A DNA stretch of 64,000 bases from a virus (IMGVR_UViG_3300035698_009252:75604-139603); one strand, 5' to 3'. Positions 1 through 64,000 are shown, counted from the first letter of the stretch. Notes: generated by a model not told the origin, from the sequence alone. Numbers and translations: made by a program.

Positions 1-387
1 GGAACTCCCGCCGTTTAGATGGTCACGCAAAGAATACCACACCTGGAAACCCACCCGCCGGGAGATTCGGATGCCTGGCTTACTCGTATATCGGCGAGAG
101 GCGGCTGCTTGCAGTTCACGAGTCCGTGGCCGCTTCCCGTACTCCTTCGCATACACCCGTTGCCGGGCATTCCTCCGTTTTCGGAACTCCGGGTCGGCAG
201 CATTCTTTCGATAACGAGCTAAAGCAGAAGCCTTCCGGGCCTCCTTGTTCTCCTGGTAACTCTGTTTACAATGCGCCTTGGCACAATCTCGACACCAGTT
301 GAACAAGCCATCTTTGGCCTTACTATCCTTGCCGAACTCAGATACTACATCCTTCGGATGACCACATTTGGTACACCGTTTTTCCAT
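1..387 (-). CDS. HNH/endonuclease-VII-like homing endonuclease, N-terminal part (runs off window start)
   Basis: Manual translation from ATG at 387 (GGAGG RBS): MEKRCTKCGHPKDVVSEFGKDSKAKDGLFNWCRDC... open to position 1; the CxxC...DGL..WCxxC Zn-finger head is typical of phage HNH endonucleases. Catalytic part is outside the window. Confidence 0.6.
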   Translation of the reverse strand, partial: MEKRCTKCGHPKDVVSEFGKDSKAKDGLFNWCRDCAKAHCKQSYQENKEARKASALARYRKNAADPEFRKRRNARQRVYAKEYGKRPRTRELQAAASRRYTSKPGIRISRRVGFQVWYSLRDHLNGGSS

Positions 388-399
388 AATATGCCTCCA

Positions 400-422
400 T
401 CTATGGTCGGCATATCAAAGAA
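400..422 (-). promoter_or_regulatory. Putative phage late promoter (TTCTTTGATA-N7-CATAGA)
   Basis: One of 8 intergenic copies with an invariant 7-nt spacer; just upstream of the RBS/ATG at 387. Confidence 0.6.
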
Positions 423-425
423 AAC

Positions 426-761
426 TCAGTGAAAGCACATGAGACAGGCGGAGGGCATCAATAGTATCCATGAGACCACGGCGAAGCACATGCTCTTCAA
501 ACTACGAATGCTACTCACGAACTTCTGAGCCTTGACCGTCCCGGCACCGCCGAAAAACTGGGTTTTGGCGTGCCGGATATGTTCTTCGCGCATTTCGAAG
601 ACAAACACAACCTTCCGGTTTCCATTCGGGGACTGACCCGTCTCAGTCGTTACGAGAGGGAAATCCAGCGAGCACAAATAGGCCGCAAAATAAATGTCCG
701 AAGTCCTATAGAGCTTCTTTTTAGCCTCAGACGCCCCGGACGTCTCCGTTTCCGTAGTCAT
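426..761 (-). CDS. DUF5659-like small phage protein
   Basis: YRTSDIYFAAYL...VVFVFE motif; start placed at MTTET after GGAGG. Confidence 0.5.
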   Translation of the reverse strand: MTTETETSGASEAKKKLYRTSDIYFAAYLCSLDFPLVTTETGQSPNGNRKVVFVFEMREEHIRHAKTQFFGGAGTVKAQKFVSSIRSLKSMCFAVVSWILLMPSACLMCFH

Positions 762-887
762 GCCGCCGCCTCCCTTACCTGTTCGATTTCGTATTGCCAT
801 CTGTGAGAGAGTCAGAACGAACAGTGATGACATTTCCGCAACTCCCGAATCTTTGGCCTGTAAGGTCATTGAATCTGGCTTTTCTTT

Positions 888-1175
888 TCACTTGGCCTCC
901 CTCACATCGCCGCCGCCGTAATCGTAAGCCACGGTTTCCACTGGGGCTTTGCGCCCCTTCATCCGTTTTGCTGCCTTCGCGTTGCCATTCCGCATGGATT
1001 CTCCGAAGGTACTTTTCCGGTTAATACCACCGTCAATCGCTAAAGCGAACGCGCTGAAAACGCGGGAGGCTCGGCCCCCGCACTTGCCACATTTGACAGT
1101 GCGGGGAGCCTCACCCATACGAAACGGCTTTTCTGCTCGCGTTTCGCAACCGTTGCACTCGAACTCGTACAGCAT
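888..1175 (-). CDS. FmdB-family zinc-ribbon protein
   Basis: MLYEFECNGC...CGKCGG..ASRVFS. Confidence 0.75.
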   Translation of the reverse strand: MLYEFECNGCETRAEKPFRMGEAPRTVKCGKCGGRASRVFSAFALAIDGGINRKSTFGESMRNGNAKAAKRMKGRKAPVETVAYDYGGGDVREAK

Positions 1176-1178
1176 GGC

Positions 1179-2303
1179 TTACTCCGAGGCTACGGCTGTT
1201 CTGGTCACCTTCGTTGCCGTTTTGGCCTTGTTTTTCGACCCTCTCGGCCTACCCCTGCCCCGTCGAGGCGCTACTGCCGTTTTCCCGCCCGATTCGAGCT
1301 TTTCAAGGCGAGCCATAACAGCAGCCATGCCACCCTTCAACTCATCGTTCTCGGCCCGTAGAACGGCATTCTCGGCCTCTACAGCCACCTGAGCCCCTGC
1401 TTCCTTGGCCATGTCCGCCTCAAGGGCTTCCACGTCCGCATCTGACACAGTTGTGCCGGAAACGGCGAGCTGGGTTTCCCCAACGATTGAGGACGCGTCC
1501 GTGCCGCCAAGGACTTCCGTTGCCGCTTGCAGCTCTGGCGGGATGTCCTGGTCGATGACAGCCGCCGCCGTGGTGCCATCGGGGACTTCCACACCGGCCC
1601 GCTTGCGTGTCATTTCGACGTGCTTCTTGCGAACCTCGGCCTCGGCCCGCTTGCTTTCGGCATTGGCATCGGCTTCTTCCCGACTGGGAAGGTGTTGTCC
1701 CGCGTTCATGGGGATTTCGCTCCTGCCCACTCCCATACCAAGGCTGTCGTCATGGACCACCGGCATCGCCGCTCTCTGGCGCTTGAGAGCGACACGCTCG
1801 GCCATCGAAGCCATGTCGGTCTTGTCTGCCAAGTCGGCAAGCCTTTCCTCGACAGTCTCGTCGCCCTTGATGACTTCCATGGTCCTGTTGGCCGTCCGAG
1901 CACGGGCATCTGCACGCGAGGCTTCCTTTTCGGCCTGGTGGACCTTAGAGACTTGCGTATGGCGGATGTCAATGACCGGGTGGTCCGATGAATCATCCTG
2001 AACGATAGGCAAATCGTTGTTGGAACGACGAGGAGGGGCGTCCACAATCGTAGGAGCAATGCCTTTGACTTCGTCAAGCATCTCCGGCGAATATGGTACA
2101 ACCCAAGGGTCATCCGGGGTTTTCAGGGCTTGACGCTGGAGGATTTCCAGGTCACGGGTATCGTCGAACTTGCGTCCGTCGACGATGAGGATACCACGCT
2201 CCTCATCGAGTTCAAGGACAGTCCCTCTTCCGAAGGTCTCCTTGATGTATCCGAGGTGCATTTGACTCGGAATAGTTAGAATCCATTTCGAATTCATATC
2301 CAT
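1179..2303 (-). CDS. Hypothetical protein with coiled coil and C-terminal AT-hook-like motif
   Basis: 374-aa ORF; RRGRGRPRGSKNK near the C-terminus. Confidence 0.6.
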   Translation of the reverse strand: MDMNSKWILTIPSQMHLGYIKETFGRGTVLELDEERGILIVDGRKFDDTRDLEILQRQALKTPDDPWVVPYSPEMLDEVKGIAPTIVDAPPRRSNNDLPIVQDDSSDHPVIDIRHTQVSKVHQAEKEASRADARARTANRTMEVIKGDETVEERLADLADKTDMASMAERVALKRQRAAMPVVHDDSLGMGVGRSEIPMNAGQHLPSREEADANAESKRAEAEVRKKHVEMTRKRAGVEVPDGTTAAAVIDQDIPPELQAATEVLGGTDASSIVGETQLAVSGTTVSDADVEALEADMAKEAGAQVAVEAENAVLRAENDELKGGMAAVMARLEKLESGGKTAVAPRRGRGRPRGSKNKAKTATKVTRTAVASE

Positions 2304-2375
2304 CTCCTCTATATGGTGTTATATTTCCAGGCTTTTCGCCTGACTCCCAGCGCACCATGCGCCGAAATCTCTCTA

Positions 2376-2936
2376 TCAACCGAGTTTTCCGGCCAACTCA
2401 ACAAGCATGCCATATTCAACCGGGTCTCGGAAAGCATCTTTTCCATCTTTTATGAGGGCCTTGACACGGTCCTTTACTGCATCCGCGCAGCCCTCGTAAA
2501 AGTATTTCTTCTGTTTGTCTATGGCGTCAAAAAGGTCATCATCCCCCAGCAAGGAATAGAGGGCGTCGCTAGGGTCGGTCTTCAAGCTGCTGGGCTCATC
2601 ACCCTGCCGCATGTTGTTGACCATCTTGACGATTTTATCAACGTCCCTGGAGTTGTTCGGTAACGCCCATGTCCCAGCAACTCGCGTGCTTCCCAATTTC
2701 CCGTTCCAGGGATGGCGTATCTTCAATCGTTTCATTCCGACGCCGACGGCATCTTTAAGGTCAATGATATTACGGATGCCGCTCATCTCAGAGATATACC
2801 GTATCAGGCGGTCTCCGTCCCGACGGGATATACCCAAGTCAGTGACATATCTCTCAATCTGGCCCTCCGTAATACCGGACGAGACGAGAGCTTCGGCAAC
2901 GGTTATCAGCCGCTTTGCTATCTTCTGGCTATCCAT
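2376..2936 (-). CDS. Tagged hypothetical protein (helix-tag family)
   Basis: Starts MDSQKIAKRLITVAEALVS; internal RVAG. Confidence 0.7.
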   Translation of the reverse strand: MDSQKIAKRLITVAEALVSSGITEGQIERYVTDLGISRRDGDRLIRYISEMSGIRNIIDLKDAVGVGMKRLKIRHPWNGKLGSTRVAGTWALPNNSRDVDKIVKMVNNMRQGDEPSSLKTDPSDALYSLLGDDDLFDAIDKQKKYFYEGCADAVKDRVKALIKDGKDAFRDPVEYGMLVELAGKLG

Positions 2937-3001
2937 TTCGTTTCCCTTACAGACCAGGGCCAAGGCCAGAAAATATCCTGGCCCAGCCCATCGCCGTCAA
3001 G

Positions 3002-3415
3002 TTACGGAATTGTCACAATAGAACCACCAACGCCACCGAAGTTCGCGCCCGTGCCGTACCGGCGATTGCCTGTTGCGGCAATCAGGGTGTCGGACAACGT
3101 CTTCTCTGCGTCCGTCATGGGGATTTTGTCGAGGTCCCGACCTACAGCTCCCAGCATCTCCACCAGGACGTACGTCGGCTCGCTGTCGATGTCCCCCTGA
3201 TAACTTGAAGCGGCTGCCGTTACGCTCTTCTTGTTGAACGTCGTTTCTAACCATGACCGCGTACCCGTCTGAGTCTGCGGGTTCCAGATGGCCTTCAGGA
3301 ACGTCTTGACTGCTGCCAATTCGACTCCCGTGGGCTCTGTGATTCTTGCATTGCGGGCAATGTTCCATACCCACCGTGAATACTGCCACCAACTACCTGT
3401 CGTGCTACCGGCCAT
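3002..3415 (-). CDS. Hypothetical protein (possibly virion structural)
   Basis: 137-aa ORF with AGGAGG RBS; no tag. Confidence 0.6.
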   Translation of the reverse strand: MAGSTTGSWWQYSRWVWNIARNARITEPTGVELAAVKTFLKAIWNPQTQTGTRSWLETTFNKKSVTAAASSYQGDIDSEPTYVLVEMLGAVGRDLDKIPMTDAEKTLSDTLIAATGNRRYGTGANFGGVGGSIVTIP

Positions 3416-3534
3416 GACTGGCCTCCTTTCGCTTTTCTGCTCTTAGAGGTCTCGCAAGCGATAACCTCAACATGGTCGCGTTAGTGCTCCATGCCGACCC
3501 GTATGAGCATAGGGTCAAATCCATCTGACTTCCC

Positions 3535-3813
3535 TTATTGAAATGTGTCCGGGTCCTTGAACGCATCAATGGTCTGACGCACTTCATTCGCCGTCCCCAT
3601 GTTCACATCGGACGGGTCTGCGTCATCCATCTCCCGAACCAACGCTTCGCGGGCCTGCATCATCGCCTTAAACGGTTTGTCGGCCTTGGTCAGATAGTCC
3701 TGGTAATCCGTCCAGGCTTCATCTGCCTTCTTCAAGGCACGCACCAAGCCACCGGCTGCCGCAAGTTCTCTTGCCACGGCCACTAACTCTCTTGCTATAC
3801 GCGCATCGTTCAT
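3535..3813 (-). CDS. Tagged hypothetical protein
   Basis: MNDARIARELVAVARELAAA. Confidence 0.75.
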   Translation of the reverse strand: MNDARIARELVAVARELAAAGGLVRALKKADEAWTDYQDYLTKADKPFKAMMQAREALVREMDDADPSDVNMGTANEVRQTIDAFKDPDTFQ

Positions 3814-3820
3814 ATCGAGT

Positions 3821-4039
3821 CTACATCTGGCTCAAAGCCCTTGCGATGTCCTTTTCCAGCCTAACCACCTTACGGTTTCTCATCTTCCTCGGGACACCCC
3901 CGAGGGCTTTGAGGATATCGCTCTTCAATTCTTCTTGGACTTCAGGAGACAAGTCTCCGATTCCTCCTGCAAGCCGCTCGGCAGCCGTCAAGTCCTTCGC
4001 TACGGCCACTAACTCCCGAGCTATACGTGCGTCGTTCAT
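3821..4039 (-). CDS. Tagged hypothetical protein
   Basis: MNDARIARELVAVAKDLTAA. Confidence 0.75.
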   Translation of the reverse strand: MNDARIARELVAVAKDLTAAERLAGGIGDLSPEVQEELKSDILKALGGVPRKMRNRKVVRLEKDIARALSQM

Positions 4040-4261
4040 TTACCATTCCAGAGAGTTGTTCTTAACGGTTAAAGTCCGTGGCTTGACGTCCTCGATGGCC
4101 TTCGTCCTGCTCTTCTTTATCCACCACTTGCCCTTGTACTTGAACCGCTGGCCACTTCTCAGGTCCGGCCATGACGGACGGCCCCGGTCCATCTGAGGAG
4201 CCTTCGCCGTCAAGTCCTTGGCCACTGCTACCAGCTCGCGTGCTATACGTTGATTATCCAT
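4040..4261 (-). CDS. Tagged hypothetical protein (basic, small beta domain)
   Basis: MDNQRIARELVAVAKDLTAK; WPDLRSGQRFKYKGKWWIK resembles WRDIPIGSKFKVSGKRQKWLK in 4874-5470. Confidence 0.75.
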   Translation of the reverse strand: MDNQRIARELVAVAKDLTAKAPQMDRGRPSWPDLRSGQRFKYKGKWWIKKSRTKAIEDVKPRTLTVKNNSLEW

Positions 4262-4515
4262 CAGGAAACCTCACTATTAAATCTTATGTGCAACTTGCTT
4301 TGTATCGCGTCGAGGTAATTCGTGGCGTCCAATCGGCCATGAAACTCATCCGCCATGTCAATCTCCCGGCCATAAACATCATAATCTATACCATCCTCGT
4401 CCAACAAGTCTGTCACCTTCTTCAGGTCCATTGTAGACCGGACACGAATCGTGATGGATGCCGTCAGCTTGCGTGCCACGGCTACCAATTCGCGTGCTAT
4501 CTGTTGCCTGTTCAT
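4261..4515 (-). CDS. Tagged hypothetical protein
   Basis: MNRQQIARELVAVARKLTAS. Confidence 0.75.
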   Translation of the reverse strand: MNRQQIARELVAVARKLTASITIRVRSTMDLKKVTDLLDEDGIDYDVYGREIDMADEFHGRLDATNYLDAIQSKLHIRFNSEVS

Positions 4516-4877
4516 GACCTCCGATAGATGACGCTCAATGCCGCATTGAGTTCTTCGTCGCTTCCGTTAAATCCATTGGAGACGACGAACAGAGTCTTTT
4601 TCTTCATGTCGATGCGTGCCCGGTCATCGTAAATACGGCGCTGCTGGAACTTCCCGACAATTTCCGGCATCGCTCGAAGAATCTTTATGGCATCTTTCGC
4701 AGCCAATTCCTCCAGCTCGTCGGCAGCGTCCTGTACGAAAAAGAGGTGACCCTTCTCCACAGGCACCCGCGTCTCCCAGACGATGTTGCCATAAGAGATG
4801 TATCTTTTCACAGAGGACAGCGCCGTCAACTCTCGGGCTGCTGCGACCAACTCTCTGGCTATCTGCTGGTTTTTCAT
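4512..4877 (-). CDS. Tagged hypothetical protein
   Basis: MKNQQIARELVAAARELTAL. Confidence 0.75.
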   Translation of the reverse strand: MKNQQIARELVAAARELTALSSVKRYISYGNIVWETRVPVEKGHLFFVQDAADELEELAAKDAIKILRAMPEIVGKFQQRRIYDDRARIDMKKKTLFVVSNGFNGSDEELNAALSVIYRRS

Positions 4878-5470
4878 AGAAGAAACTTCCTCTCATCCCT
4901 GATGTAGCTGCGAAGCTCTCTATCCGAGATGCTCATCTCTTCAATCTCTTCCGCGAGAAAATCATCGTTCTTGACGATACGAAGAATGGCCGAATCGCTT
5001 TTGTTCTTGTTCATCATAACGATTGCACCAAAGACACCCGTAGCATCGCCACTGAAACTGCCCATGCTGCTCGCTATCCTCTCGTAGTCGTGCTCACCCG
5101 CCTCTGCCTTGCCCATTTTCACAACGGCATCTGCGGGGACCGCCGCGTACTTACCTATCTTCAACCACTTCTGGCGTTTTCCCGATACCTTGAACTTGCT
5201 GCCGATAGGAATATCCCTCCACTGCTTCTGCATCTTCGGGGGACCCTTTCGGGAAGCTTCTAGTCGGCGAATCTTGGAGTCACTGTAACCGATTTTCTTC
5301 AGGAACGCTCGGGCCTCGTCCTTGTTCATTCCACCCATGACGTTGGCCATGGCATCGTTCATCTTGAGCGTCTTGAGGGCGATAGCCCTCTGGTGACGCT
5401 CCGGGACAGACAAAGCCGTAAGCTCTCTTGCGACTGCCACCAACTCGCGTGCTATCGCTTGCCTATCCAC
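4874..5470 (-). CDS. Tagged multi-module hypothetical protein
   Basis: GTG start at 5470: (M)DRQAIARELVAVARELTAL; internal LEAS and RIASS junctions. Confidence 0.7.
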   Translation of the reverse strand: MDRQAIARELVAVARELTALSVPERHQRAIALKTLKMNDAMANVMGGMNKDEARAFLKKIGYSDSKIRRLEASRKGPPKMQKQWRDIPIGSKFKVSGKRQKWLKIGKYAAVPADAVVKMGKAEAGEHDYERIASSMGSFSGDATGVFGAIVMMNKNKSDSAILRIVKNDDFLAEEIEEMSISDRELRSYIRDERKFLL

Positions 5471-5471
5471 G

Positions 5472-5729
5472 TCAGTATGCCTTCCTGGCCTTTTTAAGCC
5501 CCTCAAGGAGCCCATCCATCAAGGGTGGCATGAATTCGTTGACCCAGAGTTCGCCGGTCGGATTGAGACGGTCGTCATCAGACAGTTTGGCCGACTTCTT
5601 GAGAAGCTCGGTATGCAGCTTTACGGCAAGTTTCTCGCCATACTGGCGTGCCACCTTGTGCCAGAGGTCTTCGGCGGTCAACTCTTTTGCGGCTGCCACC
5701 AGTTCTTGAGCTACTTGCTGTCTGTCCAT
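5472..5729 (-). CDS. Tagged hypothetical protein
   Basis: MDRQQVAQELVAAAKELTAE. Confidence 0.75.
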   Translation of the reverse strand: MDRQQVAQELVAAAKELTAEDLWHKVARQYGEKLAVKLHTELLKKSAKLSDDDRLNPTGELWVNEFMPPLMDGLLEGLKKARKAY

Positions 5730-5747
5730 AACATCCATCTCCTCCTA

Positions 5748-5770
5748 CCTATGACGGCTGTATCAAAGAA
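5748..5770 (-). promoter_or_regulatory. Putative phage late promoter (TTCTTTGATA-N7-CATAGG)
   Basis: Intergenic copy inside the tagged array, directly before an AGGAGG RBS. Confidence 0.65.
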
Positions 5771-5781
5771 TAAATGCCCAT

Positions 5782-6252
5782 TTACGAGAGCAAATCGATT
5801 TCCATCACGCCACGAGAACGCGCCACGGCTACGGCCTTTGCCTTCGCCTGTGCATAGTTGCCAGAGAAGAACACCTCATCACCATCGATGTTGAAAGCCC
5901 ATGAACCATAGCCACGTGGCCTCTTGCCGTAACTGTTTTCGAATTGCTGGGTATTGACCCGGACTCCGGCAACCCTGGACCGGTCCGAGACTCGGGAGGC
6001 TTTGTCACGCCCCTGCCACGATGTAAGCCGTTTCTTGGCTTCTTTTTCAACCTTGGCAAGCATCTCCTCTACGATTCTGGCATCTCCCCGCAGAATTTCA
6101 TCTTCCCCGGCCAATTCCCATATCACACCTCGAAGGGCACGCAAGACCAGGTCAACGCGCCCATTGGCCTTGTTTACAAGTTTACGGGCGTCAGCTACAC
6201 CAATCCCCGCAGAGAGGTTTCGGGCAATTGTGGCTATGCGTTCTTCATTCAT
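5782..6252 (-). CDS. Tagged two-module hypothetical protein
   Basis: MNEERIATIARNLSAG; second module after SRVAG. Confidence 0.7.
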   Translation of the reverse strand: MNEERIATIARNLSAGIGVADARKLVNKANGRVDLVLRALRGVIWELAGEDEILRGDARIVEEMLAKVEKEAKKRLTSWQGRDKASRVSDRSRVAGVRVNTQQFENSYGKRPRGYGSWAFNIDGDEVFFSGNYAQAKAKAVAVARSRGVMEIDLLS

Positions 6253-6956
6253 AGCTGTTTCTCAATATCCGCCAAGGTCTTGTCCAGGCCCTGAGCCGAT
6301 TCAATCATCTCCTTGAGATTTTCCCTGGCCCGGTCAATGGCACTGCCAACATCCCTGCCATTCTTCAGCATCCCCAAGGCTGCCATCGTGATGTCGAACG
6401 TGATGTTGTACGACTTGTGAACTTCCTTAAGGAGAAGCTCGGCAGCCCGGATATCGCCCGGCGGTACATTCGCAACGAGTTCCCAGAAATTGAATTCGCC
6501 TTCGTTCAAGACGCGCTCTCCACGGGTGCCCCGAATCTCCCAAATGCCGTCATCATACTTGCGAAGAACAATCCATGAACCCCATTCGGGGTGTTGCTTG
6601 TTCCTGATGATAACCCGTTCTTTCACGTTCTTCGTAGTCAAATCTTCGGCCACAAGCTGCCGCGCTACTGCCAAAAGCCTGCGTGCTACCTTGTCATTGG
6701 CTGTCATGGGGCTTCCTTTCTCGTATCCCAAACGGTCCAACATCTTCACTATCTCCCGTGTCGTACCGAACAAGCCATACCACGTCCACATGTGGTAAGC
6801 ACCCCCATTCCGGCGCTTACGGCCCTTGTAAAAGTATTCCTCAGTCGTCCCGACACTGTCTTCCACCTCGTCCAGGTCTTTCGAGATGTTAGTCGGGCTT
6901 TCGTCCCCTGTGGCCCAAATCACCAGGCCATTGGCTTTTATGTAGTAACCCTTCAT
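6249..6956 (-). CDS. Hypothetical protein with internal helix tag
   Basis: Start MKGYY at 6956; internal NDKVARRLLAVARQLVAE. Confidence 0.7.
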   Translation of the reverse strand: MKGYYIKANGLVIWATGDESPTNISKDLDEVEDSVGTTEEYFYKGRKRRNGGAYHMWTWYGLFGTTREIVKMLDRLGYEKGSPMTANDKVARRLLAVARQLVAEDLTTKNVKERVIIRNKQHPEWGSWIVLRKYDDGIWEIRGTRGERVLNEGEFNFWELVANVPPGDIRAAELLLKEVHKSYNITFDITMAALGMLKNGRDVGSAIDRARENLKEMIESAQGLDKTLADIEKQL

Positions 6957-6969
6957 CTCATTAACCTCA

Positions 6970-7425
6970 TTATCGTTGCGGCGGGACAATAATTGTAATC
7001 TTATCTCGGGGCCTAAGCCCGAGGCCCTGGACAACACGCTCCATGTCTCCGACTCGAATCACGAGTCTTTGTTCGGACTGGATTGTCAATCGGTTCGATT
7101 CCAGTAGTGAAATTTTTCGGGTGCTCTCGTTGAATACGGCAAGTTGTTCCTTCTGCTCCATCGTCTGCCCATAATGCCCTAACGAGAAACTACGAGTTCC
7201 ACTGATAGGCGGGACCCGTTCAACCCAATCCCCACGCTGTCCCGACCAGGAAAACAGATGGCCCCGTTCGGAACGAATGACTGTTCCCTTTAGGAATCTC
7301 ATATACCACGAGCCGAAACCAATCCTGAAATCCTTCACCGCCAGGAAATGGCCCAATGGCAATTCTGCCGCCACAAGTTCCCTTGCAACCGTCACCAGTT
7401 CCTTTACTATTCCCTGGTTGTCCAT
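6970..7425 (-). CDS. Tagged hypothetical protein
   Basis: MDNQGIVKELVTVARELVAA. Confidence 0.75.
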   Translation of the reverse strand: MDNQGIVKELVTVARELVAAELPLGHFLAVKDFRIGFGSWYMRFLKGTVIRSERGHLFSWSGQRGDWVERVPPISGTRSFSLGHYGQTMEQKEQLAVFNESTRKISLLESNRLTIQSEQRLVIRVGDMERVVQGLGLRPRDKITIIVPPQR

Positions 7426-7820
7426 TACCTTCTCCAGAAGCCCGCTCTCTTGCCAATAGCATCCAGCGCCCTATAAATGTCCTTTGGGCTTGGTATGTCT
7501 TCGTTAAATTTCTTACGGACGTTACGTATGATGCTGCCGTTGACCCATCCATCCACCGAAATAAACCATGGCTTGTTGACCGGCTTGAACAGGCTTATGC
7601 GAACCTGGACGCCGTCCTTGCCACCCGCGCTATCCAGAATAAACCGAACACCACCAACGAACTTCTCTGGCCTCTCTATGACATACCCACGCGACTTGGC
7701 TTCAACCAGAAAATGCGTTGCTCCATCCACGAAGGCATCCATCCACTCGTCGGAAACAAGCCCGGCCATCAAGTCCCTTGCCACGGCCACTAATTCCCTA
7801 GCTATCTTGCGGTTGTCCAT
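7425..7820 (-). CDS. Tagged hypothetical protein
   Basis: MDNRKIARELVAVARDLMAG. Confidence 0.75.
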   Translation of the reverse strand: MDNRKIARELVAVARDLMAGLVSDEWMDAFVDGATHFLVEAKSRGYVIERPEKFVGGVRFILDSAGGKDGVQVRISLFKPVNKPWFISVDGWVNGSIIRNVRKKFNEDIPSPKDIYRALDAIGKRAGFWRR

Positions 7821-8065
7821 CAGTTCTGCTCCCTCCACGCCTTGTCCAGGTAATCGGCAATCTCGTCGATGTCCTCCGCCATCCCCCGAAGCCTACGAAG
7901 AACTTGTCTCAATTCGAGTTGCTTGGCCGCGTTCTGAAGCGTTTTTAGGGAGAATAGAATGCGCTGACTGGCGCTATGGATATCATTGACGTCGGGATTA
8001 GACTGACCAGCCGTCAAGTCCTTAGCCACGGCTACCAACTCTCTTGCCACTGATTTACTGTTCAC
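7820..8065 (-). CDS. Tagged hypothetical protein
   Basis: MNSKSVARELVAVAKDLTAG. Confidence 0.75.
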   Translation of the reverse strand: MNSKSVARELVAVAKDLTAGQSNPDVNDIHSASQRILFSLKTLQNAAKQLELRQVLRRLRGMAEDIDEIADYLDKAWREQN

Positions 8066-8334
8066 GAATCTACCTCTTTTATCGCCTTGCGGACATCACT
8101 GTCGGCCTTCGTCACGGCCCGAGTCAGCTTGCCCATTGCGGTGTTGATTTTCCGGGTGTACTCGGGAGGTTCCTTGAAGGTGTAAGAGTCCTCGGAGAAC
8201 CAAAGAGCACCGACATCCTCCGCAAGTTGTTGAAGTGTCTCAACAGCCTGTCTCCGCTCATCCCACGGGTTACGGGCAGCCGTCAACTCCCTCGCCACAG
8301 ATACCAACTCTTTTGCCACGAATTCGTCGTTCAT
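8062..8334 (-). CDS. Tagged hypothetical protein
   Basis: MNDEFVAKELVSVARELTAA. Confidence 0.75.
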   Translation of the reverse strand: MNDEFVAKELVSVARELTAARNPWDERRQAVETLQQLAEDVGALWFSEDSYTFKEPPEYTRKINTAMGKLTRAVTKADSDVRKAIKEVDS

Positions 8335-8723
8335 CGAAATCTCCTCGCCACTTTGAGAAGTGTATCTTTTATCCACTTTGCCGCATAAGCAGCAATTTCA
8401 TTCCTTCGGTGTGGCTCCACATATCGGAAGGTTTCCCTTGCCTGTTCTCTACCACCCGGCACCTTTTTCGTCGAGAAAATGACCTGCCACTCCCCTGAAT
8501 CAGACACTCTGTCACCGAAATCAGTCTGGGCAACATCATCGTCGAACCAGATATGGGCATAGAGAGGAATGTCCAGCCCCGACACATTGAACTCAATGGA
8601 GACGTGCTTGCCGGGCCGGATTTTCAAAAGGGCCGGAGCCATGCTCCCGGCCTTTCGAGGACGAGATACAGACAAGTCCTTGGCCACTGCTATCAGCTCG
8701 CGTGCAATCTTCTGTTCGTTCAT
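8331..8723 (-). CDS. Tagged hypothetical protein
   Basis: MNEQKIARELIAVAKDLSVS. Confidence 0.75.
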   Translation of the reverse strand: MNEQKIARELIAVAKDLSVSRPRKAGSMAPALLKIRPGKHVSIEFNVSGLDIPLYAHIWFDDDVAQTDFGDRVSDSGEWQVIFSTKKVPGGREQARETFRYVEPHRRNEIAAYAAKWIKDTLLKVARRFR

Positions 8724-8730
8724 AATTCCT

Positions 8731-9144
8731 CTATCTTATCGCGCTCTCCAACATGTCGATTATATCCTGGTCGTAATCGTTCCGGCTTGACTCAACATCC
8801 TTCGGATTCCTCGACATCTTGCGCACGGAATCCCGAAATTCACTGTAATCCGTATCCTCTCCGATTGAGTTTGCGATGTGCCTTCCATCCCTCCAATCTC
8901 CATACAGAACGATGTCTATATCCTCATACCCCTTGGAGCGGAGCGCATCTACCCACGCTTTAATAAGGTCATCCCGGTTGTCATGGGACAGCATATCGCG
9001 ACTGCCCCAAAACCCCATACCACCAGACATTTTCTTGCCTAGTTTGAAAATTTCCCGGTATGACAGTTTTCTCGCAACCCGGCTTCCAGCCATCAACTCC
9101 CGTGCCAGGGCTGCCAGTTCTTTCGCCAAATCATCCGACTTCAT
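8731..9144 (-). CDS. Tagged hypothetical protein
   Basis: MKSDDLAKELAALARELMAG-SRVAR. Confidence 0.75.
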   Translation of the reverse strand: MKSDDLAKELAALARELMAGSRVARKLSYREIFKLGKKMSGGMGFWGSRDMLSHDNRDDLIKAWVDALRSKGYEDIDIVLYGDWRDGRHIANSIGEDTDYSEFRDSVRKMSRNPKDVESSRNDYDQDIIDMLESAIR

Positions 9145-9145
9145 T

Positions 9146-9586
9146 TTACCAATCTCCCGGTTTCTCAAGGTCGTACTTGTCGGCAAGCCACTCGGTGAAC
9201 TCTTTGGGGCTCTCGCCACTATCATACCCCGTACGGAACTGGCTTTCAGAGAAAATGTCATTCCTGGCCAGCATGTAATCCTTCTGCATGATGGCAATCA
9301 CTTTGTCTTGCCACTCCCGGTACGACATGCCCTGCTTCTTGGCCACATCCAGCATCGGAGAATAGACATAAGCTGCCACGCCGAGTTCGGCAATTACCCG
9401 CTCCGTCCTCAAGAGCTTACTCTTAAAGGCACGAGCTTCGTCCTGCAAACCCGCCTTGTTCAAATCACCAACGAGTTTGGAACAGGCTTGAACGAGATTC
9501 CGGCTGGCTTGCTCCACCTCACGGCCACGGTCGTTTTTACCCGCCACACGGCTTGCGATTCTCGAAAAACGGTCTTCTTTGTTCAT
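9146..9586 (-). CDS. Tagged (short variant) hypothetical protein
   Basis: MNKEDRFSRIASRVAG. Confidence 0.65.
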   Translation of the reverse strand: MNKEDRFSRIASRVAGKNDRGREVEQASRNLVQACSKLVGDLNKAGLQDEARAFKSKLLRTERVIAELGVAAYVYSPMLDVAKKQGMSYREWQDKVIAIMQKDYMLARNDIFSESQFRTGYDSGESPKEFTEWLADKYDLEKPGDW

Positions 9587-9596
9587 CGGGTTCACC

Positions 9597-10226
9597 TCAA
9601 TCCACTGCACAATATTGATGATACGGTATTCCAGCCTTGGACATCGAATTCAGAACTTCCCCGAATGTTGCTCGCTTTATCCAGCTCTCGTTGTCCGTTG
9701 CCCAACGATAGAACATCTTGATTGACGTCTTTTTCGCGCCACGAACTGTCGGGATGCAGGTCGGCTCGTTGAACTTGTCATCCTTGTCACGGACCGAGAA
9801 CGTATCAAAATTGGCTTCGATGGAGACGTGCTTGCCATCTATCTTGATGGGGGCAAACCCACCAGGCGGAACATCTACACCCCGGAGAACGCGCTCGTCT
9901 GTATTGGCGCTGTTGTAACTTGACGCCTCGTTGATAGCCTCGACGCCCTTCTCCATGATTTTGACGGCCTGCGCGTAATTCCGGGCGCGAGCCAAGTCAT
10001 CCATCATGTCCTCGACTTCGGCCTTAGCGTCGTCGGCATAATCCAGGTCGTAAGCGGAGAACTGGTTGCACCTCTTACCACGCTTGCCCGCATTGGTCAA
10101 GTCAGTCACCTGGACTGACGAGCGGTACCGATGGATACGGATGGAGCCCTGCTCGACAGTCTTGCCGACACTTAGGCCACCAAGAAGGCTCTTTGCGATT
10201 TTCAGGAGTACCCGAGCTTCGTCCAT
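9597..10226 (-). CDS. Tagged hypothetical protein
   Basis: MDEARVLLKIAKSLLGG. Confidence 0.7.
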   Translation of the reverse strand: MDEARVLLKIAKSLLGGLSVGKTVEQGSIRIHRYRSSVQVTDLTNAGKRGKRCNQFSAYDLDYADDAKAEVEDMMDDLARARNYAQAVKIMEKGVEAINEASSYNSANTDERVLRGVDVPPGGFAPIKIDGKHVSIEANFDTFSVRDKDDKFNEPTCIPTVRGAKKTSIKMFYRWATDNESWIKRATFGEVLNSMSKAGIPYHQYCAVD

Positions 10227-10597
10227 TAGATGTAGCCCCTCTGTCCAGGCTCTTCGTTCTTGATATAGTCGGCTTTGCCCTTAATGGCCTCAACCAACTT
10301 CATCACCTTTTCCTCGTCACCCTCGATGCCGATGTAGCTGGCGTAATCCGGCTCGGGGCTACGTTTGCCGTTGTAGTACTCACCGGAGATGGGGTCATTC
10401 GCGGTAACGACTAGGATGCCTGGACCCTTCCAGACCCATCCCTTGCTCGTCTTCCGGGGCCTTGTACTCACGCCGACACTCTTGAGAGCCTGAATCCACT
10501 TGGATGCCCGGATTTCGGTCAAGTCAAACCCGTGCTCATACGCTGTAAGCTTCCGGGCCACCCGTATCAGTTCTCTCGCGATTTTCTGCGTTGTCAT
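10226..10597 (-). CDS. Tagged hypothetical protein
   Basis: MTTQKIARELIRVARKLTAY. Confidence 0.75.
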   Translation of the reverse strand: MTTQKIARELIRVARKLTAYEHGFDLTEIRASKWIQALKSVGVSTRPRKTSKGWVWKGPGILVVTANDPISGEYYNGKRSPEPDYASYIGIEGDEEKVMKLVEAIKGKADYIKNEEPGQRGYI

Positions 10598-10601
10598 ACT
10601 C

Positions 10602-11576
10602 TTAGCCCCTTGTCATCTTGATACGTTCGTACCCCTTGCGTTCCTTCGTCCGCAGGTGTTTTTCACAAGCGGCAATCGCCTTGGTCAAACTGCTTACGGG
10701 ACCACCGAAATACTTCGCGGTCAAATCGTAGGCCCGCTCGATGATACCGATACGGCCCGAGCAATTCCAGCCAACGTAGACCTCTTCTCCCATGTCGTTT
10801 TCGACCGAGTACACGACATAATAATGGTATTTGTTGGCATTGGCCCTCGGGTCAACAATGACCAGGTAGGACGACCACCTTCGGTCCAAGTCTCGTGGTC
10901 TTGCAGACACACCGCCGTACTCAGCAAGCGTGGCCACAACCTTTATACGCATCTTCTTGGAGAGCGCCGGTGCATAACTCGTCAGGGACTGCTTGACTTC
11001 CTTATTGCGCATTCTTATGTCCACGTCGCGCCGGATGGGCTCCCAGTCAGCCTTTTTGACCTTCTTCTTGCACTTGACACAATAGCCAGTCTGCTCCAGG
11101 ACCTTCGTGCCACAGTCCGGGCACTTGAAAGTTTCAGCCGCCTTTTTGACCTTTTTCTTGCACTTGACACAGAAACCAGTCTGCTCCAGGACCTTCGTTC
11201 CGCAGTCCGGGCACTTGAAAGTTTCAGCAGCCTTCTTGTCCTTCTTTTCCTTGTCCTTCAGGAAATCGGGCTTGGGCTCATTCTCCTTGCCATCATTGTC
11301 CTTATCCTTGTCCTTCCACTGCTTCTTGAAGGCTTCGGGGACCTCACCTTTCCCAGACACCAATGCCTCGGCGATGGCAACCAGACGTTCGGAGACGGAG
11401 GACTTCTTGTCCTTCTTTTCCTTGTCTTTCAGGAAGTCAGGCTTCGGCTCATTCTCTTTGCCGTCGTTGTCCTTATCCTTGTCTTTCCACTGCTTCTTGA
11501 AAGCCTCGGGGACTTCACCCTTACCTGCCAGCAACCTTGCCACCGCTATCAGCTCTTTCGCTATACGTCTATTCAT
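10602..11576 (-). CDS. Tagged modular protein: 2x lysine-rich module, 2x Zn-ribbon, C-terminal WGR-like domain
   Basis: Two tags, duplicated GKGEVPEAFKKQW module, duplicated CPDCG...CVKC, then ANKYHYY...WNCSGRIG...KERKGY (WGR-like). Confidence 0.7.
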   Translation of the reverse strand: MNRRIAKELIAVARLLAGKGEVPEAFKKQWKDKDKDNDGKENEPKPDFLKDKEKKDKKSSVSERLVAIAEALVSGKGEVPEAFKKQWKDKDKDNDGKENEPKPDFLKDKEKKDKKAAETFKCPDCGTKVLEQTGFCVKCKKKVKKAAETFKCPDCGTKVLEQTGYCVKCKKKVKKADWEPIRRDVDIRMRNKEVKQSLTSYAPALSKKMRIKVVATLAEYGGVSARPRDLDRRWSSYLVIVDPRANANKYHYYVVYSVENDMGEEVYVGWNCSGRIGIIERAYDLTAKYFGGPVSSLTKAIAACEKHLRTKERKGYERIKMTRG

Positions 11577-11869
11577 GTCAATTCTCCTATGGCACGCTCT
11601 AGCGCCTTTTGCGTTTTCTCCAAATTATCTACTTCGCGAGTCAGTTTTGACAACTTTTGCAGGGCCTTCCGGTCAAGTGTCGCATCCACGGCGTTGTTTA
11701 TACGGGACCGGAGTGAGTGAACCATCAACTTCAATGGCTCGGTATCCTCTTGAGCCCATTGCATATAGCGAGCGACATCCATCACCTTGACCCCTGTCAA
11801 TTCCTTCTTACCGGAGATAAGTTCCTTGGCTATGGCCACCAGTCTGCGTGCTACACGTTCTCTATTCAC
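11573..11869 (-). CDS. Tagged hypothetical protein
   Basis: MNRERVARRLVAIAKELISG. Confidence 0.75.
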   Translation of the reverse strand: MNRERVARRLVAIAKELISGKKELTGVKVMDVARYMQWAQEDTEPLKLMVHSLRSRINNAVDATLDRKALQKLSKLTREVDNLEKTQKALERAIGELT

Positions 11870-11881
11870 GTCAATTCTCCG

Positions 11882-12286
11882 TTACAGCATTCTCTTTATT
11901 GCTCTCTCAAGTCTACCCACGTCCATTACCCTTTTCAGCTTGACGGAAACCAGGAACGGGTATCCTTGTTCCCTCGGGCGGAGCGCCCGAATCCTCCCGC
12001 TATTCGCAAATATGGACAATCCCGCCTTCCCCAAGACATCTCCCAGTCTGGCAAAAACACGTTCGGCCTCCTTCTCTACCTCTCCCTGCATGTCTAACGT
12101 GTCGATGGCATCCAGGTCCTCTCCCCGCAAGTAATCCCCCTCGGGGGTGACAATCGTTCTCAGGGCAATAGAATCCTCCGATACCGACACCAGCTCAAAA
12201 CTGGGCCACTCTGGCTCGGATGCCGCGACATTCCGCCCAACCAGTTCACGCGCTACAGCAGCCAGTTCCTGTGCTATTTTATCCAT
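11882..12286 (-). CDS. Tagged hypothetical protein
   Basis: MDKIAQELAAVARELVG. Confidence 0.75.
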   Translation of the reverse strand: MDKIAQELAAVARELVGRNVAASEPEWPSFELVSVSEDSIALRTIVTPEGDYLRGEDLDAIDTLDMQGEVEKEAERVFARLGDVLGKAGLSIFANSGRIRALRPREQGYPFLVSVKLKRVMDVGRLERAIKRML

Positions 12287-12970
12287 TTACCGGCCTTTAC
12301 TGATTTCAAATCGGTCATTTGCTTTGAACCAAATACGTCCAAGCTGTGAGCCATTCGTCCCGCCAGTCACATGTTCCCAATTCAAATCGACCAGGCCCCC
12401 TATGATACCGTCCTTCAAGATTCTCTCGGTGAAGACCACACTCAGGGTCAGCTTTTTGATGGTCATGCCCATAATACCGACGTCATCCTCCAGCCCGGTC
12501 TCCTCGAAGTAGAGATAGCCACGCTGACGCTTGGGTGCCCCCAATGAGGGCTTGTGTCCGAAAGCACTACGGATGGCCGCTTCCACTTTTCCCTTTGAAG
12601 CCATAAGCGTTTTTACGCGATCTTCCACGGCGGCGTCCTCTATCGCAGACCCACCCACCAAATTCTTGGCCAATCCCACCAATTCCTGAGCCATCTTGTT
12701 ATCTTTCATGTTCAATCTCCGAGGGCTTGAAGCCCTTCTCATCGCTTTTTCAACCACCTTTGTCATAATCTTCTCCTGCTCTCGAAGGGGAAGCGATTCA
12801 AAATCTGTGGGTACATCCGTACGCCTTGTCTTATTGTACAGCTCGCCATACCCAAGGGCCTTGAAAGCCTTATCGATATCCATATGTTTCTCATGGAATC
12901 GGCTCATAACGTCAACAGCGATATCCTCGGCGCTATCCTCATAGTCTTGCTTCGAGCCACGGGCGTTCAT
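12287..12970 (-). CDS. Hypothetical protein with internal helix tag
   Basis: Internal MKDNKMAQELVGLAKNLVGG. Confidence 0.7.
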   Translation of the reverse strand: MNARGSKQDYEDSAEDIAVDVMSRFHEKHMDIDKAFKALGYGELYNKTRRTDVPTDFESLPLREQEKIMTKVVEKAMRRASSPRRLNMKDNKMAQELVGLAKNLVGGSAIEDAAVEDRVKTLMASKGKVEAAIRSAFGHKPSLGAPKRQRGYLYFEETGLEDDVGIMGMTIKKLTLSVVFTERILKDGIIGGLVDLNWEHVTGGTNGSQLGRIWFKANDRFEISKGR

Positions 12971-14010
12971 TTCAACTCCACCATTACGGTAATCCAACTC
13001 TTCTCCCCATCCCCATAGTTTATGCGGACAATGGCCTGCCGGTATGGAGCAAGTAGCGGCTCAAGTATCTTTTTGAAGTTGTCAGTCTCCCTTTCGACCA
13101 TATCCCGGTACGTGCTATACCCAACATCGCTTTCTCCCTCTTTCGGCAAATCGGACCGATAGGAACCTTTAATACGGGTATTGCCACTGGAAATCTTCGC
13201 GTCATCCTTCATCCAGGGACTCTTCCTGGAAATGGCCGTATCGATGGCGTTGCTAACGCCCTTCGCTATTTTCTCCCTATTCGCAATGGCATCCGTCTCG
13301 CCCTTCAATCCACTCCACCCCTTCAGGGCCTCCAACATCTTCTGAGCCGCTTGTTTAGGGGACATTGACGTTGGTGTGCCATAGCTGCCAAACACTACCC
13401 CAGGCCCCTCTGCCGATGTGGTATTTTCGGTAAGCGTAATTTCACGCTTCATCCCATCCGAATTTCTTCCATCAACGCGCAAGATGACCTGGTACATCAC
13501 CCCGGATGGATAGTCCTTCTTCTGCCACGGAATCACTTCCAGGGCCTTCGGGTCTTCCAGTTTCGAGCGAATAATGCGAACGACGGACTGGGAGAATTTC
13601 TTAAGGGCCGGAGGAATGGCCTTTTTGGAAAGGGTTTGGACCACCTTCTGGGCCTGGCCGATTTGCCTGGTAAACCGCTTTATCATCACGTCGGCATCTT
13701 TAACAGCCCGCTGTACGGTCTTGTCTTCGGGGAAGTTCGTCAGGATTTGCTGCACTTCCTTCTGCACCCGGTAAGCCGATTGAATGCCATCCTGGGCCTT
13801 CTTGAGCACGACAAACTGGCCATCCACCTCCGGGTCGAGACCTGCCTGGAAGTGCATGGAAAATGTCCCGATGGTGTCGTCGATATTGTCGGCCAACTCA
13901 TCAAGAGTACCCAAAGTGCGTAGAAGCCCCTTCAGGAGCCCTTTAGAGGCATCTGCTTCAAGCCGCCGGGCAATATTTGACATGCGTACTGGAAAGGCAA
14001 TTTTCTTCAT
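12967..14010 (-). CDS. Tagged (variant) hypothetical protein
   Basis: 347 aa; RMSNIARRLEAD near the N-terminus. Confidence 0.7.
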   Translation of the reverse strand: MKKIAFPVRMSNIARRLEADASKGLLKGLLRTLGTLDELADNIDDTIGTFSMHFQAGLDPEVDGQFVVLKKAQDGIQSAYRVQKEVQQILTNFPEDKTVQRAVKDADVMIKRFTRQIGQAQKVVQTLSKKAIPPALKKFSQSVVRIIRSKLEDPKALEVIPWQKKDYPSGVMYQVILRVDGRNSDGMKREITLTENTTSAEGPGVVFGSYGTPTSMSPKQAAQKMLEALKGWSGLKGETDAIANREKIAKGVSNAIDTAISRKSPWMKDDAKISSGNTRIKGSYRSDLPKEGESDVGYSTYRDMVERETDNFKKILEPLLAPYRQAIVRINYGDGEKSWITVMVELK

Positions 14011-14013
14011 TTT

Positions 14014-14259
14014 TTACTCGTTTGTCAGAGCCGGGAACACGTCGTAATCGTTCTGCAAAGACTTTACCGCTTCCCCAACCTTATCCGCCGGGATTTCCCC
14101 GGTGACCCTCTGGCCCCTCACTTTCAAGCGGGCTGACGGGAAGTCCGCAGAAAATGCTTCGGCCTCATCCTGCCCAACGAAGTACAGCTCGACTTCAACA
14201 TTCTGGGATGCAGTCGTCATCCGTTCTGCAATCCTCTGTAACCTGGTATTGTCGCTCAT
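14014..14259 (-). CDS. Tagged (short variant) hypothetical protein
   Basis: MSDNTRLQRIAERMTTAS. Confidence 0.65.
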   Translation of the reverse strand: MSDNTRLQRIAERMTTASQNVEVELYFVGQDEAEAFSADFPSARLKVRGQRVTGEIPADKVGEAVKSLQNDYDVFPALTNE

Positions 14260-14882
14260 CTCGCGTTCCTTCCTTGAGTGGTAATACGAATGCCTTGGGC
14301 CATGATTTTGACCAAGCCCTTCTCTGCCAGGCTCTCGATAATGGGGTTGTCTTTGCCGTACTCGCCGAGCCGGTGCCGCAGGAACTCTTGCGCCCGGTAA
14401 CTGCTCTTGATGCCTCCAACAATACCCAGAGCCGCCTTCTCGTCCGGGGTGAGGATAACATCGTCATCCGGCTCCGGCATTAACTTGTCGACATCTCCCG
14501 GTCGCACGTAGATACGAAGGAAATTGCCCCGGCCACCAGCTTCCCCGGCAATAACCACGGAACCATTCGGCACATTAAAGGATTCCTCCCGGTCGAGAGC
14601 CCGGTCCTCAAAGGGATTTGAGCCACCCCACGAGCCTTGCTGAGCGTCACTGATGCGACCAGTACTCAAGTCAACCGTCACGGACAGGGCTCTATTCCCC
14701 TCAAATGCCGTCGAAACGGAATACTTTGAGTCGTAGATGACCTCGATGTCCCGTCTGCCGTACCTGAGCCGTTTTAAGGCCCTTTGAACGGCATCAGGGA
14801 GGTCCCTAACGGCTACATGTATTCCACCCATGGCCTTAAGAGAGATTTTCCCTGCAATATGGACAATTCTACGTTCGTCCAC
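14256..14882 (-). CDS. Tagged (variant) hypothetical protein with C-terminal winged-helix-like segment
   Basis: MDERRIVHIAGKISLKA; LAEKGLVK..GIRITTQGRNA. Confidence 0.65.
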   Translation of the reverse strand: MDERRIVHIAGKISLKAMGGIHVAVRDLPDAVQRALKRLRYGRRDIEVIYDSKYSVSTAFEGNRALSVTVDLSTGRISDAQQGSWGGSNPFEDRALDREESFNVPNGSVVIAGEAGGRGNFLRIYVRPGDVDKLMPEPDDDVILTPDEKAALGIVGGIKSSYRAQEFLRHRLGEYGKDNPIIESLAEKGLVKIMAQGIRITTQGRNAR

Positions 14883-14893
14883 GGCAGCCCCCT

Positions 14894-15145
14894 TTACGCC
14901 TCGGCCAATACCTGCTCCAGGGCACCCACCAGGTCTTCAACCGTGGAGTTCGGGCGAATCACGCCAATGCCGAACTGGTTCAGCTTCCGGCGCTTCTTCT
15001 GGCTCAGTTTGTTGAGTTTCGTCCGAAGGTTACGGATACGCCCCGCAAATGCCTCGTCCACTTCCTCGCCGTCATCGGCTGCTGTCAACTCGCGAGCCAG
15101 TGAAAGGAGCCTCTTCGCCGCCTGAATTCTCTTCGTGTTGGTCAT
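14894..15145 (-). CDS. Tagged hypothetical protein
   Basis: IQAAKRLLSLARELTAA. Confidence 0.7.
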   Translation of the reverse strand: MTNTKRIQAAKRLLSLARELTAADDGEEVDEAFAGRIRNLRTKLNKLSQKKRRKLNQFGIGVIRPNSTVEDLVGALEQVLAEA

Positions 15146-15188
15146 GCTATCCTCCGGCTGTTTTCAGCCATTTCTTGTTCGTGACGGC

Positions 15189-15428
15189 TTACGCCTTGCC
15201 TTGCTGTTCCTCGACAATGGCACCAGGCCGGTCGTCCGGGGGCATAATCACCCCGGCATTATTCCGAATCGTCGAACCGGCATTCGCAGTCTTCTGCGTT
15301 GCGGTTTGAAGCCCCTTCGCAACAACACGAGTTTTGGCGTTGTCAAAGACGGGAGCACCGCCCTCAAACTGCGCCTCTTCGCGCTTGCTTTGAGCTACAT
15401 CTGTTGGGTTCGCCCTGTACGTTGGCAT
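15189..15428 (-). CDS. Hypothetical protein, first gene after the putative late promoter
   Basis: 79-aa ORF with GAGGAGGAAGG RBS. Confidence 0.6.
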   Translation of the reverse strand: MPTYRANPTDVAQSKREEAQFEGGAPVFDNAKTRVVAKGLQTATQKTANAGSTIRNNAGVIMPPDDRPGAIVEEQQGKA

Positions 15429-15463
15429 ACCTTCCTCCTCTGTGTAAACGATGTGAGTTCCTA

Positions 15464-15486
15464 CCTATACTCCCAATATCAAAGAA
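15464..15486 (-). promoter_or_regulatory. Putative phage late promoter heading the tagged-gene array (TTCTTTGATA-N7-TATAGG)
   Basis: Lies between the TROVE terminator and the array. Confidence 0.65.
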
Positions 15487-15506
15487 TTATCATAACAGAA
15501 ATGCAC

Positions 15507-15541
15507 AAAAAAAGGCCGCAGGGCTTTACACCCTACGGCCT
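15507..15541 (-). terminator. Rho-independent terminator after the TROVE gene
   Basis: AGGCCGTAGGG-TGTAAAG-CCCTGCGGCCT followed by a T run. Confidence 0.85.
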
Positions 15542-15556
15542 CTCCTTCGCGTTGTT

Positions 15557-17362
15557 CTACGCATTTACGGGCGTCTGTGCCGCCCAACCCTTACGAATCT
15601 GCTCCACAGTGGGCAGAGCAACCTCGTCCTTATCTTCTGTCAGGCCCTCGGTTTGCGCAAGCATTCCGAACACCTTCTCGTTGAACCCGGCAAGCAGGTT
15701 CACGTGGGTGCCCTCGTCCACAATCGTGTCACCGTACCCATTCAGGTTGATGCAGTGCAGCCAAGTCTCCTTGGCCCCCTTACCCGATGCCACGTACTTT
15801 GCCCAGGTGTCACACACAGCCTTCTCGCTGTTCGGGCTCTCCGAACGGTAGCCACGCGCACCCGTCATGCTGGTGTCATCCCACGCCTGGAGGTCGGACA
15901 GGAGGATAACCCGGTCAGGAGTCAGCCCCTTCTCGATGAGCCACAGCGGAATCTTGAAGGCGTTGGTGTTGTGACCGTTCACGCCGTCATCCCCAATCTT
16001 GCGGGCCACATCGAGCACTGTATCAGTCTTCGTCCACATAACCTCGCGGATATCCGTTGCGAAAGCGCACACGTAGGAACGCTCACACCCCTTGGCCACG
16101 ATACCGGTTAGCACGTTTGCCACGTCGGCCACCGTCACCTCGGACTTGTCCGACAGCCTGTTGTTCGACATGGACCTCGAAGCGTCCACGAAGATTGCCG
16201 TGGTACCCGGCAGGGAAACCCCCTCCGCTGCGTAGTTTACGGCCAGCTCGACAGCGGCTTCCAGCTCACCCCGGTCGGCCTGGTCCACACCATCAACCTG
16301 GAGGGCCTTCGATGCGGACAGGAACCGGAACGGGAGCTGCTTGGACCGCTGCACGGCCTGCTTGCTGGAGATATACGCGGACACCTTAGCGATATGCTCT
16401 TGCGAGACCTTCGCCTGAAGGATGTTCCGCAGGTTCCGCAGCATGGCCATGTAGCCGAGCAGCTTCTCGTCAACGAGGAACTCCCAAACACCCTTCTTGT
16501 CGTCCCCGAACTGGGAAAGCAGAACCTCCCAGTTCACCTTGGACTTGCGAGCAAGTTCCTTGGTGATGTTATCGAAAGCCGTCCGCTTGTTCATGGCCGC
16601 ACGTGCCGCCACAATCGGGGCGTCCTTCTCATCCGGGATTGCGCCTGTGATGAAGTAATTCGCGATGGGCTTCGCCACCGGCCAGTCGGCCTTGCGCTTC
16701 ACCCACCCAAACACGTCCTTCCACGTCGGGAAGTCCGGGCTGTCATACTTCACCAACCCACGCTCTCCAAAGCCCGAGATGGCGTCCCCCAGGCCGAAGT
16801 TCAGGCCATTGGCCAGAGACTTCATGCCGAAGAAGAACCGGTGAACGAGCAGACACGTCTTAACCTCGTCCGGCCTCTTGACAATGTGCGGGGCGTACCG
16901 ACGCACAAGCGACTTGGTCGCATCGAGCCTGGACGCCACAACAAGGAGCACCTGCGGCGTGAGCCGGATGTACATCTCATTGCGGAGCCAGTTGGCGATA
17001 GAGAGAAGGTCCTCCGGGTTGTCCCCGGTCCCCACATCGATAGCCGTTGCCACGACCTCGCGAGCCACGTCGTTGAGTTCCTCGCAGGAAGCAAAGCCAT
17101 TCAGCTTGCCATCCACGATTTCGAGACGCCGAGCGAGTTGCTCGAACTTGCCGCCCTGCACCCTCTTCGGGACAATGGCGTCACCGTTATAGAACTTCGG
17201 CTCGGCGAAAAACGCCCCACCGGTCATGGTGACCAGCTTGAGTGCCGGGTCCTTAATCTCGAATGCGACGCCGCCTGCGCGGTTTACGGTTGCATTCGGC
17301 TGCTTGCTCGGCTTACGAGCGTTCGCGGACTTGGTCCGCGCCATCTTCTGAAGAGTACTCAT
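15557..17362 (-). CDS. rsr: Ro60-like TROVE + vWA domain RNA-binding protein
   Basis: TVNRAGGVAF N-terminus, GYMAMLRNLRNI, SKQLPFRFLSA, vWA IFVDASRSM ... VILLSDLQ; start at MSTLQ after AGGAGGAGG. Confidence 0.9.
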   Translation of the reverse strand: MSTLQKMARTKSANARKPSKQPNATVNRAGGVAFEIKDPALKLVTMTGGAFFAEPKFYNGDAIVPKRVQGGKFEQLARRLEIVDGKLNGFASCEELNDVAREVVATAIDVGTGDNPEDLLSIANWLRNEMYIRLTPQVLLVVASRLDATKSLVRRYAPHIVKRPDEVKTCLLVHRFFFGMKSLANGLNFGLGDAISGFGERGLVKYDSPDFPTWKDVFGWVKRKADWPVAKPIANYFITGAIPDEKDAPIVAARAAMNKRTAFDNITKELARKSKVNWEVLLSQFGDDKKGVWEFLVDEKLLGYMAMLRNLRNILQAKVSQEHIAKVSAYISSKQAVQRSKQLPFRFLSASKALQVDGVDQADRGELEAAVELAVNYAAEGVSLPGTTAIFVDASRSMSNNRLSDKSEVTVADVANVLTGIVAKGCERSYVCAFATDIREVMWTKTDTVLDVARKIGDDGVNGHNTNAFKIPLWLIEKGLTPDRVILLSDLQAWDDTSMTGARGYRSESPNSEKAVCDTWAKYVASGKGAKETWLHCINLNGYGDTIVDEGTHVNLLAGFNEKVFGMLAQTEGLTEDKDEVALPTVEQIRKGWAAQTPVNA

Positions 17363-17428
17363 AGCGTACCTCCTCCTTCTTTGAAGCGTGCCCAACTGTA
17401 GGGCACCAATTTACATTTCCTGACAAAC

Positions 17429-17462
17429 AAAAAGCCGATGGTCAACTTTTGACCATCGGCTT
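17429..17462 (-). terminator. Rho-independent terminator after the tRNA
   Basis: Inverted repeat AAGCCGATGGTCAA / TTGACCATCGGCTT followed by a T run. Confidence 0.8.
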
Positions 17463-17466
17463 ATCG

Positions 17467-17543
<77 letters not shown>

Positions 17544-17554
17544 AATCATACATA

Positions 17555-17834
17555 AAGCCGATACCAATGGGCACAAAGAGTTGCCGAGGGATATACCATG
17601 ATGGCCACATGGGCCTTTAGGAGTCCCTCTATACGGCTCCGTTTTAGGGGAGACGGCTACGATTGACCCCGTAGCCGAGGCTGCACATAATACCCAGTGC
17701 GGGGTCTCCGTTCCCCAGGACTTGGTAGTCCCCGGTTGGGATATTCGGATGGCTTCAGCGTCCGAACCTACGGACTCCACCAACCAGTGTTACTTTTCAG
17801 TAATGAAGTAACTCTTCATTGAAGCGTATCGCTT
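17555..17834 (-). ncRNA. Candidate Y RNA (Ro60 ligand), about 280 nt
   Basis: Ends pair (AAGCGATAC / GTATCGGCTT with a single-nt bulge; GAAGAGTT / AACTCTTT); several internal hairpins; directly upstream of the tRNA and TROVE gene. Confidence 0.5.
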
Positions 17835-17892
17835 CTATTTTCTGTTTCAATTCAAAGAACAAACGACTGAAGCGTACCAGCCATCACAAACA

Positions 17893-18186
17893 CTATACAC
17901 CCGGACTCTCGTCCGGCGCAACAGAATTTTCATTTTTTTCATCTTCGTCTGGAATCCCTAATGTATTCCGCAGATATTCCTCGATTTCGTTAACGGTTGT
18001 CAACCGGCCAACATCTCCATCGGGTACAGGCTTTCCAAATTCTTCCTCGAATATCACCAACAATTCCACACAGTCCAGCTCATCGGCACCAAGGCTTGTT
18101 ACGAGATGTGCATCATCTTCAATACCTTCAACCGGAATTCCCAGTTGCTCGGCCACGATAGACTTGATTCTGTCGCGAATGCTCAT
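17893..18186 (-). CDS. Acyl carrier protein-like protein lacking the phosphopantetheine Ser (GADELD)
   Basis: IKSIVAEQLG...LGADELDCVELLVIFEEEFG...TTVNE; GAG codon checked in the DNA; GGAGG RBS before ATG 18186. Confidence 0.85.
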   Translation of the reverse strand: MSIRDRIKSIVAEQLGIPVEGIEDDAHLVTSLGADELDCVELLVIFEEEFGKPVPDGDVGRLTTVNEIEEYLRNTLGIPDEDEKNENSVAPDESPGV

Positions 18187-18432
18187 ACGACCTCCGTCAT
18201 TCGGGTGAAGACACAATCCCTTACGGCCCCTTGTGTCTGAAAGTCCCCAAAAGGGGATGGGAAATCCAACCATGAGTTTAAGGGCTGCCTGTTCAGCACT
18301 TACCGGGACTCTACCAACCCTTCCCGCCGATTCTCTCTACAGACTTTTTCAAACGTTGCGCGTACCTTCATCAGAGAATGTACCGTCATACTTGTCATGT
18401 TCAGCGTAATCGGCCCGCTGACGGTTGAAAAA

Positions 18433-18608
18433 TGGTGGAGCGTACAGGAATTGAACCTGCGTCGGTTCCAGCCCTCCCGCCAACTACAGTCAAACCTGCA
18501 CCGAGGAAAAAAATAAACCTCTGATTGGTACAGGACTCACTGCTTGGTACGAGACTTCGGAATCCCAAGTGACTTTCGTCACCGGCCTTTCCTCTCAGCC
18601 AACGCCCC
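18433..18608 (-). ncRNA. tRNA-like RNA with alanine-type acceptor stem, about 176 nt
   Basis: 5' GGGGCGT pairs with ACGCTCC-A-CCA (G3.U70); T arm GCAGG-TTCAATT-CCTGT; about 100 nt extra interior. Confidence 0.6.
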
Positions 18609-18682
18609 TTTCTCAGACTCTTGGCCAGCCTTTCGGCTGTTACCAGTTGACACCGCGTGGAGGTGGTCTGACATCGTCAACC

Positions 18683-19074
18683 TGGACGTGGGGAGAATCG
18701 AACTCCCGTCCTGGACAGGCTCACCGTAAACCTCTACATGCTTATCCAGCTACTTTCTTTTGCCGCTGGCGGGCCGCACAACAGTCCTTCCCAGAGCACC
18801 CCGTAATAAACGGTTCTGTTGTAGTACTCATTGGATGACATAGCCCGGCCACCCGCCGGGGTTCTACCTCTGTCGTTGCCGGACATCCCTTAGAGGTGTA
18901 GGGGAGCCGACACCGGGGCTGTTAAGCCGCCAGAGCGCGAGCGCCCTGGACTCCGGGGAATTGAAGAACGTTGCCGTTTACTTCAGTGTTGGAAGGCTTT
19001 TTAGGAGGCCAACCTTACCAACCTCCGCATGCAGTTAACGACTTGCATCTGCCAGTCGAAACCTTGTCACGCCC
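18683..19074 (-). ncRNA. ssrA: tmRNA
   Basis: 5' GGGCGTGACAAGGTTTCGAC; 3' GACGGGAGTTCGATTCTCCCCACGTCCA (G3.U70, no encoded CCA); tag frame GNVLQFPGVQGARALAA-TAA. Confidence 0.93.
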
Positions 19075-19176
19075 ATATTTTCAAAGAACGACCGTAGCAT
19101 TCACCGTCTACCGCTACGAGTCAACATCAAATTATACTCTATCCATTGCTCCAGGGAGCATCAATTCTGAAAAAAT

Positions 19177-19629
19177 TACTAGCAGGCCGGGTTTTCGCCG
19201 ACACACTTACCTACCCCACCCTCCACGTAGAGCCATAACTTCAACGGGATAGGGTCATAGGCTTAAAGCTCAGTCCTAATCGTTTGCCCCACCTCCAACC
19301 GGGAGGCTACGGGTTCTCTATTCCACCCAAGGAAGGCCATTTACATCTGCAAGACAGGCTTGCTCCTCTCTCGCGTCCGGGCTCTCACCGGCACCCCTGG
19401 ACTTTGCAACCTACTTCTTTCGGTTCGGCGACCCGTTCGGATTCTAACCTACTAAGGGATTTTTGCGCACGGGGACTATTGGTGCGCGGGGTGTGTTACG
19501 GCTCCAGCAACATCCAAGGTGTTCCGGTACCGGGTAGTCCGCAAGAAGGGGACAAGACCACATTCTCGCGCTTGCCTGGTGTGTCCGGGCTTGGATTCGC
19601 CTTCACCAGCGCCACACCGCTGCCAGTAA
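19177..19629 (-). ncRNA. Unassigned structured RNA, about 450 nt
   Basis: Termini TTACTGGCAG / CTGCTAGTAA pair, GACACAC / GTGTGTC long-range pairing, T-loop-like hairpins; no credible ORF. Confidence 0.5.
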
Positions 19630-19644
19630 AATATCAATGAACAA

Positions 19645-19806
19645 ATCGAGCGACAGGGTTTTCACCTGCACGACGGGTATTTCATCTTTGCTTCAAGACT
19701 GCGTTTCTTGATTTGGCTTTCGCTCGCCTCAAGGCATTCAGTCAACACCCCGTCTATTTCACCGCATCGCTGCTGGCAGTTTAGCGTCTAATTCCGCCAC
19801 GCTCAA
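19645..19806 (-). ncRNA. tRNA-like RNA with expanded centre, about 160 nt
   Basis: TGAGCG / CGCTCG stem, Leu-type D arm TGGCGGAATTAGACGC, T-arm-like GCAGG-TGAAAAC-CCTGT. Confidence 0.55.
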
Positions 19807-19812
19807 AAACCA

Positions 19813-20383
19813 ATGTTGCCTGCCCCGCCCTCACGTCCTCTTACTCTCGGACAGAGGCTTCAGCTTCGCCACGCACCGAGGTCCGGTAATCCGTGACAGT
19901 AACCCGTCAGACAACAAATCAAAATCAAAGGGCAGGCTTGTTCGCCACAGTCCCAGAGCGGGCCGTTTAACTCCCGCTTTTCTTCCGGCATTGTTCCTTC
20001 TTCTGCAAGCAGAAGTTCACCGGGCCAATTGCAGACTAGCTGCTGGCCGATGCCGAAGCTGAGGCTGTACCTGCCATGAGGCACCGCCGAAGACGTGGCT
20101 GGTTTACGCATCCCAGCCGTAGCCCTGTTTTGCCTCCGCAAATGCGGAGATGGCTTCCCGGATTGTCTCCGGCATGGGGACGACGGTTTCCCGTCAATCC
20201 TCCACCACCCGGATTTTTGATAAGGTTCCGGGGAACCGCATCGGAAAGGCCGCAACAGCACCCGAAGGCTGCCGTACGACGGTTCCCAACGAAAACGCCT
20301 TTGGGCCAGTCGCACCAGAGATTTGTGCCACACTGTTTTTTTTCTTGGCTCCCGGCGATAGTTCTTACCAACCGGCCCAAAGG
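19813..20383 (-). ncRNA. Tract of unassigned structured RNA(s)
   Basis: Dense hairpins, e.g. CCTTTGGGCCGGT / ACTGGCCCAAAGG, CTCCGCATTTGCGGAG, GACGGGAAACCGTC; ORFs here look non-coding. Confidence 0.4.
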
Positions 20384-20455
20384 TAAATCTTTCAAAGAAC
20401 TGGCCTTGCGGCCTCGTCATCCCATTCATTGCGCAACTGGTTCGGGATTCTGAAC

Positions 20456-20827
20456 CTATCTTCCCAAAATCCCTTTCGCCGAATCGGGTTCATCGGCCAG
20501 TTTGTCCGGTAGTGCACCTTTGCCCTGTGGCTTCGCAGGAGAAGGAGCGACTTCCTTGATAATCTTTCCTAGCACCAAATCTACAATACGTCCAGCAGCA
20601 ATTTCAACGCCTTCGTCACGCAGCCTCTCGGTCTCATTCAATTTGGCCTGTACCTGGTCCCATTTGCGGTACTCCTTGAACCCGATAGCCCACCGGCCAT
20701 CATAAAAAACATCCCAACGATACCGGAGTGGAGCCAAGTTGTGCTCAATATTCCGGCGCTTGGTGTTCGCTCTCTGCTTGTCTTTCTTCTTCTTCTGTTT
20801 GCGCTTCTGTACTTTTGTCTGGCTCAT
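20456..20827 (-). CDS. Hypothetical protein with basic N-terminus
   Basis: 123-aa ORF preceded by a TATAAT box near 20865. Confidence 0.6.
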   Translation of the reverse strand: MSQTKVQKRKQKKKKDKQRANTKRRNIEHNLAPLRYRWDVFYDGRWAIGFKEYRKWDQVQAKLNETERLRDEGVEIAAGRIVDLVLGKIIKEVAPSPAKPQGKGALPDKLADEPDSAKGILGR

Positions 20828-20977
20828 ATATTATCCCCTGAGTCGAATGCCTCAACCATCCTCATTATACTCACGGGATAGCCTTCGTGCTCAAGAAAAA
20901 AAAGCGATTAGGGAAACTGCGGTGGACCCTCACCGTAGTTTGGTGGTACTGGGACATACCCTTTCAGCCCCTCTTCA

Positions 20978-22120
20978 TCATTGTATCATCGATGCCACAT
21001 GAGCCAACTCGTCGTAACTCCCGCAACAAGTCATTTGCGGATAATTCTGCTGCGGCTCACAGCAATCTTCTACGCCAGCCGCCTGTCCCTGGTTTCCCTC
21101 GGGAAGCACTTCCCCAGATACGGGGTGCTCGTCCTGCATCTCCCGAAGCATCTTCATCACCACGTCGTACTCGTCTTCGAGAATGAGGACACCCACGAAC
21201 AACTCCTTGAGGTGAGAAATGGACATGCCTTCGGTATCAGCGACCCACCGGTCCAAGTCAATTTCGTTTTCCGGCTGGTACTTTCCCACCAAGTGCTTGA
21301 GGTAAATTGCCCGAGACTTCTCGCCCAGAGGAGGCACTTCAAAGCGCCTGTCAAACCGACTTGGCCGATTGATAATGCGGGAGCCCAGCTTCTCCGGGTA
21401 GTTGGTTGTGGCCAGGAATACTGTCCACTCTAGGCCCTCTACGCCGTCCAGGAGATTCAAAATGCTGGTCTGGGAGAACCGCTCCAGCAGAGAATCCAGG
21501 TCCTCCATAATGACAACCAGGGGCGTTTTCGGCTGAATGGCCCGCAAGATACGCACACACTCCAGGAACACTTCCGGGTCATCCATCTTGATAGCCACCC
21601 CGCCACGCTCGTACACGTCACTGATGGCCAGCTTGATGGTGCAGGACTTGCCGGTGCCCGGAGGTCCAAACATGAGCAAACCACGTTTGAAGGTAAGCCC
21701 GGCCCGGCCAAACTCGTCTTCCTTCGTCCAGAACTTCTTAATTTCGTTGACGACGGCACTGACGCTGGTCTCTGGGAAGCGGATAAGGTCTTCGGTATTG
21801 CAAGGAATCCGGGAGAGGAAGTAACCGCACATCGGGCTGAACTTGCATTCGTAGTAGCCGGGAGGAAGCTGGGGCATCGTATTCCCGGCAGGACGCCACT
21901 CGGAGCCATCACCGGTCGTCCATTGCTTCATACTCTTGAGTCGGTTCTCGTCGTCCGTCGCCGCGACAAAGCTTCGTGCTACCCGTTCTGCGATATTGTC
22001 ATTCATAGTAACTTTCCCAATTTTCCTTAACATGTCCCCAGTGTCCACGTCCACCATTTCCATCCCACCATCAGGACACATGATAGGCACTGTCTTGGAG
22101 TCCAGTATCTTCTTGAGCAT
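20978..22120 (-). CDS. AAA+ ATPase
   Basis: KRGLLMFGPPGTGKS (Walker A), IMEDLD (Walker B), TTN sensor, RPSRFD arginine finger; tag-like NIAERVARSFVAA. Confidence 0.9.
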   Translation of the reverse strand: MLKKILDSKTVPIMCPDGGMEMVDVDTGDMLRKIGKVTMNDNIAERVARSFVAATDDENRLKSMKQWTTGDGSEWRPAGNTMPQLPPGYYECKFSPMCGYFLSRIPCNTEDLIRFPETSVSAVVNEIKKFWTKEDEFGRAGLTFKRGLLMFGPPGTGKSCTIKLAISDVYERGGVAIKMDDPEVFLECVRILRAIQPKTPLVVIMEDLDSLLERFSQTSILNLLDGVEGLEWTVFLATTNYPEKLGSRIINRPSRFDRRFEVPPLGEKSRAIYLKHLVGKYQPENEIDLDRWVADTEGMSISHLKELFVGVLILEDEYDVVMKMLREMQDEHPVSGEVLPEGNQGQAAGVEDCCEPQQNYPQMTCCGSYDELAHVASMIQ

Positions 22121-22263
22121 GACCCTCTTGTTCCTGGTATGGAAGAACTTTTCGAGGAAACGCTCGTATTTCTCCCGTATTTCTCGATATACATGTCGAT
22201 ACAGACTCTACGGCCCTTACACTCGACATCGACAAACCAGGGTATTGCAGTCCTTCTCATCTA

Positions 22264-22286
22264 CCTATAGGTAGAATATCAAAGAA
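22264..22286 (-). promoter_or_regulatory. Putative phage late promoter (TTCTTTGATA-N7-TATAGG)
   Basis: Intergenic motif copy. Confidence 0.65.
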
Positions 22287-22293
22287 AAAATAC

Positions 22294-22899
22294 TCACGAC
22301 ACTCTCAAGAACTCGACTTTCATCACTTTCAGTGGCCTGCTCGACGCAACTGTCCCCTGGAAAAGTTGGTCAAGGTCTCTGGGCGAAAGGGTTTTTACCG
22401 CCTTTTCGGATATATTCTTCATGTCCTCGGCAACCTCCGCGTCGGACAAAGTCTCTGCCCAGTAATCCATCTGCGCTTCCCCGAACTCGCTCAGGCTACC
22501 CTCAAATGGAATATCCTCATCAAGAATCTTCTTGTAGATTTCCCACAACTTCTTTGCTATCCCACTGACCCCATCATTCATCAACTCGAAAATGATATCC
22601 TCATCCGGCACCGCATTCTTCCAGTCCATCTTGGCAGTTATGAGTGCCCCATCTTTCGCCCTAGCCCTGCGACAAACTTCTTTCATATAGCCAACAGCCG
22701 CATTTTTATCCGTCGCCGCGTAGACCAGATTCGGGTTAGATGGATTCCCGCCAAACATCCCGCCTCCCCAATTTCCGGGATTGTCTCCACGAGATGAAAT
22801 GACCCCCGCCTTCTCTATCTTGCGACCAGCCTCGGCAGTTGTCCCGTGATAAACGATTGAGACTGATGCCACTCTCTCAACTATTCTGGCTTCATTCAT
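22294..22899 (-). CDS. ADP-ribosyltransferase-fold protein (putative), tagged
   Basis: MNEARIVERVAS then VYHGTT...IEKAG...VYAATDKNAAVGY (H-Y type ART pattern). Confidence 0.6.
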   Translation of the reverse strand: MNEARIVERVASVSIVYHGTTAEAGRKIEKAGVISSRGDNPGNWGGGMFGGNPSNPNLVYAATDKNAAVGYMKEVCRRARAKDGALITAKMDWKNAVPDEDIIFELMNDGVSGIAKKLWEIYKKILDEDIPFEGSLSEFGEAQMDYWAETLSDAEVAEDMKNISEKAVKTLSPRDLDQLFQGTVASSRPLKVMKVEFLRVS

Positions 22900-23933
22900 A
22901 GCACCGCTTTCGCCAGTTCCTTGACGGCTTTCTGCCACTTGCCCCTGGCATGCTTCTTCAGAGCCTTGAAGTATTTGCTCACATAGTGCTTCCCCCTAAA
23001 ACCAAGGCCGTACCTCACTGGGTCTTCCATCCCGATAAAGACCTTGAAGAACGTATCTTTTGTTCCGAAATACTCCAATGCGTTTTTAGTCTTTAGCTTA
23101 AACGCCCTAATCTCATCCGCAAGGTCGGTGTAGAACTCCACGTCATCCAAATTATGGAACTCGCTTGGCTCAATCCCCTTCTGCTTTAGCTTGCGAGCTT
23201 CGGGTCCCTTGGCCCGCTGTATCACGTCCGGGGTCTTATCTCTCTGGGACGGCATCCCGAACTGTCCAGACTTTCCAATGAGGACGTTCATGTATGACTG
23301 CGCCCAATGAGCCAGCTCGTGTTCGATAATCCAGTGAAGGTCTCCGCCTATCCTTATCCTGAGAGTCGCATTGTTGGCCAGCCAGTAGCCCTTGCCCTTA
23401 GTTTGCAAATCACCCTTGACTAGTTCAACCGTGATGACCCCGAACGAGTTGTCCGCGTAGGCTTTCCGCATCGGGTCTGCCGCCTTTACCTTCGAAAGAT
23501 AGCGCCACCCCGTCATGTCGGCAACGAACTTGCGCTTGACCCGACTCCATTTCTTAATCTGGACTCGGGGGAATGATTTAACAATAGCCAATAGCTCGGC
23601 AACGCGCTTCTCCCGAGTTTCGATAGCGTCCCGAAACTGCTCGGCCCGACGCTCACGCTCTTCGGCGTACTCTCTTTCAAGCTTCATCCTGTCCGGCGAA
23701 AGGCCATCGTCTATGAGCTTCTGAATTTTCTCTCGGGATTCTTTGGCCTTGTTCAGGGCCTGTTCCATAAATTGCCGGTCTTCTTCAATACTTTTCTGAT
23801 TACTCTTGACCCGATACGCCGCAATCTGGGCCTCAGACCACCGATAGATTTCATCCACCATAGCGGGTGGGGGGTGGATGGTACCCCCGGCAAGGCTCCG
23901 CGCCATCCTGAGTAATTCCTGGGCTTCTCTCAT
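22896..23933 (-). CDS. Tagged coiled-coil protein with HExxH metallopeptidase-like motif
   Basis: MREAQELLRMARSLAGG; IIEHELAHWAQ...DVEFY. Confidence 0.6.
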   Translation of the reverse strand: MREAQELLRMARSLAGGTIHPPPAMVDEIYRWSEAQIAAYRVKSNQKSIEEDRQFMEQALNKAKESREKIQKLIDDGLSPDRMKLEREYAEERERRAEQFRDAIETREKRVAELLAIVKSFPRVQIKKWSRVKRKFVADMTGWRYLSKVKAADPMRKAYADNSFGVITVELVKGDLQTKGKGYWLANNATLRIRIGGDLHWIIEHELAHWAQSYMNVLIGKSGQFGMPSQRDKTPDVIQRAKGPEARKLKQKGIEPSEFHNLDDVEFYTDLADEIRAFKLKTKNALEYFGTKDTFFKVFIGMEDPVRYGLGFRGKHYVSKYFKALKKHARGKWQKAVKELAKAVL

Positions 23934-23946
23934 AGTAGGTTCTCCA

Positions 23947-23969
23947 CCTATAGCCCCGTTATCAAAGAA
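23947..23969 (-). promoter_or_regulatory. Putative phage late promoter (TTCTTTGATA-N7-TATAGG)
   Basis: Motif overlaps the T tail of the upstream terminator. Confidence 0.65.
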
Positions 23970-23999
23970 AAAGCACCCCTCGGGCCTTCCAAGGGGTGC
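23968..23999 (-). terminator. Rho-independent terminator
   Basis: GCACCCCTTGG...CCGAGGGGTGC followed by a T run. Confidence 0.7.
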
Positions 24000-24022
24000 C
24001 TTCATCATCAATGTGTGACGTG

Positions 24023-24676
24023 TTATTCCATGCCGATATCCGACGGGCCTTCCAGTCCGGGAGAAGTCCATTTCTGCCGGAGCCCACGCAAGAAATCAAT
24101 CTTGCGCCGGACGTCCTGGATTGCAGCCATCTGCTCCGTCACCGCATCCAGGCGCTTGTCGATTTCGCTGCCAAGCTGCTCGATAGCCTCTCCGAGCTTC
24201 TCAACGGCTGCCGGGCTGAACTTAGCCTTGGTATCGGCCAACAGCTCATCCCCCGTAGGATTCGTAGGAAGATTGCTCCGGTCCACGATGTAAGCGTTGA
24301 GCTTCTCAACCGCGTATGTAATGAGCTTCGCGGAAGTTGGCGAGACACGCAGCGTTCCCAGGTCGACCGGGGTTGTGCTTGCCGGGTCAGTGATTCTCAC
24401 GCCCGCCATCTCCACGCCAACCGAGGTCTTTTTCGGAGTCATATCCTCCGACGCATCCGCCGCGAACGGAATGGGGAGCTTCAAGAGTTTCTTCCGGGAG
24501 TCCCATTTGAGCTTCTCGATGGGCTTGTTTGCATCGAAGTCCCACCAAACAACATTGACGCCGTTGTCGGCCCGGACTCTTGGGAAACGACTACCCCATC
24601 CAGAATTCTCGGGAAGGGTCAGAACGACCTTCCGCTGTTTGCCTTTGCCAGTTGCCTTGCACGCAATCATATCCAT
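24023..24676 (-). CDS. Hypothetical protein
   Basis: 217-aa ORF with GAGGAG RBS and upstream TGTATAAT. Confidence 0.65.
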   Translation of the reverse strand: MDMIACKATGKGKQRKVVLTLPENSGWGSRFPRVRADNGVNVVWWDFDANKPIEKLKWDSRKKLLKLPIPFAADASEDMTPKKTSVGVEMAGVRITDPASTTPVDLGTLRVSPTSAKLITYAVEKLNAYIVDRSNLPTNPTGDELLADTKAKFSPAAVEKLGEAIEQLGSEIDKRLDAVTEQMAAIQDVRRKIDFLRGLRQKWTSPGLEGPSDIGME

Positions 24677-24767
24677 CTCCTCTCATATTTCCAGCACACA
24701 GTGCTGATGTTTCGTAGAAACATTATACACCGGGAAGATGACCCCGTGCGCACGTCTCTACTAAAAT

Positions 24768-27158
24768 CTACTGCCGTCTACGGTCTATCGTATAGATATG
24801 GCACTGATTCATGTCGCTGCGACCCCAGAAAATGGTGTCACCCCGCCTTGCCACATTCCCGCCGAAGTCCCGCTGCCGGTCCTCCGCCGTCTCCCCGGTG
24901 ATACTCCCCACATCGGTAAACTGGCTACCGTCATACGCCACCAGCTTGTCCGGGTCAGTTGCCGCGAAATAGACAAAGTGCTCGTCCGCCTTGGCATCCT
25001 GGATACTCAATGTCCACGTGTCATGCAACACCTGCCAGTTACTACCGACCTTCTTGCTGATACGCCCGTCAGCCGCGAACCTCGACCCTGCCCCGGCACC
25101 ATGTCCCATGTACAGCTCATCCTGGAATACCACCAATTTCAATCCCGGAGATGGCTCGGTATGACCCGAGAACGTACCGTACACCTCGTCACCGAAGTTG
25201 GTCAGGTAATGATAATCATTCCCAAACTCAACGATGGACCGGACCAGTGCCTTAACCGGAAGTGTCAGGTAAACATGACCACTCCAGACATCAACCACCT
25301 GTGGGTTCGTATGGAAGTTAGCCGGAGGCCGCAAGTCCCCACTGGAAGTGTATACCGGATGGCCTTGGTATACCGTCCCCGCCAAGTTCCACGGGTACGG
25401 GCAACTATGGGCTTCCGTTAAGGCACCGTTCTCGTACACCAGGCACTTATTCCCGCCGTGCTCCGGGCAAAAGATAACCTGGTCATACCAAACAGTCGCA
25501 AGCTGCCACGTCTCTTCTGCGTCATACTTGTCATACAAGGTTTTGATGGGGCCAAAAGGAGGGTCCTCCCACATGAATATCTGGACATGCCACGGGTCCC
25601 GATAGACATTGCTGGTGCCCCAGAACAGGGCCTTGTACTTCTCGACGTACTCCATGAACGTAACCTTGTACGCATTGTCATCACTCGACCACACTTTCTT
25701 CGGGGACGAATGAACCCACTCACCCGTAGGAGGCGCATCTTCCGGGAAGTCAATCTGCTTCACCTCTAACTGTAAATCCCTCTTGTTGGCCGGAGCCTTC
25801 TCGTCATTGTCCACCAACCACATATTGACGTACAGATGCAGGTTGTCCTCTTCCGTCGGGATGTCGTCGCCCGTGTAGCTCCACTCGTCAATGACGTAAT
25901 CGGAGGACGGAGGCTCGGCATAATGCCCATGGAACGACTTGAACGTAACCTTGTCGGGCTGCCATTCAATCACATGCGTCGTTGCCCCGCCATCCAAGTC
26001 CATCATCTTCTTGTGCTTGTGACCCGGCACGTCCCATGGCTGGACGCAATACTGGAGGTTGTATGACGCATTCTTCTTGCCCCAACGTGAGGCTTCGATG
26101 TCAACTTCCTTGTCATCATCCGCCCACAGGAACATGCCCAGAACGATGTTCCGGTCGATATCGTCCAAGGATGGATTCGAGCAGTTGACGTAGAATCGGT
26201 ACGTGCCGTACTTGGCCACGTCAACACACTTGGCTTCACCACACAACCACTTGCAGTTATCCTGCCGAATCTTCATATACAGACGGTTGGCATGGATATC
26301 CGCGTTGTATGGATGCCACCAGTTGCTCCCCGGCGCATATCTCTGCCCGTCCTGCTTGATGTCCCATTGACGGCCCATGAATGTCTGCGGGCTGCGCTTG
26401 TACATGGGGGACGTGGGTTCCGGCTGCGGGTCCGGGTCGGGCTGGGGGTCTGGGTCCGGCTGCTGTGGAGAGTCCGGGTCAACCAATTGAATGATATTCG
26501 AGCGTTCCTGTACGCTCGTGACTCCTACCCGGTTATGGCCGCACACGCACAGCCAGACCTTGTCCGTCGTGCGATAAGCATAGTTCTCCCATGCGCCGGT
26601 AAAGATTTTCTTGTTGCCACGGTCACTCTTGAGAATCTTCTTCGCCTGAGTGTGCTGTCCTTGGAGCAACCATTCCGTCCACATCTGCGACTTCTGGCCA
26701 TCCCGCTCCACGAATATCATAATGCTGCCATTCGGGTCGTTATGAATCTTGTCAGTCTTCGGCCATCTATCAGGATGGGAACCTTCCCATGACACGGTAG
26801 CGCCACCAATCTTGCCATTGCTGATATGACAAGTGATTGGCCAATTGTCTACACGGGCATCGCCACCATTCAGGGCGAAGCCAGCCGGGTTGATTGCGTC
26901 CAAAGACGGTTCGGGCTCAGGCTCTGGGTCCGGGTCTGGGTCCGGCTCTGGTTCTGGTTCTGGCTCCGGGTCCGGCTCTGGTTCTGGCTCTGGCTCCGGG
27001 TCCGGCTCTGGCTCTGGCTCTGGCTCCGGCTCCGGCTCTGGCTCTGGCTCTGGCTCCGGCTCCGGCTCTGGCTCAGGTTCTGGCTCTGGGTCCGGGTTAT
27101 TGGGCTTCTTACCGCGTAAGAAATCAATTATCGACTGAAAGAAATCTGACAATGACAT
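24768..27158 (-). CDS. Multidomain protein: (EP)n linker, unknown domain, GH16-like glycoside hydrolase, beta-propeller-like C-terminus
   Basis: YGTYRFYV...VLGMFLW...[10 protein letters not shown] (ExDxE motif)...[12 protein letters not shown]. Confidence 0.7.
26905..27095. repeat. Hexamer tandem repeat encoding (EP/DP)n
   Basis: About 30 ggctct/ggctcc/gggtcc units. Confidence 0.9.
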
Positions 27159-27268
27159 TACCCACCTACAGATATGCTCCGAAAGGGAGACTCGTTTGTA
27201 ACTCCCGCATTATCTAAATATCCAGGAAAACTGTCAACGGGATTGATTTCACAGAGTGCGAAAGCAAC

Positions 27269-29788
27269 TTACGGAGCGCAATTGTCACATTTCCCACACG
27301 GCCCCGACAACGACACGTCCCCAAAATGTTCGCAAACATAGGCATACCGGCAATCCCTCGTCCGGTAGAACCGCGTCAAAGCATTCAACTTCTCCATCCG
27401 GTCCTTCCTTGAGCCATCAATCTGTACAACATCAAAGGTGTCGTCTTTATCAAGCCACACCTTGTACTTCCCACGGCCAAGTGTTTTGACAAGGCCCTTC
27501 TGCTTCAATGCCGAAATACAGGCCCCGACATTATGTACCCTGGACAATTGCCCCATGACCTTCTGAGTCATGTGTATCTCGGCAAAGTTGGCCCCATTCG
27601 CCTCCTTGAGAGCTGTGGACTTGAGCCACTTCCAGAACCCCTCTACATCCTTGCCACTGGGATTGGTCATGTCTATAAGGAAAGTTTGGGTTCGGTAATC
27701 ATCTTCAAAATCACAAACCGTTAGACAAAAAGAATCCTTACCATCGCGCCCGGCACGCCCTACCGCCTGGAACCAGTCTTCAATGCTCTGAGACAGGCCA
27801 ACGTGCACAACAAAACGAACATCAGGCCGGTCTATACCCATACCAAATGCGGAAGTCGCAACAATAATTCCACCATCCTTAGACCATTGAGTCTGGGTCT
27901 CAGCCCGTTCTGTTTGAAGAAGGCCCGCGTGATAGAACATAGCCGGAATGCCCCGTTTGCACAGGTAATCGCAAACCGCTTCCGCTTCCTTGCGCGTAGC
28001 GGCATACACAATTCCCGTCTTGAAGTCTTCAGCAACAGCGAGGACATACTCATACCGCTCGGCCCCACGCGCCTCCACCATCGCAAATTGCAAATTGGGC
28101 CGATAAACACTCTGAACGAACCTCTTGGCCTCCTCGATATGAAGCGAGCGACAAATGTCTTCCCGGACCTTTTCCGTAGCCGTAGCCGTCAAAGCAACCA
28201 CTTGCCGGGGATTCAGGCGTTCGATAACTCCGCCCAGCTCAGCATAAGCCGGTCGGAAGTCGTGCCCCCACCTGCTAATACAGTTGTGAACTAAAGAGCC
28301 ATTTGCGAAGAAGTTATGACTTCCTTCAACTTCGATGTCGTAAAGCCGCACCCCAACCGGATTCTTTCCAAGGCATTCCCCGGTTGGGAGAGTGCCTCCT
28401 CGTTCGACACGCGAAACACTTTCCACCCGAGCATACGAAGAAACGACTCCTTCCGCTGGTCTGCATCCCGCACCTTCATCGCCTTGTGTGACGGGCCGTC
28501 CACTTCTATTGTGACTTTCTCCAATGGCCACGACAAGTCCAACTTGTAGTGTGTCGGATAGCCACTCCCGTCCCGACAATGTCCTGTTTTTACTATATGG
28601 TTCAGAGAAAGTCCTCCCGCGACTGCAAGAGCAGCCTCCGGTCCCGTCGCACCTCTCCCGTTCCCTCCCCGATTCGTCTTGAACCTGTCCTGGCCCTTCG
28701 ACGCCTTCGACACAGACGCCCTGACCGATTCCCTCTTCATTGGGTTGTCCCGAGTCATCCTCTCCGACGCCTCCGACCTCTTCGTCTGCGAACGCTGGCC
28801 ACACAGAGTCGAACAGTGCAGAGTCCTGTACCCCGGCTTCGTGTGGAAGCTCTTCCCGCACGAAAGACATATCTTCTCTACAGTCGGAACACTTCTTGTT
28901 TTTGCCGACCCTGCCCTTTGACATGCCTGTGAACAATACCTGCTCGGAGGCCGCCCCTTTCTGAGTCGCATCTCCCGAACCTTCCCGCATTCCTCGCACA
29001 CAACTATCTGCTTTGATGATTTCATACCCAGACTGTAACTTGTCCACAGGAACTAAGCCAGTGTTTTTTACGAAAAACTCTTGCCCCCCATCGCAGTACC
29101 CGTCCCGCCCATTTATGCGAACCTTCCACAGGTCCAGACCACGATGAAGGAACAGTCTCGCTACCTTGCCGACGACCGTATTCCCGTCATACTTCGAGAT
29201 AACCTCGTCACCCACCCTGATAGAATCAATCCGGCGCTCACCGGAAGGCGTCAGAACCATCGTATCCCCGATAAAACAGTGAGCCTCATCCACGGCAAAG
29301 ATGTCTACCTTCAGTTTCTCCATGGCCCGGTTAAACTCGGAGTTTCCAAAGCGCTCCGGGGACACATACAAGGCCCGCACGCCGCCCGACGAGACCTCTG
29401 CCAAGGCCAATTTCGCATCCCGCATCGGCACAGAGGAGTTGATTAGGACGGCATTGACACCAAGACCCTGGAGTTTGTCCACCTGGTCCTTCATCAAAGC
29501 AATCAACGGGCTTGCAACTACCGTCAAGGTGTCAGACAGAATCGATGGGAGTTGGTAAACCAGGGATTTCCCTGAACCCGTGGGGAATACACACAACACA
29601 CCTTTTTCGCCCTCTATGGCCTCTGTAATGGCTTCGCGTTGCCCCTCCCGGAACTTTGTATGCCCGAATACCTTCAGGGCATCGTCAAGGCTCATTTGGG
29701 CCACCTTGGGCTTTGATATGACCGCTACCTGTGGTTGGTTACTCTTGGCGGCCCGGAGCGCCCGAACTCTTTCCAGCATGCTACTCAT
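27269..29788 (-). CDS. recQ: RecQ-family DNA helicase containing an intein
   Basis: PTGSGKS, SPLIALMKDQV, DEAH|C...ISRWGHDFRPAY, TATA, FGMGIDRPDVR, QAVGRAGRDG, CGKCDNC. Confidence 0.93.
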   Translation of the reverse strand: MSSMLERVRALRAAKSNQPQVAVISKPKVAQMSLDDALKVFGHTKFREGQREAITEAIEGEKGVLCVFPTGSGKSLVYQLPSILSDTLTVVASPLIALMKDQVDKLQGLGVNAVLINSSVPMRDAKLALAEVSSGGVRALYVSPERFGNSEFNRAMEKLKVDIFAVDEAHCFIGDTMVLTPSGERRIDSIRVGDEVISKYDGNTVVGKVARLFLHRGLDLWKVRINGRDGYCDGGQEFFVKNTGLVPVDKLQSGYEIIKADSCVRGMREGSGDATQKGAASEQVLFTGMSKGRVGKNKKCSDCREDMSFVREELPHEAGVQDSALFDSVWPAFADEEVGGVGEDDSGQPNEEGIGQGVCVEGVEGPGQVQDESGRERERCDGTGGCSCSRGRTFSEPYSKNRTLSGREWLSDTLQVGLVVAIGESHNRSGRPVTQGDEGAGCRPAEGVVSSYARVESVSRVERGGTLPTGECLGKNPVGVRLYDIEVEGSHNFFANGSLVHNCISRWGHDFRPAYAELGGVIERLNPRQVVALTATATEKVREDICRSLHIEEAKRFVQSVYRPNLQFAMVEARGAERYEYVLAVAEDFKTGIVYAATRKEAEAVCDYLCKRGIPAMFYHAGLLQTERAETQTQWSKDGGIIVATSAFGMGIDRPDVRFVVHVGLSQSIEDWFQAVGRAGRDGKDSFCLTVCDFEDDYRTQTFLIDMTNPSGKDVEGFWKWLKSTALKEANGANFAEIHMTQKVMGQLSRVHNVGACISALKQKGLVKTLGRGKYKVWLDKDDTFDVVQIDGSRKDRMEKLNALTRFYRTRDCRYAYVCEHFGDVSLSGPCGKCDNCAP
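28283..29278 (-). mobile_element. Intein (332 aa) inserted after DEAH of RecQ
   Basis: N-terminal CFIGDTMVLT...IRVGDEV; C-terminal LYDIEVEGSHNFFANGSLVHN followed by Cys+1. Confidence 0.92.
28291..29025 (-). CDS. Vsr/DUF559-like endonuclease with Zn fingers, nested out of frame inside the intein
   Basis: CEECG..YCSQAC, CLSCG..HCSTLC; YKLDLSW...IEVDGPSH...DQRKESFLRMLGWKVFRVSN. Confidence 0.8.
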   Translation of the reverse strand: MKSSKQIVVCEECGKVREMRLRKGRPPSRYCSQACQRAGSAKTRSVPTVEKICLSCGKSFHTKPGYRTLHCSTLCGQRSQTKRSEASERMTRDNPMKRESVRASVSKASKGQDRFKTNRGGNGRGATGPEAALAVAGGLSLNHIVKTGHCRDGSGYPTHYKLDLSWPLEKVTIEVDGPSHKAMKVRDADQRKESFLRMLGWKVFRVSNEEALSQPGNALERIRLGCGFTTSKLKEVITSSQMAL

Positions 29789-29971
29789 ACCCTACCAATC
29801 TCCCTGTCACGCCCATATTCGTGCTCAAGAGCGCGAACGCTTACCGGAGTCTCGGCTGTTTTCAAGGGGACAATTTGTCCTCTTGATTCTGAGCGGCCTC
29901 ACTTCGGGAATTGCGCGTTAGCGTGACTCCCCCGTTATTCGGTCCAATCGCCCATGGTCCGGGTGCAGAAC

Positions 29972-30262
29972 TTAGCCACGCCGCTTCACTAACCGGCAAG
30001 CGTACCCGTAGTAGTCCAGCACCTGCACCAGGTTGTCCACGCTGGGGTAGCGCTGTCCACGCTCCCACTGCGAGACCACCGAGATGCTCACATCCAGGTC
30101 GGACGCAACCGCCTTCAGAGGCAAGCCACTTTTCTTACGGGAATCCAGTGCCATCTTGGCAAAGGACTGCACGATAGGGTTGTCCGTGTAGTCCTTGGCA
30201 GCCACACGGCGTGTCTTCTTTGCCTTCTTTACCGTCTTCTTCGCTCTCTTCTTGGCACCCAT
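29972..30262 (-). CDS. XRE-family HTH regulator
   Basis: LKAVASDLDVSISVVSQWERGQRYPSVDNL. Confidence 0.85.
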   Translation of the reverse strand: MGAKKRAKKTVKKAKKTRRVAAKDYTDNPIVQSFAKMALDSRKKSGLPLKAVASDLDVSISVVSQWERGQRYPSVDNLVQVLDYYGYACRLVKRRG

Positions 30263-30272
30263 AGGGTCCTCC

Positions 30273-30626
30273 TTATGTTATGTTTTGAAGCATTTCGATG
30301 TAGGTTGTCGTCCATTCCCCATCAGAAGGGCTAAACCCGGCAAGTTCCAGCCTTTGACGAGTCCGACGATTGCACGTTGCCTTGCAACTTTCGATAATGA
30401 TATTTTTGGCCCATCTTTTGGAGGGAGGGGTTTCTACCCACCGATGCAAAGTGTCCGACCCGTGGTGGTAGCAGGTAACAGTAGTGCGGAGATAACCACA
30501 GATATTTTTCCGAAAGATAACCCGTTCGCCTCTTTCGTGCATCTTGACGATGCTGAGGTGGTCCTTCCGGTGAACCTCAAGCCAAGCCAAGAAGTCTTCG
30601 AAGTCTCTGTGCCTTTTTTCCTTCAC
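30273..30626 (-). CDS. Hypothetical protein
   Basis: 117-aa ORF in the gene run. Confidence 0.45.
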   Translation of the reverse strand: MKEKRHRDFEDFLAWLEVHRKDHLSIVKMHERGERVIFRKNICGYLRTTVTCYHHGSDTLHRWVETPPSKRWAKNIIIESCKATCNRRTRQRLELAGFSPSDGEWTTTYIEMLQNIT

Positions 30627-30765
30627 GCCCTACTATACACTTGGAAGCCGGGGACAAGACAAAAAAAGAGAGGGTTCTCAGTCAACCCGAGGTTCCTTGG
30701 CGGCGGCGAGGGCATAATCGAGTCGGCTCTGCTCGTTTAACGCATGCTCCAGTTCATCACCCTTA

Positions 30766-31038
30766 TCAGGTCAATGCCTGGTATGTCCTCTGCCTCAACA
30801 CCCTGGTGGCATCCATTTCGACTGCAACATCCGCATACTTACTTTTCCATTTCGTTACTTCAGCCTGCGCCTCGTCCAGTTTATCCACCAAACCCCGCAA
30901 CTTCTCCCGCTCGGCGTCAAGAGCGGCTTCGGCTTTGATGGCGCGTTGCTGATAGGCATCCGCTTCTGCGTTCAATGCCCGTTCGTGTTCCCTCGACGCT
31001 GCGAGGGCAGTCTGGATATTCGTTACCTTACTACTCAT
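30766..31038 (-). CDS. Coiled-coil hypothetical protein
   Basis: GGAGAGGGG RBS; heptad pattern. Confidence 0.6.
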   Translation of the reverse strand: MSSKVTNIQTALAASREHERALNAEADAYQQRAIKAEAALDAEREKLRGLVDKLDEAQAEVTKWKSKYADVAVEMDATRVLRQRTYQALT

Positions 31039-31107
31039 CCCCTCCTCCGCTCCTCCCGTTAATCCCTGCCTACCCCATTATACTCTTCTGCAAGGATTTC
31101 CGGGCAC

Positions 31108-31139
31108 AAAAAAAGACCCTCGGTTTCCCGAGGGCCTTT
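31108..31139 (-). terminator. Rho-independent terminator
   Basis: GGCCCTCGG-GAAA-CCGAGGGTC followed by a T run. Confidence 0.8.
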
Positions 31140-31146
31140 CTAGCTT

Positions 31147-31554
31147 TCAAGATAGGCAAACCTTCTCCCCCCAAACAAATGCCACTCCGCAAGGCCACCC
31201 ATCCCTCGGCAAATTATCCGAGACTGTCCTGAAGATATCCCCGATGATAGTGGAGAACTCATCCGAGAGTTGAGACGAGATTCGATGCGCCGAGGACCAC
31301 CGCCCTCCACAACTTATGTGTGCTCCCTTACATTGAGAGCCAATGTTTTCCTTCCACTTCTTCCTGATGGTCTGGGCCAAGCCCACCGCCTCCAACCGAG
31401 AACCAAAAGCACGGGAAGCACGACCATCATTGTCAATCGAGCCAACATTCCACCTCAAACTAACCGTTTTTCGGTGCCGGGTAATTTCAATCCTTGAGCA
31501 TGATGGACGCCCCGCAAGAATCGGACCCGGTATCTCTATAACTTGTTTAGGCAC
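31147..31554 (-). CDS. Hypothetical protein
   Basis: 135-aa ORF with GAGGAG RBS. Confidence 0.5.
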   Translation of the reverse strand: MPKQVIEIPGPILAGRPSCSRIEITRHRKTVSLRWNVGSIDNDGRASRAFGSRLEAVGLAQTIRKKWKENIGSQCKGAHISCGGRWSSAHRISSQLSDEFSTIIGDIFRTVSDNLPRDGWPCGVAFVWGEKVCLS

Positions 31555-31568
31555 TCCTCAACTCCTAA

Positions 31569-32066
31569 TCACGCAGTTCTCGCCGCTGTTACACGCGGGT
31601 GATGGAAAGGCATACCCACCGCTTCTCCGAATCCCATCCCACATAGTCTCTCCATCAAGCGGCCTACCCTGTCATCCAATGCGGCGGGCAATAAAACTTC
31701 CCCAAAATCCCCATATTTCTTGCAAATCTTTTCTCTAATCCGGCACAGGTCATTCCTGTCCGGCTCCCATTCTGACAGGATGCCGTTATTACGCTGTCGG
31801 GGCGGGTCCCACGCCCACACGCCACAGAATCTTTTTCCATTTTCATCTTGTCCAATATGGATTAACGCTCTCCGTTTCCGCCCATCTTCTCTTGTCCAAG
31901 GAACATCTCCCCCGGCAAGAAAACATGGCTTACCCTGACATCTTTCACCGAATTCGTTAGGGGCATCCCCACATACGTCTTCTTGAAGATACCTTTCGCC
32001 GAAACTTGCCGATGCCATCATACCGCAATGTGGACACACGCAAAAAATTCCCTCATACATCATCAC
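31569..32066 (-). CDS. Hypothetical Cys-containing protein
   Basis: 165-aa ORF; CPHCG. Confidence 0.5.
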   Translation of the reverse strand: MMMYEGIFCVCPHCGMMASASFGERYLQEDVCGDAPNEFGERCQGKPCFLAGGDVPWTREDGRKRRALIHIGQDENGKRFCGVWAWDPPRQRNNGILSEWEPDRNDLCRIREKICKKYGDFGEVLLPAALDDRVGRLMERLCGMGFGEAVGMPFHHPRVTAARTA

Positions 32067-32073
32067 CTCCGAA

Positions 32074-33216
32074 CTACAATACCATCAAGCGCCACCCCTG
32101 CTCGACATTCTTATCTTCTATTTTTCCCTCAACCACGAGAGAACTGATGGCTGCTGCCACATCGGTATCTGTGAAAATCGGCTCCGAGTCGTCATCCAGA
32201 AGATGACAGCAGCTATCAATTGCCGCATCCCTGTCAGCAGAAGCCTCGGCGATTTCATCCGCACTACACATACCCGACCACCATCCATCCTCCTCCCGGA
32301 TAATCGTCATCATCACATCCTTGAGGGCCGCGAACAAATCAACCCCATCCGACTTCGCGTCCACGCCAAGGGCTCCGGCACCAATCCCGACATTATGCAG
32401 GAAAAACATTTCGCTATCATCATGCCCCTGGTGAGAGAAATTGCATTCTCCACAGTCTTCGCAGTGCATGTAGGTTCCTGTAAAATCGTGACAAAGGGCT
32501 TCATTTATGAATATCCAACGACTTCCGCAGACAGGGCACCTCGCGCCATTCACGAAACCACTCCGCTCCCACTTGGTCTCCTTGTAGGGATTCACAGCAT
32601 TCCCCATCAGAAACCACCTCAGCCAGGCAGAAACCATGTTATCTGACACAGCGTGCCACTCACTCCCGTCAGAGAAAGCACATTCGATGCAAGAAAACGC
32701 TCCGTCCATCTCCTCAAGAAAATCTTCAGAATCGTAACTCCTTGCCCAGCGGACGCGGTACGCCTCGAAAACTTCCACCAAGCTACTTGGCAGGGATGCC
32801 CTGGCTTTCTGCCGGTCCTCATCACTCTTCAAATCATCCTCTCTCGGGAGAACAACAATTTGAGCATTCTTCCACCCCGGAACCGTTGCCTCCCGGAGCA
32901 AGGAAACCCGTCTTTGAAGCTCAAGGACCCGCCCCTCTTCTGAAAGTGCATCAACAAAGTCCTCAAAGGCATCCGGCTGACGAGCGGCGACATCGGCATC
33001 TCGTATCGCCTTCAGAATTTTTCCGCCATCGTCGTCGGAGGCCATTTCTGCCCCCGCCAATCTATGTGCAAGAAGTTGGGCACGCACATAGTCAAGAATA
33101 GGCTGCACACGTTTGTTACGCTTTTGCCTGTCCCGGTCGTCCTTCTCGTATCCCTTGATGCGGGCGTCACTCTGCTCTCGTATCTCTTCCTGGCTCATCT
33201 CAACAGGCATTTTCAT
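32074..33216 (-). CDS. Hypothetical protein with Zn-ribbon
   Basis: 380 aa; CPVCG...CEDCG. Confidence 0.6.
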   Translation of the reverse strand: MKMPVEMSQEEIREQSDARIKGYEKDDRDRQKRNKRVQPILDYVRAQLLAHRLAGAEMASDDDGGKILKAIRDADVAARQPDAFEDFVDALSEEGRVLELQRRVSLLREATVPGWKNAQIVVLPREDDLKSDEDRQKARASLPSSLVEVFEAYRVRWARSYDSEDFLEEMDGAFSCIECAFSDGSEWHAVSDNMVSAWLRWFLMGNAVNPYKETKWERSGFVNGARCPVCGSRWIFINEALCHDFTGTYMHCEDCGECNFSHQGHDDSEMFFLHNVGIGAGALGVDAKSDGVDLFAALKDVMMTIIREEDGWWSGMCSADEIAEASADRDAAIDSCCHLLDDDSEPIFTDTDVAAAISSLVVEGKIEDKNVEQGWRLMVL

Positions 33217-33229
33217 TTTCTACTCCTCT

Positions 33230-33922
33230 TCAGTTTTTCGGCTTGGCCGCATTCACCGCCTTAACAATCTCATCAAAAATCATACTGATGACGGGGCCGA
33301 ATAGGTCGCCATTCTTGTCGGGATGGGCAATCATCATAATCCTTCGGTAAGCGTCCTTAAACTTTGCAGGGTTCAGAAGCTCGCTGAGGGATGCCCCCTT
33401 TAAGATGTCCGACAACTCACTTCTGGTCAGAACAGAGCGGCCCCTATTCTGCATTTGAATATGATTCGACTGAATAATCATCTTCAGAAAAGCAACCTCG
33501 TCCCGCAGGTAGTGAACGCTTTCAGTCAGCTCCCCATTCTCACGGCTAACAGAGGACAAAGCCGAACGAAGGTCTTCGTTATCGCATTCCAATGAGTAGA
33601 CTTCTTTGGAAATATCCAATCCCGCCGCATCCCTAATCCCGGTCTCCGAAACAGGACTCGCGATATAGTATTCATTCCCCGTTTTGCTACGGCGAGAACA
33701 CAAAGACACTAGAACACGTTCTTTTAGAGGCGGAATCCAATCTCCATTTGGATAGCACGTCCTGCCATCACTAGAGCGGGCACCCACCGATTTCTCATCC
33801 CATGGAAGCGGATTGAAGACAACCCATTCCCAACGATTGTCCGGCAGCTCGCCCCACTCCATCTTGTGCTCTGTCCACTTCTCCCTCACCCTCTCCAAGA
33901 TTGAACTCATAACTTCAGCCAC
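33230..33922 (-). CDS. Protein with coiled coil and C-terminal DnaJ (J-domain)-like segment
   Basis: FKDAYRRIMMIAHPDKNGD. Confidence 0.65.
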   Translation of the reverse strand: MAEVMSSILERVREKWTEHKMEWGELPDNRWEWVVFNPLPWDEKSVGARSSDGRTCYPNGDWIPPLKERVLVSLCSRRSKTGNEYYIASPVSETGIRDAAGLDISKEVYSLECDNEDLRSALSSVSRENGELTESVHYLRDEVAFLKMIIQSNHIQMQNRGRSVLTRSELSDILKGASLSELLNPAKFKDAYRRIMMIAHPDKNGDLFGPVISMIFDEIVKAVNAAKPKN

Positions 33923-34992
33923 TCCTCAACTCGCCTCCCGGTTACGGCCCAATCCTCAAGCACATCGTGCTCCCATAGGACAAGGCAATAAATGCCTGCC
34001 CCATTATACGCTTCAACCAGCTCCTGAGCATGAATCTCTTCAGGAATCCCCGTAACTTCCTCCGAATGCCACCAACTCCCCAGCAATTCCACCACCTTCA
34101 CCGCCCGCCAATACCTGGGGAATCGCTGCTTCCCCGCCGATAACACCTGGGCCTTTGCCGCAATCCCCGGCGAAAACACCATGAAATCAGGATTCAGGTC
34201 GTGAAACACCCGGCCCAGCTTCCTTACGCCCACCTTTGTCCTGATGAACCGTGCCCCATACCCACTATACACCACAGTCTCCGGCGTATGCTGGTCGAAG
34301 AACCACTCCAAGTGTGTAGGACGGACCCCGTTGGCCTCCCGGTTGCGGATAAAGACCTCTTCATCCTTCATGGGGTGGTCCACGCCATACCGACGCATAC
34401 TCGTTTGCACAAGCCTCTTCTTTACCTCCGGGTCGGCAAAGGGATTGGCATGGCCATGCCTACTCAAATGAGTAGCCTCACGCTTCTTCTGGATAGCCTC
34501 GAAGTCTTGCTTGGCCTTCCACTTATCGGCAACGGATGATGCGATAAGCTGGAGTCCACGGTTCTTTTCAAGGACTATCTTGTCCTCAGACCACCCATGA
34601 ACGCGCCGGAGATGCTTACCAAGCCGCAGGAGGGCTACACCACACTCCGGGCACGCCACGTAGTCCACGCCCTTCTTATAGGCTTCAGGGTGAGCCTGCA
34701 CGCACTCGGCACGATGCTTCGTCGCTGTCTCGGGCTGATACCACTCAGAACAGACATGGCACTGTTTTGCACCACGCTTTTGGGACATAGGCTTATAGCC
34801 GCCCTTGGCCCGCTTAGAAGCCGATTGCCTATCGATAGCCCGTCTGACGACCAATTGTGCTTCAGGAAACCTGTCCCGATACCCCGAAGCGTCAAGTCCG
34901 TGAAGCTTGATATGGCAAGATAAAACCGGGGACCTGTAACCACACACCATACACACAAGATGGTCAACGCCCTCTTCTTTGTACCCCGGCAT
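33907..34992 (-). CDS. Free-standing Vsr-like homing endonuclease with Zn fingers
   Basis: CMVCG..HIKLHG, CPECG..HLRRVHG, YGVDHPMK, NPDF...VELLGSWWH...LVLWEHD. Confidence 0.7.
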   Translation of the reverse strand: MPGYKEEGVDHLVCMVCGYRSPVLSCHIKLHGLDASGYRDRFPEAQLVVRRAIDRQSASKRAKGGYKPMSQKRGAKQCHVCSEWYQPETATKHRAECVQAHPEAYKKGVDYVACPECGVALLRLGKHLRRVHGWSEDKIVLEKNRGLQLIASSVADKWKAKQDFEAIQKKREATHLSRHGHANPFADPEVKKRLVQTSMRRYGVDHPMKDEEVFIRNREANGVRPTHLEWFFDQHTPETVVYSGYGARFIRTKVGVRKLGRVFHDLNPDFMVFSPGIAAKAQVLSAGKQRFPRYWRAVKVVELLGSWWHSEEVTGIPEEIHAQELVEAYNGAGIYCLVLWEHDVLEDWAVTGRRVEEWLKL

Positions 34993-35108
34993 TTCGTTCG
35001 GTGGTGATAGACCTGCTTCCCGTTAACGACATCCCCGCCACATATTTCGCATGACACGGTATTCATAGTTCCATGTATCGTACAACAACTGGCAGACACT
35101 ACCAAGAC

Positions 35109-35142
35109 AAAAAGAGACCCACGGTTTCCCGTGGGCCTCTCT
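35109..35142 (-). terminator. Rho-independent terminator after the capsid gene
   Basis: GAGGCCCACGG-GAAA-CCGTGGGTCTC followed by a T run. Confidence 0.85.
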
Positions 35143-35194
35143 GGCTTTCAACCAGTTCGCACTAGTCTCTCCACCAGGTGTAAGTCGTTGAGAC

Positions 35195-36055
35195 TTAGAC
35201 CCTTGTGATGGCGAGGACTTGCAGTGCAAATGGGTTATATGCCCCAATGCCGAGCTGCTCGAAGATGCTGAATCCAATCAGGCGGTTCTTCGGGTCATCG
35301 GCGGACAGCACCGTCAGCTCCGTACGCACCGGAATGCGACCGAAGAATTCGGGCTCACCGCAGACATACACGGTGCCTTCCGGCACAATGCGGCTGACCA
35401 TGAGCTTGGCACCCCAGAGGGTAGCCATGAGACCGGTCTTCAACAGAACGGCCTGCGTCTCGATGTCGAGCGTGTCCCTGTCCCACTTACGCAGGTCGGC
35501 GTAATCCTTGGCGTTCAGGAAGACGGACGCGACACGGATGTCGGTACGCTCCACGTTCGCGAAGGCATCTGCCAGGGCGTTCGCCGTCAGGTTGCCCGTG
35601 ACGGGGATGCTCGGGTTCGGGTTCGTCGGGTCGGCGGCAAGGGCGTCCATAACTGCGAAAACCTTGCGGTCCTCTTCAGCCTGGATTTCGGCCTTGGCCA
35701 GGTCGACGGAGCGCTCAATCAGGTCGAAACGACGCTGCTTGATTTCCGTGAGCTGGATTTCCGGGTTCGACGCGATTTCGAAGAGCGGGAACAGAACACG
35801 CTTCGGCTTTGCGACCGCAACGATGTTCTCGCCTTCCTCACCGACCACGTAGGCGGTGATGTTCGGGTCCTTGTCGTAGATGGGGAGTGCGCCATCGGGA
35901 AGCGGCTCGACATAGAATGCCTTGCGACCGACCGAGGTGTAGTCCCTGCGACGACGCAGAGGCTGAATCATCGAGCTGGCCAAACGCTGGCGTCCTGCCG
36001 CCGTACGAATGTGCTGGCCAATGATTTCTTGTTTGGTTTGGTTGTCAACAGCCAT
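35195..36055 (-). CDS. Major capsid protein (HK97 fold)
   Basis: PLRRRRDY..VGRKAFYVEPLPDGALPIYDKD, PLFEIASNP, AEIQAEEDRKVF; strong codon bias; lies after scaffold and decoration genes. Confidence 0.8.
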   Translation of the reverse strand: MAVDNQTKQEIIGQHIRTAAGRQRLASSMIQPLRRRRDYTSVGRKAFYVEPLPDGALPIYDKDPNITAYVVGEEGENIVAVAKPKRVLFPLFEIASNPEIQLTEIKQRRFDLIERSVDLAKAEIQAEEDRKVFAVMDALAADPTNPNPSIPVTGNLTANALADAFANVERTDIRVASVFLNAKDYADLRKWDRDTLDIETQAVLLKTGLMATLWGAKLMVSRIVPEGTVYVCGEPEFFGRIPVRTELTVLSADDPKNRLIGFSIFEQLGIGAYNPFALQVLAITRV

Positions 36056-36188
36056 GGTTGTACCTAACCTTTCTTTTTGTGCTTCCGGTTTCAGTCGGCG
36101 TTATCGCCGCCCTGTCCTTCTTGCGTTTTGTTTCTTATCCACTCGCCTGAGCTGCTCCCCACCGGTTAGGGCGGGGAGCACTCACACG

Positions 36189-36683
36189 TTAGATGCGTTC
36201 GTCGAGTCCGAGCGTCGGGCTGGCCGTGCTCGGGGCCTTCGTCACGATACCGATGATTTCGCTCGACGCGGTCGTCTCGTTCGTCAGCATGCCCTGTGCG
36301 GAGCCGTACAGCTTGTTCCCCACCGCCCAGGTGATGTCCGCGTTGTCTGCTGCGTTGCGAGTTTCGTACACGTCCACCTCGACCGATGCCTGTGCCTTCA
36401 TCACGGCGACCTTACCGCTCGCGACCGCCGGGGCATTCTCGAATGCCGCACCTGCTGCGTCGTTTACGAAAAGACCAACCGGAATCAAGCCGGTAGTCAT
36501 CGGTACCACGGTGTAATCCAACCCGGCGGAAATTGCCGCGATGGAGCCACCGAGCACGCCGCGAGGCGTGTTGACGCTCAGCGTCGAGTTCGTGTTCACG
36601 CCATAGTTGCTCTTGGTAAAGCAAGCATCCGACAGAACCGGAATCGAGTTGAGCTGCCCTCTGATGAGAATTGTGAGTGCCAT
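36189..36683 (-). CDS. Capsid decoration/cement protein (putative)
   Basis: Small beta-rich A/T/G/S-rich protein immediately upstream of the capsid gene; GNKLYGSAQGMLT. Confidence 0.6.
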   Translation of the reverse strand: MALTILIRGQLNSIPVLSDACFTKSNYGVNTNSTLSVNTPRGVLGGSIAAISAGLDYTVVPMTTGLIPVGLFVNDAAGAAFENAPAVASGKVAVMKAQASVEVDVYETRNAADNADITWAVGNKLYGSAQGMLTNETTASSEIIGIVTKAPSTASPTLGLDERI

Positions 36684-36719
36684 TTTTTAGCTCTCCCTTC
36701 CTACTGTTTTTTCTCCGGC

Positions 36720-37847
36720 TTACCTGAAGACACTGCTGACGTCCGGGGCCGTGTCCCAGATGCCGCTGATGTCATCCGCTCCACTGCCCTGACCTGCGGT
36801 CATGGCACGCGGCTGTCCACCAAGTTCCTTAATACCAGCCTTGGCCTTGCGAGCCTTCGGCTGAACCGTCTCGGCACCTTCCTTCGGGATGGTTTCATCC
36901 TCGAAGATTTCTGCCAGACGGGGGTCTGCTTCGACATCGTCGCCCAGGTCCATCCCCGACGCGGAGGTCAGTTCGATGTCCAGTTCGTTCATGCCGCGAC
37001 GCGGAGCGGAGGCTTCCTTCTTCTCGTCGTCCTCGTCCTCGTCATCATCCGCTTTCTTGTCCGAGGCATCGGAATCATCCTTCTTGGAATCATCCTTGTC
37101 GTCCTCGTCTTCGGCCTTCTTCGGCTCGACGGCGGCGTCCTTCTTGGACTCGTCACCCTTGTCGTCCTCGTCCTTGTCGTCGGCGGCTTCCTTGGCGTCG
37201 TCCTTCTTCGACTCGTCCTTGGCGTCGTCCTTCGACTCGTCAGCGGCTTCCTTGGATTCCTCGTCCTTCTTGGCGTCGTCCTTCTTGTCGTCGTCTTCGG
37301 CCTTCTTCGACTCGTCCTCGTCCTTCTTGTCGTCTTCGGCCTTCTTCGACTCCTCGTCGTCCTTCTTGTCGTCGTCTTCGGCGGCTTCCTTCTTGGACTC
37401 CTCTTCTTCGTCCTTCTTGTCGTCCTCCGCGACGTAGAGTTCCTGCGAATCGACGAAACGCTGAAGTGTCCGGTCGAGAGCTTCAGGGCCGAGGGCCATA
37501 AAGTCACGAGCCTGGGCTTCGATGGTCTCGTCATCGACCTTCTCGCCCAACAGGAGCACTGCCGCCCTGACCGCCTTCGATGCGGCTATCTTGACGGAAG
37601 CAACGGTCGGGCCGTTGGTTTCGGGGATACCGAAACCGATTTCGTCCCTGGCGTCACTCTTCCACTCGGTCCGCATGTCCGGGAAGGGGTGATTGGTGGT
37701 TTCCCACTCAATCCCGTATTCGTCACGTTTCTTGAACTTCCGTTCCGGCTGATTCACTGTACCGGGATAAGGGATGGAATCTTCCACCGCCCTACGCCCA
37801 CGCGAAGCTGCCCGACGGGGGTCTGTAAGTCTGATTCTCCTTGCCAT
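36720..37847 (-). CDS. Acidic scaffold/core protein (putative)
   Basis: Long D/E/K low-complexity repeats (EDDKKDEDESKKA) between protease and capsid genes. Confidence 0.6.
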   Translation of the reverse strand: MARRIRLTDPRRAASRGRRAVEDSIPYPGTVNQPERKFKKRDEYGIEWETTNHPFPDMRTEWKSDARDEIGFGIPETNGPTVASVKIAASKAVRAAVLLLGEKVDDETIEAQARDFMALGPEALDRTLQRFVDSQELYVAEDDKKDEEEESKKEAAEDDDKKDDEESKKAEDDKKDEDESKKAEDDDKKDDAKKDEESKEAADESKDDAKDESKKDDAKEAADDKDEDDKGDESKKDAAVEPKKAEDEDDKDDSKKDDSDASDKKADDDEDEDDEKKEASAPRRGMNELDIELTSASGMDLGDDVEADPRLAEIFEDETIPKEGAETVQPKARKAKAGIKELGGQPRAMTAGQGSGADDISGIWDTAPDVSSVFR

Positions 37848-37849
37848 GA

Positions 37850-38533
37850 TTATGCCCTCCTCGATGCTTTCTTGGCGCGGGCACCAATGGCGTCAGAAAT
37901 CCTGTCTATTCTGAGCGCCAATTCGGTGCGACCTTGCCGTTCCAAGTAACTAGCCACCCGGTCCAAGCGGTCACCCGCCCGGCCCAGACGGGCCACGTAT
38001 TCTTCCGCAGCGGTATGACCGGTCGGAGCCACGTCCAGCATCGAATCGCCGGTTGTGAGTTCCTTCCCGTGTGCCACTTCCTCGACCGCGTCGAGGTAAT
38101 CCTGCGAAATATCATCCTCGACGCCGGGAGCTGTCTCGCTGCCCTGCTTGCTGCTGCCCATCATTGGACCGTCGCAGAATTCTTCGCCGAGCCCCAAGTC
38201 CTCGTCCATGCCGAGTTCCTCGTCGAGGTCTTCTCCGAGTCCCAGGTCTTCGCCGAGCCCCAGGTCTTCGCCGAGTCCCAGGTCTTCGCCCATGCCGAGT
38301 TCGTCGACAACGACTGATTCGCCCAGGTCCTCATCCATGCCGAGTTCGTCGACAACTACCTCGTCTCCGAGCCCGCCCTCGTCGTCCATATAGGACATCG
38401 CGTCCAAGCGACGGTCGAGTGCATCGATTTCAGAAGCAAGGGTTGGGGCATCGCTGCGCTGGGACTTTGGCTGGGCCGAACCCAGTTTCTGTTCCAGGGC
38501 CTCGACCCTATTCCTCAATGTTTTATCCGCCAT
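37850..38533 (-). CDS. Acidic head-associated protein with LGEDLG repeats
   Basis: Tandem (GEDLGL)n; C-terminal amphipathic helices. Confidence 0.55.
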   Translation of the reverse strand: MADKTLRNRVEALEQKLGSAQPKSQRSDAPTLASEIDALDRRLDAMSYMDDEGGLGDEVVVDELGMDEDLGESVVVDELGMGEDLGLGEDLGLGEDLGLGEDLDEELGMDEDLGLGEEFCDGPMMGSSKQGSETAPGVEDDISQDYLDAVEEVAHGKELTTGDSMLDVAPTGHTAAEEYVARLGRAGDRLDRVASYLERQGRTELALRIDRISDAIGARAKKASRRA

Positions 38534-38577
38534 TTTCCGTCCTCCTGTCATTACGCAAAGACACCATTCAGTTCTAC

Positions 38578-38600
38578 CCTATGAATGTATTATCAAAAAA
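38578..38600 (-). promoter_or_regulatory. Putative late promoter for the scaffold-capsid operon (TTTTTTGATA-N7-CATAGG)
   Basis: One mismatch to consensus, same spacing. Confidence 0.55.
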
Positions 38601-38653
38601 TAATTACACATTACATTAGATAGATAGTGTCCGTGTTTTTCTTATTTTTGGGG

Positions 38654-38962
38654 TTACGTCATCAAACGCTTGGCCATCGCGACTAAACGACGGGCAAGTG
38701 CTTCACTCTCCGATGCCGACAACGGCCAATTCTTATTGGCGCGTGCGTTCTCGTCCTTGATATCTTCACTCACGGACTCGGGGATCGCTTCGGAGACTTC
38801 CTTCGCCTCTTCTTTTGCCAACCCCTGGGCCTCATTCGCGAGTTCTTCGTCAATTCCGCCCTCAACCATCCTCTCAAGCGCGTCAATTTCCGCAAGGATT
38901 CCACGCGGACCACGAGCCGTCAATCTCTGTCTTGTTCTCATCTTCATCTCCTTTATTGCCAC
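38654..38962 (-). CDS. Small head-cluster protein with C-terminal helix tag
   Basis: Ends EALARRLVAMAKRLMT. Confidence 0.65.
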   Translation of the reverse strand: MAIKEMKMRTRQRLTARGPRGILAEIDALERMVEGGIDEELANEAQGLAKEEAKEVSEAIPESVSEDIKDENARANKNWPLSASESEALARRLVAMAKRLMT

Positions 38963-39945
38963 ACACCACGAGCAACGCGCTCGATAATAGATTCACGATT
39001 CCTACGTAGAAGTTCCTCGCGAGCCACACGCAAAACAATCATGCCAGCCCGGTCGGCAACTCTCAGCTTGAATAAATCCTCAACCGTTTCAGACAATCTC
39101 GCCGTCGGGAATTGGAGAACCTGCGCGGCCTTTGGTATTTCGGAAATCAGGTGATTAAGTACGGCACCAACAAATGCGGGCTTGTCTACCCAACTTGCCT
39201 CAATAAATTTGACGGATTTCGGGTCACCCGCCAATTTACCGTCCTGCTCAATCATCCGGCCACACAACTCAGCGACTATGCGCTCAATACCATCCTCGTC
39301 CATAAAGGATTGCATGAGCTGCCTGTCAATGTGTTCGCAATTCGGGTCATTATCGGCGAGAACCTTGCCGCACCGGCTGCATGTGACATAATCCGCCAGA
39401 CACCCCATACTCATTGTTGTGAGTTTCCCAGACGTAATATCTCGGACAAGACCACCGTGTTTCAGGTTCGTGGCAACGAGAATATCAATATAGTAGACAT
39501 CGGCTTCACGGCCCTTCTCGTCCTTGTAGCAAATGGGCCGGGCAACGGCATCCAGGATTTTGCCCTTGGAGAGTTCGGGGATTTGTACGTGCTCCAGGTA
39601 ATTCTCTCCGCCAACGAACGAACGGAAAGTGGACAGTAATACCTCGTTCGTCCACGCATTACCGTTATTATTGACGAGTTCGGAGCACGCGGGTTCAATA
39701 TAGTAGCCATTTTTCGCGGTGGCAACTGACGAGACGATAGTACAATGGCTGAATAGATGGCTGTCCGGCGTAAAGGTGCCCCAGTCTACGTCAATATCCC
39801 TGGCTACACGAACGCGGCCATGCCCGGACGCCAGACGGTGCCAATCCTGCCGGGGATTGGGAAGAATAGTGGCAACGGGCATATCCAGGCTGAACGTCCT
39901 GGCCCCGGCCATCATCAAACACGCATCTGTAGTGCAACGTCTCAT
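38953..39945 (-). CDS. Prohead maturation protease (HK97/herpes-like fold) with Zn-finger insert
   Basis: YLEH...SKGKILDA, TMSMGC..CSRCG..CEH, FIEASWVDKPAF; start set at TAATG overlap. Confidence 0.7.
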   Translation of the reverse strand: MRRCTTDACLMMAGARTFSLDMPVATILPNPRQDWHRLASGHGRVRVARDIDVDWGTFTPDSHLFSHCTIVSSVATAKNGYYIEPACSELVNNNGNAWTNEVLLSTFRSFVGGENYLEHVQIPELSKGKILDAVARPICYKDEKGREADVYYIDILVATNLKHGGLVRDITSGKLTTMSMGCLADYVTCSRCGKVLADNDPNCEHIDRQLMQSFMDEDGIERIVAELCGRMIEQDGKLAGDPKSVKFIEASWVDKPAFVGAVLNHLISEIPKAAQVLQFPTARLSETVEDLFKLRVADRAGMIVLRVAREELLRRNRESIIERVARGVWQ

Positions 39946-40241
39946 TATGTGGCTTCCTCTAAAATGTCCATCAATGCTGTTTGCAACACGGTCTCTTCGT
40001 AACTCGGCGTATCCCACTGAATCTTCCGCATGGCCTTGACAGCCTGCTGGGCATCTTTGGACAGCATCTCCATCTCACGAATGCCCAACTCAAGCCCACG
40101 CCCACCCGCCTTAATCATGCGTTCGGCATTTGCCAGACGCTTGGACATACTCCCGTGCCCGGCAGACAGAACCTTTGAGATACGAGAAATGGCCCGCAGG
40201 TCTTCCTTTACCGCAAATAATTCGTGTGCCAGCTTTATCAT
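39945..40241 (-). CDS. Hypothetical protein with tag-like N-terminus
   Basis: MIKLAHELFAVKEDLRA. Confidence 0.55.
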   Translation of the reverse strand: MIKLAHELFAVKEDLRAISRISKVLSAGHGSMSKRLANAERMIKAGGRGLELGIREMEMLSKDAQQAVKAMRKIQWDTPSYEETVLQTALMDILEEAT

Positions 40242-40774
40242 ATCCCCAATCTCCGCATAACGTGAGCCGCGCCTCTGCTGTCCAAACCCTTTACGAATTC
40301 CAACAACTTCTCTTGCGGGTCAACCTCTGGCTCTGCATCCTGAATCGAATACTTCGCACGTGCCGCCATGATGACATTGGCCAACTTTGCGTCTCTAACC
40401 TGAAACTCTTCACTGGACCAACCGTTACGCGGGAATGGGCCGCCCGCCCGTGTTCGCTCGTGCCCGTACTTTTTCAGTGCCGAATTGATATTCTGCAACT
40501 TCGGCTTGGCCAGCGTGCCCACGCCTTGGTCGAATATCGTCGCACTGCGAGTCCTATCCCCACCGAGCCCGGAGCTGCGGCGTTCCTCCACGATTTTTAG
40601 CGACAGCTTGCCCGACGCCGTATTGAGGGACAATTCCGCTCTACGGCTGTTACTGTCGTACTCCCATTGCCAGTACGACGAGTTCTGGGCAATTAGCACC
40701 TCGCCAGAGACAATGCCTCTGGCAAGACGCACCAATCGCCGAGCAATTGCCACCTCCCGCATCGGAACCTCCAT
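40238..40774 (-). CDS. Tagged hypothetical protein
   Basis: VAIARRLVRLARGIVSG. Confidence 0.65.
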   Translation of the reverse strand: MEVPMREVAIARRLVRLARGIVSGEVLIAQNSSYWQWEYDSNSRRAELSLNTASGKLSLKIVEERRSSGLGGDRTRSATIFDQGVGTLAKPKLQNINSALKKYGHERTRAGGPFPRNGWSSEEFQVRDAKLANVIMAARAKYSIQDAEPEVDPQEKLLEFVKGLDSRGAAHVMRRLGI

Positions 40775-40817
40775 TTCAACTCACGCGCCCTTATGGAGCG
40801 ACGCCGGAAAGGCAGGT

Positions 40818-41060
40818 TTAGGATACGGTGAGCGAGGCCGGGTTGTATGCCGACTTGTTGTCCGAAGTCGTGCCCGTCTTGCCGATACCGGGATGCTGCA
40901 AGTGGTCGGTGGATACCACCGGCTGCTTGATTGCCGACCGGTTCGTGATAGTCGAAACACGGGCCGGGGTCACAATACTGTTGTTCCCGAAGAAACCGAT
41001 TGCTTCGTCCTCACGGACGCGACCTGCGGTCACGGTCTGATATGCCTTGGAATATGCCAT
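40818..41060 (-). CDS. Hypothetical protein
   Basis: 80 aa with strong RBS. Confidence 0.55.
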   Translation of the reverse strand: MAYSKAYQTVTAGRVREDEAIGFFGNNSIVTPARVSTITNRSAIKQPVVSTDHLQHPGIGKTGTTSDNKSAYNPASLTVS

Positions 41061-41100
41061 TTCCTCTTCCTCCTTGCGGCTTTATGCCGCCTTATTACCG

Positions 41101-41415
41101 TTACAATGAAGCCTGAATTTCAGCCGCGCTCTCCTGGAGCCCGTACTTGTTCGCATATTGCAACACGAACTTCTTGAAAGACGTAATCCCGTGCTTGCAC
41201 AGATTGTTGTTCGGATTGGACGGGCCACCATTGACCGGGTCCGGGAACAAATTCCGAAGGTAATCATTTATGTCCAACCAGTAGAAATCCCACGCCTGCT
41301 GAGGAAGCTTCGCAGCCAGCTTGGCATACTTCCTCTTGGACACCCTGTGAGACTTGATATGAGCATCCGTGACTTTTTTCGAATACCCCTGTCCGCATAT
41401 TACACACGCTGTCAT
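41101..41415 (-). CDS. Zn-finger (C2H2-like) hypothetical protein
   Basis: CVICG...HIKSH. Confidence 0.55.
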   Translation of the reverse strand: MTACVICGQGYSKKVTDAHIKSHRVSKRKYAKLAAKLPQQAWDFYWLDINDYLRNLFPDPVNGGPSNPNNNLCKHGITSFKKFVLQYANKYGLQESAAEIQASL

Positions 41416-42662
41416 TGTTGTATTGTCCTTACTCGCCGGGACGCTTCAATCTCCACCTCAACCGTGCCGTCCGGCTCTACTTCGATTTCAACCTTGGGTC
41501 TTTCCAAAATGACCTTGCCGCTTGGAATCTTGAAACCGCAATCCGGGCACGTCAAAAGTTTCTCGCTCTTCGTGAACTTCTGGTCCTCCATGTCCTTCTT
41601 ACACGACGGACAAAGGGAATTCCCATCTTGCTGTTCCCGCCTGGTCTTCCGGTACACGCGCCCCTTGTCGCCCCAGTAGAGAGCACGGCGACTGCGGAGT
41701 TCGTTAAAATCCGGGCACTCCGCCTCCCGGCGGCTTTTGAGTCCGCTACCAATAACCTCGAACGCAGGACGGTTCTTGAAATCGCGGATAATGCCCTTGT
41801 CTTCCCACTCGGCCATGACCTCGCCACTCTCCTGGTCGATGATTTGGCCACCATAAATCGCTCCGCGCATGCCAAGATGCCCATTCACGCCACCGGGCTC
41901 GGTACTCTCATTCATCTTCTCGACGTATTTCCTGATGCTGGAGGCTGTGGGCCTGCCGTACACCCTCTTCCACTCCGAATCCGTCGTGCGGTACCGGCTA
42001 AAAACGGGATAAGCCTTAAAAACGTAACGGATACTCCTGGATGAACCTGCGGACCTGGGCATAACAGGCGAACTCTCACCTTCGGCACCCTCAGCCACAC
42101 CCTCGTCCCAGTGGGTTTCGCTCACGCGGTCGACGACCCCGTCATCTTCCCACCGCGTCGTCACCCGTTCCACGATGGCTGCATTCCGCCCCCGCCGCCG
42201 GGAAGCCTCGATTTCGACGGGTTCCGTGGGGGCAATCTTCGGACCGGCCTCGGCCTCTTCCATCATTTCGGGTGCCAAATCCTTCTGGAGATTCTGCATG
42301 ATACTGAATCCACCACCTCTGGGCTGCTCAATCCCGTGCGTCTTGGGGTCTCCCACGTACTGGTCACCCGACGGCACATCCTCTACAGCCGAACGACGGC
42401 CACGACGACTCGCATCCATTTCCATGCGCTCTACCAGGAAATTCGAAGCGTGTTGTACCTCGTCCGGGTCGTGCTGGCTTTCACCACCATCGCCCCAATT
42501 CACAAATACCTTGGCACACTTCAAGTCGACTCTCGTCACTTCCCCGACGAAATCGATACTGCCCGCAACGACGGAAGTTACGATATCTCCGGGATTAAAG
42601 CGTTCAACTTGCTTGCGCAAATCAGAAGCTAAGACCATTGTTCCTCTACGTGTCCGCATCAT
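41412..42662 (-). CDS. Multi-module hypothetical protein with Zn ribbon
   Basis: Modules separated by xASRR motifs; CPSC...CPDC. Confidence 0.6.
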   Translation of the reverse strand: MMRTRRGTMVLASDLRKQVERFNPGDIVTSVVAGSIDFVGEVTRVDLKCAKVFVNWGDGGESQHDPDEVQHASNFLVERMEMDASRRGRRSAVEDVPSGDQYVGDPKTHGIEQPRGGGFSIMQNLQKDLAPEMMEEAEAGPKIAPTEPVEIEASRRRGRNAAIVERVTTRWEDDGVVDRVSETHWDEGVAEGAEGESSPVMPRSAGSSRSIRYVFKAYPVFSRYRTTDSEWKRVYGRPTASSIRKYVEKMNESTEPGGVNGHLGMRGAIYGGQIIDQESGEVMAEWEDKGIIRDFKNRPAFEVIGSGLKSRREAECPDFNELRSRRALYWGDKGRVYRKTRREQQDGNSLCPSCKKDMEDQKFTKSEKLLTCPDCGFKIPSGKVILERPKVEIEVEPDGTVEVEIEASRRVRTIQQ

Positions 42663-42673
42663 TCATCCTCCAC

Positions 42674-42696
42674 CCTTGGTAGTGAATATCAAAGAA
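42674..42696 (-). promoter_or_regulatory. Putative late promoter (TTCTTTGATA-N7-CCAAGG)
   Basis: Shares GTGATAATTCTTTGATATTCAC with the copy at 55.9 kb. Confidence 0.65.
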
Positions 42697-42717
42697 TTAT
42701 CACACAATGTCGTCTTC

Positions 42718-43182
42718 TCACGTCCGCTTTTGCGGACGCTTTCCCCTACGAGGCCCTCCCGCTCCCAACGAGACTGCAAGCTCCACAGGCCATTTCGGTC
42801 GGAATTTTCTATCTGTCAAGGCCACTTTCCTGATATTGCGAAGGGCAAATCCCTTGATGTGCCTATCTCTCATGTCGTATGCAAAAAGCATTTTCCGGCG
42901 GCCAACTCTCAGCTTGCGATACCGGTACGAATATGGAGCCACGATATATTTTTTCGTCTCTCCCGTAGTTGTTTTCCGGTAGGTAATGATAACCTGAACC
43001 AATCGCAAAGACGCCTCGACAATGGCAACCTTCTTGTTTCTGAGTGCGAACATAGTGCCGTATCGAGGTTTGCGCCCTACCCGGCGCGGCAATCGACGAG
43101 GAGCCTTCTTCTCCTGACCCTCCATGAACTTTTCGACAGAACTGGAGAAATCCTTGAGAATTGCATCTGCAAATGACGCCAT
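42718..43182 (-). CDS. WYL-like domain protein
   Basis: ITYRK..GETKKYIVAPYS...LFAYD...IKGFALRNIRKV. Confidence 0.6.
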   Translation of the reverse strand: MASFADAILKDFSSSVEKFMEGQEKKAPRRLPRRVGRKPRYGTMFALRNKKVAIVEASLRLVQVIITYRKTTTGETKKYIVAPYSYRYRKLRVGRRKMLFAYDMRDRHIKGFALRNIRKVALTDRKFRPKWPVELAVSLGAGGPRRGKRPQKRT

Positions 43183-43198
43183 ATCTAAACCTCTATCC

Positions 43199-43528
43199 TC
43201 ATGGCAACCTGTTCGACCCCGTCACGGCGTCGGTGATACCACTACGATTGGCCTCCGAGCCAATTCCCTGGTTGTACATGTATTCCCCTTCGGCCAAGTC
43301 GCGAGCATTTACGGCTGTCACGATATCCGCCGGGTCATTGGACCAGGACTCACATGCCCGGCCCAAACTAGGGTCATCGACCGGCTGCTGCCTGAATCCC
43401 CGGCTATCCCCACCCCGACGGAACCAGTACAGAGCTGGGCAATACGTACTATGCACGCAAGCAGAACATCCTTGCCCTGGCTGACGAACCACCGTACCCA
43501 GCACGGGGTATGGAAAACTGTAATCCAT
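43199..43528 (-). CDS. Cys-rich hypothetical protein
   Basis: CSACVHSTYC...ACESW. Confidence 0.55.
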   Translation of the reverse strand: MDYSFPYPVLGTVVRQPGQGCSACVHSTYCPALYWFRRGGDSRGFRQQPVDDPSLGRACESWSNDPADIVTAVNARDLAEGEYMYNQGIGSEANRSGITDAVTGSNRLP

Positions 43529-43953
43529 TAAGCCCCTACAACTCGGTCTCCACCCGTCCTTCTCTCAAACCGGCCATCCGCTTCCTTCTCATCCACCGGA
43601 GTCAACGTGCTCGTCGGGTCATTCTCCCACCGGGTCTTGTCCACGATGGTTGTAACCGCCGGAGTCCCGGCATGCGGGAACGTGCCTCCGTCACCGTGCA
43701 TGACCTGGTCATCCACGATGTTCCGACCCAGTTTGACAACCCGAGACCGCTGCATTTCCACCGGCCCGGCAGCTTCACCGCTGAATGCCGGAGTCCCCTG
43801 CGGAATACGATTGTCCTTCTCCCAAGCCATATCCCCTTCACGGGAAGTTGCCTTACCGGGATAAAACTGGGTACGACTGGCCTGGGATGGGGATTGCTGC
43901 CCCGCACCGAGGTCATTGCTTGTGTAATCTACTCTTTCGTTTGTCGCCATCAT
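43528..43953 (-). CDS. Hypothetical protein
   Basis: Translationally coupled ORF. Confidence 0.55.
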   Translation of the reverse strand: MMATNERVDYTSNDLGAGQQSPSQASRTQFYPGKATSREGDMAWEKDNRIPQGTPAFSGEAAGPVEMQRSRVVKLGRNIVDDQVMHGDGGTFPHAGTPAVTTIVDKTRWENDPTSTLTPVDEKEADGRFERRTGGDRVVGA

Positions 43954-44216
43954 TCACCTCCTTCAAATTGCTGCATGGCTTTTACGATGTCGGCCAAATA
44001 CGGCGCAACACCTTCGTCTAACGATTCCCTGGCGGAATCCAGTGCCGCCTTCTGAGGAACACTCTCTGCCTTGATTTTCGGCAAATTCTCGTTGATGATT
44101 TGTACGCAGCGAATCATCATATCGATGGACTGGTCGACCATCTCCAAGGGCTCATCGCTCTCTTCTCCTTGTGCGACCCTGTTTGTCATTTTGGCTATCC
44201 TCGTTTGGTCCATCAC
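43950..44216 (-). CDS. Tagged (short variant) hypothetical protein
   Basis: MDQTRIAKMTNRVAQG. Confidence 0.6.
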   Translation of the reverse strand: MMDQTRIAKMTNRVAQGEESDEPLEMVDQSIDMMIRCVQIINENLPKIKAESVPQKAALDSARESLDEGVAPYLADIVKAMQQFEGGE

Positions 44217-45688
44217 GCATACTCCTCTTTGAGAAGGCGGATGGCATCCTGCCTGGACAACTCCTTGCCCAACCCCGCCAATTCGTCCATCTTGTCCCGC
44301 AGAAATTGAATGGCTTTGCCCACTTCCGGTCCCTGACCTAACCCCAAAATCTGCTGTACCTCGTGCCCATTCAACGGTGGTTTCTCCGATATCGGGATGT
44401 CCTGAACGTCCTCAATCATTTCGCGAAGCTTCGGAATTTCGTTCCGAGGCGGCAGATTCCCCAACAAATCAGCTTCGGCCAAGTCCAGCACGGCGTCAAT
44501 CAACTCCTCACCCACATTGCGAATGAACTTCCGCAAAGCCTTCGGCCCCACCCTGTCGTCACGGGTCATGGCGTGTGGACGCATGTGCATCTCCACCATG
44601 CGCCTGACAGACTTGATGTCCTTCTTCTCAAACTTCAACCGCCGCATGATGGCTTCGGCAATTTCCCCACCAACCTTTTCATGGCCAATGAACCGGACCA
44701 GGCCGTCAAGAATCTCCCTGGACTTCGGCTTGCCCACGTCATGTAACAGGGCACCTAGCTGGTTTAGAACGCCTGGCTGGGCACTCCGCAACACCAGCAT
44801 GGTGTGTTTGAAGACATCGCCCTCCTGGTGAGCACCACGGGTGTATTCATGTTCCACGCCCTGCATTGCCTCTATTTCCGGGAAGACGTACTTCAACAAC
44901 CCTAATACCTTCATCAACCGGATAGCCTGGGCCAGCTTGCCCACATCCATCACTTTGATAAGTTCATCTCGGATACGTTCCCCTGAGACAATCTTGATAC
45001 GGCCCGCATTCGCCCGCACAATCTTGATAACCGATATAGGAACCTTCCACCCATACTTAGCCTGGAAGCGAACCAGGCGAATCATCCTGAGAGGGTCTTG
45101 CCGGAGAATCTCGGCAAAGTCTACGCCCGGATGGCCCCGCAAGAGTCCCTTCTTGATGTCGGCCACGCTGGTCCCGGTCAAATCCTTCAGCTCGCCGGTT
45201 GTCAAATCCTTCAGGACCATGTTGACGGTAAAATCTCGGCGCTCGATATCTTCTTTCAGGGTGCCAGGCTCAGTTAGCCGCTGCCGGGAGTCCTCATCAG
45301 GAAATGATTCCTTCTGAGCATCGGCAATCTCAATCTCCGCACCTGCGGTTGCGTACTCTTCGCCATCGAACTCTATATCGTCCTTGAAGGTGATAGCCCA
45401 TATGGGGTACTTCCCTTTCTGGACTGGGCGGCTTGTCTCCCTCGTGAACTCGCGATGGAGATAGGTAGTGAGCTTCTTCGCTCCACCCTTCATCTCGATG
45501 ACAACGTCCAGGTCCTTGGACGGCAATCCCATGATTTCGTCACGAACGTATCCGCCCACCGCGAAGGTCTTATTGGCAAAGGGGGTGCCCCGCAGTAACG
45601 CCTTCATCAGACGTTCCACTTCTTTCTCGGCGGATGCCGCCAAGATTTCGCGAGCTACCTTGAGCACTTCTTTGACCAATCCGTTCAT
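44213..45688 (-). CDS. cca: Class II tRNA nucleotidyltransferase (CCA-adding enzyme) with HD domain
   Basis: VGGYVRD..DLDV, DIERRDFTVN, DPLRMIR, SGERIRDEL, HQEGDVFKHT, LLHDVGKP; N-terminal LVKEVLKVAREILAA tag. Confidence 0.88.
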   Translation of the reverse strand: MNGLVKEVLKVAREILAASAEKEVERLMKALLRGTPFANKTFAVGGYVRDEIMGLPSKDLDVVIEMKGGAKKLTTYLHREFTRETSRPVQKGKYPIWAITFKDDIEFDGEEYATAGAEIEIADAQKESFPDEDSRQRLTEPGTLKEDIERRDFTVNMVLKDLTTGELKDLTGTSVADIKKGLLRGHPGVDFAEILRQDPLRMIRLVRFQAKYGWKVPISVIKIVRANAGRIKIVSGERIRDELIKVMDVGKLAQAIRLMKVLGLLKYVFPEIEAMQGVEHEYTRGAHQEGDVFKHTMLVLRSAQPGVLNQLGALLHDVGKPKSREILDGLVRFIGHEKVGGEIAEAIMRRLKFEKKDIKSVRRMVEMHMRPHAMTRDDRVGPKALRKFIRNVGEELIDAVLDLAEADLLGNLPPRNEIPKLREMIEDVQDIPISEKPPLNGHEVQQILGLGQGPEVGKAIQFLRDKMDELAGLGKELSRQDAIRLLKEEYA

Positions 45689-45690
45689 AA

Positions 45691-45963
45691 TTACGGCAGA
45701 ACATCTGCTGTTCTCTCCAGCTCCCAAGCCTCTTTCTCAAGGCTTGCCGCCACCTGCCCGCACAGTGATTCAAGATGTTTGTATGCCGACACCGCGCTAT
45801 GGCAATCAGACGCCAACTCGTTAAGCATCAAGGAGTCGCCCGCCTCGTTCTTCGCGTCACGATACGTATTGAACCCCGCCGCCTTCATCACCCTTGCACG
45901 CTCACGCTCCCGAGCAAGTACCGTGTCGAATGCCTTCCTGAACTGTCTATCAAACGTCGCCAT
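45691..45963 (-). CDS. Hypothetical protein
   Basis: 90-aa ORF in operon. Confidence 0.55.
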   Translation of the reverse strand: MATFDRQFRKAFDTVLARERERARVMKAAGFNTYRDAKNEAGDSLMLNELASDCHSAVSAYKHLESLCGQVAASLEKEAWELERTADVLP

Positions 45964-45971
45964 GTCTCACC

Positions 45972-46553
45972 TCACTTTGCTGTTACAATTTCCGCGAAGA
46001 TGCACTCCGCACAGTACTCTGCTCTGTGATTCCCCAACTCGAACCGCCGGATAATATCCTCAGCTTCCGGGGTCCGCACAATCCGGTCGGTTTCTGCCAT
46101 CAACCAGTCTTGCCTCTTGAAATCCTTCTCACTGATGCCCTGCTCAGATTCAAAGATGTTGTGCAGCCCCGACTTCACCTTCCGATGGTAATTCTGTTCC
46201 GGCAGCATCAGCCCTTCCCAGGCTCCGGCTTCCGTCCTATCGAGAGGGTGGACTGACGATTTTTTAACCATTGGCCGACGACTTGGCTTCTTCACCGGAC
46301 GGTCCTTGTTCTCATTCGTGTCCTTGTCCTTCTGTTCCGGCGTCTTGCGCCTGTCCCGATGCCGTTCCTTCACGTCATCCCGTGGGGGCTTGACATGCGG
46401 CTCACGGTCGCGCCCCTTGGACGTGCCACCCGTGTCCTGTATCAAGTCCTTGTCCTTGCGAACAACCTGATTCCCTCGGGACGCCAAAACGAATTGAGCA
46501 ACCCGCTCAGCTATCGCGATTCTCTTTACTATGAGGTTTGCGTCCATTACCAC
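45972..46553 (-). CDS. Tagged (variant) hypothetical protein
   Basis: IVKRIAIAERVAQFVLAS. Confidence 0.6.
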   Translation of the reverse strand: MVMDANLIVKRIAIAERVAQFVLASRGNQVVRKDKDLIQDTGGTSKGRDREPHVKPPRDDVKERHRDRRKTPEQKDKDTNENKDRPVKKPSRRPMVKKSSVHPLDRTEAGAWEGLMLPEQNYHRKVKSGLHNIFESEQGISEKDFKRQDWLMAETDRIVRTPEAEDIIRRFELGNHRAEYCAECIFAEIVTAK

Positions 46554-47293
46554 TCTATGATTTGGTTCCGCTGGTCGTACTTGAACCTTGGCCGGAGCAG
46601 GGGCTCATCGTTCAGGGCCTGTACCATCTCTCTGGCATCGTTGTAATTCACGCGCTCGCCCAGGATAAGGTCACCCATCTCAAACCAGAAGTCCTCGCCC
46701 TGTGAGAATCCAGCATCCTCCAAGGTGCTCCCGACAATCTTCTCGAACCCCGCCACGCGGGCACTTGCCTCCAGGGACCGTTCCTTAACAATCCTGCCAA
46801 TGATGGGTGCCTCGCGGTCTGCGAGCATGGCCACCTTCTCCTTTGGCTTGGCACGGCCCGGCTTGGCACCGAGCAGTTCGTTGACCATCTTCATCATGTT
46901 ATCCATGAGGCCCATGACTTCGCCCGGTGTAACCTGGCCATCACTCTTGATTTGCTCGATTTCCTGGGAGATACCATCCACGATAGATGTCAGGTCATCT
47001 TCTGCCGGTGCGGATTCATCCACTGCCGCGTCCTCGGCTACCTCTTCCTCGGGAGCCTTTTCTTCCGGGGGCGTCTTTTCCTTACCCTTCGGTGGCTTCT
47101 TGTCTTTCTTCGACGGGGCCGCCTTCTCGTCCTCCTTCTTTTTGCCGTTCGTCTTCTCTTTGACTTTCTTGACAACCTTGCCTTTGTCGTTATTGGAAAG
47201 TTTCGCAAAACGCTCAAAAACGGGATTATCCCGAATGGAAGCGAGAAGAATTCTTCCCCATGCCACTCTGCCCTCAATCGCTTCTATATTCAT
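46547..47293 (-). CDS. Hypothetical protein with tag-like segments
   Basis: IEGRVAWGRILLAS; SLEASARVAG. Confidence 0.6.
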   Translation of the reverse strand: MNIEAIEGRVAWGRILLASIRDNPVFERFAKLSNNDKGKVVKKVKEKTNGKKKEDEKAAPSKKDKKPPKGKEKTPPEEKAPEEEVAEDAAVDESAPAEDDLTSIVDGISQEIEQIKSDGQVTPGEVMGLMDNMMKMVNELLGAKPGRAKPKEKVAMLADREAPIIGRIVKERSLEASARVAGFEKIVGSTLEDAGFSQGEDFWFEMGDLILGERVNYNDAREMVQALNDEPLLRPRFKYDQRNQIIEW

Positions 47294-47311
47294 TCCATCC
47301 TCCTAACGGGG

Positions 47312-49273
47312 CTACATTGCCGCCCCGACTTCTTCAACCGCCTGTGATATATCGTCATCCGTCGCGCCCTCGGGCAACTGTTTGGCAATACCTTCGGCCA
47401 CCGATTCAATATCCTCATCGGACAAAGCCGCCGCCGGAGCACCACCTTCTTCAGCCGGGGCACCTTCTTCTCCACTGCCAAAGTCGCCGAAGCCGCCGAA
47501 TTCCCCTTCTTCTCCACCACCCTCACCGCCTCCCTCTTCTTCAGGCTGCTGGTATTCCAGGGCCAGGTACTTGGAAACCTTCTCGACAATGTCGGTCCGC
47601 TCTACAACCGCCCGGCCAATCTCTTCACTGGCCCCCTCGATAATCCGATTGAAGTTGGCATCCTTGACGGTGAACAGGTCTTCCAGCAACTGCGAGTCAA
47701 TCTCGTCCGAGTTGAGGTTGAACAGCTCGTAGATGATATCCACGGGAATACTGCCCTTCTGGTAAAGCTGGAACAGGCTATCGAATACTTCCGCGTTGTC
47801 ACGGATGGTAAGCCGGTTGAAGCCAACCTTCGGATACCAATATTCCTTGATGCCGTTGTCGTCCTCATCGTACCAGTTATGCGCTTCACAAATCGGGAGG
47901 AACAGGCTTTTCTCGATGTAATCCTGAAGCACCATCCTGGTAAGCAGGAACATCGTGTTTAAGATATCCACCGTGATTTTACTGCCACTGAAGGTGCTTT
48001 CACCTGTCAACAGCTCACGAGTAACACCCATCGCCGCAAAAACCTCACGCTCGATACGCTCATACTCGTCGGTGAGGCTGAGCAACCGGTCCTGTGCCCC
48101 TATCTGCTCCCAGGTCACCTCGTAGTTCGTCACGATGGTGTAGTCCGGGTCCAGGTAGCTCAAGTCAATCTGCGTGCGCAAATCATCCAACTCATCCCGC
48201 AGCAAACCAGGAGCCGTAACCATGTTCTTCGGAGTCATGTTACGGGATGCCAAACTGAGCTGGGTATACCGGTAATGCTCCTTTTGAAGCATGGGAACCA
48301 TTACGCGCTCCAGCACGGATGCACCAAGGTCCTGGTAGGGGGATTTCCGCCGGGAAATGTGGTGGACAAAAGAGCCCGTGCTGGGGTCACTGTCCATCAC
48401 AATGCAGTTCTGGTCCTTGACCATCGCCACAATCTCTGGCGGAATCCCTTCCAGAATCTCCCCGGTCATATTCGACCGGTCGCAATCCCCATCGGCACCC
48501 GGAACCATCGAGCCACTACCATCCCCTGTGCCATGCCCAACGTTGTCCCTAATCAGCTTGATGAGCCGTTCGGGGCGATACTCGACACGCTTGTTCTTCT
48601 GGAAGGGGTATTCGAAGACGCCAACTTCCTCGGGTGGCAACATAACGGCCCGAGACCACATCTTCTTTTTATCGTCCCACTCGTGGAACATGTAGACATT
48701 GCCAATCATGTTCCATTCCCAGAGGATGCTCTGGCAGGTCTCAAAGCCGCCAATGACTTCCATCTGGTTGTTAAAGAACCGTAGAATATCGTCACGCTGC
48801 TTCTTCTTGAGCTTCTTCGAAACCTTGGGCATCGTGAGGGTAAGCTTCGACATGGGCAAGTCGGAGAGCAACTCCAAGGCCCGGCCAATGTAAGCGTCAC
48901 TCCTCGCCCAGTATCGATACCAACTATACTTCTCCTTGAGGGTCGTCGGCCAATAGAGGATGCCGCCATTCTGCTCGTTCATCTGAACGAAGTAGCGGGG
49001 AATATCGTAGGTACCACTACGGCCTCCAAGCCCGTAAGCATACGACGTGCGGTACGCCTCAAGCTGATAGCCGGACTGGTAGTACGATGTGTCCTGGGAC
49101 ATATCGAGCATCATCCCAGCCTGCTTGTTCATGCCAAAGCCTCCCGCCCCCATCGCCTTCTTTGCGATACGGCCCTTGACGGGGTCGAGCTTACCTGTGC
49201 GGACTTTTGGTCGTGGCAGCCCTCCCTTGGTTGGGCTGGTCACTGGCGTTCTTTTGAGTTCTTCGTTTGCCAT
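47312..49273 (-). CDS. Portal protein (putative)
   Basis: 653 aa; WNMIGNVYMF, HISRRKSPYQDLGASVLER, AAMGVTRELLTGE; acidic Gly-rich tail; between terminase and protease. Confidence 0.75.
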   Translation of the reverse strand: MANEELKRTPVTSPTKGGLPRPKVRTGKLDPVKGRIAKKAMGAGGFGMNKQAGMMLDMSQDTSYYQSGYQLEAYRTSYAYGLGGRSGTYDIPRYFVQMNEQNGGILYWPTTLKEKYSWYRYWARSDAYIGRALELLSDLPMSKLTLTMPKVSKKLKKKQRDDILRFFNNQMEVIGGFETCQSILWEWNMIGNVYMFHEWDDKKKMWSRAVMLPPEEVGVFEYPFQKNKRVEYRPERLIKLIRDNVGHGTGDGSGSMVPGADGDCDRSNMTGEILEGIPPEIVAMVKDQNCIVMDSDPSTGSFVHHISRRKSPYQDLGASVLERVMVPMLQKEHYRYTQLSLASRNMTPKNMVTAPGLLRDELDDLRTQIDLSYLDPDYTIVTNYEVTWEQIGAQDRLLSLTDEYERIEREVFAAMGVTRELLTGESTFSGSKITVDILNTMFLLTRMVLQDYIEKSLFLPICEAHNWYDEDDNGIKEYWYPKVGFNRLTIRDNAEVFDSLFQLYQKGSIPVDIIYELFNLNSDEIDSQLLEDLFTVKDANFNRIIEGASEEIGRAVVERTDIVEKVSKYLALEYQQPEEEGGGEGGGEEGEFGGFGDFGSGEEGAPAEEGGAPAAALSDEDIESVAEGIAKQLPEGATDDDISQAVEEVGAAM

Positions 49274-49275
49274 GA

Positions 49276-49818
49276 TTATGCCCTACCCATCTTGCTCTCA
49301 GACGCACCACGCTCAAACGCATACAACAATCGCTTAAGCCGGACTGTTCTTGCAGCATTCATACGATGTTTACCCAAAACGCCTTCATGTGTTGCCAGCG
49401 CCTTGTAGAGTCCTCTCACGGAATCTAACGCTGTGTCAATGCCCTTATTCACATCAGTAGCAGCCGTTCGCAGTTCTTTGCTCTCATCTTCGGCCTCTAC
49501 AATCTCCCGGCGTCTGACTGCCGCCCGGTCAAGTTTCTTCGCCTGCCGAACCGTCCGGGCCTTGTCCTGAGCCTTATCCGTCTCTTCCGCGACATCATTA
49601 TCGTACCGCTCCTGGGCCGCCTTCAGCTCCCGCAATAACGGATGGCCTTCGGGCAAACCTGCAAGGTCTCCACCGGACTCTGCCACCAAGGCTTCCGCCT
49701 CACCAGCGAGAGGGTGACCCTCGGGAAGAGCTTCAACCATTTCCCGTATCTCTGCCCGTTTCAACGTGCTCTCTACGGCCCTTACGCCGGAAAGAGAATC
49801 CAATCCTACTTTATTCAT
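49276..49818 (-). CDS. Hypothetical protein
   Basis: Two LPEGHPL repeats; coiled coil. Confidence 0.55.
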   Translation of the reverse strand: MNKVGLDSLSGVRAVESTLKRAEIREMVEALPEGHPLAGEAEALVAESGGDLAGLPEGHPLLRELKAAQERYDNDVAEETDKAQDKARTVRQAKKLDRAAVRRREIVEAEDESKELRTAATDVNKGIDTALDSVRGLYKALATHEGVLGKHRMNAARTVRLKRLLYAFERGASESKMGRA

Positions 49819-49853
49819 ATTTCCCTCCTTTGGAGGATGGCCACACAACGTGG

Positions 49854-50267
49854 TCAATCTTCGACACCTGCTTCTTCTTCCATTGCCTTCAATCGCGTGT
49901 AGTAATCCTTGATTTCTGCCAAGTGGTCTAGGGTAATCCTCACCGCCACGAACATGCAGGACGTGTGCTCCATCTCAATCTCAATGCCCATCGCGAGTTC
50001 CGTCGGGTCTGCATCATCCGCCGTGAACCCTTTCTCATTCGCCCGCCCAGCAAACAAAAACGTCGTGAACAGGGTCGCCAGCCGGTAAGCCGCTGCCTCT
50101 GCCACATGCTTATCCATGCCCTCTTCTTCGGCCCATGCGTGGAAATCGCTGTCACTGGGAGCCGGGTGCTCCTGAAGGAACTTGGCCACCTGCAACGCCA
50201 TGGGGTCAATCCCCATCGTGTCTGCCGCAACCCTGCCCGCAATTTTCTCGAACCTGTTCATTTTCAC
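49854..50267 (-). CDS. DUF5661-like protein with short tag
   Basis: RFEKIAGRVAA; ELAMGIEIEMEHT...DHLAEIKDYYTRLKAME. Confidence 0.7.
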   Translation of the reverse strand: MKMNRFEKIAGRVAADTMGIDPMALQVAKFLQEHPAPSDSDFHAWAEEEGMDKHVAEAAAYRLATLFTTFLFAGRANEKGFTADDADPTELAMGIEIEMEHTSCMFVAVRITLDHLAEIKDYYTRLKAMEEEAGVED

Positions 50268-50878
50268 GCTCCCATCGCTGCAACTGCAATAACGTAATTA
50301 CCTTCCACGACATTCGAATACTTCGCACAGACGAAGCCAGTCCAGCCATGAGCCCCGGATTCCTGCTCACTAGTCAAACGGCCCCGGTTACTGACATACA
50401 GCAAGGCTCCCGACGTATACGTCAGGGCGGCTCCTGTCCCCGGCGTTGTCCGTTCGGCCAAGTCGTTCACCTCGAAAACATAGAATTTGTGGAACCCGGT
50501 TGGCGGCACAACCATTGTCGCAATCCGTGTCCCCTGACGCTGAAGTTGAAAATCCCCATCCAGAGAGAACTTTGCCGATGCATCGAACGATGACCAATCG
50601 GCCTTGTTGGAACCACCATCCCTTTGCCTGGTATCCGTGGTCCACATGTCGCTCAGTTGTTCAACTGGCTGATTATGCTGCGGACCCGTTTTCAGGAACC
50701 CGGCAAGTATGCCCGTTCCATCCGAGAGGTCTACGGTACACATCGCCCCGGAAAAGGTGATATCTATCGCGGCATACTTCACCCATGCGCCGGGCATCCA
50801 GCCATCTGTGGCCAGAACTCCCGTCGGCTCAACTGGTACTTCTTCACCAGCTTTCAATGGATAATAGAGGTCGCCCAT
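50264..50878 (-). CDS. Virion structural protein (decoration-like, putative)
   Basis: YTSGALLYVSNRGRLTSE resembles WAVGNKLYGSAQGMLTNE of 36189-36683. Confidence 0.45.
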   Translation of the reverse strand: MGDLYYPLKAGEEVPVEPTGVLATDGWMPGAWVKYAAIDITFSGAMCTVDLSDGTGILAGFLKTGPQHNQPVEQLSDMWTTDTRQRDGGSNKADWSSFDASAKFSLDGDFQLQRQGTRIATMVVPPTGFHKFYVFEVNDLAERTTPGTGAALTYTSGALLYVSNRGRLTSEQESGAHGWTGFVCAKYSNVVEGNYVIAVAAMGA

Positions 50879-50886
50879 TTTCGCTC

Positions 50887-51966
50887 TCAGTCCCTGTATT
50901 CGATTGGTATCCCTATACTATTGGCAAGAATATCAAATAATTCTCCATGTGGGCTATCAGTTTTTCCGATAAGGGCATGAATCAACTCGTGCCCTACAAC
51001 AGCCTTCCACTTGTCCGCTGTGAAATTCTTCGGGCTGATGGTAATCAGTCCCTTTCCCCGGCCCTCATCCAGGTCCAGGGGAAGATATGACCCGACCTTG
51101 CCTTCCGGGAGGTCCCAGTCATTAATTTGAATCTGTAAGGGGATATACGGAGGCAACGCGCCCTCTACCTCCTCGTAAGCCGCCTCTAGCAAGGGGATTA
51201 CGTCTTTGGAGTAAGCCATCGCCATGCGCCAGTAAGCCCAGTTCTCGACCGCAAGTTGGACGGCAATCCGACTATCTGAGGCATTCTTGATCTTCTTGAC
51301 GGTGCCATTCTTAACGTAGGCTTCCTCGACACCCGGCAAGAGATAATGTTGTTTCAGGGTTGCTTGTTGGTGCCCCACCTTCTCGGCAACGGCTTTCAAA
51401 ACCTCCCTAAATTGTTTTTTTCGTTCGTCGGGGTCCTTCGGGGTCTTGCTGTTCTTCAGCATGTTATAGACCAGGGTGTTGGCGGCATAGCCCCGGATGT
51501 CCTTTGCCGTAACCCCAAACTCCTTCAAGTACCGGTTTACCTGGGGGGCCTTAATGTGCAACCCCTCAGAAGTCACCAGGACCGGTCCATTCTTGTCCTT
51601 ACAGTTCCCTTTGCATGCATTCAAGAGCTTGGCAATTAGCTTATCGGTGAATGTCTTCTCGTGGTCGACCCCGGACTTCCCGGTGTACTTGAACGTAATG
51701 GTGTTGCCGGAAATCGTCATCTGACTCTTCTTGAAGCCCGTTACTCCGACATGCCCGTCCTTGGCAGACGATTCGTTGCCAACCCGCTCTGCCGTCTTAT
51801 CGATGATTGCTACCGCCAAGGCCGTAATCCGCGTTTTCTCGTCATCGGACTTCATGTCCTTGGTGATTTTGCTCCGCAGCTTGTGAATCTGCTGGGCAAG
51901 AGAACGGACGGACTTCGTCTTTTTCTGTCGCCGGGTCTGCTCTTCTGGTGTCATTGGCTTTGGCAT
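50887..51966 (-). CDS. DNA topoisomerase IB catalytic domain fused to an HExxH (SprT-like) domain
   Basis: Catalytic pentad R(VGNE), K(SG), (KDI)R, (VG)H, (QH)Y; C-terminal GHELIHAL...HGELF. Confidence 0.8.
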   Translation of the reverse strand: MPKPMTPEEQTRRQKKTKSVRSLAQQIHKLRSKITKDMKSDDEKTRITALAVAIIDKTAERVGNESSAKDGHVGVTGFKKSQMTISGNTITFKYTGKSGVDHEKTFTDKLIAKLLNACKGNCKDKNGPVLVTSEGLHIKAPQVNRYLKEFGVTAKDIRGYAANTLVYNMLKNSKTPKDPDERKKQFREVLKAVAEKVGHQQATLKQHYLLPGVEEAYVKNGTVKKIKNASDSRIAVQLAVENWAYWRMAMAYSKDVIPLLEAAYEEVEGALPPYIPLQIQINDWDLPEGKVGSYLPLDLDEGRGKGLITISPKNFTADKWKAVVGHELIHALIGKTDSPHGELFDILANSIGIPIEYRD

Positions 51967-53807
51967 TATCGTACCGCTCCTGGCATTTTCCTTCTCGGGG
52001 CACCAAGCCTGGGGTGTTCGCCGTGTTTCTTGAGCCGATCTAACTGGAATGTCTTCATCGTGGTTTGCTTCACTCGGAGTTCGGGCGGTCCCCTGTATGC
52101 ACTTCCGACTCTACCTCCCGAAGCCATACCCCCTGCCCCCGTGACAAGATTCGGATTCTGCTTCTTGAAAGTGGTATAGCAAAGCCAGACGGCCCGCGCA
52201 AAAGCATCAGAGATGTCATCGTGAGCACCACGACGATTCGGAGCCCGGACAATAAGGATATTCTTGCTTCGCTTCTCTCCCTCCAGGGTCAATATCTCCG
52301 GTATCAAGACCGGATGGTCATAAACCCTAAGCAAGCTCTCGGCATAAAGTCGTTTTGTTAGCTCGTAGACTTGGTGGTTCTTCTTGTCGGTAAAATGTTC
52401 CATAACGACCTGTTTGTGGTTCTTGGCTTTCAGCAATTCGGCCAAGGCGTAACCATTGCTCTGGTCGAATACACCCGCCTTCAGGGGGAACCACCTTACC
52501 AACGCCGTTACCTCTCCTACGATATCTGCCATCTTTAGAAGGTCTTGACGTGCGTATTTCCGGCAGTTCTTATAGATACTGTCCTCAAAATCCCACACGT
52601 CAGACGCCCCGGAGAACCAAACATCGGCATAATCAAGGATGATTATTCCCGTTTTCGGGTCCCGGTGAACGATAGCAATAGCCGCACCGTCATTTTTGAA
52701 GCCCAAATCAAGGCCCATGAAGTATTTTATCTGGGGAACCCCCTTTGTGGGAGCTGGGGTATTCACAATGCACCGCCGGAATTCGGCCTCATCATCAACC
52801 CACGCCACTACAGCGTCGCTGAATTCTCCTCCGAACTCACACATAAATGCATTCCGGTCACGCCGCTTGGCTGCTTTCAAGAAGGCAGAGCCGACGTTCT
52901 CCGGGTTGACCATTGCAGAGTACATCTTGAAAGAGAGGGTCGTATCCGTCTCGTGGAAAGATTGCAGCCATCTTGCATAGAAAGCCCCATATTTGGCATA
53001 GGGGGACGAGATGGATATGACCTTGCCATCATTCCCGAAAGAAGCCACAGAGGGCGTCAGGGCCTTGTAGACCTCGCTTCCTGAGAACCTACCCACGTTA
53101 TCCAGGAAGAAAGCCATCTCGTCCATGACCACCACGATAGCATTACGGCCACGAAGAGAGTTTGAGGAGCATCCGCCCGACAGGCAAAGGATACTGGCCT
53201 TTGGCTTTCGGCCCTTCATCGTTAAATCCTCATCGGTTTGGATGTCGAAGTAAGTCATCGTATTATGAATCGAACGGTCCCGCAAATACGGACACGAGGC
53301 TGACTGATTTTGAATCATGTCAAAGACCACAGCCGCCTGGTCATCTGTCGGAGCCACGTTCAGGACGTAAAACTGTGTGCCGGGATTGAACCCATAATGC
53401 TTTACCGGGTCACCCCGCCTTACGAGTTTGTACAACTCGTAATTGGCTATAAAGGCAGCCATTGACGACTTACTTCCCCGCCGCCCAACTGAAAGAACGA
53501 GTTCCTGAAAGTTCTTACCTTCCACCTCGTCTGTGTTACACCGGCCCTCTTCGTACAGCCATCTCAGGAAATCCTTTTCGGTGAAAGTATAGAGAACCTG
53601 GTCATTTGTAAGGTTGTGGACGGGGATATACTCGTCGGTACTATCCAGGGGAAGGGAATAAAAGCACTTCAAAATGAAGCGCTGGGCGGGGAGGAGCCGC
53701 ATGTTGAGGCCCCACGGAGCCTCTACAAACGTAATGATATCCGCAACGTCTTCGTTGCCAGATATGAACCCTTGAGCAAGTTCGGCGAAGATGTTATCTC
53801 GACCCAT
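51966..53807 (-). CDS. terL: Terminase large subunit
   Basis: VGRRGSKS Walker A, VVMDEMAFF Walker B, ISSP, YFMGLDLG and HDDISDA nuclease motifs. Confidence 0.9.
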   Translation of the reverse strand: MGRDNIFAELAQGFISGNEDVADIITFVEAPWGLNMRLLPAQRFILKCFYSLPLDSTDEYIPVHNLTNDQVLYTFTEKDFLRWLYEEGRCNTDEVEGKNFQELVLSVGRRGSKSSMAAFIANYELYKLVRRGDPVKHYGFNPGTQFYVLNVAPTDDQAAVVFDMIQNQSASCPYLRDRSIHNTMTYFDIQTDEDLTMKGRKPKASILCLSGGCSSNSLRGRNAIVVVMDEMAFFLDNVGRFSGSEVYKALTPSVASFGNDGKVISISSPYAKYGAFYARWLQSFHETDTTLSFKMYSAMVNPENVGSAFLKAAKRRDRNAFMCEFGGEFSDAVVAWVDDEAEFRRCIVNTPAPTKGVPQIKYFMGLDLGFKNDGAAIAIVHRDPKTGIIILDYADVWFSGASDVWDFEDSIYKNCRKYARQDLLKMADIVGEVTALVRWFPLKAGVFDQSNGYALAELLKAKNHKQVVMEHFTDKKNHQVYELTKRLYAESLLRVYDHPVLIPEILTLEGEKRSKNILIVRAPNRRGAHDDISDAFARAVWLCYTTFKKQNPNLVTGAGGMASGGRVGSAYRGPPELRVKQTTMKTFQLDRLKKHGEHPRLGAPRRKMPGAVR

Positions 53808-53817
53808 TTCATCGCCC

Positions 53818-54408
53818 CTAAGCCTTAGCTTTTAATCTCTCAAATTCGCCACGAAGTTCTTTCTTCCAAGCCTCGGTCACATCCGCGAAGGTGTGAAAGA
53901 ACAAATCATTCATTTCGGTATCAACGCCCATGTGCGCCAGCGTCTCATGGGCTTTAGCCATAAAGAACTTGAAAACCGTCACCATCGCCGGAGAATCAAC
54001 ATCGATACCGCCTGTCCGTTCAAACACCTGCTTCGCCTGGACAGCTTTGATGGCTTTCTCAAGTGCTTCTGTCCGCTTGAAGGATATAACGGACGAATCC
54101 CGCAAGTCTCCATTCTGCGTCGCCACCAGCTCGTTGCCGAGAAGATGGTCCGTTTCCGTCACCACCTCGTCAATGAGAGCAACCAACAGGTCTTCAATGC
54201 TCTCCTTGCCCGCCTCTCGAAGCCGCTTGATAAGGCTCGGAGCCCCCGCATGGTATTGCCGCACCAACTGGTCACGGAAATGCATCACGTTCGCGGGGAC
54301 GCCACCTATCGGCACCGTAGTGGCCACGGAAGTACCCGGCGCAGCCGGAGGCATTACCTCCACTCCGGCTTCCTTATCCGCCTTCTCAAAATCCGTCTCT
54401 ATTGCCAT
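53818..54408 (-). CDS. Hypothetical protein (positional candidate for small terminase)
   Basis: Helical 196-aa ORF directly upstream of terL. Confidence 0.45.
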   Translation of the reverse strand: MAIETDFEKADKEAGVEVMPPAAPGTSVATTVPIGGVPANVMHFRDQLVRQYHAGAPSLIKRLREAGKESIEDLLVALIDEVVTETDHLLGNELVATQNGDLRDSSVISFKRTEALEKAIKAVQAKQVFERTGGIDVDSPAMVTVFKFFMAKAHETLAHMGVDTEMNDLFFHTFADVTEAWKKELRGEFERLKAKA

Positions 54409-55616
54409 CAGAACTCGACATCAAGTTGACTGGGATGCTGCTTCTGAGCTTCCAGGTCGATTTCGTCCGTTCCTTCGAATTCCCCCGCCAGATGCGGAAG
54501 CATATCCACATCCTCTGGAGACTGGCTCTCCGCCGCCAAGTCGAGTTCGGCAAACATCCCATGCGGATTCACGTCGAGAGTCGACTGGTCGGGCATTTCC
54601 GTCAACTCGGCCACAAGTTCCGAACCTATGTCCATCGGGCCGAGAGTCGTTGACGGTCCGGCACCAGCAACCGTAAAGTCCAGGGCCTTGGATGGGTTGG
54701 TCGGGTCGATATCGATAGGACCCTCGGGTGCCCCTGCAATCTCAACGACCGGCTGGGATGGTTCCAGAATGTGTTCCGAAACATCCACATGCCCTTGATA
54801 CTCGGTTGAGGCCACGGTCTCCCGGTGTGCCTGAATCCACCTGAAAGCTGCCTGGAGGGACTTGAGTCCACCTTCCTTGCGCAGCTTCGTCGTGAGGTTC
54901 TCCGGCAACTCCGTAACGGCCATCAGGTCAATGAGCCCACTCTCCACCTCGGACGGGTCGATATCATCACCAAGAAGGGGGAGTGTCGTAGAGCGACACA
55001 ATGGAATCATCTCGGCCTGGTGGATACGGGAATCGGCCAAGAAGTCGTCTACGGCACTCCCTGAAGATTCAGCATCGCCCAAAAGGGCTCCCTGGGGCTC
55101 TCTGGGCACCGAGTGGGGTGTCCCGCACTCACAGCCCACCACGTACCGGATAAACGCCTTATAGGGCGAATCCTGGGCGACAGCGAGTGCTTCCTTGCAA
55201 TCCTTGTATCCTCTGGCATCAACAGCGATACATCCGACGATTCCTTCGAGTTTGAGCTGTTCGGACAACTCGCTAGAGGCCAACTTTAAGGTTTCAACCG
55301 CAAACTGGCCCCGGAGCGCCCTATTCAGGTCCCGGCCCATAACCCCACGATTCATCATATCGCGGGCGAATACGATGACATCATCCACGATGCCGTCGCC
55401 ATTCGTATCTTGCTCGACTACGCCTGCTGGCTCATCAAGGTCAATTTCGGGGCCACCGCCGCCCCACTGAACTTCCAGCTCGGGCTTTGTGTTGTTCGGG
55501 TTCTTCAGCGCATCCATGTCAAAGAGTTCGTCGTCTTTGACAAGGCCGCCCGGATGCGTCATCCATTCGTGGTCTACAATCGCGGCATCCCGCTTAAACA
55601 TATCTGTGAGGTCCAT
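54408..55616 (-). CDS. Acidic hypothetical protein
   Basis: 402-aa ORF in operon. Confidence 0.6.
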   Translation of the reverse strand: MDLTDMFKRDAAIVDHEWMTHPGGLVKDDELFDMDALKNPNNTKPELEVQWGGGGPEIDLDEPAGVVEQDTNGDGIVDDVIVFARDMMNRGVMGRDLNRALRGQFAVETLKLASSELSEQLKLEGIVGCIAVDARGYKDCKEALAVAQDSPYKAFIRYVVGCECGTPHSVPREPQGALLGDAESSGSAVDDFLADSRIHQAEMIPLCRSTTLPLLGDDIDPSEVESGLIDLMAVTELPENLTTKLRKEGGLKSLQAAFRWIQAHRETVASTEYQGHVDVSEHILEPSQPVVEIAGAPEGPIDIDPTNPSKALDFTVAGAGPSTTLGPMDIGSELVAELTEMPDQSTLDVNPHGMFAELDLAAESQSPEDVDMLPHLAGEFEGTDEIDLEAQKQHPSQLDVEF

Positions 55617-55618
55617 TT

Positions 55619-55879
55619 TTAGCTCTCCTTCATCGCCTCGGCAACTTGTTCATCTGTGAGCACATCATTACCAAACACGGGCTCAATGTGCTTCTTGTCT
55701 TCACTCATCCGCCAAAGGCATCGAGTTGTCTTGTGAATAAGCAGGTCATTCCCGGCTGCTTCAAACATCCCCAAAGCCTTTTTTGTCCTAGGAAGCCGGG
55801 CAACCATCCGCTTCCCATCCAAGGCACAATCGATACCAACCGCACTGTGCCAGGTGAAATTTTCCAGTATGTCCGCCAT
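55619..55879 (-). CDS. Hypothetical protein
   Basis: 86 aa with AGGAGG RBS. Confidence 0.6.
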   Translation of the reverse strand: MADILENFTWHSAVGIDCALDGKRMVARLPRTKKALGMFEAAGNDLLIHKTTRCLWRMSEDKKHIEPVFGNDVLTDEQVAEAMKES

Positions 55880-55891
55880 AGAGACCTCCTA

Positions 55892-55914
55892 CCTTGGGTG
55901 TGAATATCAAAGAA
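55892..55914 (-). promoter_or_regulatory. Putative late promoter heading the terminase-portal operon (TTCTTTGATA-N7-CCAAGG)
   Basis: Motif copy immediately before the RBS of 55879. Confidence 0.65.
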
Positions 55915-55934
55915 TTATCACTCAAACAGGCGTA

Positions 55935-56504
55935 TCAACTTCGCCGGGATGGAGGATAGACGCGCTTTACGATGTTAAGATTCGACTTGATGACTGTGAA
56001 AATCTCATAAGCATCCCACATGGCCCGCTCCTGCATCCGGCGAATGCACTTCGTATATGAGTGCCGCACCCGGACAGGCGAAGTCTTGAGAACGCGGGCT
56101 GTCAAGGTGAAGGAGGAGGTGTAGAACATGAGGGTAAGGATGCCCAGCTCCTCGGGCGTGAAACAGTCCCCATCCCTCTCCCGGCGTAAGAAATCGAGGA
56201 AAATGTCAAAAACTTCCTGTAGGTAGTAGATGAACCGGAGGCGGCGACGGATACGCTTGATGTCGTAAGCAAGGGATGATTGTGTCCGTTGGAGAATCTG
56301 GGTTACGTCCAATTGGCGCTTCCTTGAGACAAAGATAAGGTACAGGATATCTATATCCTTGTCGTTGAGAAACGTAAAAATGGGTTTGAACGTACGAATC
56401 TGGTCGGCGGAAAAATGAGGAAGTGGCCGCGCCCCTTCAACGGCGACGGTACGACTCCTCATGTTTTCGACGCTGTTTCCGACGTATCTTATCACGACTG
56501 ACAA
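55935..56504 (-). CDS. Sigma-factor region-4-like tandem HTH protein
   Basis: LNDKDIDILYL...QLDVTQILQRTQSSLAYDIKRIRRRL and FTPEELGILTL...TARVLKTSPVRVR. Confidence 0.55.
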   Translation of the reverse strand: MSVVIRYVGNSVENMRSRTVAVEGARPLPHFSADQIRTFKPIFTFLNDKDIDILYLIFVSRKRQLDVTQILQRTQSSLAYDIKRIRRRLRFIYYLQEVFDIFLDFLRRERDGDCFTPEELGILTLMFYTSSFTLTARVLKTSPVRVRHSYTKCIRRMQERAMWDAYEIFTVIKSNLNIVKRVYPPSRRS

Positions 56505-57120
56505 GGTTTTTCATTGCCTCCCGCGCTCTGCGCTTATATTTCTTCCGAAAAAGGTTTGCCCTTTTAACCCGGTGTTTGAAAGGATGAATTCCGACGCTTT
56601 CAAGCACGTTACCAAGATATTCCAGGCATGTCGAGGAAATAACTCTTTCAAACCATTTCGTCTCAAACCGGAAGAGAATAACGTACCAATTCTTCCATTT
56701 TCCTTCCCCGGTAACAATACCGTGCAGCCCTGACAAATATTGCATGTCCGACGGTGTGACGACCTCTCCGATGCGAACAATATCCCCATAAATAAGTTCC
56801 GTTGGGACGGGACAGTCCTCTTCTTCAACGGATTTTGAGAAACCATTTACCTCTTCGGTAGAAAGGAAAGCAGGCTCAGAGTAAGAGGGAATAACCCGTA
56901 GAACCGCCGCACTTTCTCTTAAGGAATCAACACGGGAATGGTAATCTAGACAGTTGACAAGGGTAAAATATTCACCCGATTGCTCCAGAACCTCATCACA
57001 AATAATACGAGCTTCGATGAGGTCGTCATCGAAAATCCTCTGCACCTCCAAAGCCACGGCCTCTTTATCGCCGTGATGGAAAGAGGTGCTAATCGCTAGG
57101 CACACCCATCGACTGTCCAC
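56437..57120 (-). CDS. NusG-like (NGN + KOW) protein
   Basis: N-terminal WVCL...YFTLV...VLRVI...LSTEEV; KOW-like YGDIVRI...LSGLHGIV. Confidence 0.5.
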   Translation of the reverse strand: MDSRWVCLAISTSFHHGDKEAVALEVQRIFDDDLIEARIICDEVLEQSGEYFTLVNCLDYHSRVDSLRESAAVLRVIPSYSEPAFLSTEEVNGFSKSVEEEDCPVPTELIYGDIVRIGEVVTPSDMQYLSGLHGIVTGEGKWKNWYVILFRFETKWFERVISSTCLEYLGNVLESVGIHPFKHRVKRANLFRKKYKRRAREAMKNLVSRDKIRRKQRRKHEESYRRR

Positions 57121-57121
57121 A

Positions 57122-57568
57122 TTACCACCACTTAAAAAAGGCCAAACCTGTTAATGAACTCCAAAAATTCCTCACCCCTCGCCACAACCGCCCCCTCCTG
57201 GTCCGTATCGTATACTCCTGAACAACCCATATCAAGACCGCCAGTTTCGGAAATTTCTCCCCACAACGCTCTGGCGACCGAATAATAGCATCAAATTCTT
57301 CACGAACAGATTCCGATGTGTTCCTGCATCTGAACACTTTGCACTGTTGTGCGGTCTCCCTCTCGTGGCACACGAACACCTTACCACCGAATGCTTCCCG
57401 GACAAGGGGATTTTGGCAAAACCCCACCTGGCCTTGCTTTTTTACCCGGAACCGAGTGTTAAACGCGCAATTTCGAGGAGTCTGGGTAAGATATTCTGTA
57501 CTCAACTCCCTGAGCCTGCGGGCCAACAACTCATCGAGCCTTCGGTGTATCTCATCATTATTTCTCAT
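57122..57568 (-). CDS. Cys-containing hypothetical protein
   Basis: ORF in operon. Confidence 0.55.
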   Translation of the reverse strand: MRNNDEIHRRLDELLARRLRELSTEYLTQTPRNCAFNTRFRVKKQGQVGFCQNPLVREAFGGKVFVCHERETAQQCKVFRCRNTSESVREEFDAIIRSPERCGEKFPKLAVLIWVVQEYTIRTRRGRLWRGVRNFWSSLTGLAFFKWW

Positions 57569-58190
57569 AATACTTCTCCATTGACAAGATATTTTGATGA
57601 AAATATCTGCGACCACCGAATAAACTCATAAGCCTCCTATGGTCAATCTCCTGTTCTTCGCACTCCTTTGCCTTGGGATTCCGCCCAAGTTTACGCCTAA
57701 GCCTCAAGTAATCCTTGAACAATTTCCTGGCGTCATAGCGCGAAGCGCAATATATGAGAGTCTCCCACCGACCGAACTCCTTCGTCACGTAATAAAAGGA
57801 CGGTACGACATCTGGCCGAATCTGGTGCGCCTCCCGGAAAGAACTCGCCGTCCACAGGTTGTTCTCGGCTACCAGCTTGATGATGTAATTTGCGTCGATA
57901 ATGACCGGGAACGGCTCTTTCCCAAATGCCTCAAGCAATGCTGCCGTCCACGTCTTAAACTCGCAAGTGAAATCCCATTGGAGGGGGTCACCCTTCCTGC
58001 GGCCATCCCTAAACTGGCGTCGTGACCGGAAATCGTTGCGTCGGAGGTAGTCCAGTAGTTCCTCCCTGGACAACTTCCGACGCTTTTCCCTCGGTTTACA
58101 CCTTCCTATTTTGCGACGGCCCACTCGAAGACGGAGCCTCTCCTCGCGAGAGAGATTCTCCAATTCTTCGAATGGCCGCAAGGGAGGCAT
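57558..58190 (-). CDS. Protein with homing-endonuclease-associated helical repeats
   Basis: Three repeats ending EFKTW / EFGRW / LFGG; LRRKLGRNP. Confidence 0.5.
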   Translation of the reverse strand: MPPLRPFEELENLSREERLRLRVGRRKIGRCKPREKRRKLSREELLDYLRRNDFRSRRQFRDGRRKGDPLQWDFTCEFKTWTAALLEAFGKEPFPVIIDANYIIKLVAENNLWTASSFREAHQIRPDVVPSFYYVTKEFGRWETLIYCASRYDARKLFKDYLRLRRKLGRNPKAKECEEQEIDHRRLMSLFGGRRYFHQNILSMEKYYEK

Positions 58191-58744
58191 TAGGCCGCAG
58201 CCTTACCACCAACATTCGCAATGTCTTCGGCTGACACGGGCGTCCTCTTGCCATCTACCGCCTCCGCCGGGATAGCCTCTACCGAAGGCACGTCATCGGA
58301 CACCTCCTGGGCCGTCCGTACCATCGGGTCCTTTGCTGCCGGGTTCTCGAACCAGTTGGGCACACCACCCGTCGCCGCGAACGTCCGCATGTGCATCTTG
58401 ATGTCCGGCTGCCGGATTTTCCCGTAGGTCTTCGATTGATCATCGAAGCCGCCCTCGGGGATGTGGTCCATCGCCGCGAACACGGCAATGTTCTTCTGCC
58501 GCGTATCCATGTCCTTCCACAACATCTCGAAGCACTCGAAGATGTAGGGCTTACCTGCCGCAATGTACCCCGGATATCCCAGGGCCTTGACCCGGATGGG
58601 CGTCTTGGACTTCTTTTTCTTGGTCAGGAAGAAGAAGATTCCCTCCGTATCGAATCCCTCAAACACGCCAGGGAAATGCTCCACGAATTTCTCCGTGACA
58701 TCCTTCACGTCCTGTGCCGTTGACCAATCGCTGAACTTCGCCAT
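58190..58744 (-). CDS. Phage metallopeptidase-like protein with degenerate zinc motif
   Basis: W..MD..QK.IAVFAAMDHI...PDI pattern with AAMDH where HExxH is expected. Confidence 0.45.
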   Translation of the reverse strand: MAKFSDWSTAQDVKDVTEKFVEHFPGVFEGFDTEGIFFFLTKKKKSKTPIRVKALGYPGYIAAGKPYIFECFEMLWKDMDTRQKNIAVFAAMDHIPEGGFDDQSKTYGKIRQPDIKMHMRTFAATGGVPNWFENPAAKDPMVRTAQEVSDDVPSVEAIPAEAVDGKRTPVSAEDIANVGGKAAA

Positions 58745-58748
58745 GACT

Positions 58749-59120
58749 CTATCCCTCCCCTTCCTCTGGTTTATCAAGCCCCAAAATGCGTCGTGCTTCG
58801 GGGTCCGTTGGTTCCGGGTTCGTCTCGATACCCGGCAATTCGATGTTGATGCCTTCAGCCTCCTTCAGAATGAGCTGGAGGTCAACGAGCATAGCCCGGA
58901 ACGGTGCCGCCGCGTCCAGGGTACAGACAACGCTCGCCTCCTCGGCAAAGCCATCAGTCGTCTGCTCCATCCACAAGGCCCTGATTCGGGTGCGCACCCG
59001 GTCGGCAATCTCGGGAATGGTTGCTGTTGTGGGCTGGTCTTCCACTTCGAGGATGTAATCATACTCCTCCCCAACGTGGGCATTGACTTTCCGCTCTGAT
59101 ACAATAAACAGTGTTTTCAT
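58749..59120 (-). CDS. Hypothetical protein
   Basis: AGGAGG RBS; acidic. Confidence 0.55.
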   Translation of the reverse strand: MKTLFIVSERKVNAHVGEEYDYILEVEDQPTTATIPEIADRVRTRIRALWMEQTTDGFAEEASVVCTLDAAAPFRAMLVDLQLILKEAEGINIELPGIETNPEPTDPEARRILGLDKPEEGEG

Positions 59121-59130
59121 TCTGCCTCCT

Positions 59131-60375
59131 TTATGCTGCTGATGCTTTTCCTTCATCAATCTTGATGTGTTTGCCCCACGGGTAAGGGTACTGGTCCTTC
59201 TCCAACTCCGTCGTCAACACCCACAAAGTCTGAATCCTGTATTGTGTCTCAATCACCGGAGCATAGAAATCCGTGAAATAAATGAGGGCATCGTACTTTC
59301 GCTCGCACTCTTTCAAGGGTGGCTCCAAATCCGTGCCACCACGACCGTGCACCTTGCCATCCCACTTGCCCTTGAACTTGAACGGCGAACGCTCGGAGAT
59401 TTGCGTGTCGCATTCGTACACCCACACCTCTGCGCCATTCTTCCACACCCAACGAATCTCATTCCAGAATAACTGAAGCTGCTCATCACTGATAGACCCG
59501 GACGTATCGATGGCCACGGCCAGCTTGAGCACGTCTCCCTTACGAGTCCCTGGACGGGTGCCATACCGCTTACTGATTTTCTTGACCGTGTAGTCCAGTA
59601 CCGATTCTTGCGCCGATGCCACAAACATACGAAGGACACGTCCCCAGGGGACGATAGACTTCTTGCGCCTGAGAAGCTCATCAATCTGAGCCAGAACCGC
59701 ACCGGGGATGTTGCCATACTGCTTATTGCACAGGTCCTTAGCCTTACGGACTATGTCTTTGGCGAATTCCTTCATCACCGGGTCATCCTTCACGTCATCC
59801 CATGCCTTGTGTCCGTCCAGGATATGCGACAGGACACCACGCGGCCCAAAGGAGCCATTCTGGCATTGCTTCTTGAACTTTTCGTTCTCGCGCAAGTGGG
59901 TGTAATACCACATGGCCGACTTGTCCAAGGGAAACTGGTAATGAGCCGGGTGAACATAGGAACCGGGAAGCACACTCTTGTCGTCCTGCGGGTTCAAAAT
60001 GGAGTTGACCACACAATCCACAGCCACGGAACCACGAGTCTTATCTTCAAATTGCACGAAAAGGTGGCCGAAGACCACGTGGATGATTTCATGCTCCTGC
60101 ACATTCAACATATATGTCCAGGCTTGGTCCCTGGAGTTGTCGGCGAAGATGGCCCCGAAGAAATCCGTATTCAGCCACATCTTGATGAACCGCTCTCCGG
60201 GGAACCGGCCAACGGCTGCCGTGGAGATTTGATGCTTGCCACTTACCCACACCTTCTGAAACTGCTGGACGATATGACCGTAGAACTCCTTGTGCCGGGC
60301 AAGATGGACTATGCCCTTGATGAGTTCCTTCTCAATCTTTTGCCGGTCATACGACGGCTGTAATGATTCCGCCAT
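59131..60375 (-). CDS. DUF2201-type metallopeptidase + vWA protein
   Basis: HEIIHVVFGH..AVDCVVNS; VAIDTSGSIS; GRGGTDL; IYFTD. Confidence 0.85.
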   Translation of the reverse strand: MAESLQPSYDRQKIEKELIKGIVHLARHKEFYGHIVQQFQKVWVSGKHQISTAAVGRFPGERFIKMWLNTDFFGAIFADNSRDQAWTYMLNVQEHEIIHVVFGHLFVQFEDKTRGSVAVDCVVNSILNPQDDKSVLPGSYVHPAHYQFPLDKSAMWYYTHLRENEKFKKQCQNGSFGPRGVLSHILDGHKAWDDVKDDPVMKEFAKDIVRKAKDLCNKQYGNIPGAVLAQIDELLRRKKSIVPWGRVLRMFVASAQESVLDYTVKKISKRYGTRPGTRKGDVLKLAVAIDTSGSISDEQLQLFWNEIRWVWKNGAEVWVYECDTQISERSPFKFKGKWDGKVHGRGGTDLEPPLKECERKYDALIYFTDFYAPVIETQYRIQTLWVLTTELEKDQYPYPWGKHIKIDEGKASAA

Positions 60376-60658
60376 TTTCCTGCTCCCTGAATTCTTTCAC
60401 ACGCTTATCCACGACACCCCTGATACGCTCATCCGGGTCACAAAGCAAGAGGATGGTTGCCCGGTCAATAGGAATCTTCTCCGCAAAGAGGAGTCTCTGG
60501 CCCACACCGAGGGCTGTCCCCTGCTCCTTGAACAGATTATACGCCGCCTCTAGGTCAAGGGCATGTAATTCTACAATTTCCTTGAAATCGGACGCCGCTT
60601 GGGCTTCCTCTTGGGTGAACTCATACCCCCGCACCATTTTCCAATCTATGCCTGCCAT
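60347..60658 (-). CDS. Hypothetical protein
   Basis: 103 aa directly after TGTATAAT. Confidence 0.5.
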   Translation of the reverse strand: MAGIDWKMVRGYEFTQEEAQAASDFKEIVELHALDLEAAYNLFKEQGTALGVGQRLLFAEKIPIDRATILLLCDPDERIRGVVDKRVKEFREQENGGIITAVV

Positions 60659-60702
60659 GTCCCATTATACACTGGGGCACAAGAGGAGAGAGGAGAAAAA
60701 GG

Positions 60703-61458
60703 CTACTTGGGGGTGGAATTCTTAGCGACGCGGCCTTTCCTCTGGTCTTTCTTCAGGAAGAGGTATTGAATCCGCTCCGCAGCCTGACAGACTTGCTTGG
60801 ACAGTTCCGCGATACGTTCGGGGTCTTCCACCGCAGTACTGGTAATATCGACCCCGACGATGGCAAAAGGCCCATGCTTGCTGGTCAAACCACACATTAC
60901 AATGGTTTTGATGTTCTGCTGTTGGAGGAAGAATTTGACGAAACCACCATCCATTACATCTACCTGGATAACGGTCATATTCTTATGAGTGCGCTCGCAT
61001 TCCGGGCGATATGGACACACATGGCAATTAGGGCCTGGGGATATCGCAGGCGGATTGTAATCTCCCGAGATAACCGGCTCAAGCAAATCCATCATCCTGG
61101 AGACGAGCAAATCCTGGATATTCTCGGACTCGTATGTGACACCTGGGCGGACCACCTCATGTGTGCATGTCAACTTCCAGATAGGGTCGCTCAGAAGGAA
61201 CTCTTGCCCGTTGTGGAACCGAATGACATAAGCCCTATCCGCATCTACAAGAGCGCGTAATTCGACCAGAGAAGTATAGATAGCCTTATGCTGTTCAATA
61301 TCTTTTTTGCCAGGGAATCTATGCCTTGAGGGTAACAGCAGACGACCCCACTCTACCACCCTTTGTCGAATCCCCCGAATCGACCCTACGGCCAATCCTG
61401 TCAGGAGCAATCCTGCGCCAGTCCCAACCAACATCCATGCTTCTTTCGAAATCAACAT
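60703..61458 (-). CDS. Membrane-anchored GAF-like protein (possible holin)
   Basis: N-terminal hydrophobic helix; DADRAYVIRFHNG...CTHEVV...IVGVD. Confidence 0.5.
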   Translation of the reverse strand: MLISKEAWMLVGTGAGLLLTGLAVGSIRGIRQRVVEWGRLLLPSRHRFPGKKDIEQHKAIYTSLVELRALVDADRAYVIRFHNGQEFLLSDPIWKLTCTHEVVRPGVTYESENIQDLLVSRMMDLLEPVISGDYNPPAISPGPNCHVCPYRPECERTHKNMTVIQVDVMDGGFVKFFLQQQNIKTIVMCGLTSKHGPFAIVGVDITSTAVEDPERIAELSKQVCQAAERIQYLFLKKDQRKGRVAKNSTPK

Positions 61459-61512
61459 AATACCCCTACTTCCCGTCCATTATATCCACACTGCCCAGTG
61501 TTCTTTTCAGAT

Positions 61513-62160
61513 TTAGGGCCAACGATACAGCACTATATTTGTGCGTTCTTGCACGTTCTTATGGTTGCCACGATTCAGACCAATCACACACCAGTACAAC
61601 TCTTCCCCGCGCTTCGGTTTCCAGTTGGGAGGAAACTTTGGATTTTTGATATGTCTCTGATTCACTGTATTCCTGCCGCGCTCAGTAGTGCTGGGGCGCA
61701 TGTATTCGTGGGTGGCACCCAACCATTTACCATTAACCTTGGCGATGACAACCGCATTCGCGACAAGCTCACCACCGGGAGGGGACACAGGGGGCCATGC
61801 TCTCAAGGCTGTTGTCGTATGGTAGATGAGGGATGCGTCCATGCGAAACGAGAGCGGGTGCGTTACGGGCCATGAGCCTACGTTGTCTGGCGTCAACCAT
61901 GTGATTGAGTCTGCGGGGAGTGCGTCAGCGTGTTCGGGTGGCTCCGGGGGCTCCGGTGTGGGTGGAACCGGGGGTGGAACCGGGGGTGGTTCGGGTTGGG
62001 GTGATGGGGGAGTGGGCGGGGGTTTGGGTGGGGGCACGGGGGTGGGTGGTCGTGGGTCTTGGCCCTCCACCTCGTCTGGCGGGTTCCAGATGTCATTCCA
62101 AGGAACGCTCTGACAGCCGCACAGTAAGGTTATCGCAAATAAGCAAGTTAGTACCTTCAT
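61513..62160 (-). CDS. Lipoprotein with Pro-rich linker
   Basis: MKVLTCLFAITLLCGC lipobox; C-terminal domain homologous to the first domain of 24768-27158. Confidence 0.7.
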   Translation of the reverse strand: MKVLTCLFAITLLCGCQSVPWNDIWNPPDEVEGQDPRPPTPVPPPKPPPTPPSPQPEPPPVPPPVPPTPEPPEPPEHADALPADSITWLTPDNVGSWPVTHPLSFRMDASLIYHTTTALRAWPPVSPPGGELVANAVVIAKVNGKWLGATHEYMRPSTTERGRNTVNQRHIKNPKFPPNWKPKRGEELYWCVIGLNRGNHKNVQERTNIVLYRWP

Positions 62161-62187
62161 TCTTCCCCCTGTAGTTTGGGATTGACG

Positions 62188-62634
62188 CTATATCCACACT
62201 GCCCAGTGTTCTTTCAGGTCATTCATGTGAAAATCTCTCTGCTGGAACGTCTGTGGCTCCACGACCCATAGCGTGGGCATGCCGTGATCGTTGAGAATGA
62301 CCACGTTCAGGATATGTGGAGAGGAGGAGCCCCGGAACCAAACCTTCCAGTACCCCACAGCCATCGTCTGGGCCTTAATCCTAGAGAACTCCTGGGCGAA
62401 CCACCTGCGAGCATGATGCATATAGGCCAGGCCCCAGTCGTCACAGTCGCTCTTGTCCTCATGGCGAATCAGCTTCTCTCGCCACATCGCCTTCATTATG
62501 TACTTCTCGGCCTTCTTCAAGGTACGCCAAGAGGGACAGTAGTAGTCCCTGTCCGAGCAGGCCGTGATTTTCAGCCCCTCGGAATGCAGGAAGCTCTTTA
62601 CCTCCGGGTGCTTGAGTATGAGCTGTTTACTCAT
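62188..62634 (-). CDS. Papain/transglutaminase-like protein
   Basis: DCDDW...HILNVV...VVEPQT (Cys-His-Glu pattern). Confidence 0.6.
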   Translation of the reverse strand: MSKQLILKHPEVKSFLHSEGLKITACSDRDYYCPSWRTLKKAEKYIMKAMWREKLIRHEDKSDCDDWGLAYMHHARRWFAQEFSRIKAQTMAVGYWKVWFRGSSSPHILNVVILNDHGMPTLWVVEPQTFQQRDFHMNDLKEHWAVWI

Positions 62635-63398
62635 ATCCCCTCTGTTAGCTCTTCCTTCTTGAACCTGATCTTGCTCGGGTCGATGCTGGCAACCGCATAG
62701 TCGACCAACTCGGGGTCGGCTTGAATCCACCTGGCAATCTCCGCAACCTTCTTCTTTGGTTCGGCCAGCACATCTCTGTACTTCACAACCATAAAGTCAA
62801 ACGGTTGAGCATACTTCGGGCCGCTGGATACATCCATTCCCGACACGACAGTTTGACTCTCCACTGGCAATCTGTTTTTGCCAATCGGGAGGAATCGCGC
62901 ATTGTTGGATAATTTGGCCCTGTTCTGTAGCATGACTTCCGTAGTGGCAAGGTGGGTGCGTAGGAAGGCTTCAGCATGCTCCCACGGCTCAAGGTCATCC
63001 GGCCCCGTGTACGAGGCTCTGGCCTTCTTGTAACTCGCTTCCTGTGACTGACGAACTTCAGCGGGGTCACGCCACATCATAATGACCTTGGCAGGACGAG
63101 CGAGAACCGCTTGCAGCCTCATACCACCAACGGGGATGATGACCTTACAGCCAGAGTACGGGGTCATGTAAATATCGTGCCAGTGTTCAAACTGGTTGTG
63201 CGTGACTTCGTAGAACTTCTCGTTCATCCGGTAGGTGTCGCCGTAGCGTTTCTGTTCAGACTTCTCCCGCTTCTTTACTTCGGCATCGTCCTCGGTGGTG
63301 TACTTCATGTCCACACCAAGCCGCTCAATGATTCCAGTCATCATGCTGGAACCGCTACGCGGCAGACTGAACACGAATACTCTAAAATCTGGCTTCAT
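62631..63398 (-). CDS. Sulfotransferase-family protein
   Basis: LPRSGSSMM (5'-PSB loop), WRDP...S (3'-PB), KYRDVLAEP. Confidence 0.75.
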   Translation of the reverse strand: MKPDFRVFVFSLPRSGSSMMTGIIERLGVDMKYTTEDDAEVKKREKSEQKRYGDTYRMNEKFYEVTHNQFEHWHDIYMTPYSGCKVIIPVGGMRLQAVLARPAKVIMMWRDPAEVRQSQEASYKKARASYTGPDDLEPWEHAEAFLRTHLATTEVMLQNRAKLSNNARFLPIGKNRLPVESQTVVSGMDVSSGPKYAQPFDFMVVKYRDVLAEPKKKVAEIARWIQADPELVDYAVASIDPSKIRFKKEELTEGI

Positions 63399-63414
63399 AC
63401 TTACTCCTTCTTCC

Positions 63415-63813
63415 TTATGTCCACCACGCATCCCACGACCTGAACGCAGCGGTCCCAATATGGAATGACGCAAAGAACTTACCCTTGCTGATATTTGCCA
63501 GTGAGCCGTTCTCTTCTTCCAACTGCTTCACCAGAACCTCACAGACCCCAGAGAAGTCTTGTCCGTCGTATACTCCCCACTTCACCCTATCGGCATAAAA
63601 ATCATTCCGGGACTTGACAAGGCTCTCGTTTATTTCCTGCTCAAGCTCACGAATATCCTCATCGGTAAACCCGGATGCCGTGAGGTACGTCACAACCTTG
63701 TCACGGGCCGTACCACTAAAATGCGGCAGCGCCCTGAACAGGTTTGCTGCACCAAGTGCTGTTGCGCTTGTGGCTGTGACGCCTAATGCTGTGAGGAACT
63801 TTCTCCTATTCAT
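63415..63813 (-). CDS. Protein with twin-arginine-like signal
   Basis: MNRRKFLTALGVTATSATALGAA. Confidence 0.55.
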   Translation of the reverse strand: MNRRKFLTALGVTATSATALGAANLFRALPHFSGTARDKVVTYLTASGFTDEDIRELEQEINESLVKSRNDFYADRVKWGVYDGQDFSGVCEVLVKQLEEENGSLANISKGKFFASFHIGTAAFRSWDAWWT

Positions 63814-63822
63814 AATTTCTCC

Positions 63823-64000
63823 TTAGCCGTGATGATAGGTGGTCTTGTCGGGGGGTGGGGGGACTGCTGGACTCACGTAATCAATTACGAGTTGTGCGTC
63901 TTTGCTTGTGCCCCAATCTCTTTGATAAATAGTGGCTATATAACTAAAGGCTGTAGCAACAGTACTTCTTATATAAAACACCATTTCATCAGAAGAGTAC
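63823..64000 (-). CDS. C-terminal end of a protein starting beyond the window
   Basis: Frame ending DAQLVIDYVSPAVPPPPDKTTYHHG-TAA. Confidence 0.5.
   Translation of the reverse strand, partial: YSSDEMVFYIRSTVATAFSYIATIYQRDWGTSKDAQLVIDYVSPAVPPPPDKTTYHHG

Follow-up and report, generated by a model that had tools for sequence, protein, structure and literature searches.

[quoted passage not shown] The phiKZ-like giants, such as SPN3US, have very large capsids, tens of internal proteins and an assemblin-type prohead protease (PMC7411985, PMC10052503); a C-terminal propeptide of the SPN3US protease gp245 has been proposed to target the protease into the prohead (PMC7411985), and the head and ejection proteins carry long individual propeptides. 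Encapsulin cargo-loading peptides are likewise short and portable, and the shell into which they bring unrelated proteins has the HK97 fold; these peptides are usually C-terminal and extended, serve one or few cargo types per shell, and operate in shells that package no DNA. Docking tails of prohead proteases and scaffolds, such as the HK97 gp4 tail and the C-terminal capsid-binding helix of the herpesvirus scaffold and protease, take the protein into the procapsid by means of a helix behind a flexible linker. The encapsulation peptides of bacterial microcompartments are N-terminal amphipathic helices of ~18 residues, which are joined through a poorly conserved linker to unrelated enzymes.

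Here we describe a short helix, referred to as the tag, in a phage of the phage G lineage that has a small HK97-fold capsid protein and a protease family other than that of T4. The window is the whole stretch of DNA analysed, 64,000 nt (IMGVR_UViG_3300035698_009252:75604-139603) of a 139.6-kb contig, and positions are counted from its first letter. Like the T4 CTS, which is found on IPI-III and Alt in hypervariable T-even loci (PMC3012670, PMC7411985), the tag is a short N-terminal peptide and the sole common part of unrelated, fast-changing small proteins, the genes being clustered in both cases. The two differ in that 1) the tag is a two-heptad helix of 14–19 residues, whereas the T4 CTS is some 10 residues long and closes with an established cleavage site, 2) at least 28 strong copies are present on a 43%-complete genome, compared with four in T4, 3) the tag can be C-terminal or internal as well, and 4) the tag consensus has no evident likeness to the T4 CTS sequence. 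The T4 CTS carries proteins into the prohead scaffolding core, and the tag may have the same role. In contrast to the protease docking tails, the helix here is N-terminal on dozens of accessory proteins, and in contrast to the phiKZ-like propeptides it is one short peptide shared by all. The microcompartment peptides have the same anatomy but belong to a different kind of shell and show no sequence relation, so that the likeness is an analogy only. An encapsulin system was rejected, because the shell is the capsid of a phage that also encodes a portal, a terminase and a protease, and no encapsulin-type signature was seen.

Tandem array of tagged genes

The tag was searched for with a regular expression first and then with a tag profile (HMM). 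Across the whole contig the HMM identified 28 copies at E ≤ 0.05, all on the minus (coding) strand, and the reversed-sequence control gave zero; a profile search of the contig with the 20-row alignment A1 as the query returned 30 places at E ≤ 1. A single tandem array contains 25 of the 28 copies and extends past the left edge of the window, where four further tagged genes occupy ~3.4 kb. Within the window, the array has the following features (tag scores are from the HMM):

14894..15145 (-): 83-aa protein, weaker tag at 15074-15124 (E=3e-4); body with a tagged homologue in relative L096
12967..14882 (-): three genes (347, 81 and 208 aa), degenerate or short N-terminal variants only (low positive profile scores); no match in family searches
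12287..12997 (-): 236-aa frame, internal tag at 12647-12703 (HMM)
11882..12286 (-): 134-aa tagged protein, tag from residue 1 (E=1.5e-7)
11573..11869 (-): 98-aa tagged protein, GTG start (E=7e-7)
10602..11576 (-): 324-aa protein with two tags (11520-11576 and 11352-11387), zinc ribbons and WGR (Pfam DZR and WGR)
10226..10597 (-): 123-aa tagged protein (E=6e-7)
9597..10226 (-): 209-aa conserved-body protein, degenerate leader (67 homologues)
9146..9586 (-): carrier of the short leader variant given in the first-pass annotation (protease-tail profile)
3535..9144 (-): 15 tightly packed genes, 14 with strong tags (E 1.5e-9 to 8.5e-6) and one with a degenerate leader; starts at 3813, 4039, 4261, 4515, 4877, 5470, 5729, 6252 (degenerate), 6707 or 7037 (internal tag), 7425, 7820, 8065, 8334, 8723 and 9144
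3002..3415 (-): conserved untagged 137-aa protein within the array, 45-81% identity in the arrays of all relatives examined; no match in family searches
2376..2936 (-): 186-aa tagged protein, last tagged gene in 2376-15145 (E=1e-5)

The first-pass annotation had described the region 2376-15145 as an array of about 27 proteins encoded by tightly coupled genes. In agreement with this, a strong tag was found on 21 proteins, with a second copy in the 10602-11576 product; six proteins had a degenerate or short variant only (start codons 6252, 9586, 10226, 14010, 14259 and 14882), the 3002-3415 product was the sole conserved protein that was untagged, and stop and start codons overlapped among the genes of 3535..9144. 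Paralogues of the untagged protein were located just upstream of the protease gene in relatives G003 and G004.

In nearly all copies, the residue ahead of the profile match is encoded by a start codon, ATG or GTG, that has a ribosome site of the GGAG type. Scores of at least 15 bits were obtained for the N-terminal 40-aa windows of 23 of the 171 genes versus 2 of the 792 internal windows, and both of these internal windows were preceded by start codons of their own. A strong tag lies at an internal position in the gene at 6249-7037, and in the 236-aa frame a GGAG-type site with an ATG at 12709 could give rise to a separate 140-aa tagged protein. Besides N-termini, the placements included internal sites, one conserved C-terminus and duplications, some carriers having two or three copies. 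No match to the tag profile was found in the cultured relatives phage G and Tunturi_5.

Composition of the tag

The peptide rather than the DNA had been proposed to be under selection, and comparison of the copies bears this out: identity at core codon positions 1, 2 and 3 was 62, 78 and 38%, respectively, compared with ~27% in both flanks, so that the peptide is conserved and the DNA is not, the third positions being near random. At identical residues, the same codon was used in 37% of pairs versus 29% expected from codon usage. That the helix is amphipathic is evident from its hydrophobic moment, 0.56 compared with 0.30 in shuffles, and its heptad pattern has only two polar positions per turn pair; the apolar face consists mostly of Ala, Val and Leu without aromatics, and Glu is as frequent as Arg. 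A Sec/Tat signal peptide was rejected, as the first-pass annotation had done for Sec, since charged residues every 3–4 positions and a mean hydrophobicity of 0.13 leave no uninterrupted hydrophobic core. Alignments of the copies revealed no conserved cleavage motif in the residues that follow the tag; it is a matter of speculation that Ala-x-Glu triplets within the tag are cut sites.

Unrelated bodies and exchange of leaders

After removal of the tag, all-against-all BLASTP of the bodies gave nothing below E=0.008, consistent with the earlier description of them as mostly unrelated. They ranged from 49 to 470 aa (median 114 aa), with a pI above 8.5 in 19 of 35, and recognisable domains were present in only two of them, namely a known enzyme fold and the zinc-ribbon/WGR domains. 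Known internal head proteins are similarly small and mostly basic.

The 324-aa protein consists, in order, of a tag, a Lys/Asp/Glu-rich linker, a weaker tag, a repeat of the linker, two zinc ribbons and a WGR domain; in L096 the tag is directly joined to the zinc-ribbon/WGR body, and in L095 the Lys/Asp/Glu-rich linker is found on another body. The 2376..2936 product has, in its C-terminal 100 aa, homology to a tagged protein of L095 that is shorter. The relatives thus recombine body domains with the tag and different linkers, and the gene content of the array differs between them, a variability that had been named as support for the first-pass reading. A 299-aa tagged protein is encoded just beyond the left edge of the window, and its C-terminal domain exists untagged and on its own in two other viruses, Paraglaciecola virus GD1 and Streptococcus phage Javan64.

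Exchange of leaders on one body was seen with the 209-aa protein, which is conserved across huge phages. A 68%-identical orthologue has the full tag, many lineages have a short leader of the Arg-Val-Ala type, others have a third leader type, the G005 lineage has a Lys/Ile-rich helix, and some lineages are leaderless. In the AF2 model of the 209-aa protein (pLDDT 94), a helix is predicted at residues 3–15, followed by a loop (16–22) and an alpha/beta body; a structural search with this model gave no fold match.

In public data, at least 245 protein cluster representatives had the tag (E ≤ 0.001). Among the best 150 of these clusters, the tag started within the first 8 residues in 132, and 129 bodies fell into 102 BLAST families. 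As judged from these sequence comparisons, the helix is an exchangeable, portable module on more than 100 unrelated body families. Relative G005 has a helix type of its own on about 25–30 proteins, including head-module proteins and a 76-aa polybasic protein encoded directly after the protease.

Head module and promoter-like motif

The tag was also found outside the array, and the following genes of the head region were examined:

51966..53807 (-): large terminase subunit (phrog_9)
47312..49273 (-): portal protein (phrog_16240)
44213..45688 (-): CCA-adding/HD tRNA nucleotidyltransferase, tag as an N-terminal extension (tag HMM E=1.6e-4)
40238..40774 (-): 178-aa head-module protein, N-terminal tag (HMM E=4.5e-4)
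38953..40017 (-): prohead maturation protease, helical C-terminal tail (phrog_18299, E=3e-11)
38654..38962 (-): acidic 102-aa protein of the head module, encoded immediately after the protease, C-terminal tag at 38657-38707 (HMM E=3e-5)
35195..38551 (-): capsid operon with 233-aa and 375-aa scaffold-like acidic proteins, decoration protein and major capsid protein

The major capsid protein matches phage G gp27 (6wkk) with E=3e-64, and the scaffold-like protein has ends that are conserved as far as G005. In the CCA-adding enzyme, the Pfam PolyA_pol head domain begins at residue 42, after the tag, and the G001 orthologue is likewise tagged. The C-terminal tag-like helix of the 102-aa acidic protein is kept in P0341, G004 and G003, and an acidic scaffold-like protein also carries the tag. 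The head module showed no clear tag enrichment relative to the genome average.

The protease was recognised by phrog_18299 only, with no Pfam protease family at E ≤ 0.01, including the gp21-family Peptidase_U9. Herpesvirus proteases dominate the structural matches of its model and fit the core at residues 85–286 (best Z 7.5, rmsd 2.6 Å over 113 residues, a middling match). Beyond this core, the model predicts a disordered linker (283–296, pLDDT below 50) and helices at 297–353, which would correspond to a docking tail, and the tail is kept in 120 homologues. When the final 22 residues of these 120 proteins were made into a profile, scores of at least 6 bits were reached by 6 of 171 N-terminal windows of the contig versus 2 of 792 internal windows (p=6e-4), the best N-terminal match being the 9146..9586 product (10.9 bits). 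Leaders of the 209-aa family reached at least 4 bits in 12 of 67 versus 1 of 288 (p=1e-8). The short leader variant is thus statistically similar to the tail; the full two-heptad tag profile gave no match to it, and the apparent link between tag and tail runs only via the short variant and positional equivalence on orthologues.

The contig contains 11 copies of a 20-nt promoter-like motif. Every one of them is on the minus strand, the plus strand having none, and they include the following:

55902..55921 (-): exact copy upstream of the terminase block
50928..50947 (-): upstream of the portal block
42684..42703 (-): exact copy before the head-module block that ends with the protease
38588..38607 (-): before the scaffold/capsid operon
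15474..15493 (-): at the array head, 46 nt before the first gene (15189-15428), two mismatches to the exact copies
410..429 (-): further copy
-306 (-): just left of the window, preceding the four tagged genes beyond the edge

Relatives have retained the motif both where the array begins and ahead of the scaffold gene, and in L096, L097 and L099 it lies ~70 nt after the Ro60 gene; it also precedes blocks of unknown function. We infer from sequence alone that the motif is a late promoter. Placement of the tagged genes in late-promoter operons had been proposed as a check, and the array does begin at the motif that otherwise precedes terminase, portal, protease and scaffold/capsid blocks. At the level of this shared motif only, the tagged proteins would be expressed together with the head genes.

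Possible function of the tag

We consider it somewhat better than an even chance that the shared helix represents a capsid-loading system similar to the T4 CTS, on a much larger scale. Tagged proteins would be produced together with head proteins, and the amphipathic helix, joined via a variable linker to many unrelated proteins, would dock onto part of the prohead core during assembly. The partner is more likely to be a scaffold-type protein that evolves fast than the capsid protein itself. Docking would enclose the bodies in the capsid, from which they would probably exit with the DNA at infection. The label was probably derived from helices with which head proteins of the phage themselves dock, in this case the protease tail and the C-terminal end of the adjoining small acidic protein. 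Of the first-pass proposal, the modular label stands, being portable, variously placed and attached to unrelated bodies; loading into the capsid is suggested by anatomy and context, and head binding, presence in virions, removal of the tag, injection and a role of the cargo as effectors are putative. Packaging of all carriers would also mean that 15–20% of the genes of this fragment encode head cargo, which is a lot.

The helix might instead be a docking or oligomerisation module for a target other than the capsid. It could tether the proteins to a common phage or host hub, for example a host complex or a factory for replication or assembly, or let them join one another in mixed coiled-coil assemblies. 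With only two polar positions per turn pair, the helix is like those that dock by packing against a groove or within a bundle, and the very large number of carriers, the C-terminal and internal copies and the presence of up to three copies per protein would be natural for such a module, which nevertheless leaves unexplained the promoter-like motif shared with the morphogenesis operons, the tag at the end of the small protein beside the protease and the likeness of the short variant to the protease tail. We regard this as unlikely, although it deserves consideration.

It is improbable that a protease or chaperone recognises the helix, as a degron or as a signal for folding or hand-over, and that the helix thereby sets the lifetime or activity of many phage proteins rather than their location. 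We know of no N-terminal degron that is a 14-residue amphipathic two-heptad helix, and such a signal predicts neither the C-terminal copy on a head-module protein nor the shared promoter-like motif, even though N-terminal position, shortness, portability and lineage-specific co-evolution would all fit. Phage G does encode ClpP and ClpX (PMC12484599).

An in-plane anchor that brings proteins to the cell membrane is more improbable still: the helix is amphipathic (moment 0.56), but its apolar face of mostly Ala, Val and Leu without aromatics and its equal content of Glu and Arg argue against membrane binding, as does its presence on cytoplasmic enzymes, e.g. the CCA-adding enzyme, and on an acidic scaffold-like protein. 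Finally, a single diverged family with the helix as its best-conserved fold element, which the first-pass annotation had named as a refuting outcome, or a signal in RNA or DNA, has a negligible chance and is already contradicted, since, although duplication often yields tandem arrays and small helical proteins diverge fast, the bodies differ widely in size and in domains (a known enzyme fold in one case, zinc ribbons with WGR in another), the same body occurs with different leaders or none, one body domain is untagged in unrelated phages, and, at the nucleic acid level, third codon positions are near random and the flanks are not conserved.

Capsid loading being the reading that we prefer, we further propose, at rather less than even odds, that huge phages of the phage G lineage have an address code evolving from protease and scaffold docking tails, with one dialect per lineage, by which each genome would load dozens of proteins into the capsid for delivery with the DNA; the body families concerned number more than 100, and a tRNA-repair enzyme is among the proteins. 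In size such a code would far exceed every other virion-cargo system known, and it would offer a ready means of recognising injected phage proteins in metagenomes. If the tag is a capsid address, it would mark, from sequence alone, the proteins that a giant phage brings in before gene expression, a class that includes anti-defence proteins in T4, and the library marked here would be large, quick to reshuffle and made up of proteins that are nearly all unknown. The helix would then also be an easy means of bringing foreign proteins into large capsids. It would also show that labels can arise from docking tails of head assembly and diverge between lineages.

Source contig

The window forms the right 64 kb of a linear 139.6-kb IMG/VR contig with a CheckV completeness of 43%; greedy gene calls on the minus strand alone covered 93% of the contig, and the GC skew was negative throughout the window. 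The major capsid protein (35195-36055) resembled phage G gp27 (PDB 6wkk, E=3e-64). Its identity was 69% with the counterparts in uncultured phages of 356-485 kb and 48% with the one in Tunturiibacter phage Tunturi_5. These matches identify the contig as part of the genome of a huge phage in the phage G lineage.

The tag and its array

The first-pass annotation had described 2376-15145 as about 27 unrelated proteins sharing one N-terminal helix tag and had proposed a profile scan of the genome. Run against the whole contig, an iterated tag profile matched 28 times at E<=0.05, always on the coding strand, and found nothing in a reversed-sequence database. The array is thus real: 25 copies lie in one tandem array, which reaches leftward from 15145 to about 3.4 kb outside the window; megablast of the array found no match among cultured phages. 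Within 2376-15145, 21 proteins were strongly tagged (one with two copies), six had no more than a degenerate or short leader, and a further, conserved protein was untagged. In nearly every case the tag match began one residue past a start codon with a GGAG-type ribosome site, and at a score of at least 15 bits it was found in the N-terminal windows of 23 of 171 genes versus 2 of 792 internal windows.

Codon identity between the cores of the tag copies was 62, 78 and 38% at positions 1, 2 and 3, respectively, against a background of 27% in both flanks, and synonymous codon choice was nearly random (37% versus 29% expected). These values show that selection is on the peptide rather than the DNA, in agreement with the first-pass annotation. 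The core consists of two heptads, polar at only two positions per heptad, with a hydrophobic moment of 0.56 versus 0.30 in shuffled versions. It was also noticed that frames 6249-7037 and 12287-12997 contain internal tags with their own ribosome site and start codon, and that some metagenomic proteins of the kind of P0190 and P0192 have two or three tags at module boundaries; they may represent neighbouring genes that have fused, internal starts or polyproteins.

Diversity and recombination of the bodies

After removal of the tags, no pair of bodies matched by BLASTP better than E=0.008, bearing out the view that they are mostly unrelated. Searches of about 30 bodies against Pfam and PHROGs matched only a zinc-ribbon/WGR protein, a CCA enzyme and phrog_37844 (function unknown), so that known domains occur in just two: the CCA-adding/HD enzyme, in which the tag comes first and the earliest Pfam domain starts from residue 42, and the protein at 10602-11576, which combines two zinc ribbons with a WGR domain, preceded by a duplicated tag and a low-complexity linker. 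In 10602-11576 the duplicated segment comprises about 75 residues of tag and Lys/Asp/Glu-rich linker, the zinc ribbon downstream is duplicated too, and the same linker is joined to another body in the relative L095. The bodies are small and mostly basic, as expected of proteins lying with DNA.

When 1.84 billion cluster representatives were searched with the profile, 245 tagged proteins were recovered at E<=0.001. Among the best 150 of these, the tag started within the first 8 residues in 132, and the 129 bodies obtained fell into 102 BLAST families. Sixteen proteins had two or three tags each. In relatives, arrays are found at the equivalent place, directly after the Ro60 gene (11 tags in 10 kb at L095), and, as had been anticipated, their gene content varies and domains are recombined, one body lying behind another linker or, within a longer tagged protein, forming the C-terminal half. 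A 299-aa tagged protein encoded just beyond the left edge of the window has a C-terminal domain that is also found, untagged and stand-alone, in two phages, Paraglaciecola virus GD1 and Streptococcus phage Javan64.

The best-conserved array member in every relative is the product of 3002-3415, a 137-aa protein that lacks the tag and has a Trp/Arg-rich N-terminal helix. Paralogues of it lie immediately upstream of the protease gene in the genomes G003 and G004, and it may serve as an adaptor or receptor. The putative tail genes downstream of the array had no PHROG or tblastn match.

Exchange of leaders between lineages

The body of the 209-aa protein (9597-10226) is kept in 67 proteins from huge-phage contigs, whereas the 10-35 residues preceding it vary by lineage.

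Leaders of the 209-aa protein family
Full tag: a 68%-identical orthologue
Short Arg-Val-Ala type: many lineages
Third, longer type: other lineages
Lys/Ile-rich helix: the lineage of the genome G005
None: some members

That the helix is merely a fold element of one family was rejected, as the same 209-aa body occurs with different leaders or none. The AF2 model of this protein (pLDDT 94) has a helix at residues 3-15, a loop and a compact alpha/beta body, for whose fold Foldseek gave no match at E<=0.001 (best VIA Z 4.2). The third leader type, two helices around a conserved proline, was seen in the 209-aa family and neighbouring proteins of other huge-phage contigs (loci L143, L149 and L155; metagenomic proteins P0008, P0009 and P0012), which also have short Arg-Val-Ala-type leaders.

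G005, a complete relative of 356 kb with just 17/198 proteins in common with the source contig, carries a Lys-, Ile- and Glu-rich helix of its own at the N-terminus of about 25-30 proteins (loci L122-L139), among them several from the head module and, directly after the protease, a polybasic protein of 76 aa. Examples are L139:2909-3295 and L136:19642-19872, and a subset has a second conserved segment past the helix. The profile of the 20-row tag alignment A1 found no match in phage G, Tunturi_5, LR745208.1, G005 or G008; since G005 uses a different helix type, a blank with this profile there does not mean that a leader system is lacking. The tag is not known from any cultured phage. Together with the different leaders on the conserved 209-aa body, the helix of G005 shows that the tag is an exchangeable, lineage-specific label. 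In phage G itself (L093, NC_023719.1), a short basic N-terminal motif of its own was observed near the head genes on several small proteins (genes 13, 17, 20 and 38), including gp20, which adjoins the protease gp19; judging by a pattern search, the genome may have about 7-8 copies in all.

Relation to the head module

The head module extends from the portal (47312-49273) to the capsid protein, with the protease (38953-40017, phrog_18299) and scaffold-like proteins in between. Two of its proteins, a 178-aa protein and the CCA enzyme, have the tag at the N-terminus, and a 102-aa acidic protein right after the protease has it at the C-terminus, a C-terminal helix that recurs in relatives.

The protease model shows an assemblin-like core with a disordered linker behind it, which leads into C-terminal helices. 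Structural matches of the core were dominated by herpesvirus proteases, with a middling best score (Z 7.5, rmsd 2.6 A, 113 residues), and the C-terminal tail was conserved in 120 homologues. Matches to a profile of its last 22 residues were enriched in N-terminal windows of the contig (6/171 versus 2/792, p=6e-4) and in 209-aa-family leaders from other lineages (12/67 versus 1/288, p=1e-8). Scores were low, and the resemblance extends only to the short leader variant; the best match in the contig was the short variant quoted in the first-pass annotation. The full two-heptad tag profile showed neither enrichment nor any match in protease C-termini. In some relatives (L082:7047-9464, G003) an insertion of about 450 residues splits the prohead protease gene, and protein P0074 has intein Pfam domains.

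A 20-nt AT-rich motif, with a second short conserved box 5 nt on, recurs 11 times, always on the coding strand and mostly 10-50 nt ahead of a start codon.

Copies of the 20-nt motif ahead of gene blocks
55902-55921, coding strand, ahead of the terminase block
50928-50947, coding strand, ahead of the portal block
42684-42703, coding strand, ahead of the protease block
38588-38607, coding strand, ahead of the scaffold/capsid genes
15474-15493, coding strand, ahead of the tag array
-306, coding strand, ahead of the array continuation
-6376, coding strand, ahead of a block of probable structural genes

Four further copies include 22274-22293 and 410-429 in the window; four of the 11 lie left of it. 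Relatives have the motif at the same spot at the array head and before the scaffold gene, and other intergenic regions have a different -10-like element. The motif probably represents a promoter class that the phage itself uses for morphogenesis genes, and we infer that it may be a late promoter. The search for an 'early' promoter box gave output too noisy for use. A generic sigma-70 and terminator scan of 1-20000 did not rise above shuffles except for one strong terminator at 17462-17432; this intrinsic-terminator-like hairpin (17432-17462, coding strand), a 14-bp stem followed by a T run, lies between an RNA-gene island and the Ro60 gene.

Proposed mechanism

Three lines connect the tag, indirectly, with the head: position in the head module, the protease tail and the common promoter-like motif. 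The main rival explanation is that the helix is a docking module for a role unrelated to the capsid. A co-fold of the 375-aa acidic scaffold-like protein (36720-37847), the capsid protein and tag N-termini scored 0.01, which speaks neither for nor against docking.

The proposed capsid loading has two precedents. Diverse internal proteins of T4, with only a capsid targeting sequence (CTS) in common, enter the scaffolding core (PMC3012670; PMC7411985), and a C-terminal propeptide has been proposed to target the protease of a giant phage into the prohead (PMC7411985). By analogy, the tagged proteins would be produced together with the head proteins, the helix would dock onto the prohead core, and the docked bodies would then be enclosed. 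The partner would more likely be a scaffold-type protein than the capsid protein, because the latter is 69% identical between G000 and G005 although the leaders differ strongly, and because divergence of the scaffold-like proteins has spared only their ends. In the 375-aa protein (alignment A2) only the N-terminal domain and a short C-terminal motif are conserved to G005, the latter probably being the capsid-binding end. No residues after the tag are conserved; the one resemblance to sites cut by T4-like and phiKZ-like proteases is in the Ala-x-Glu triplets inside the tag.

In the literature we found no description of the tag, nor a paper on a shared-leader phenomenon for this lineage. The principle of a CTS on diverse internal proteins is already known from T4; what appears to be new is the tag itself, as a putative label in another phage lineage, its scale, its use at either protein end, and evidence suggesting lineage-specific dialects and a relation to the protease tail.
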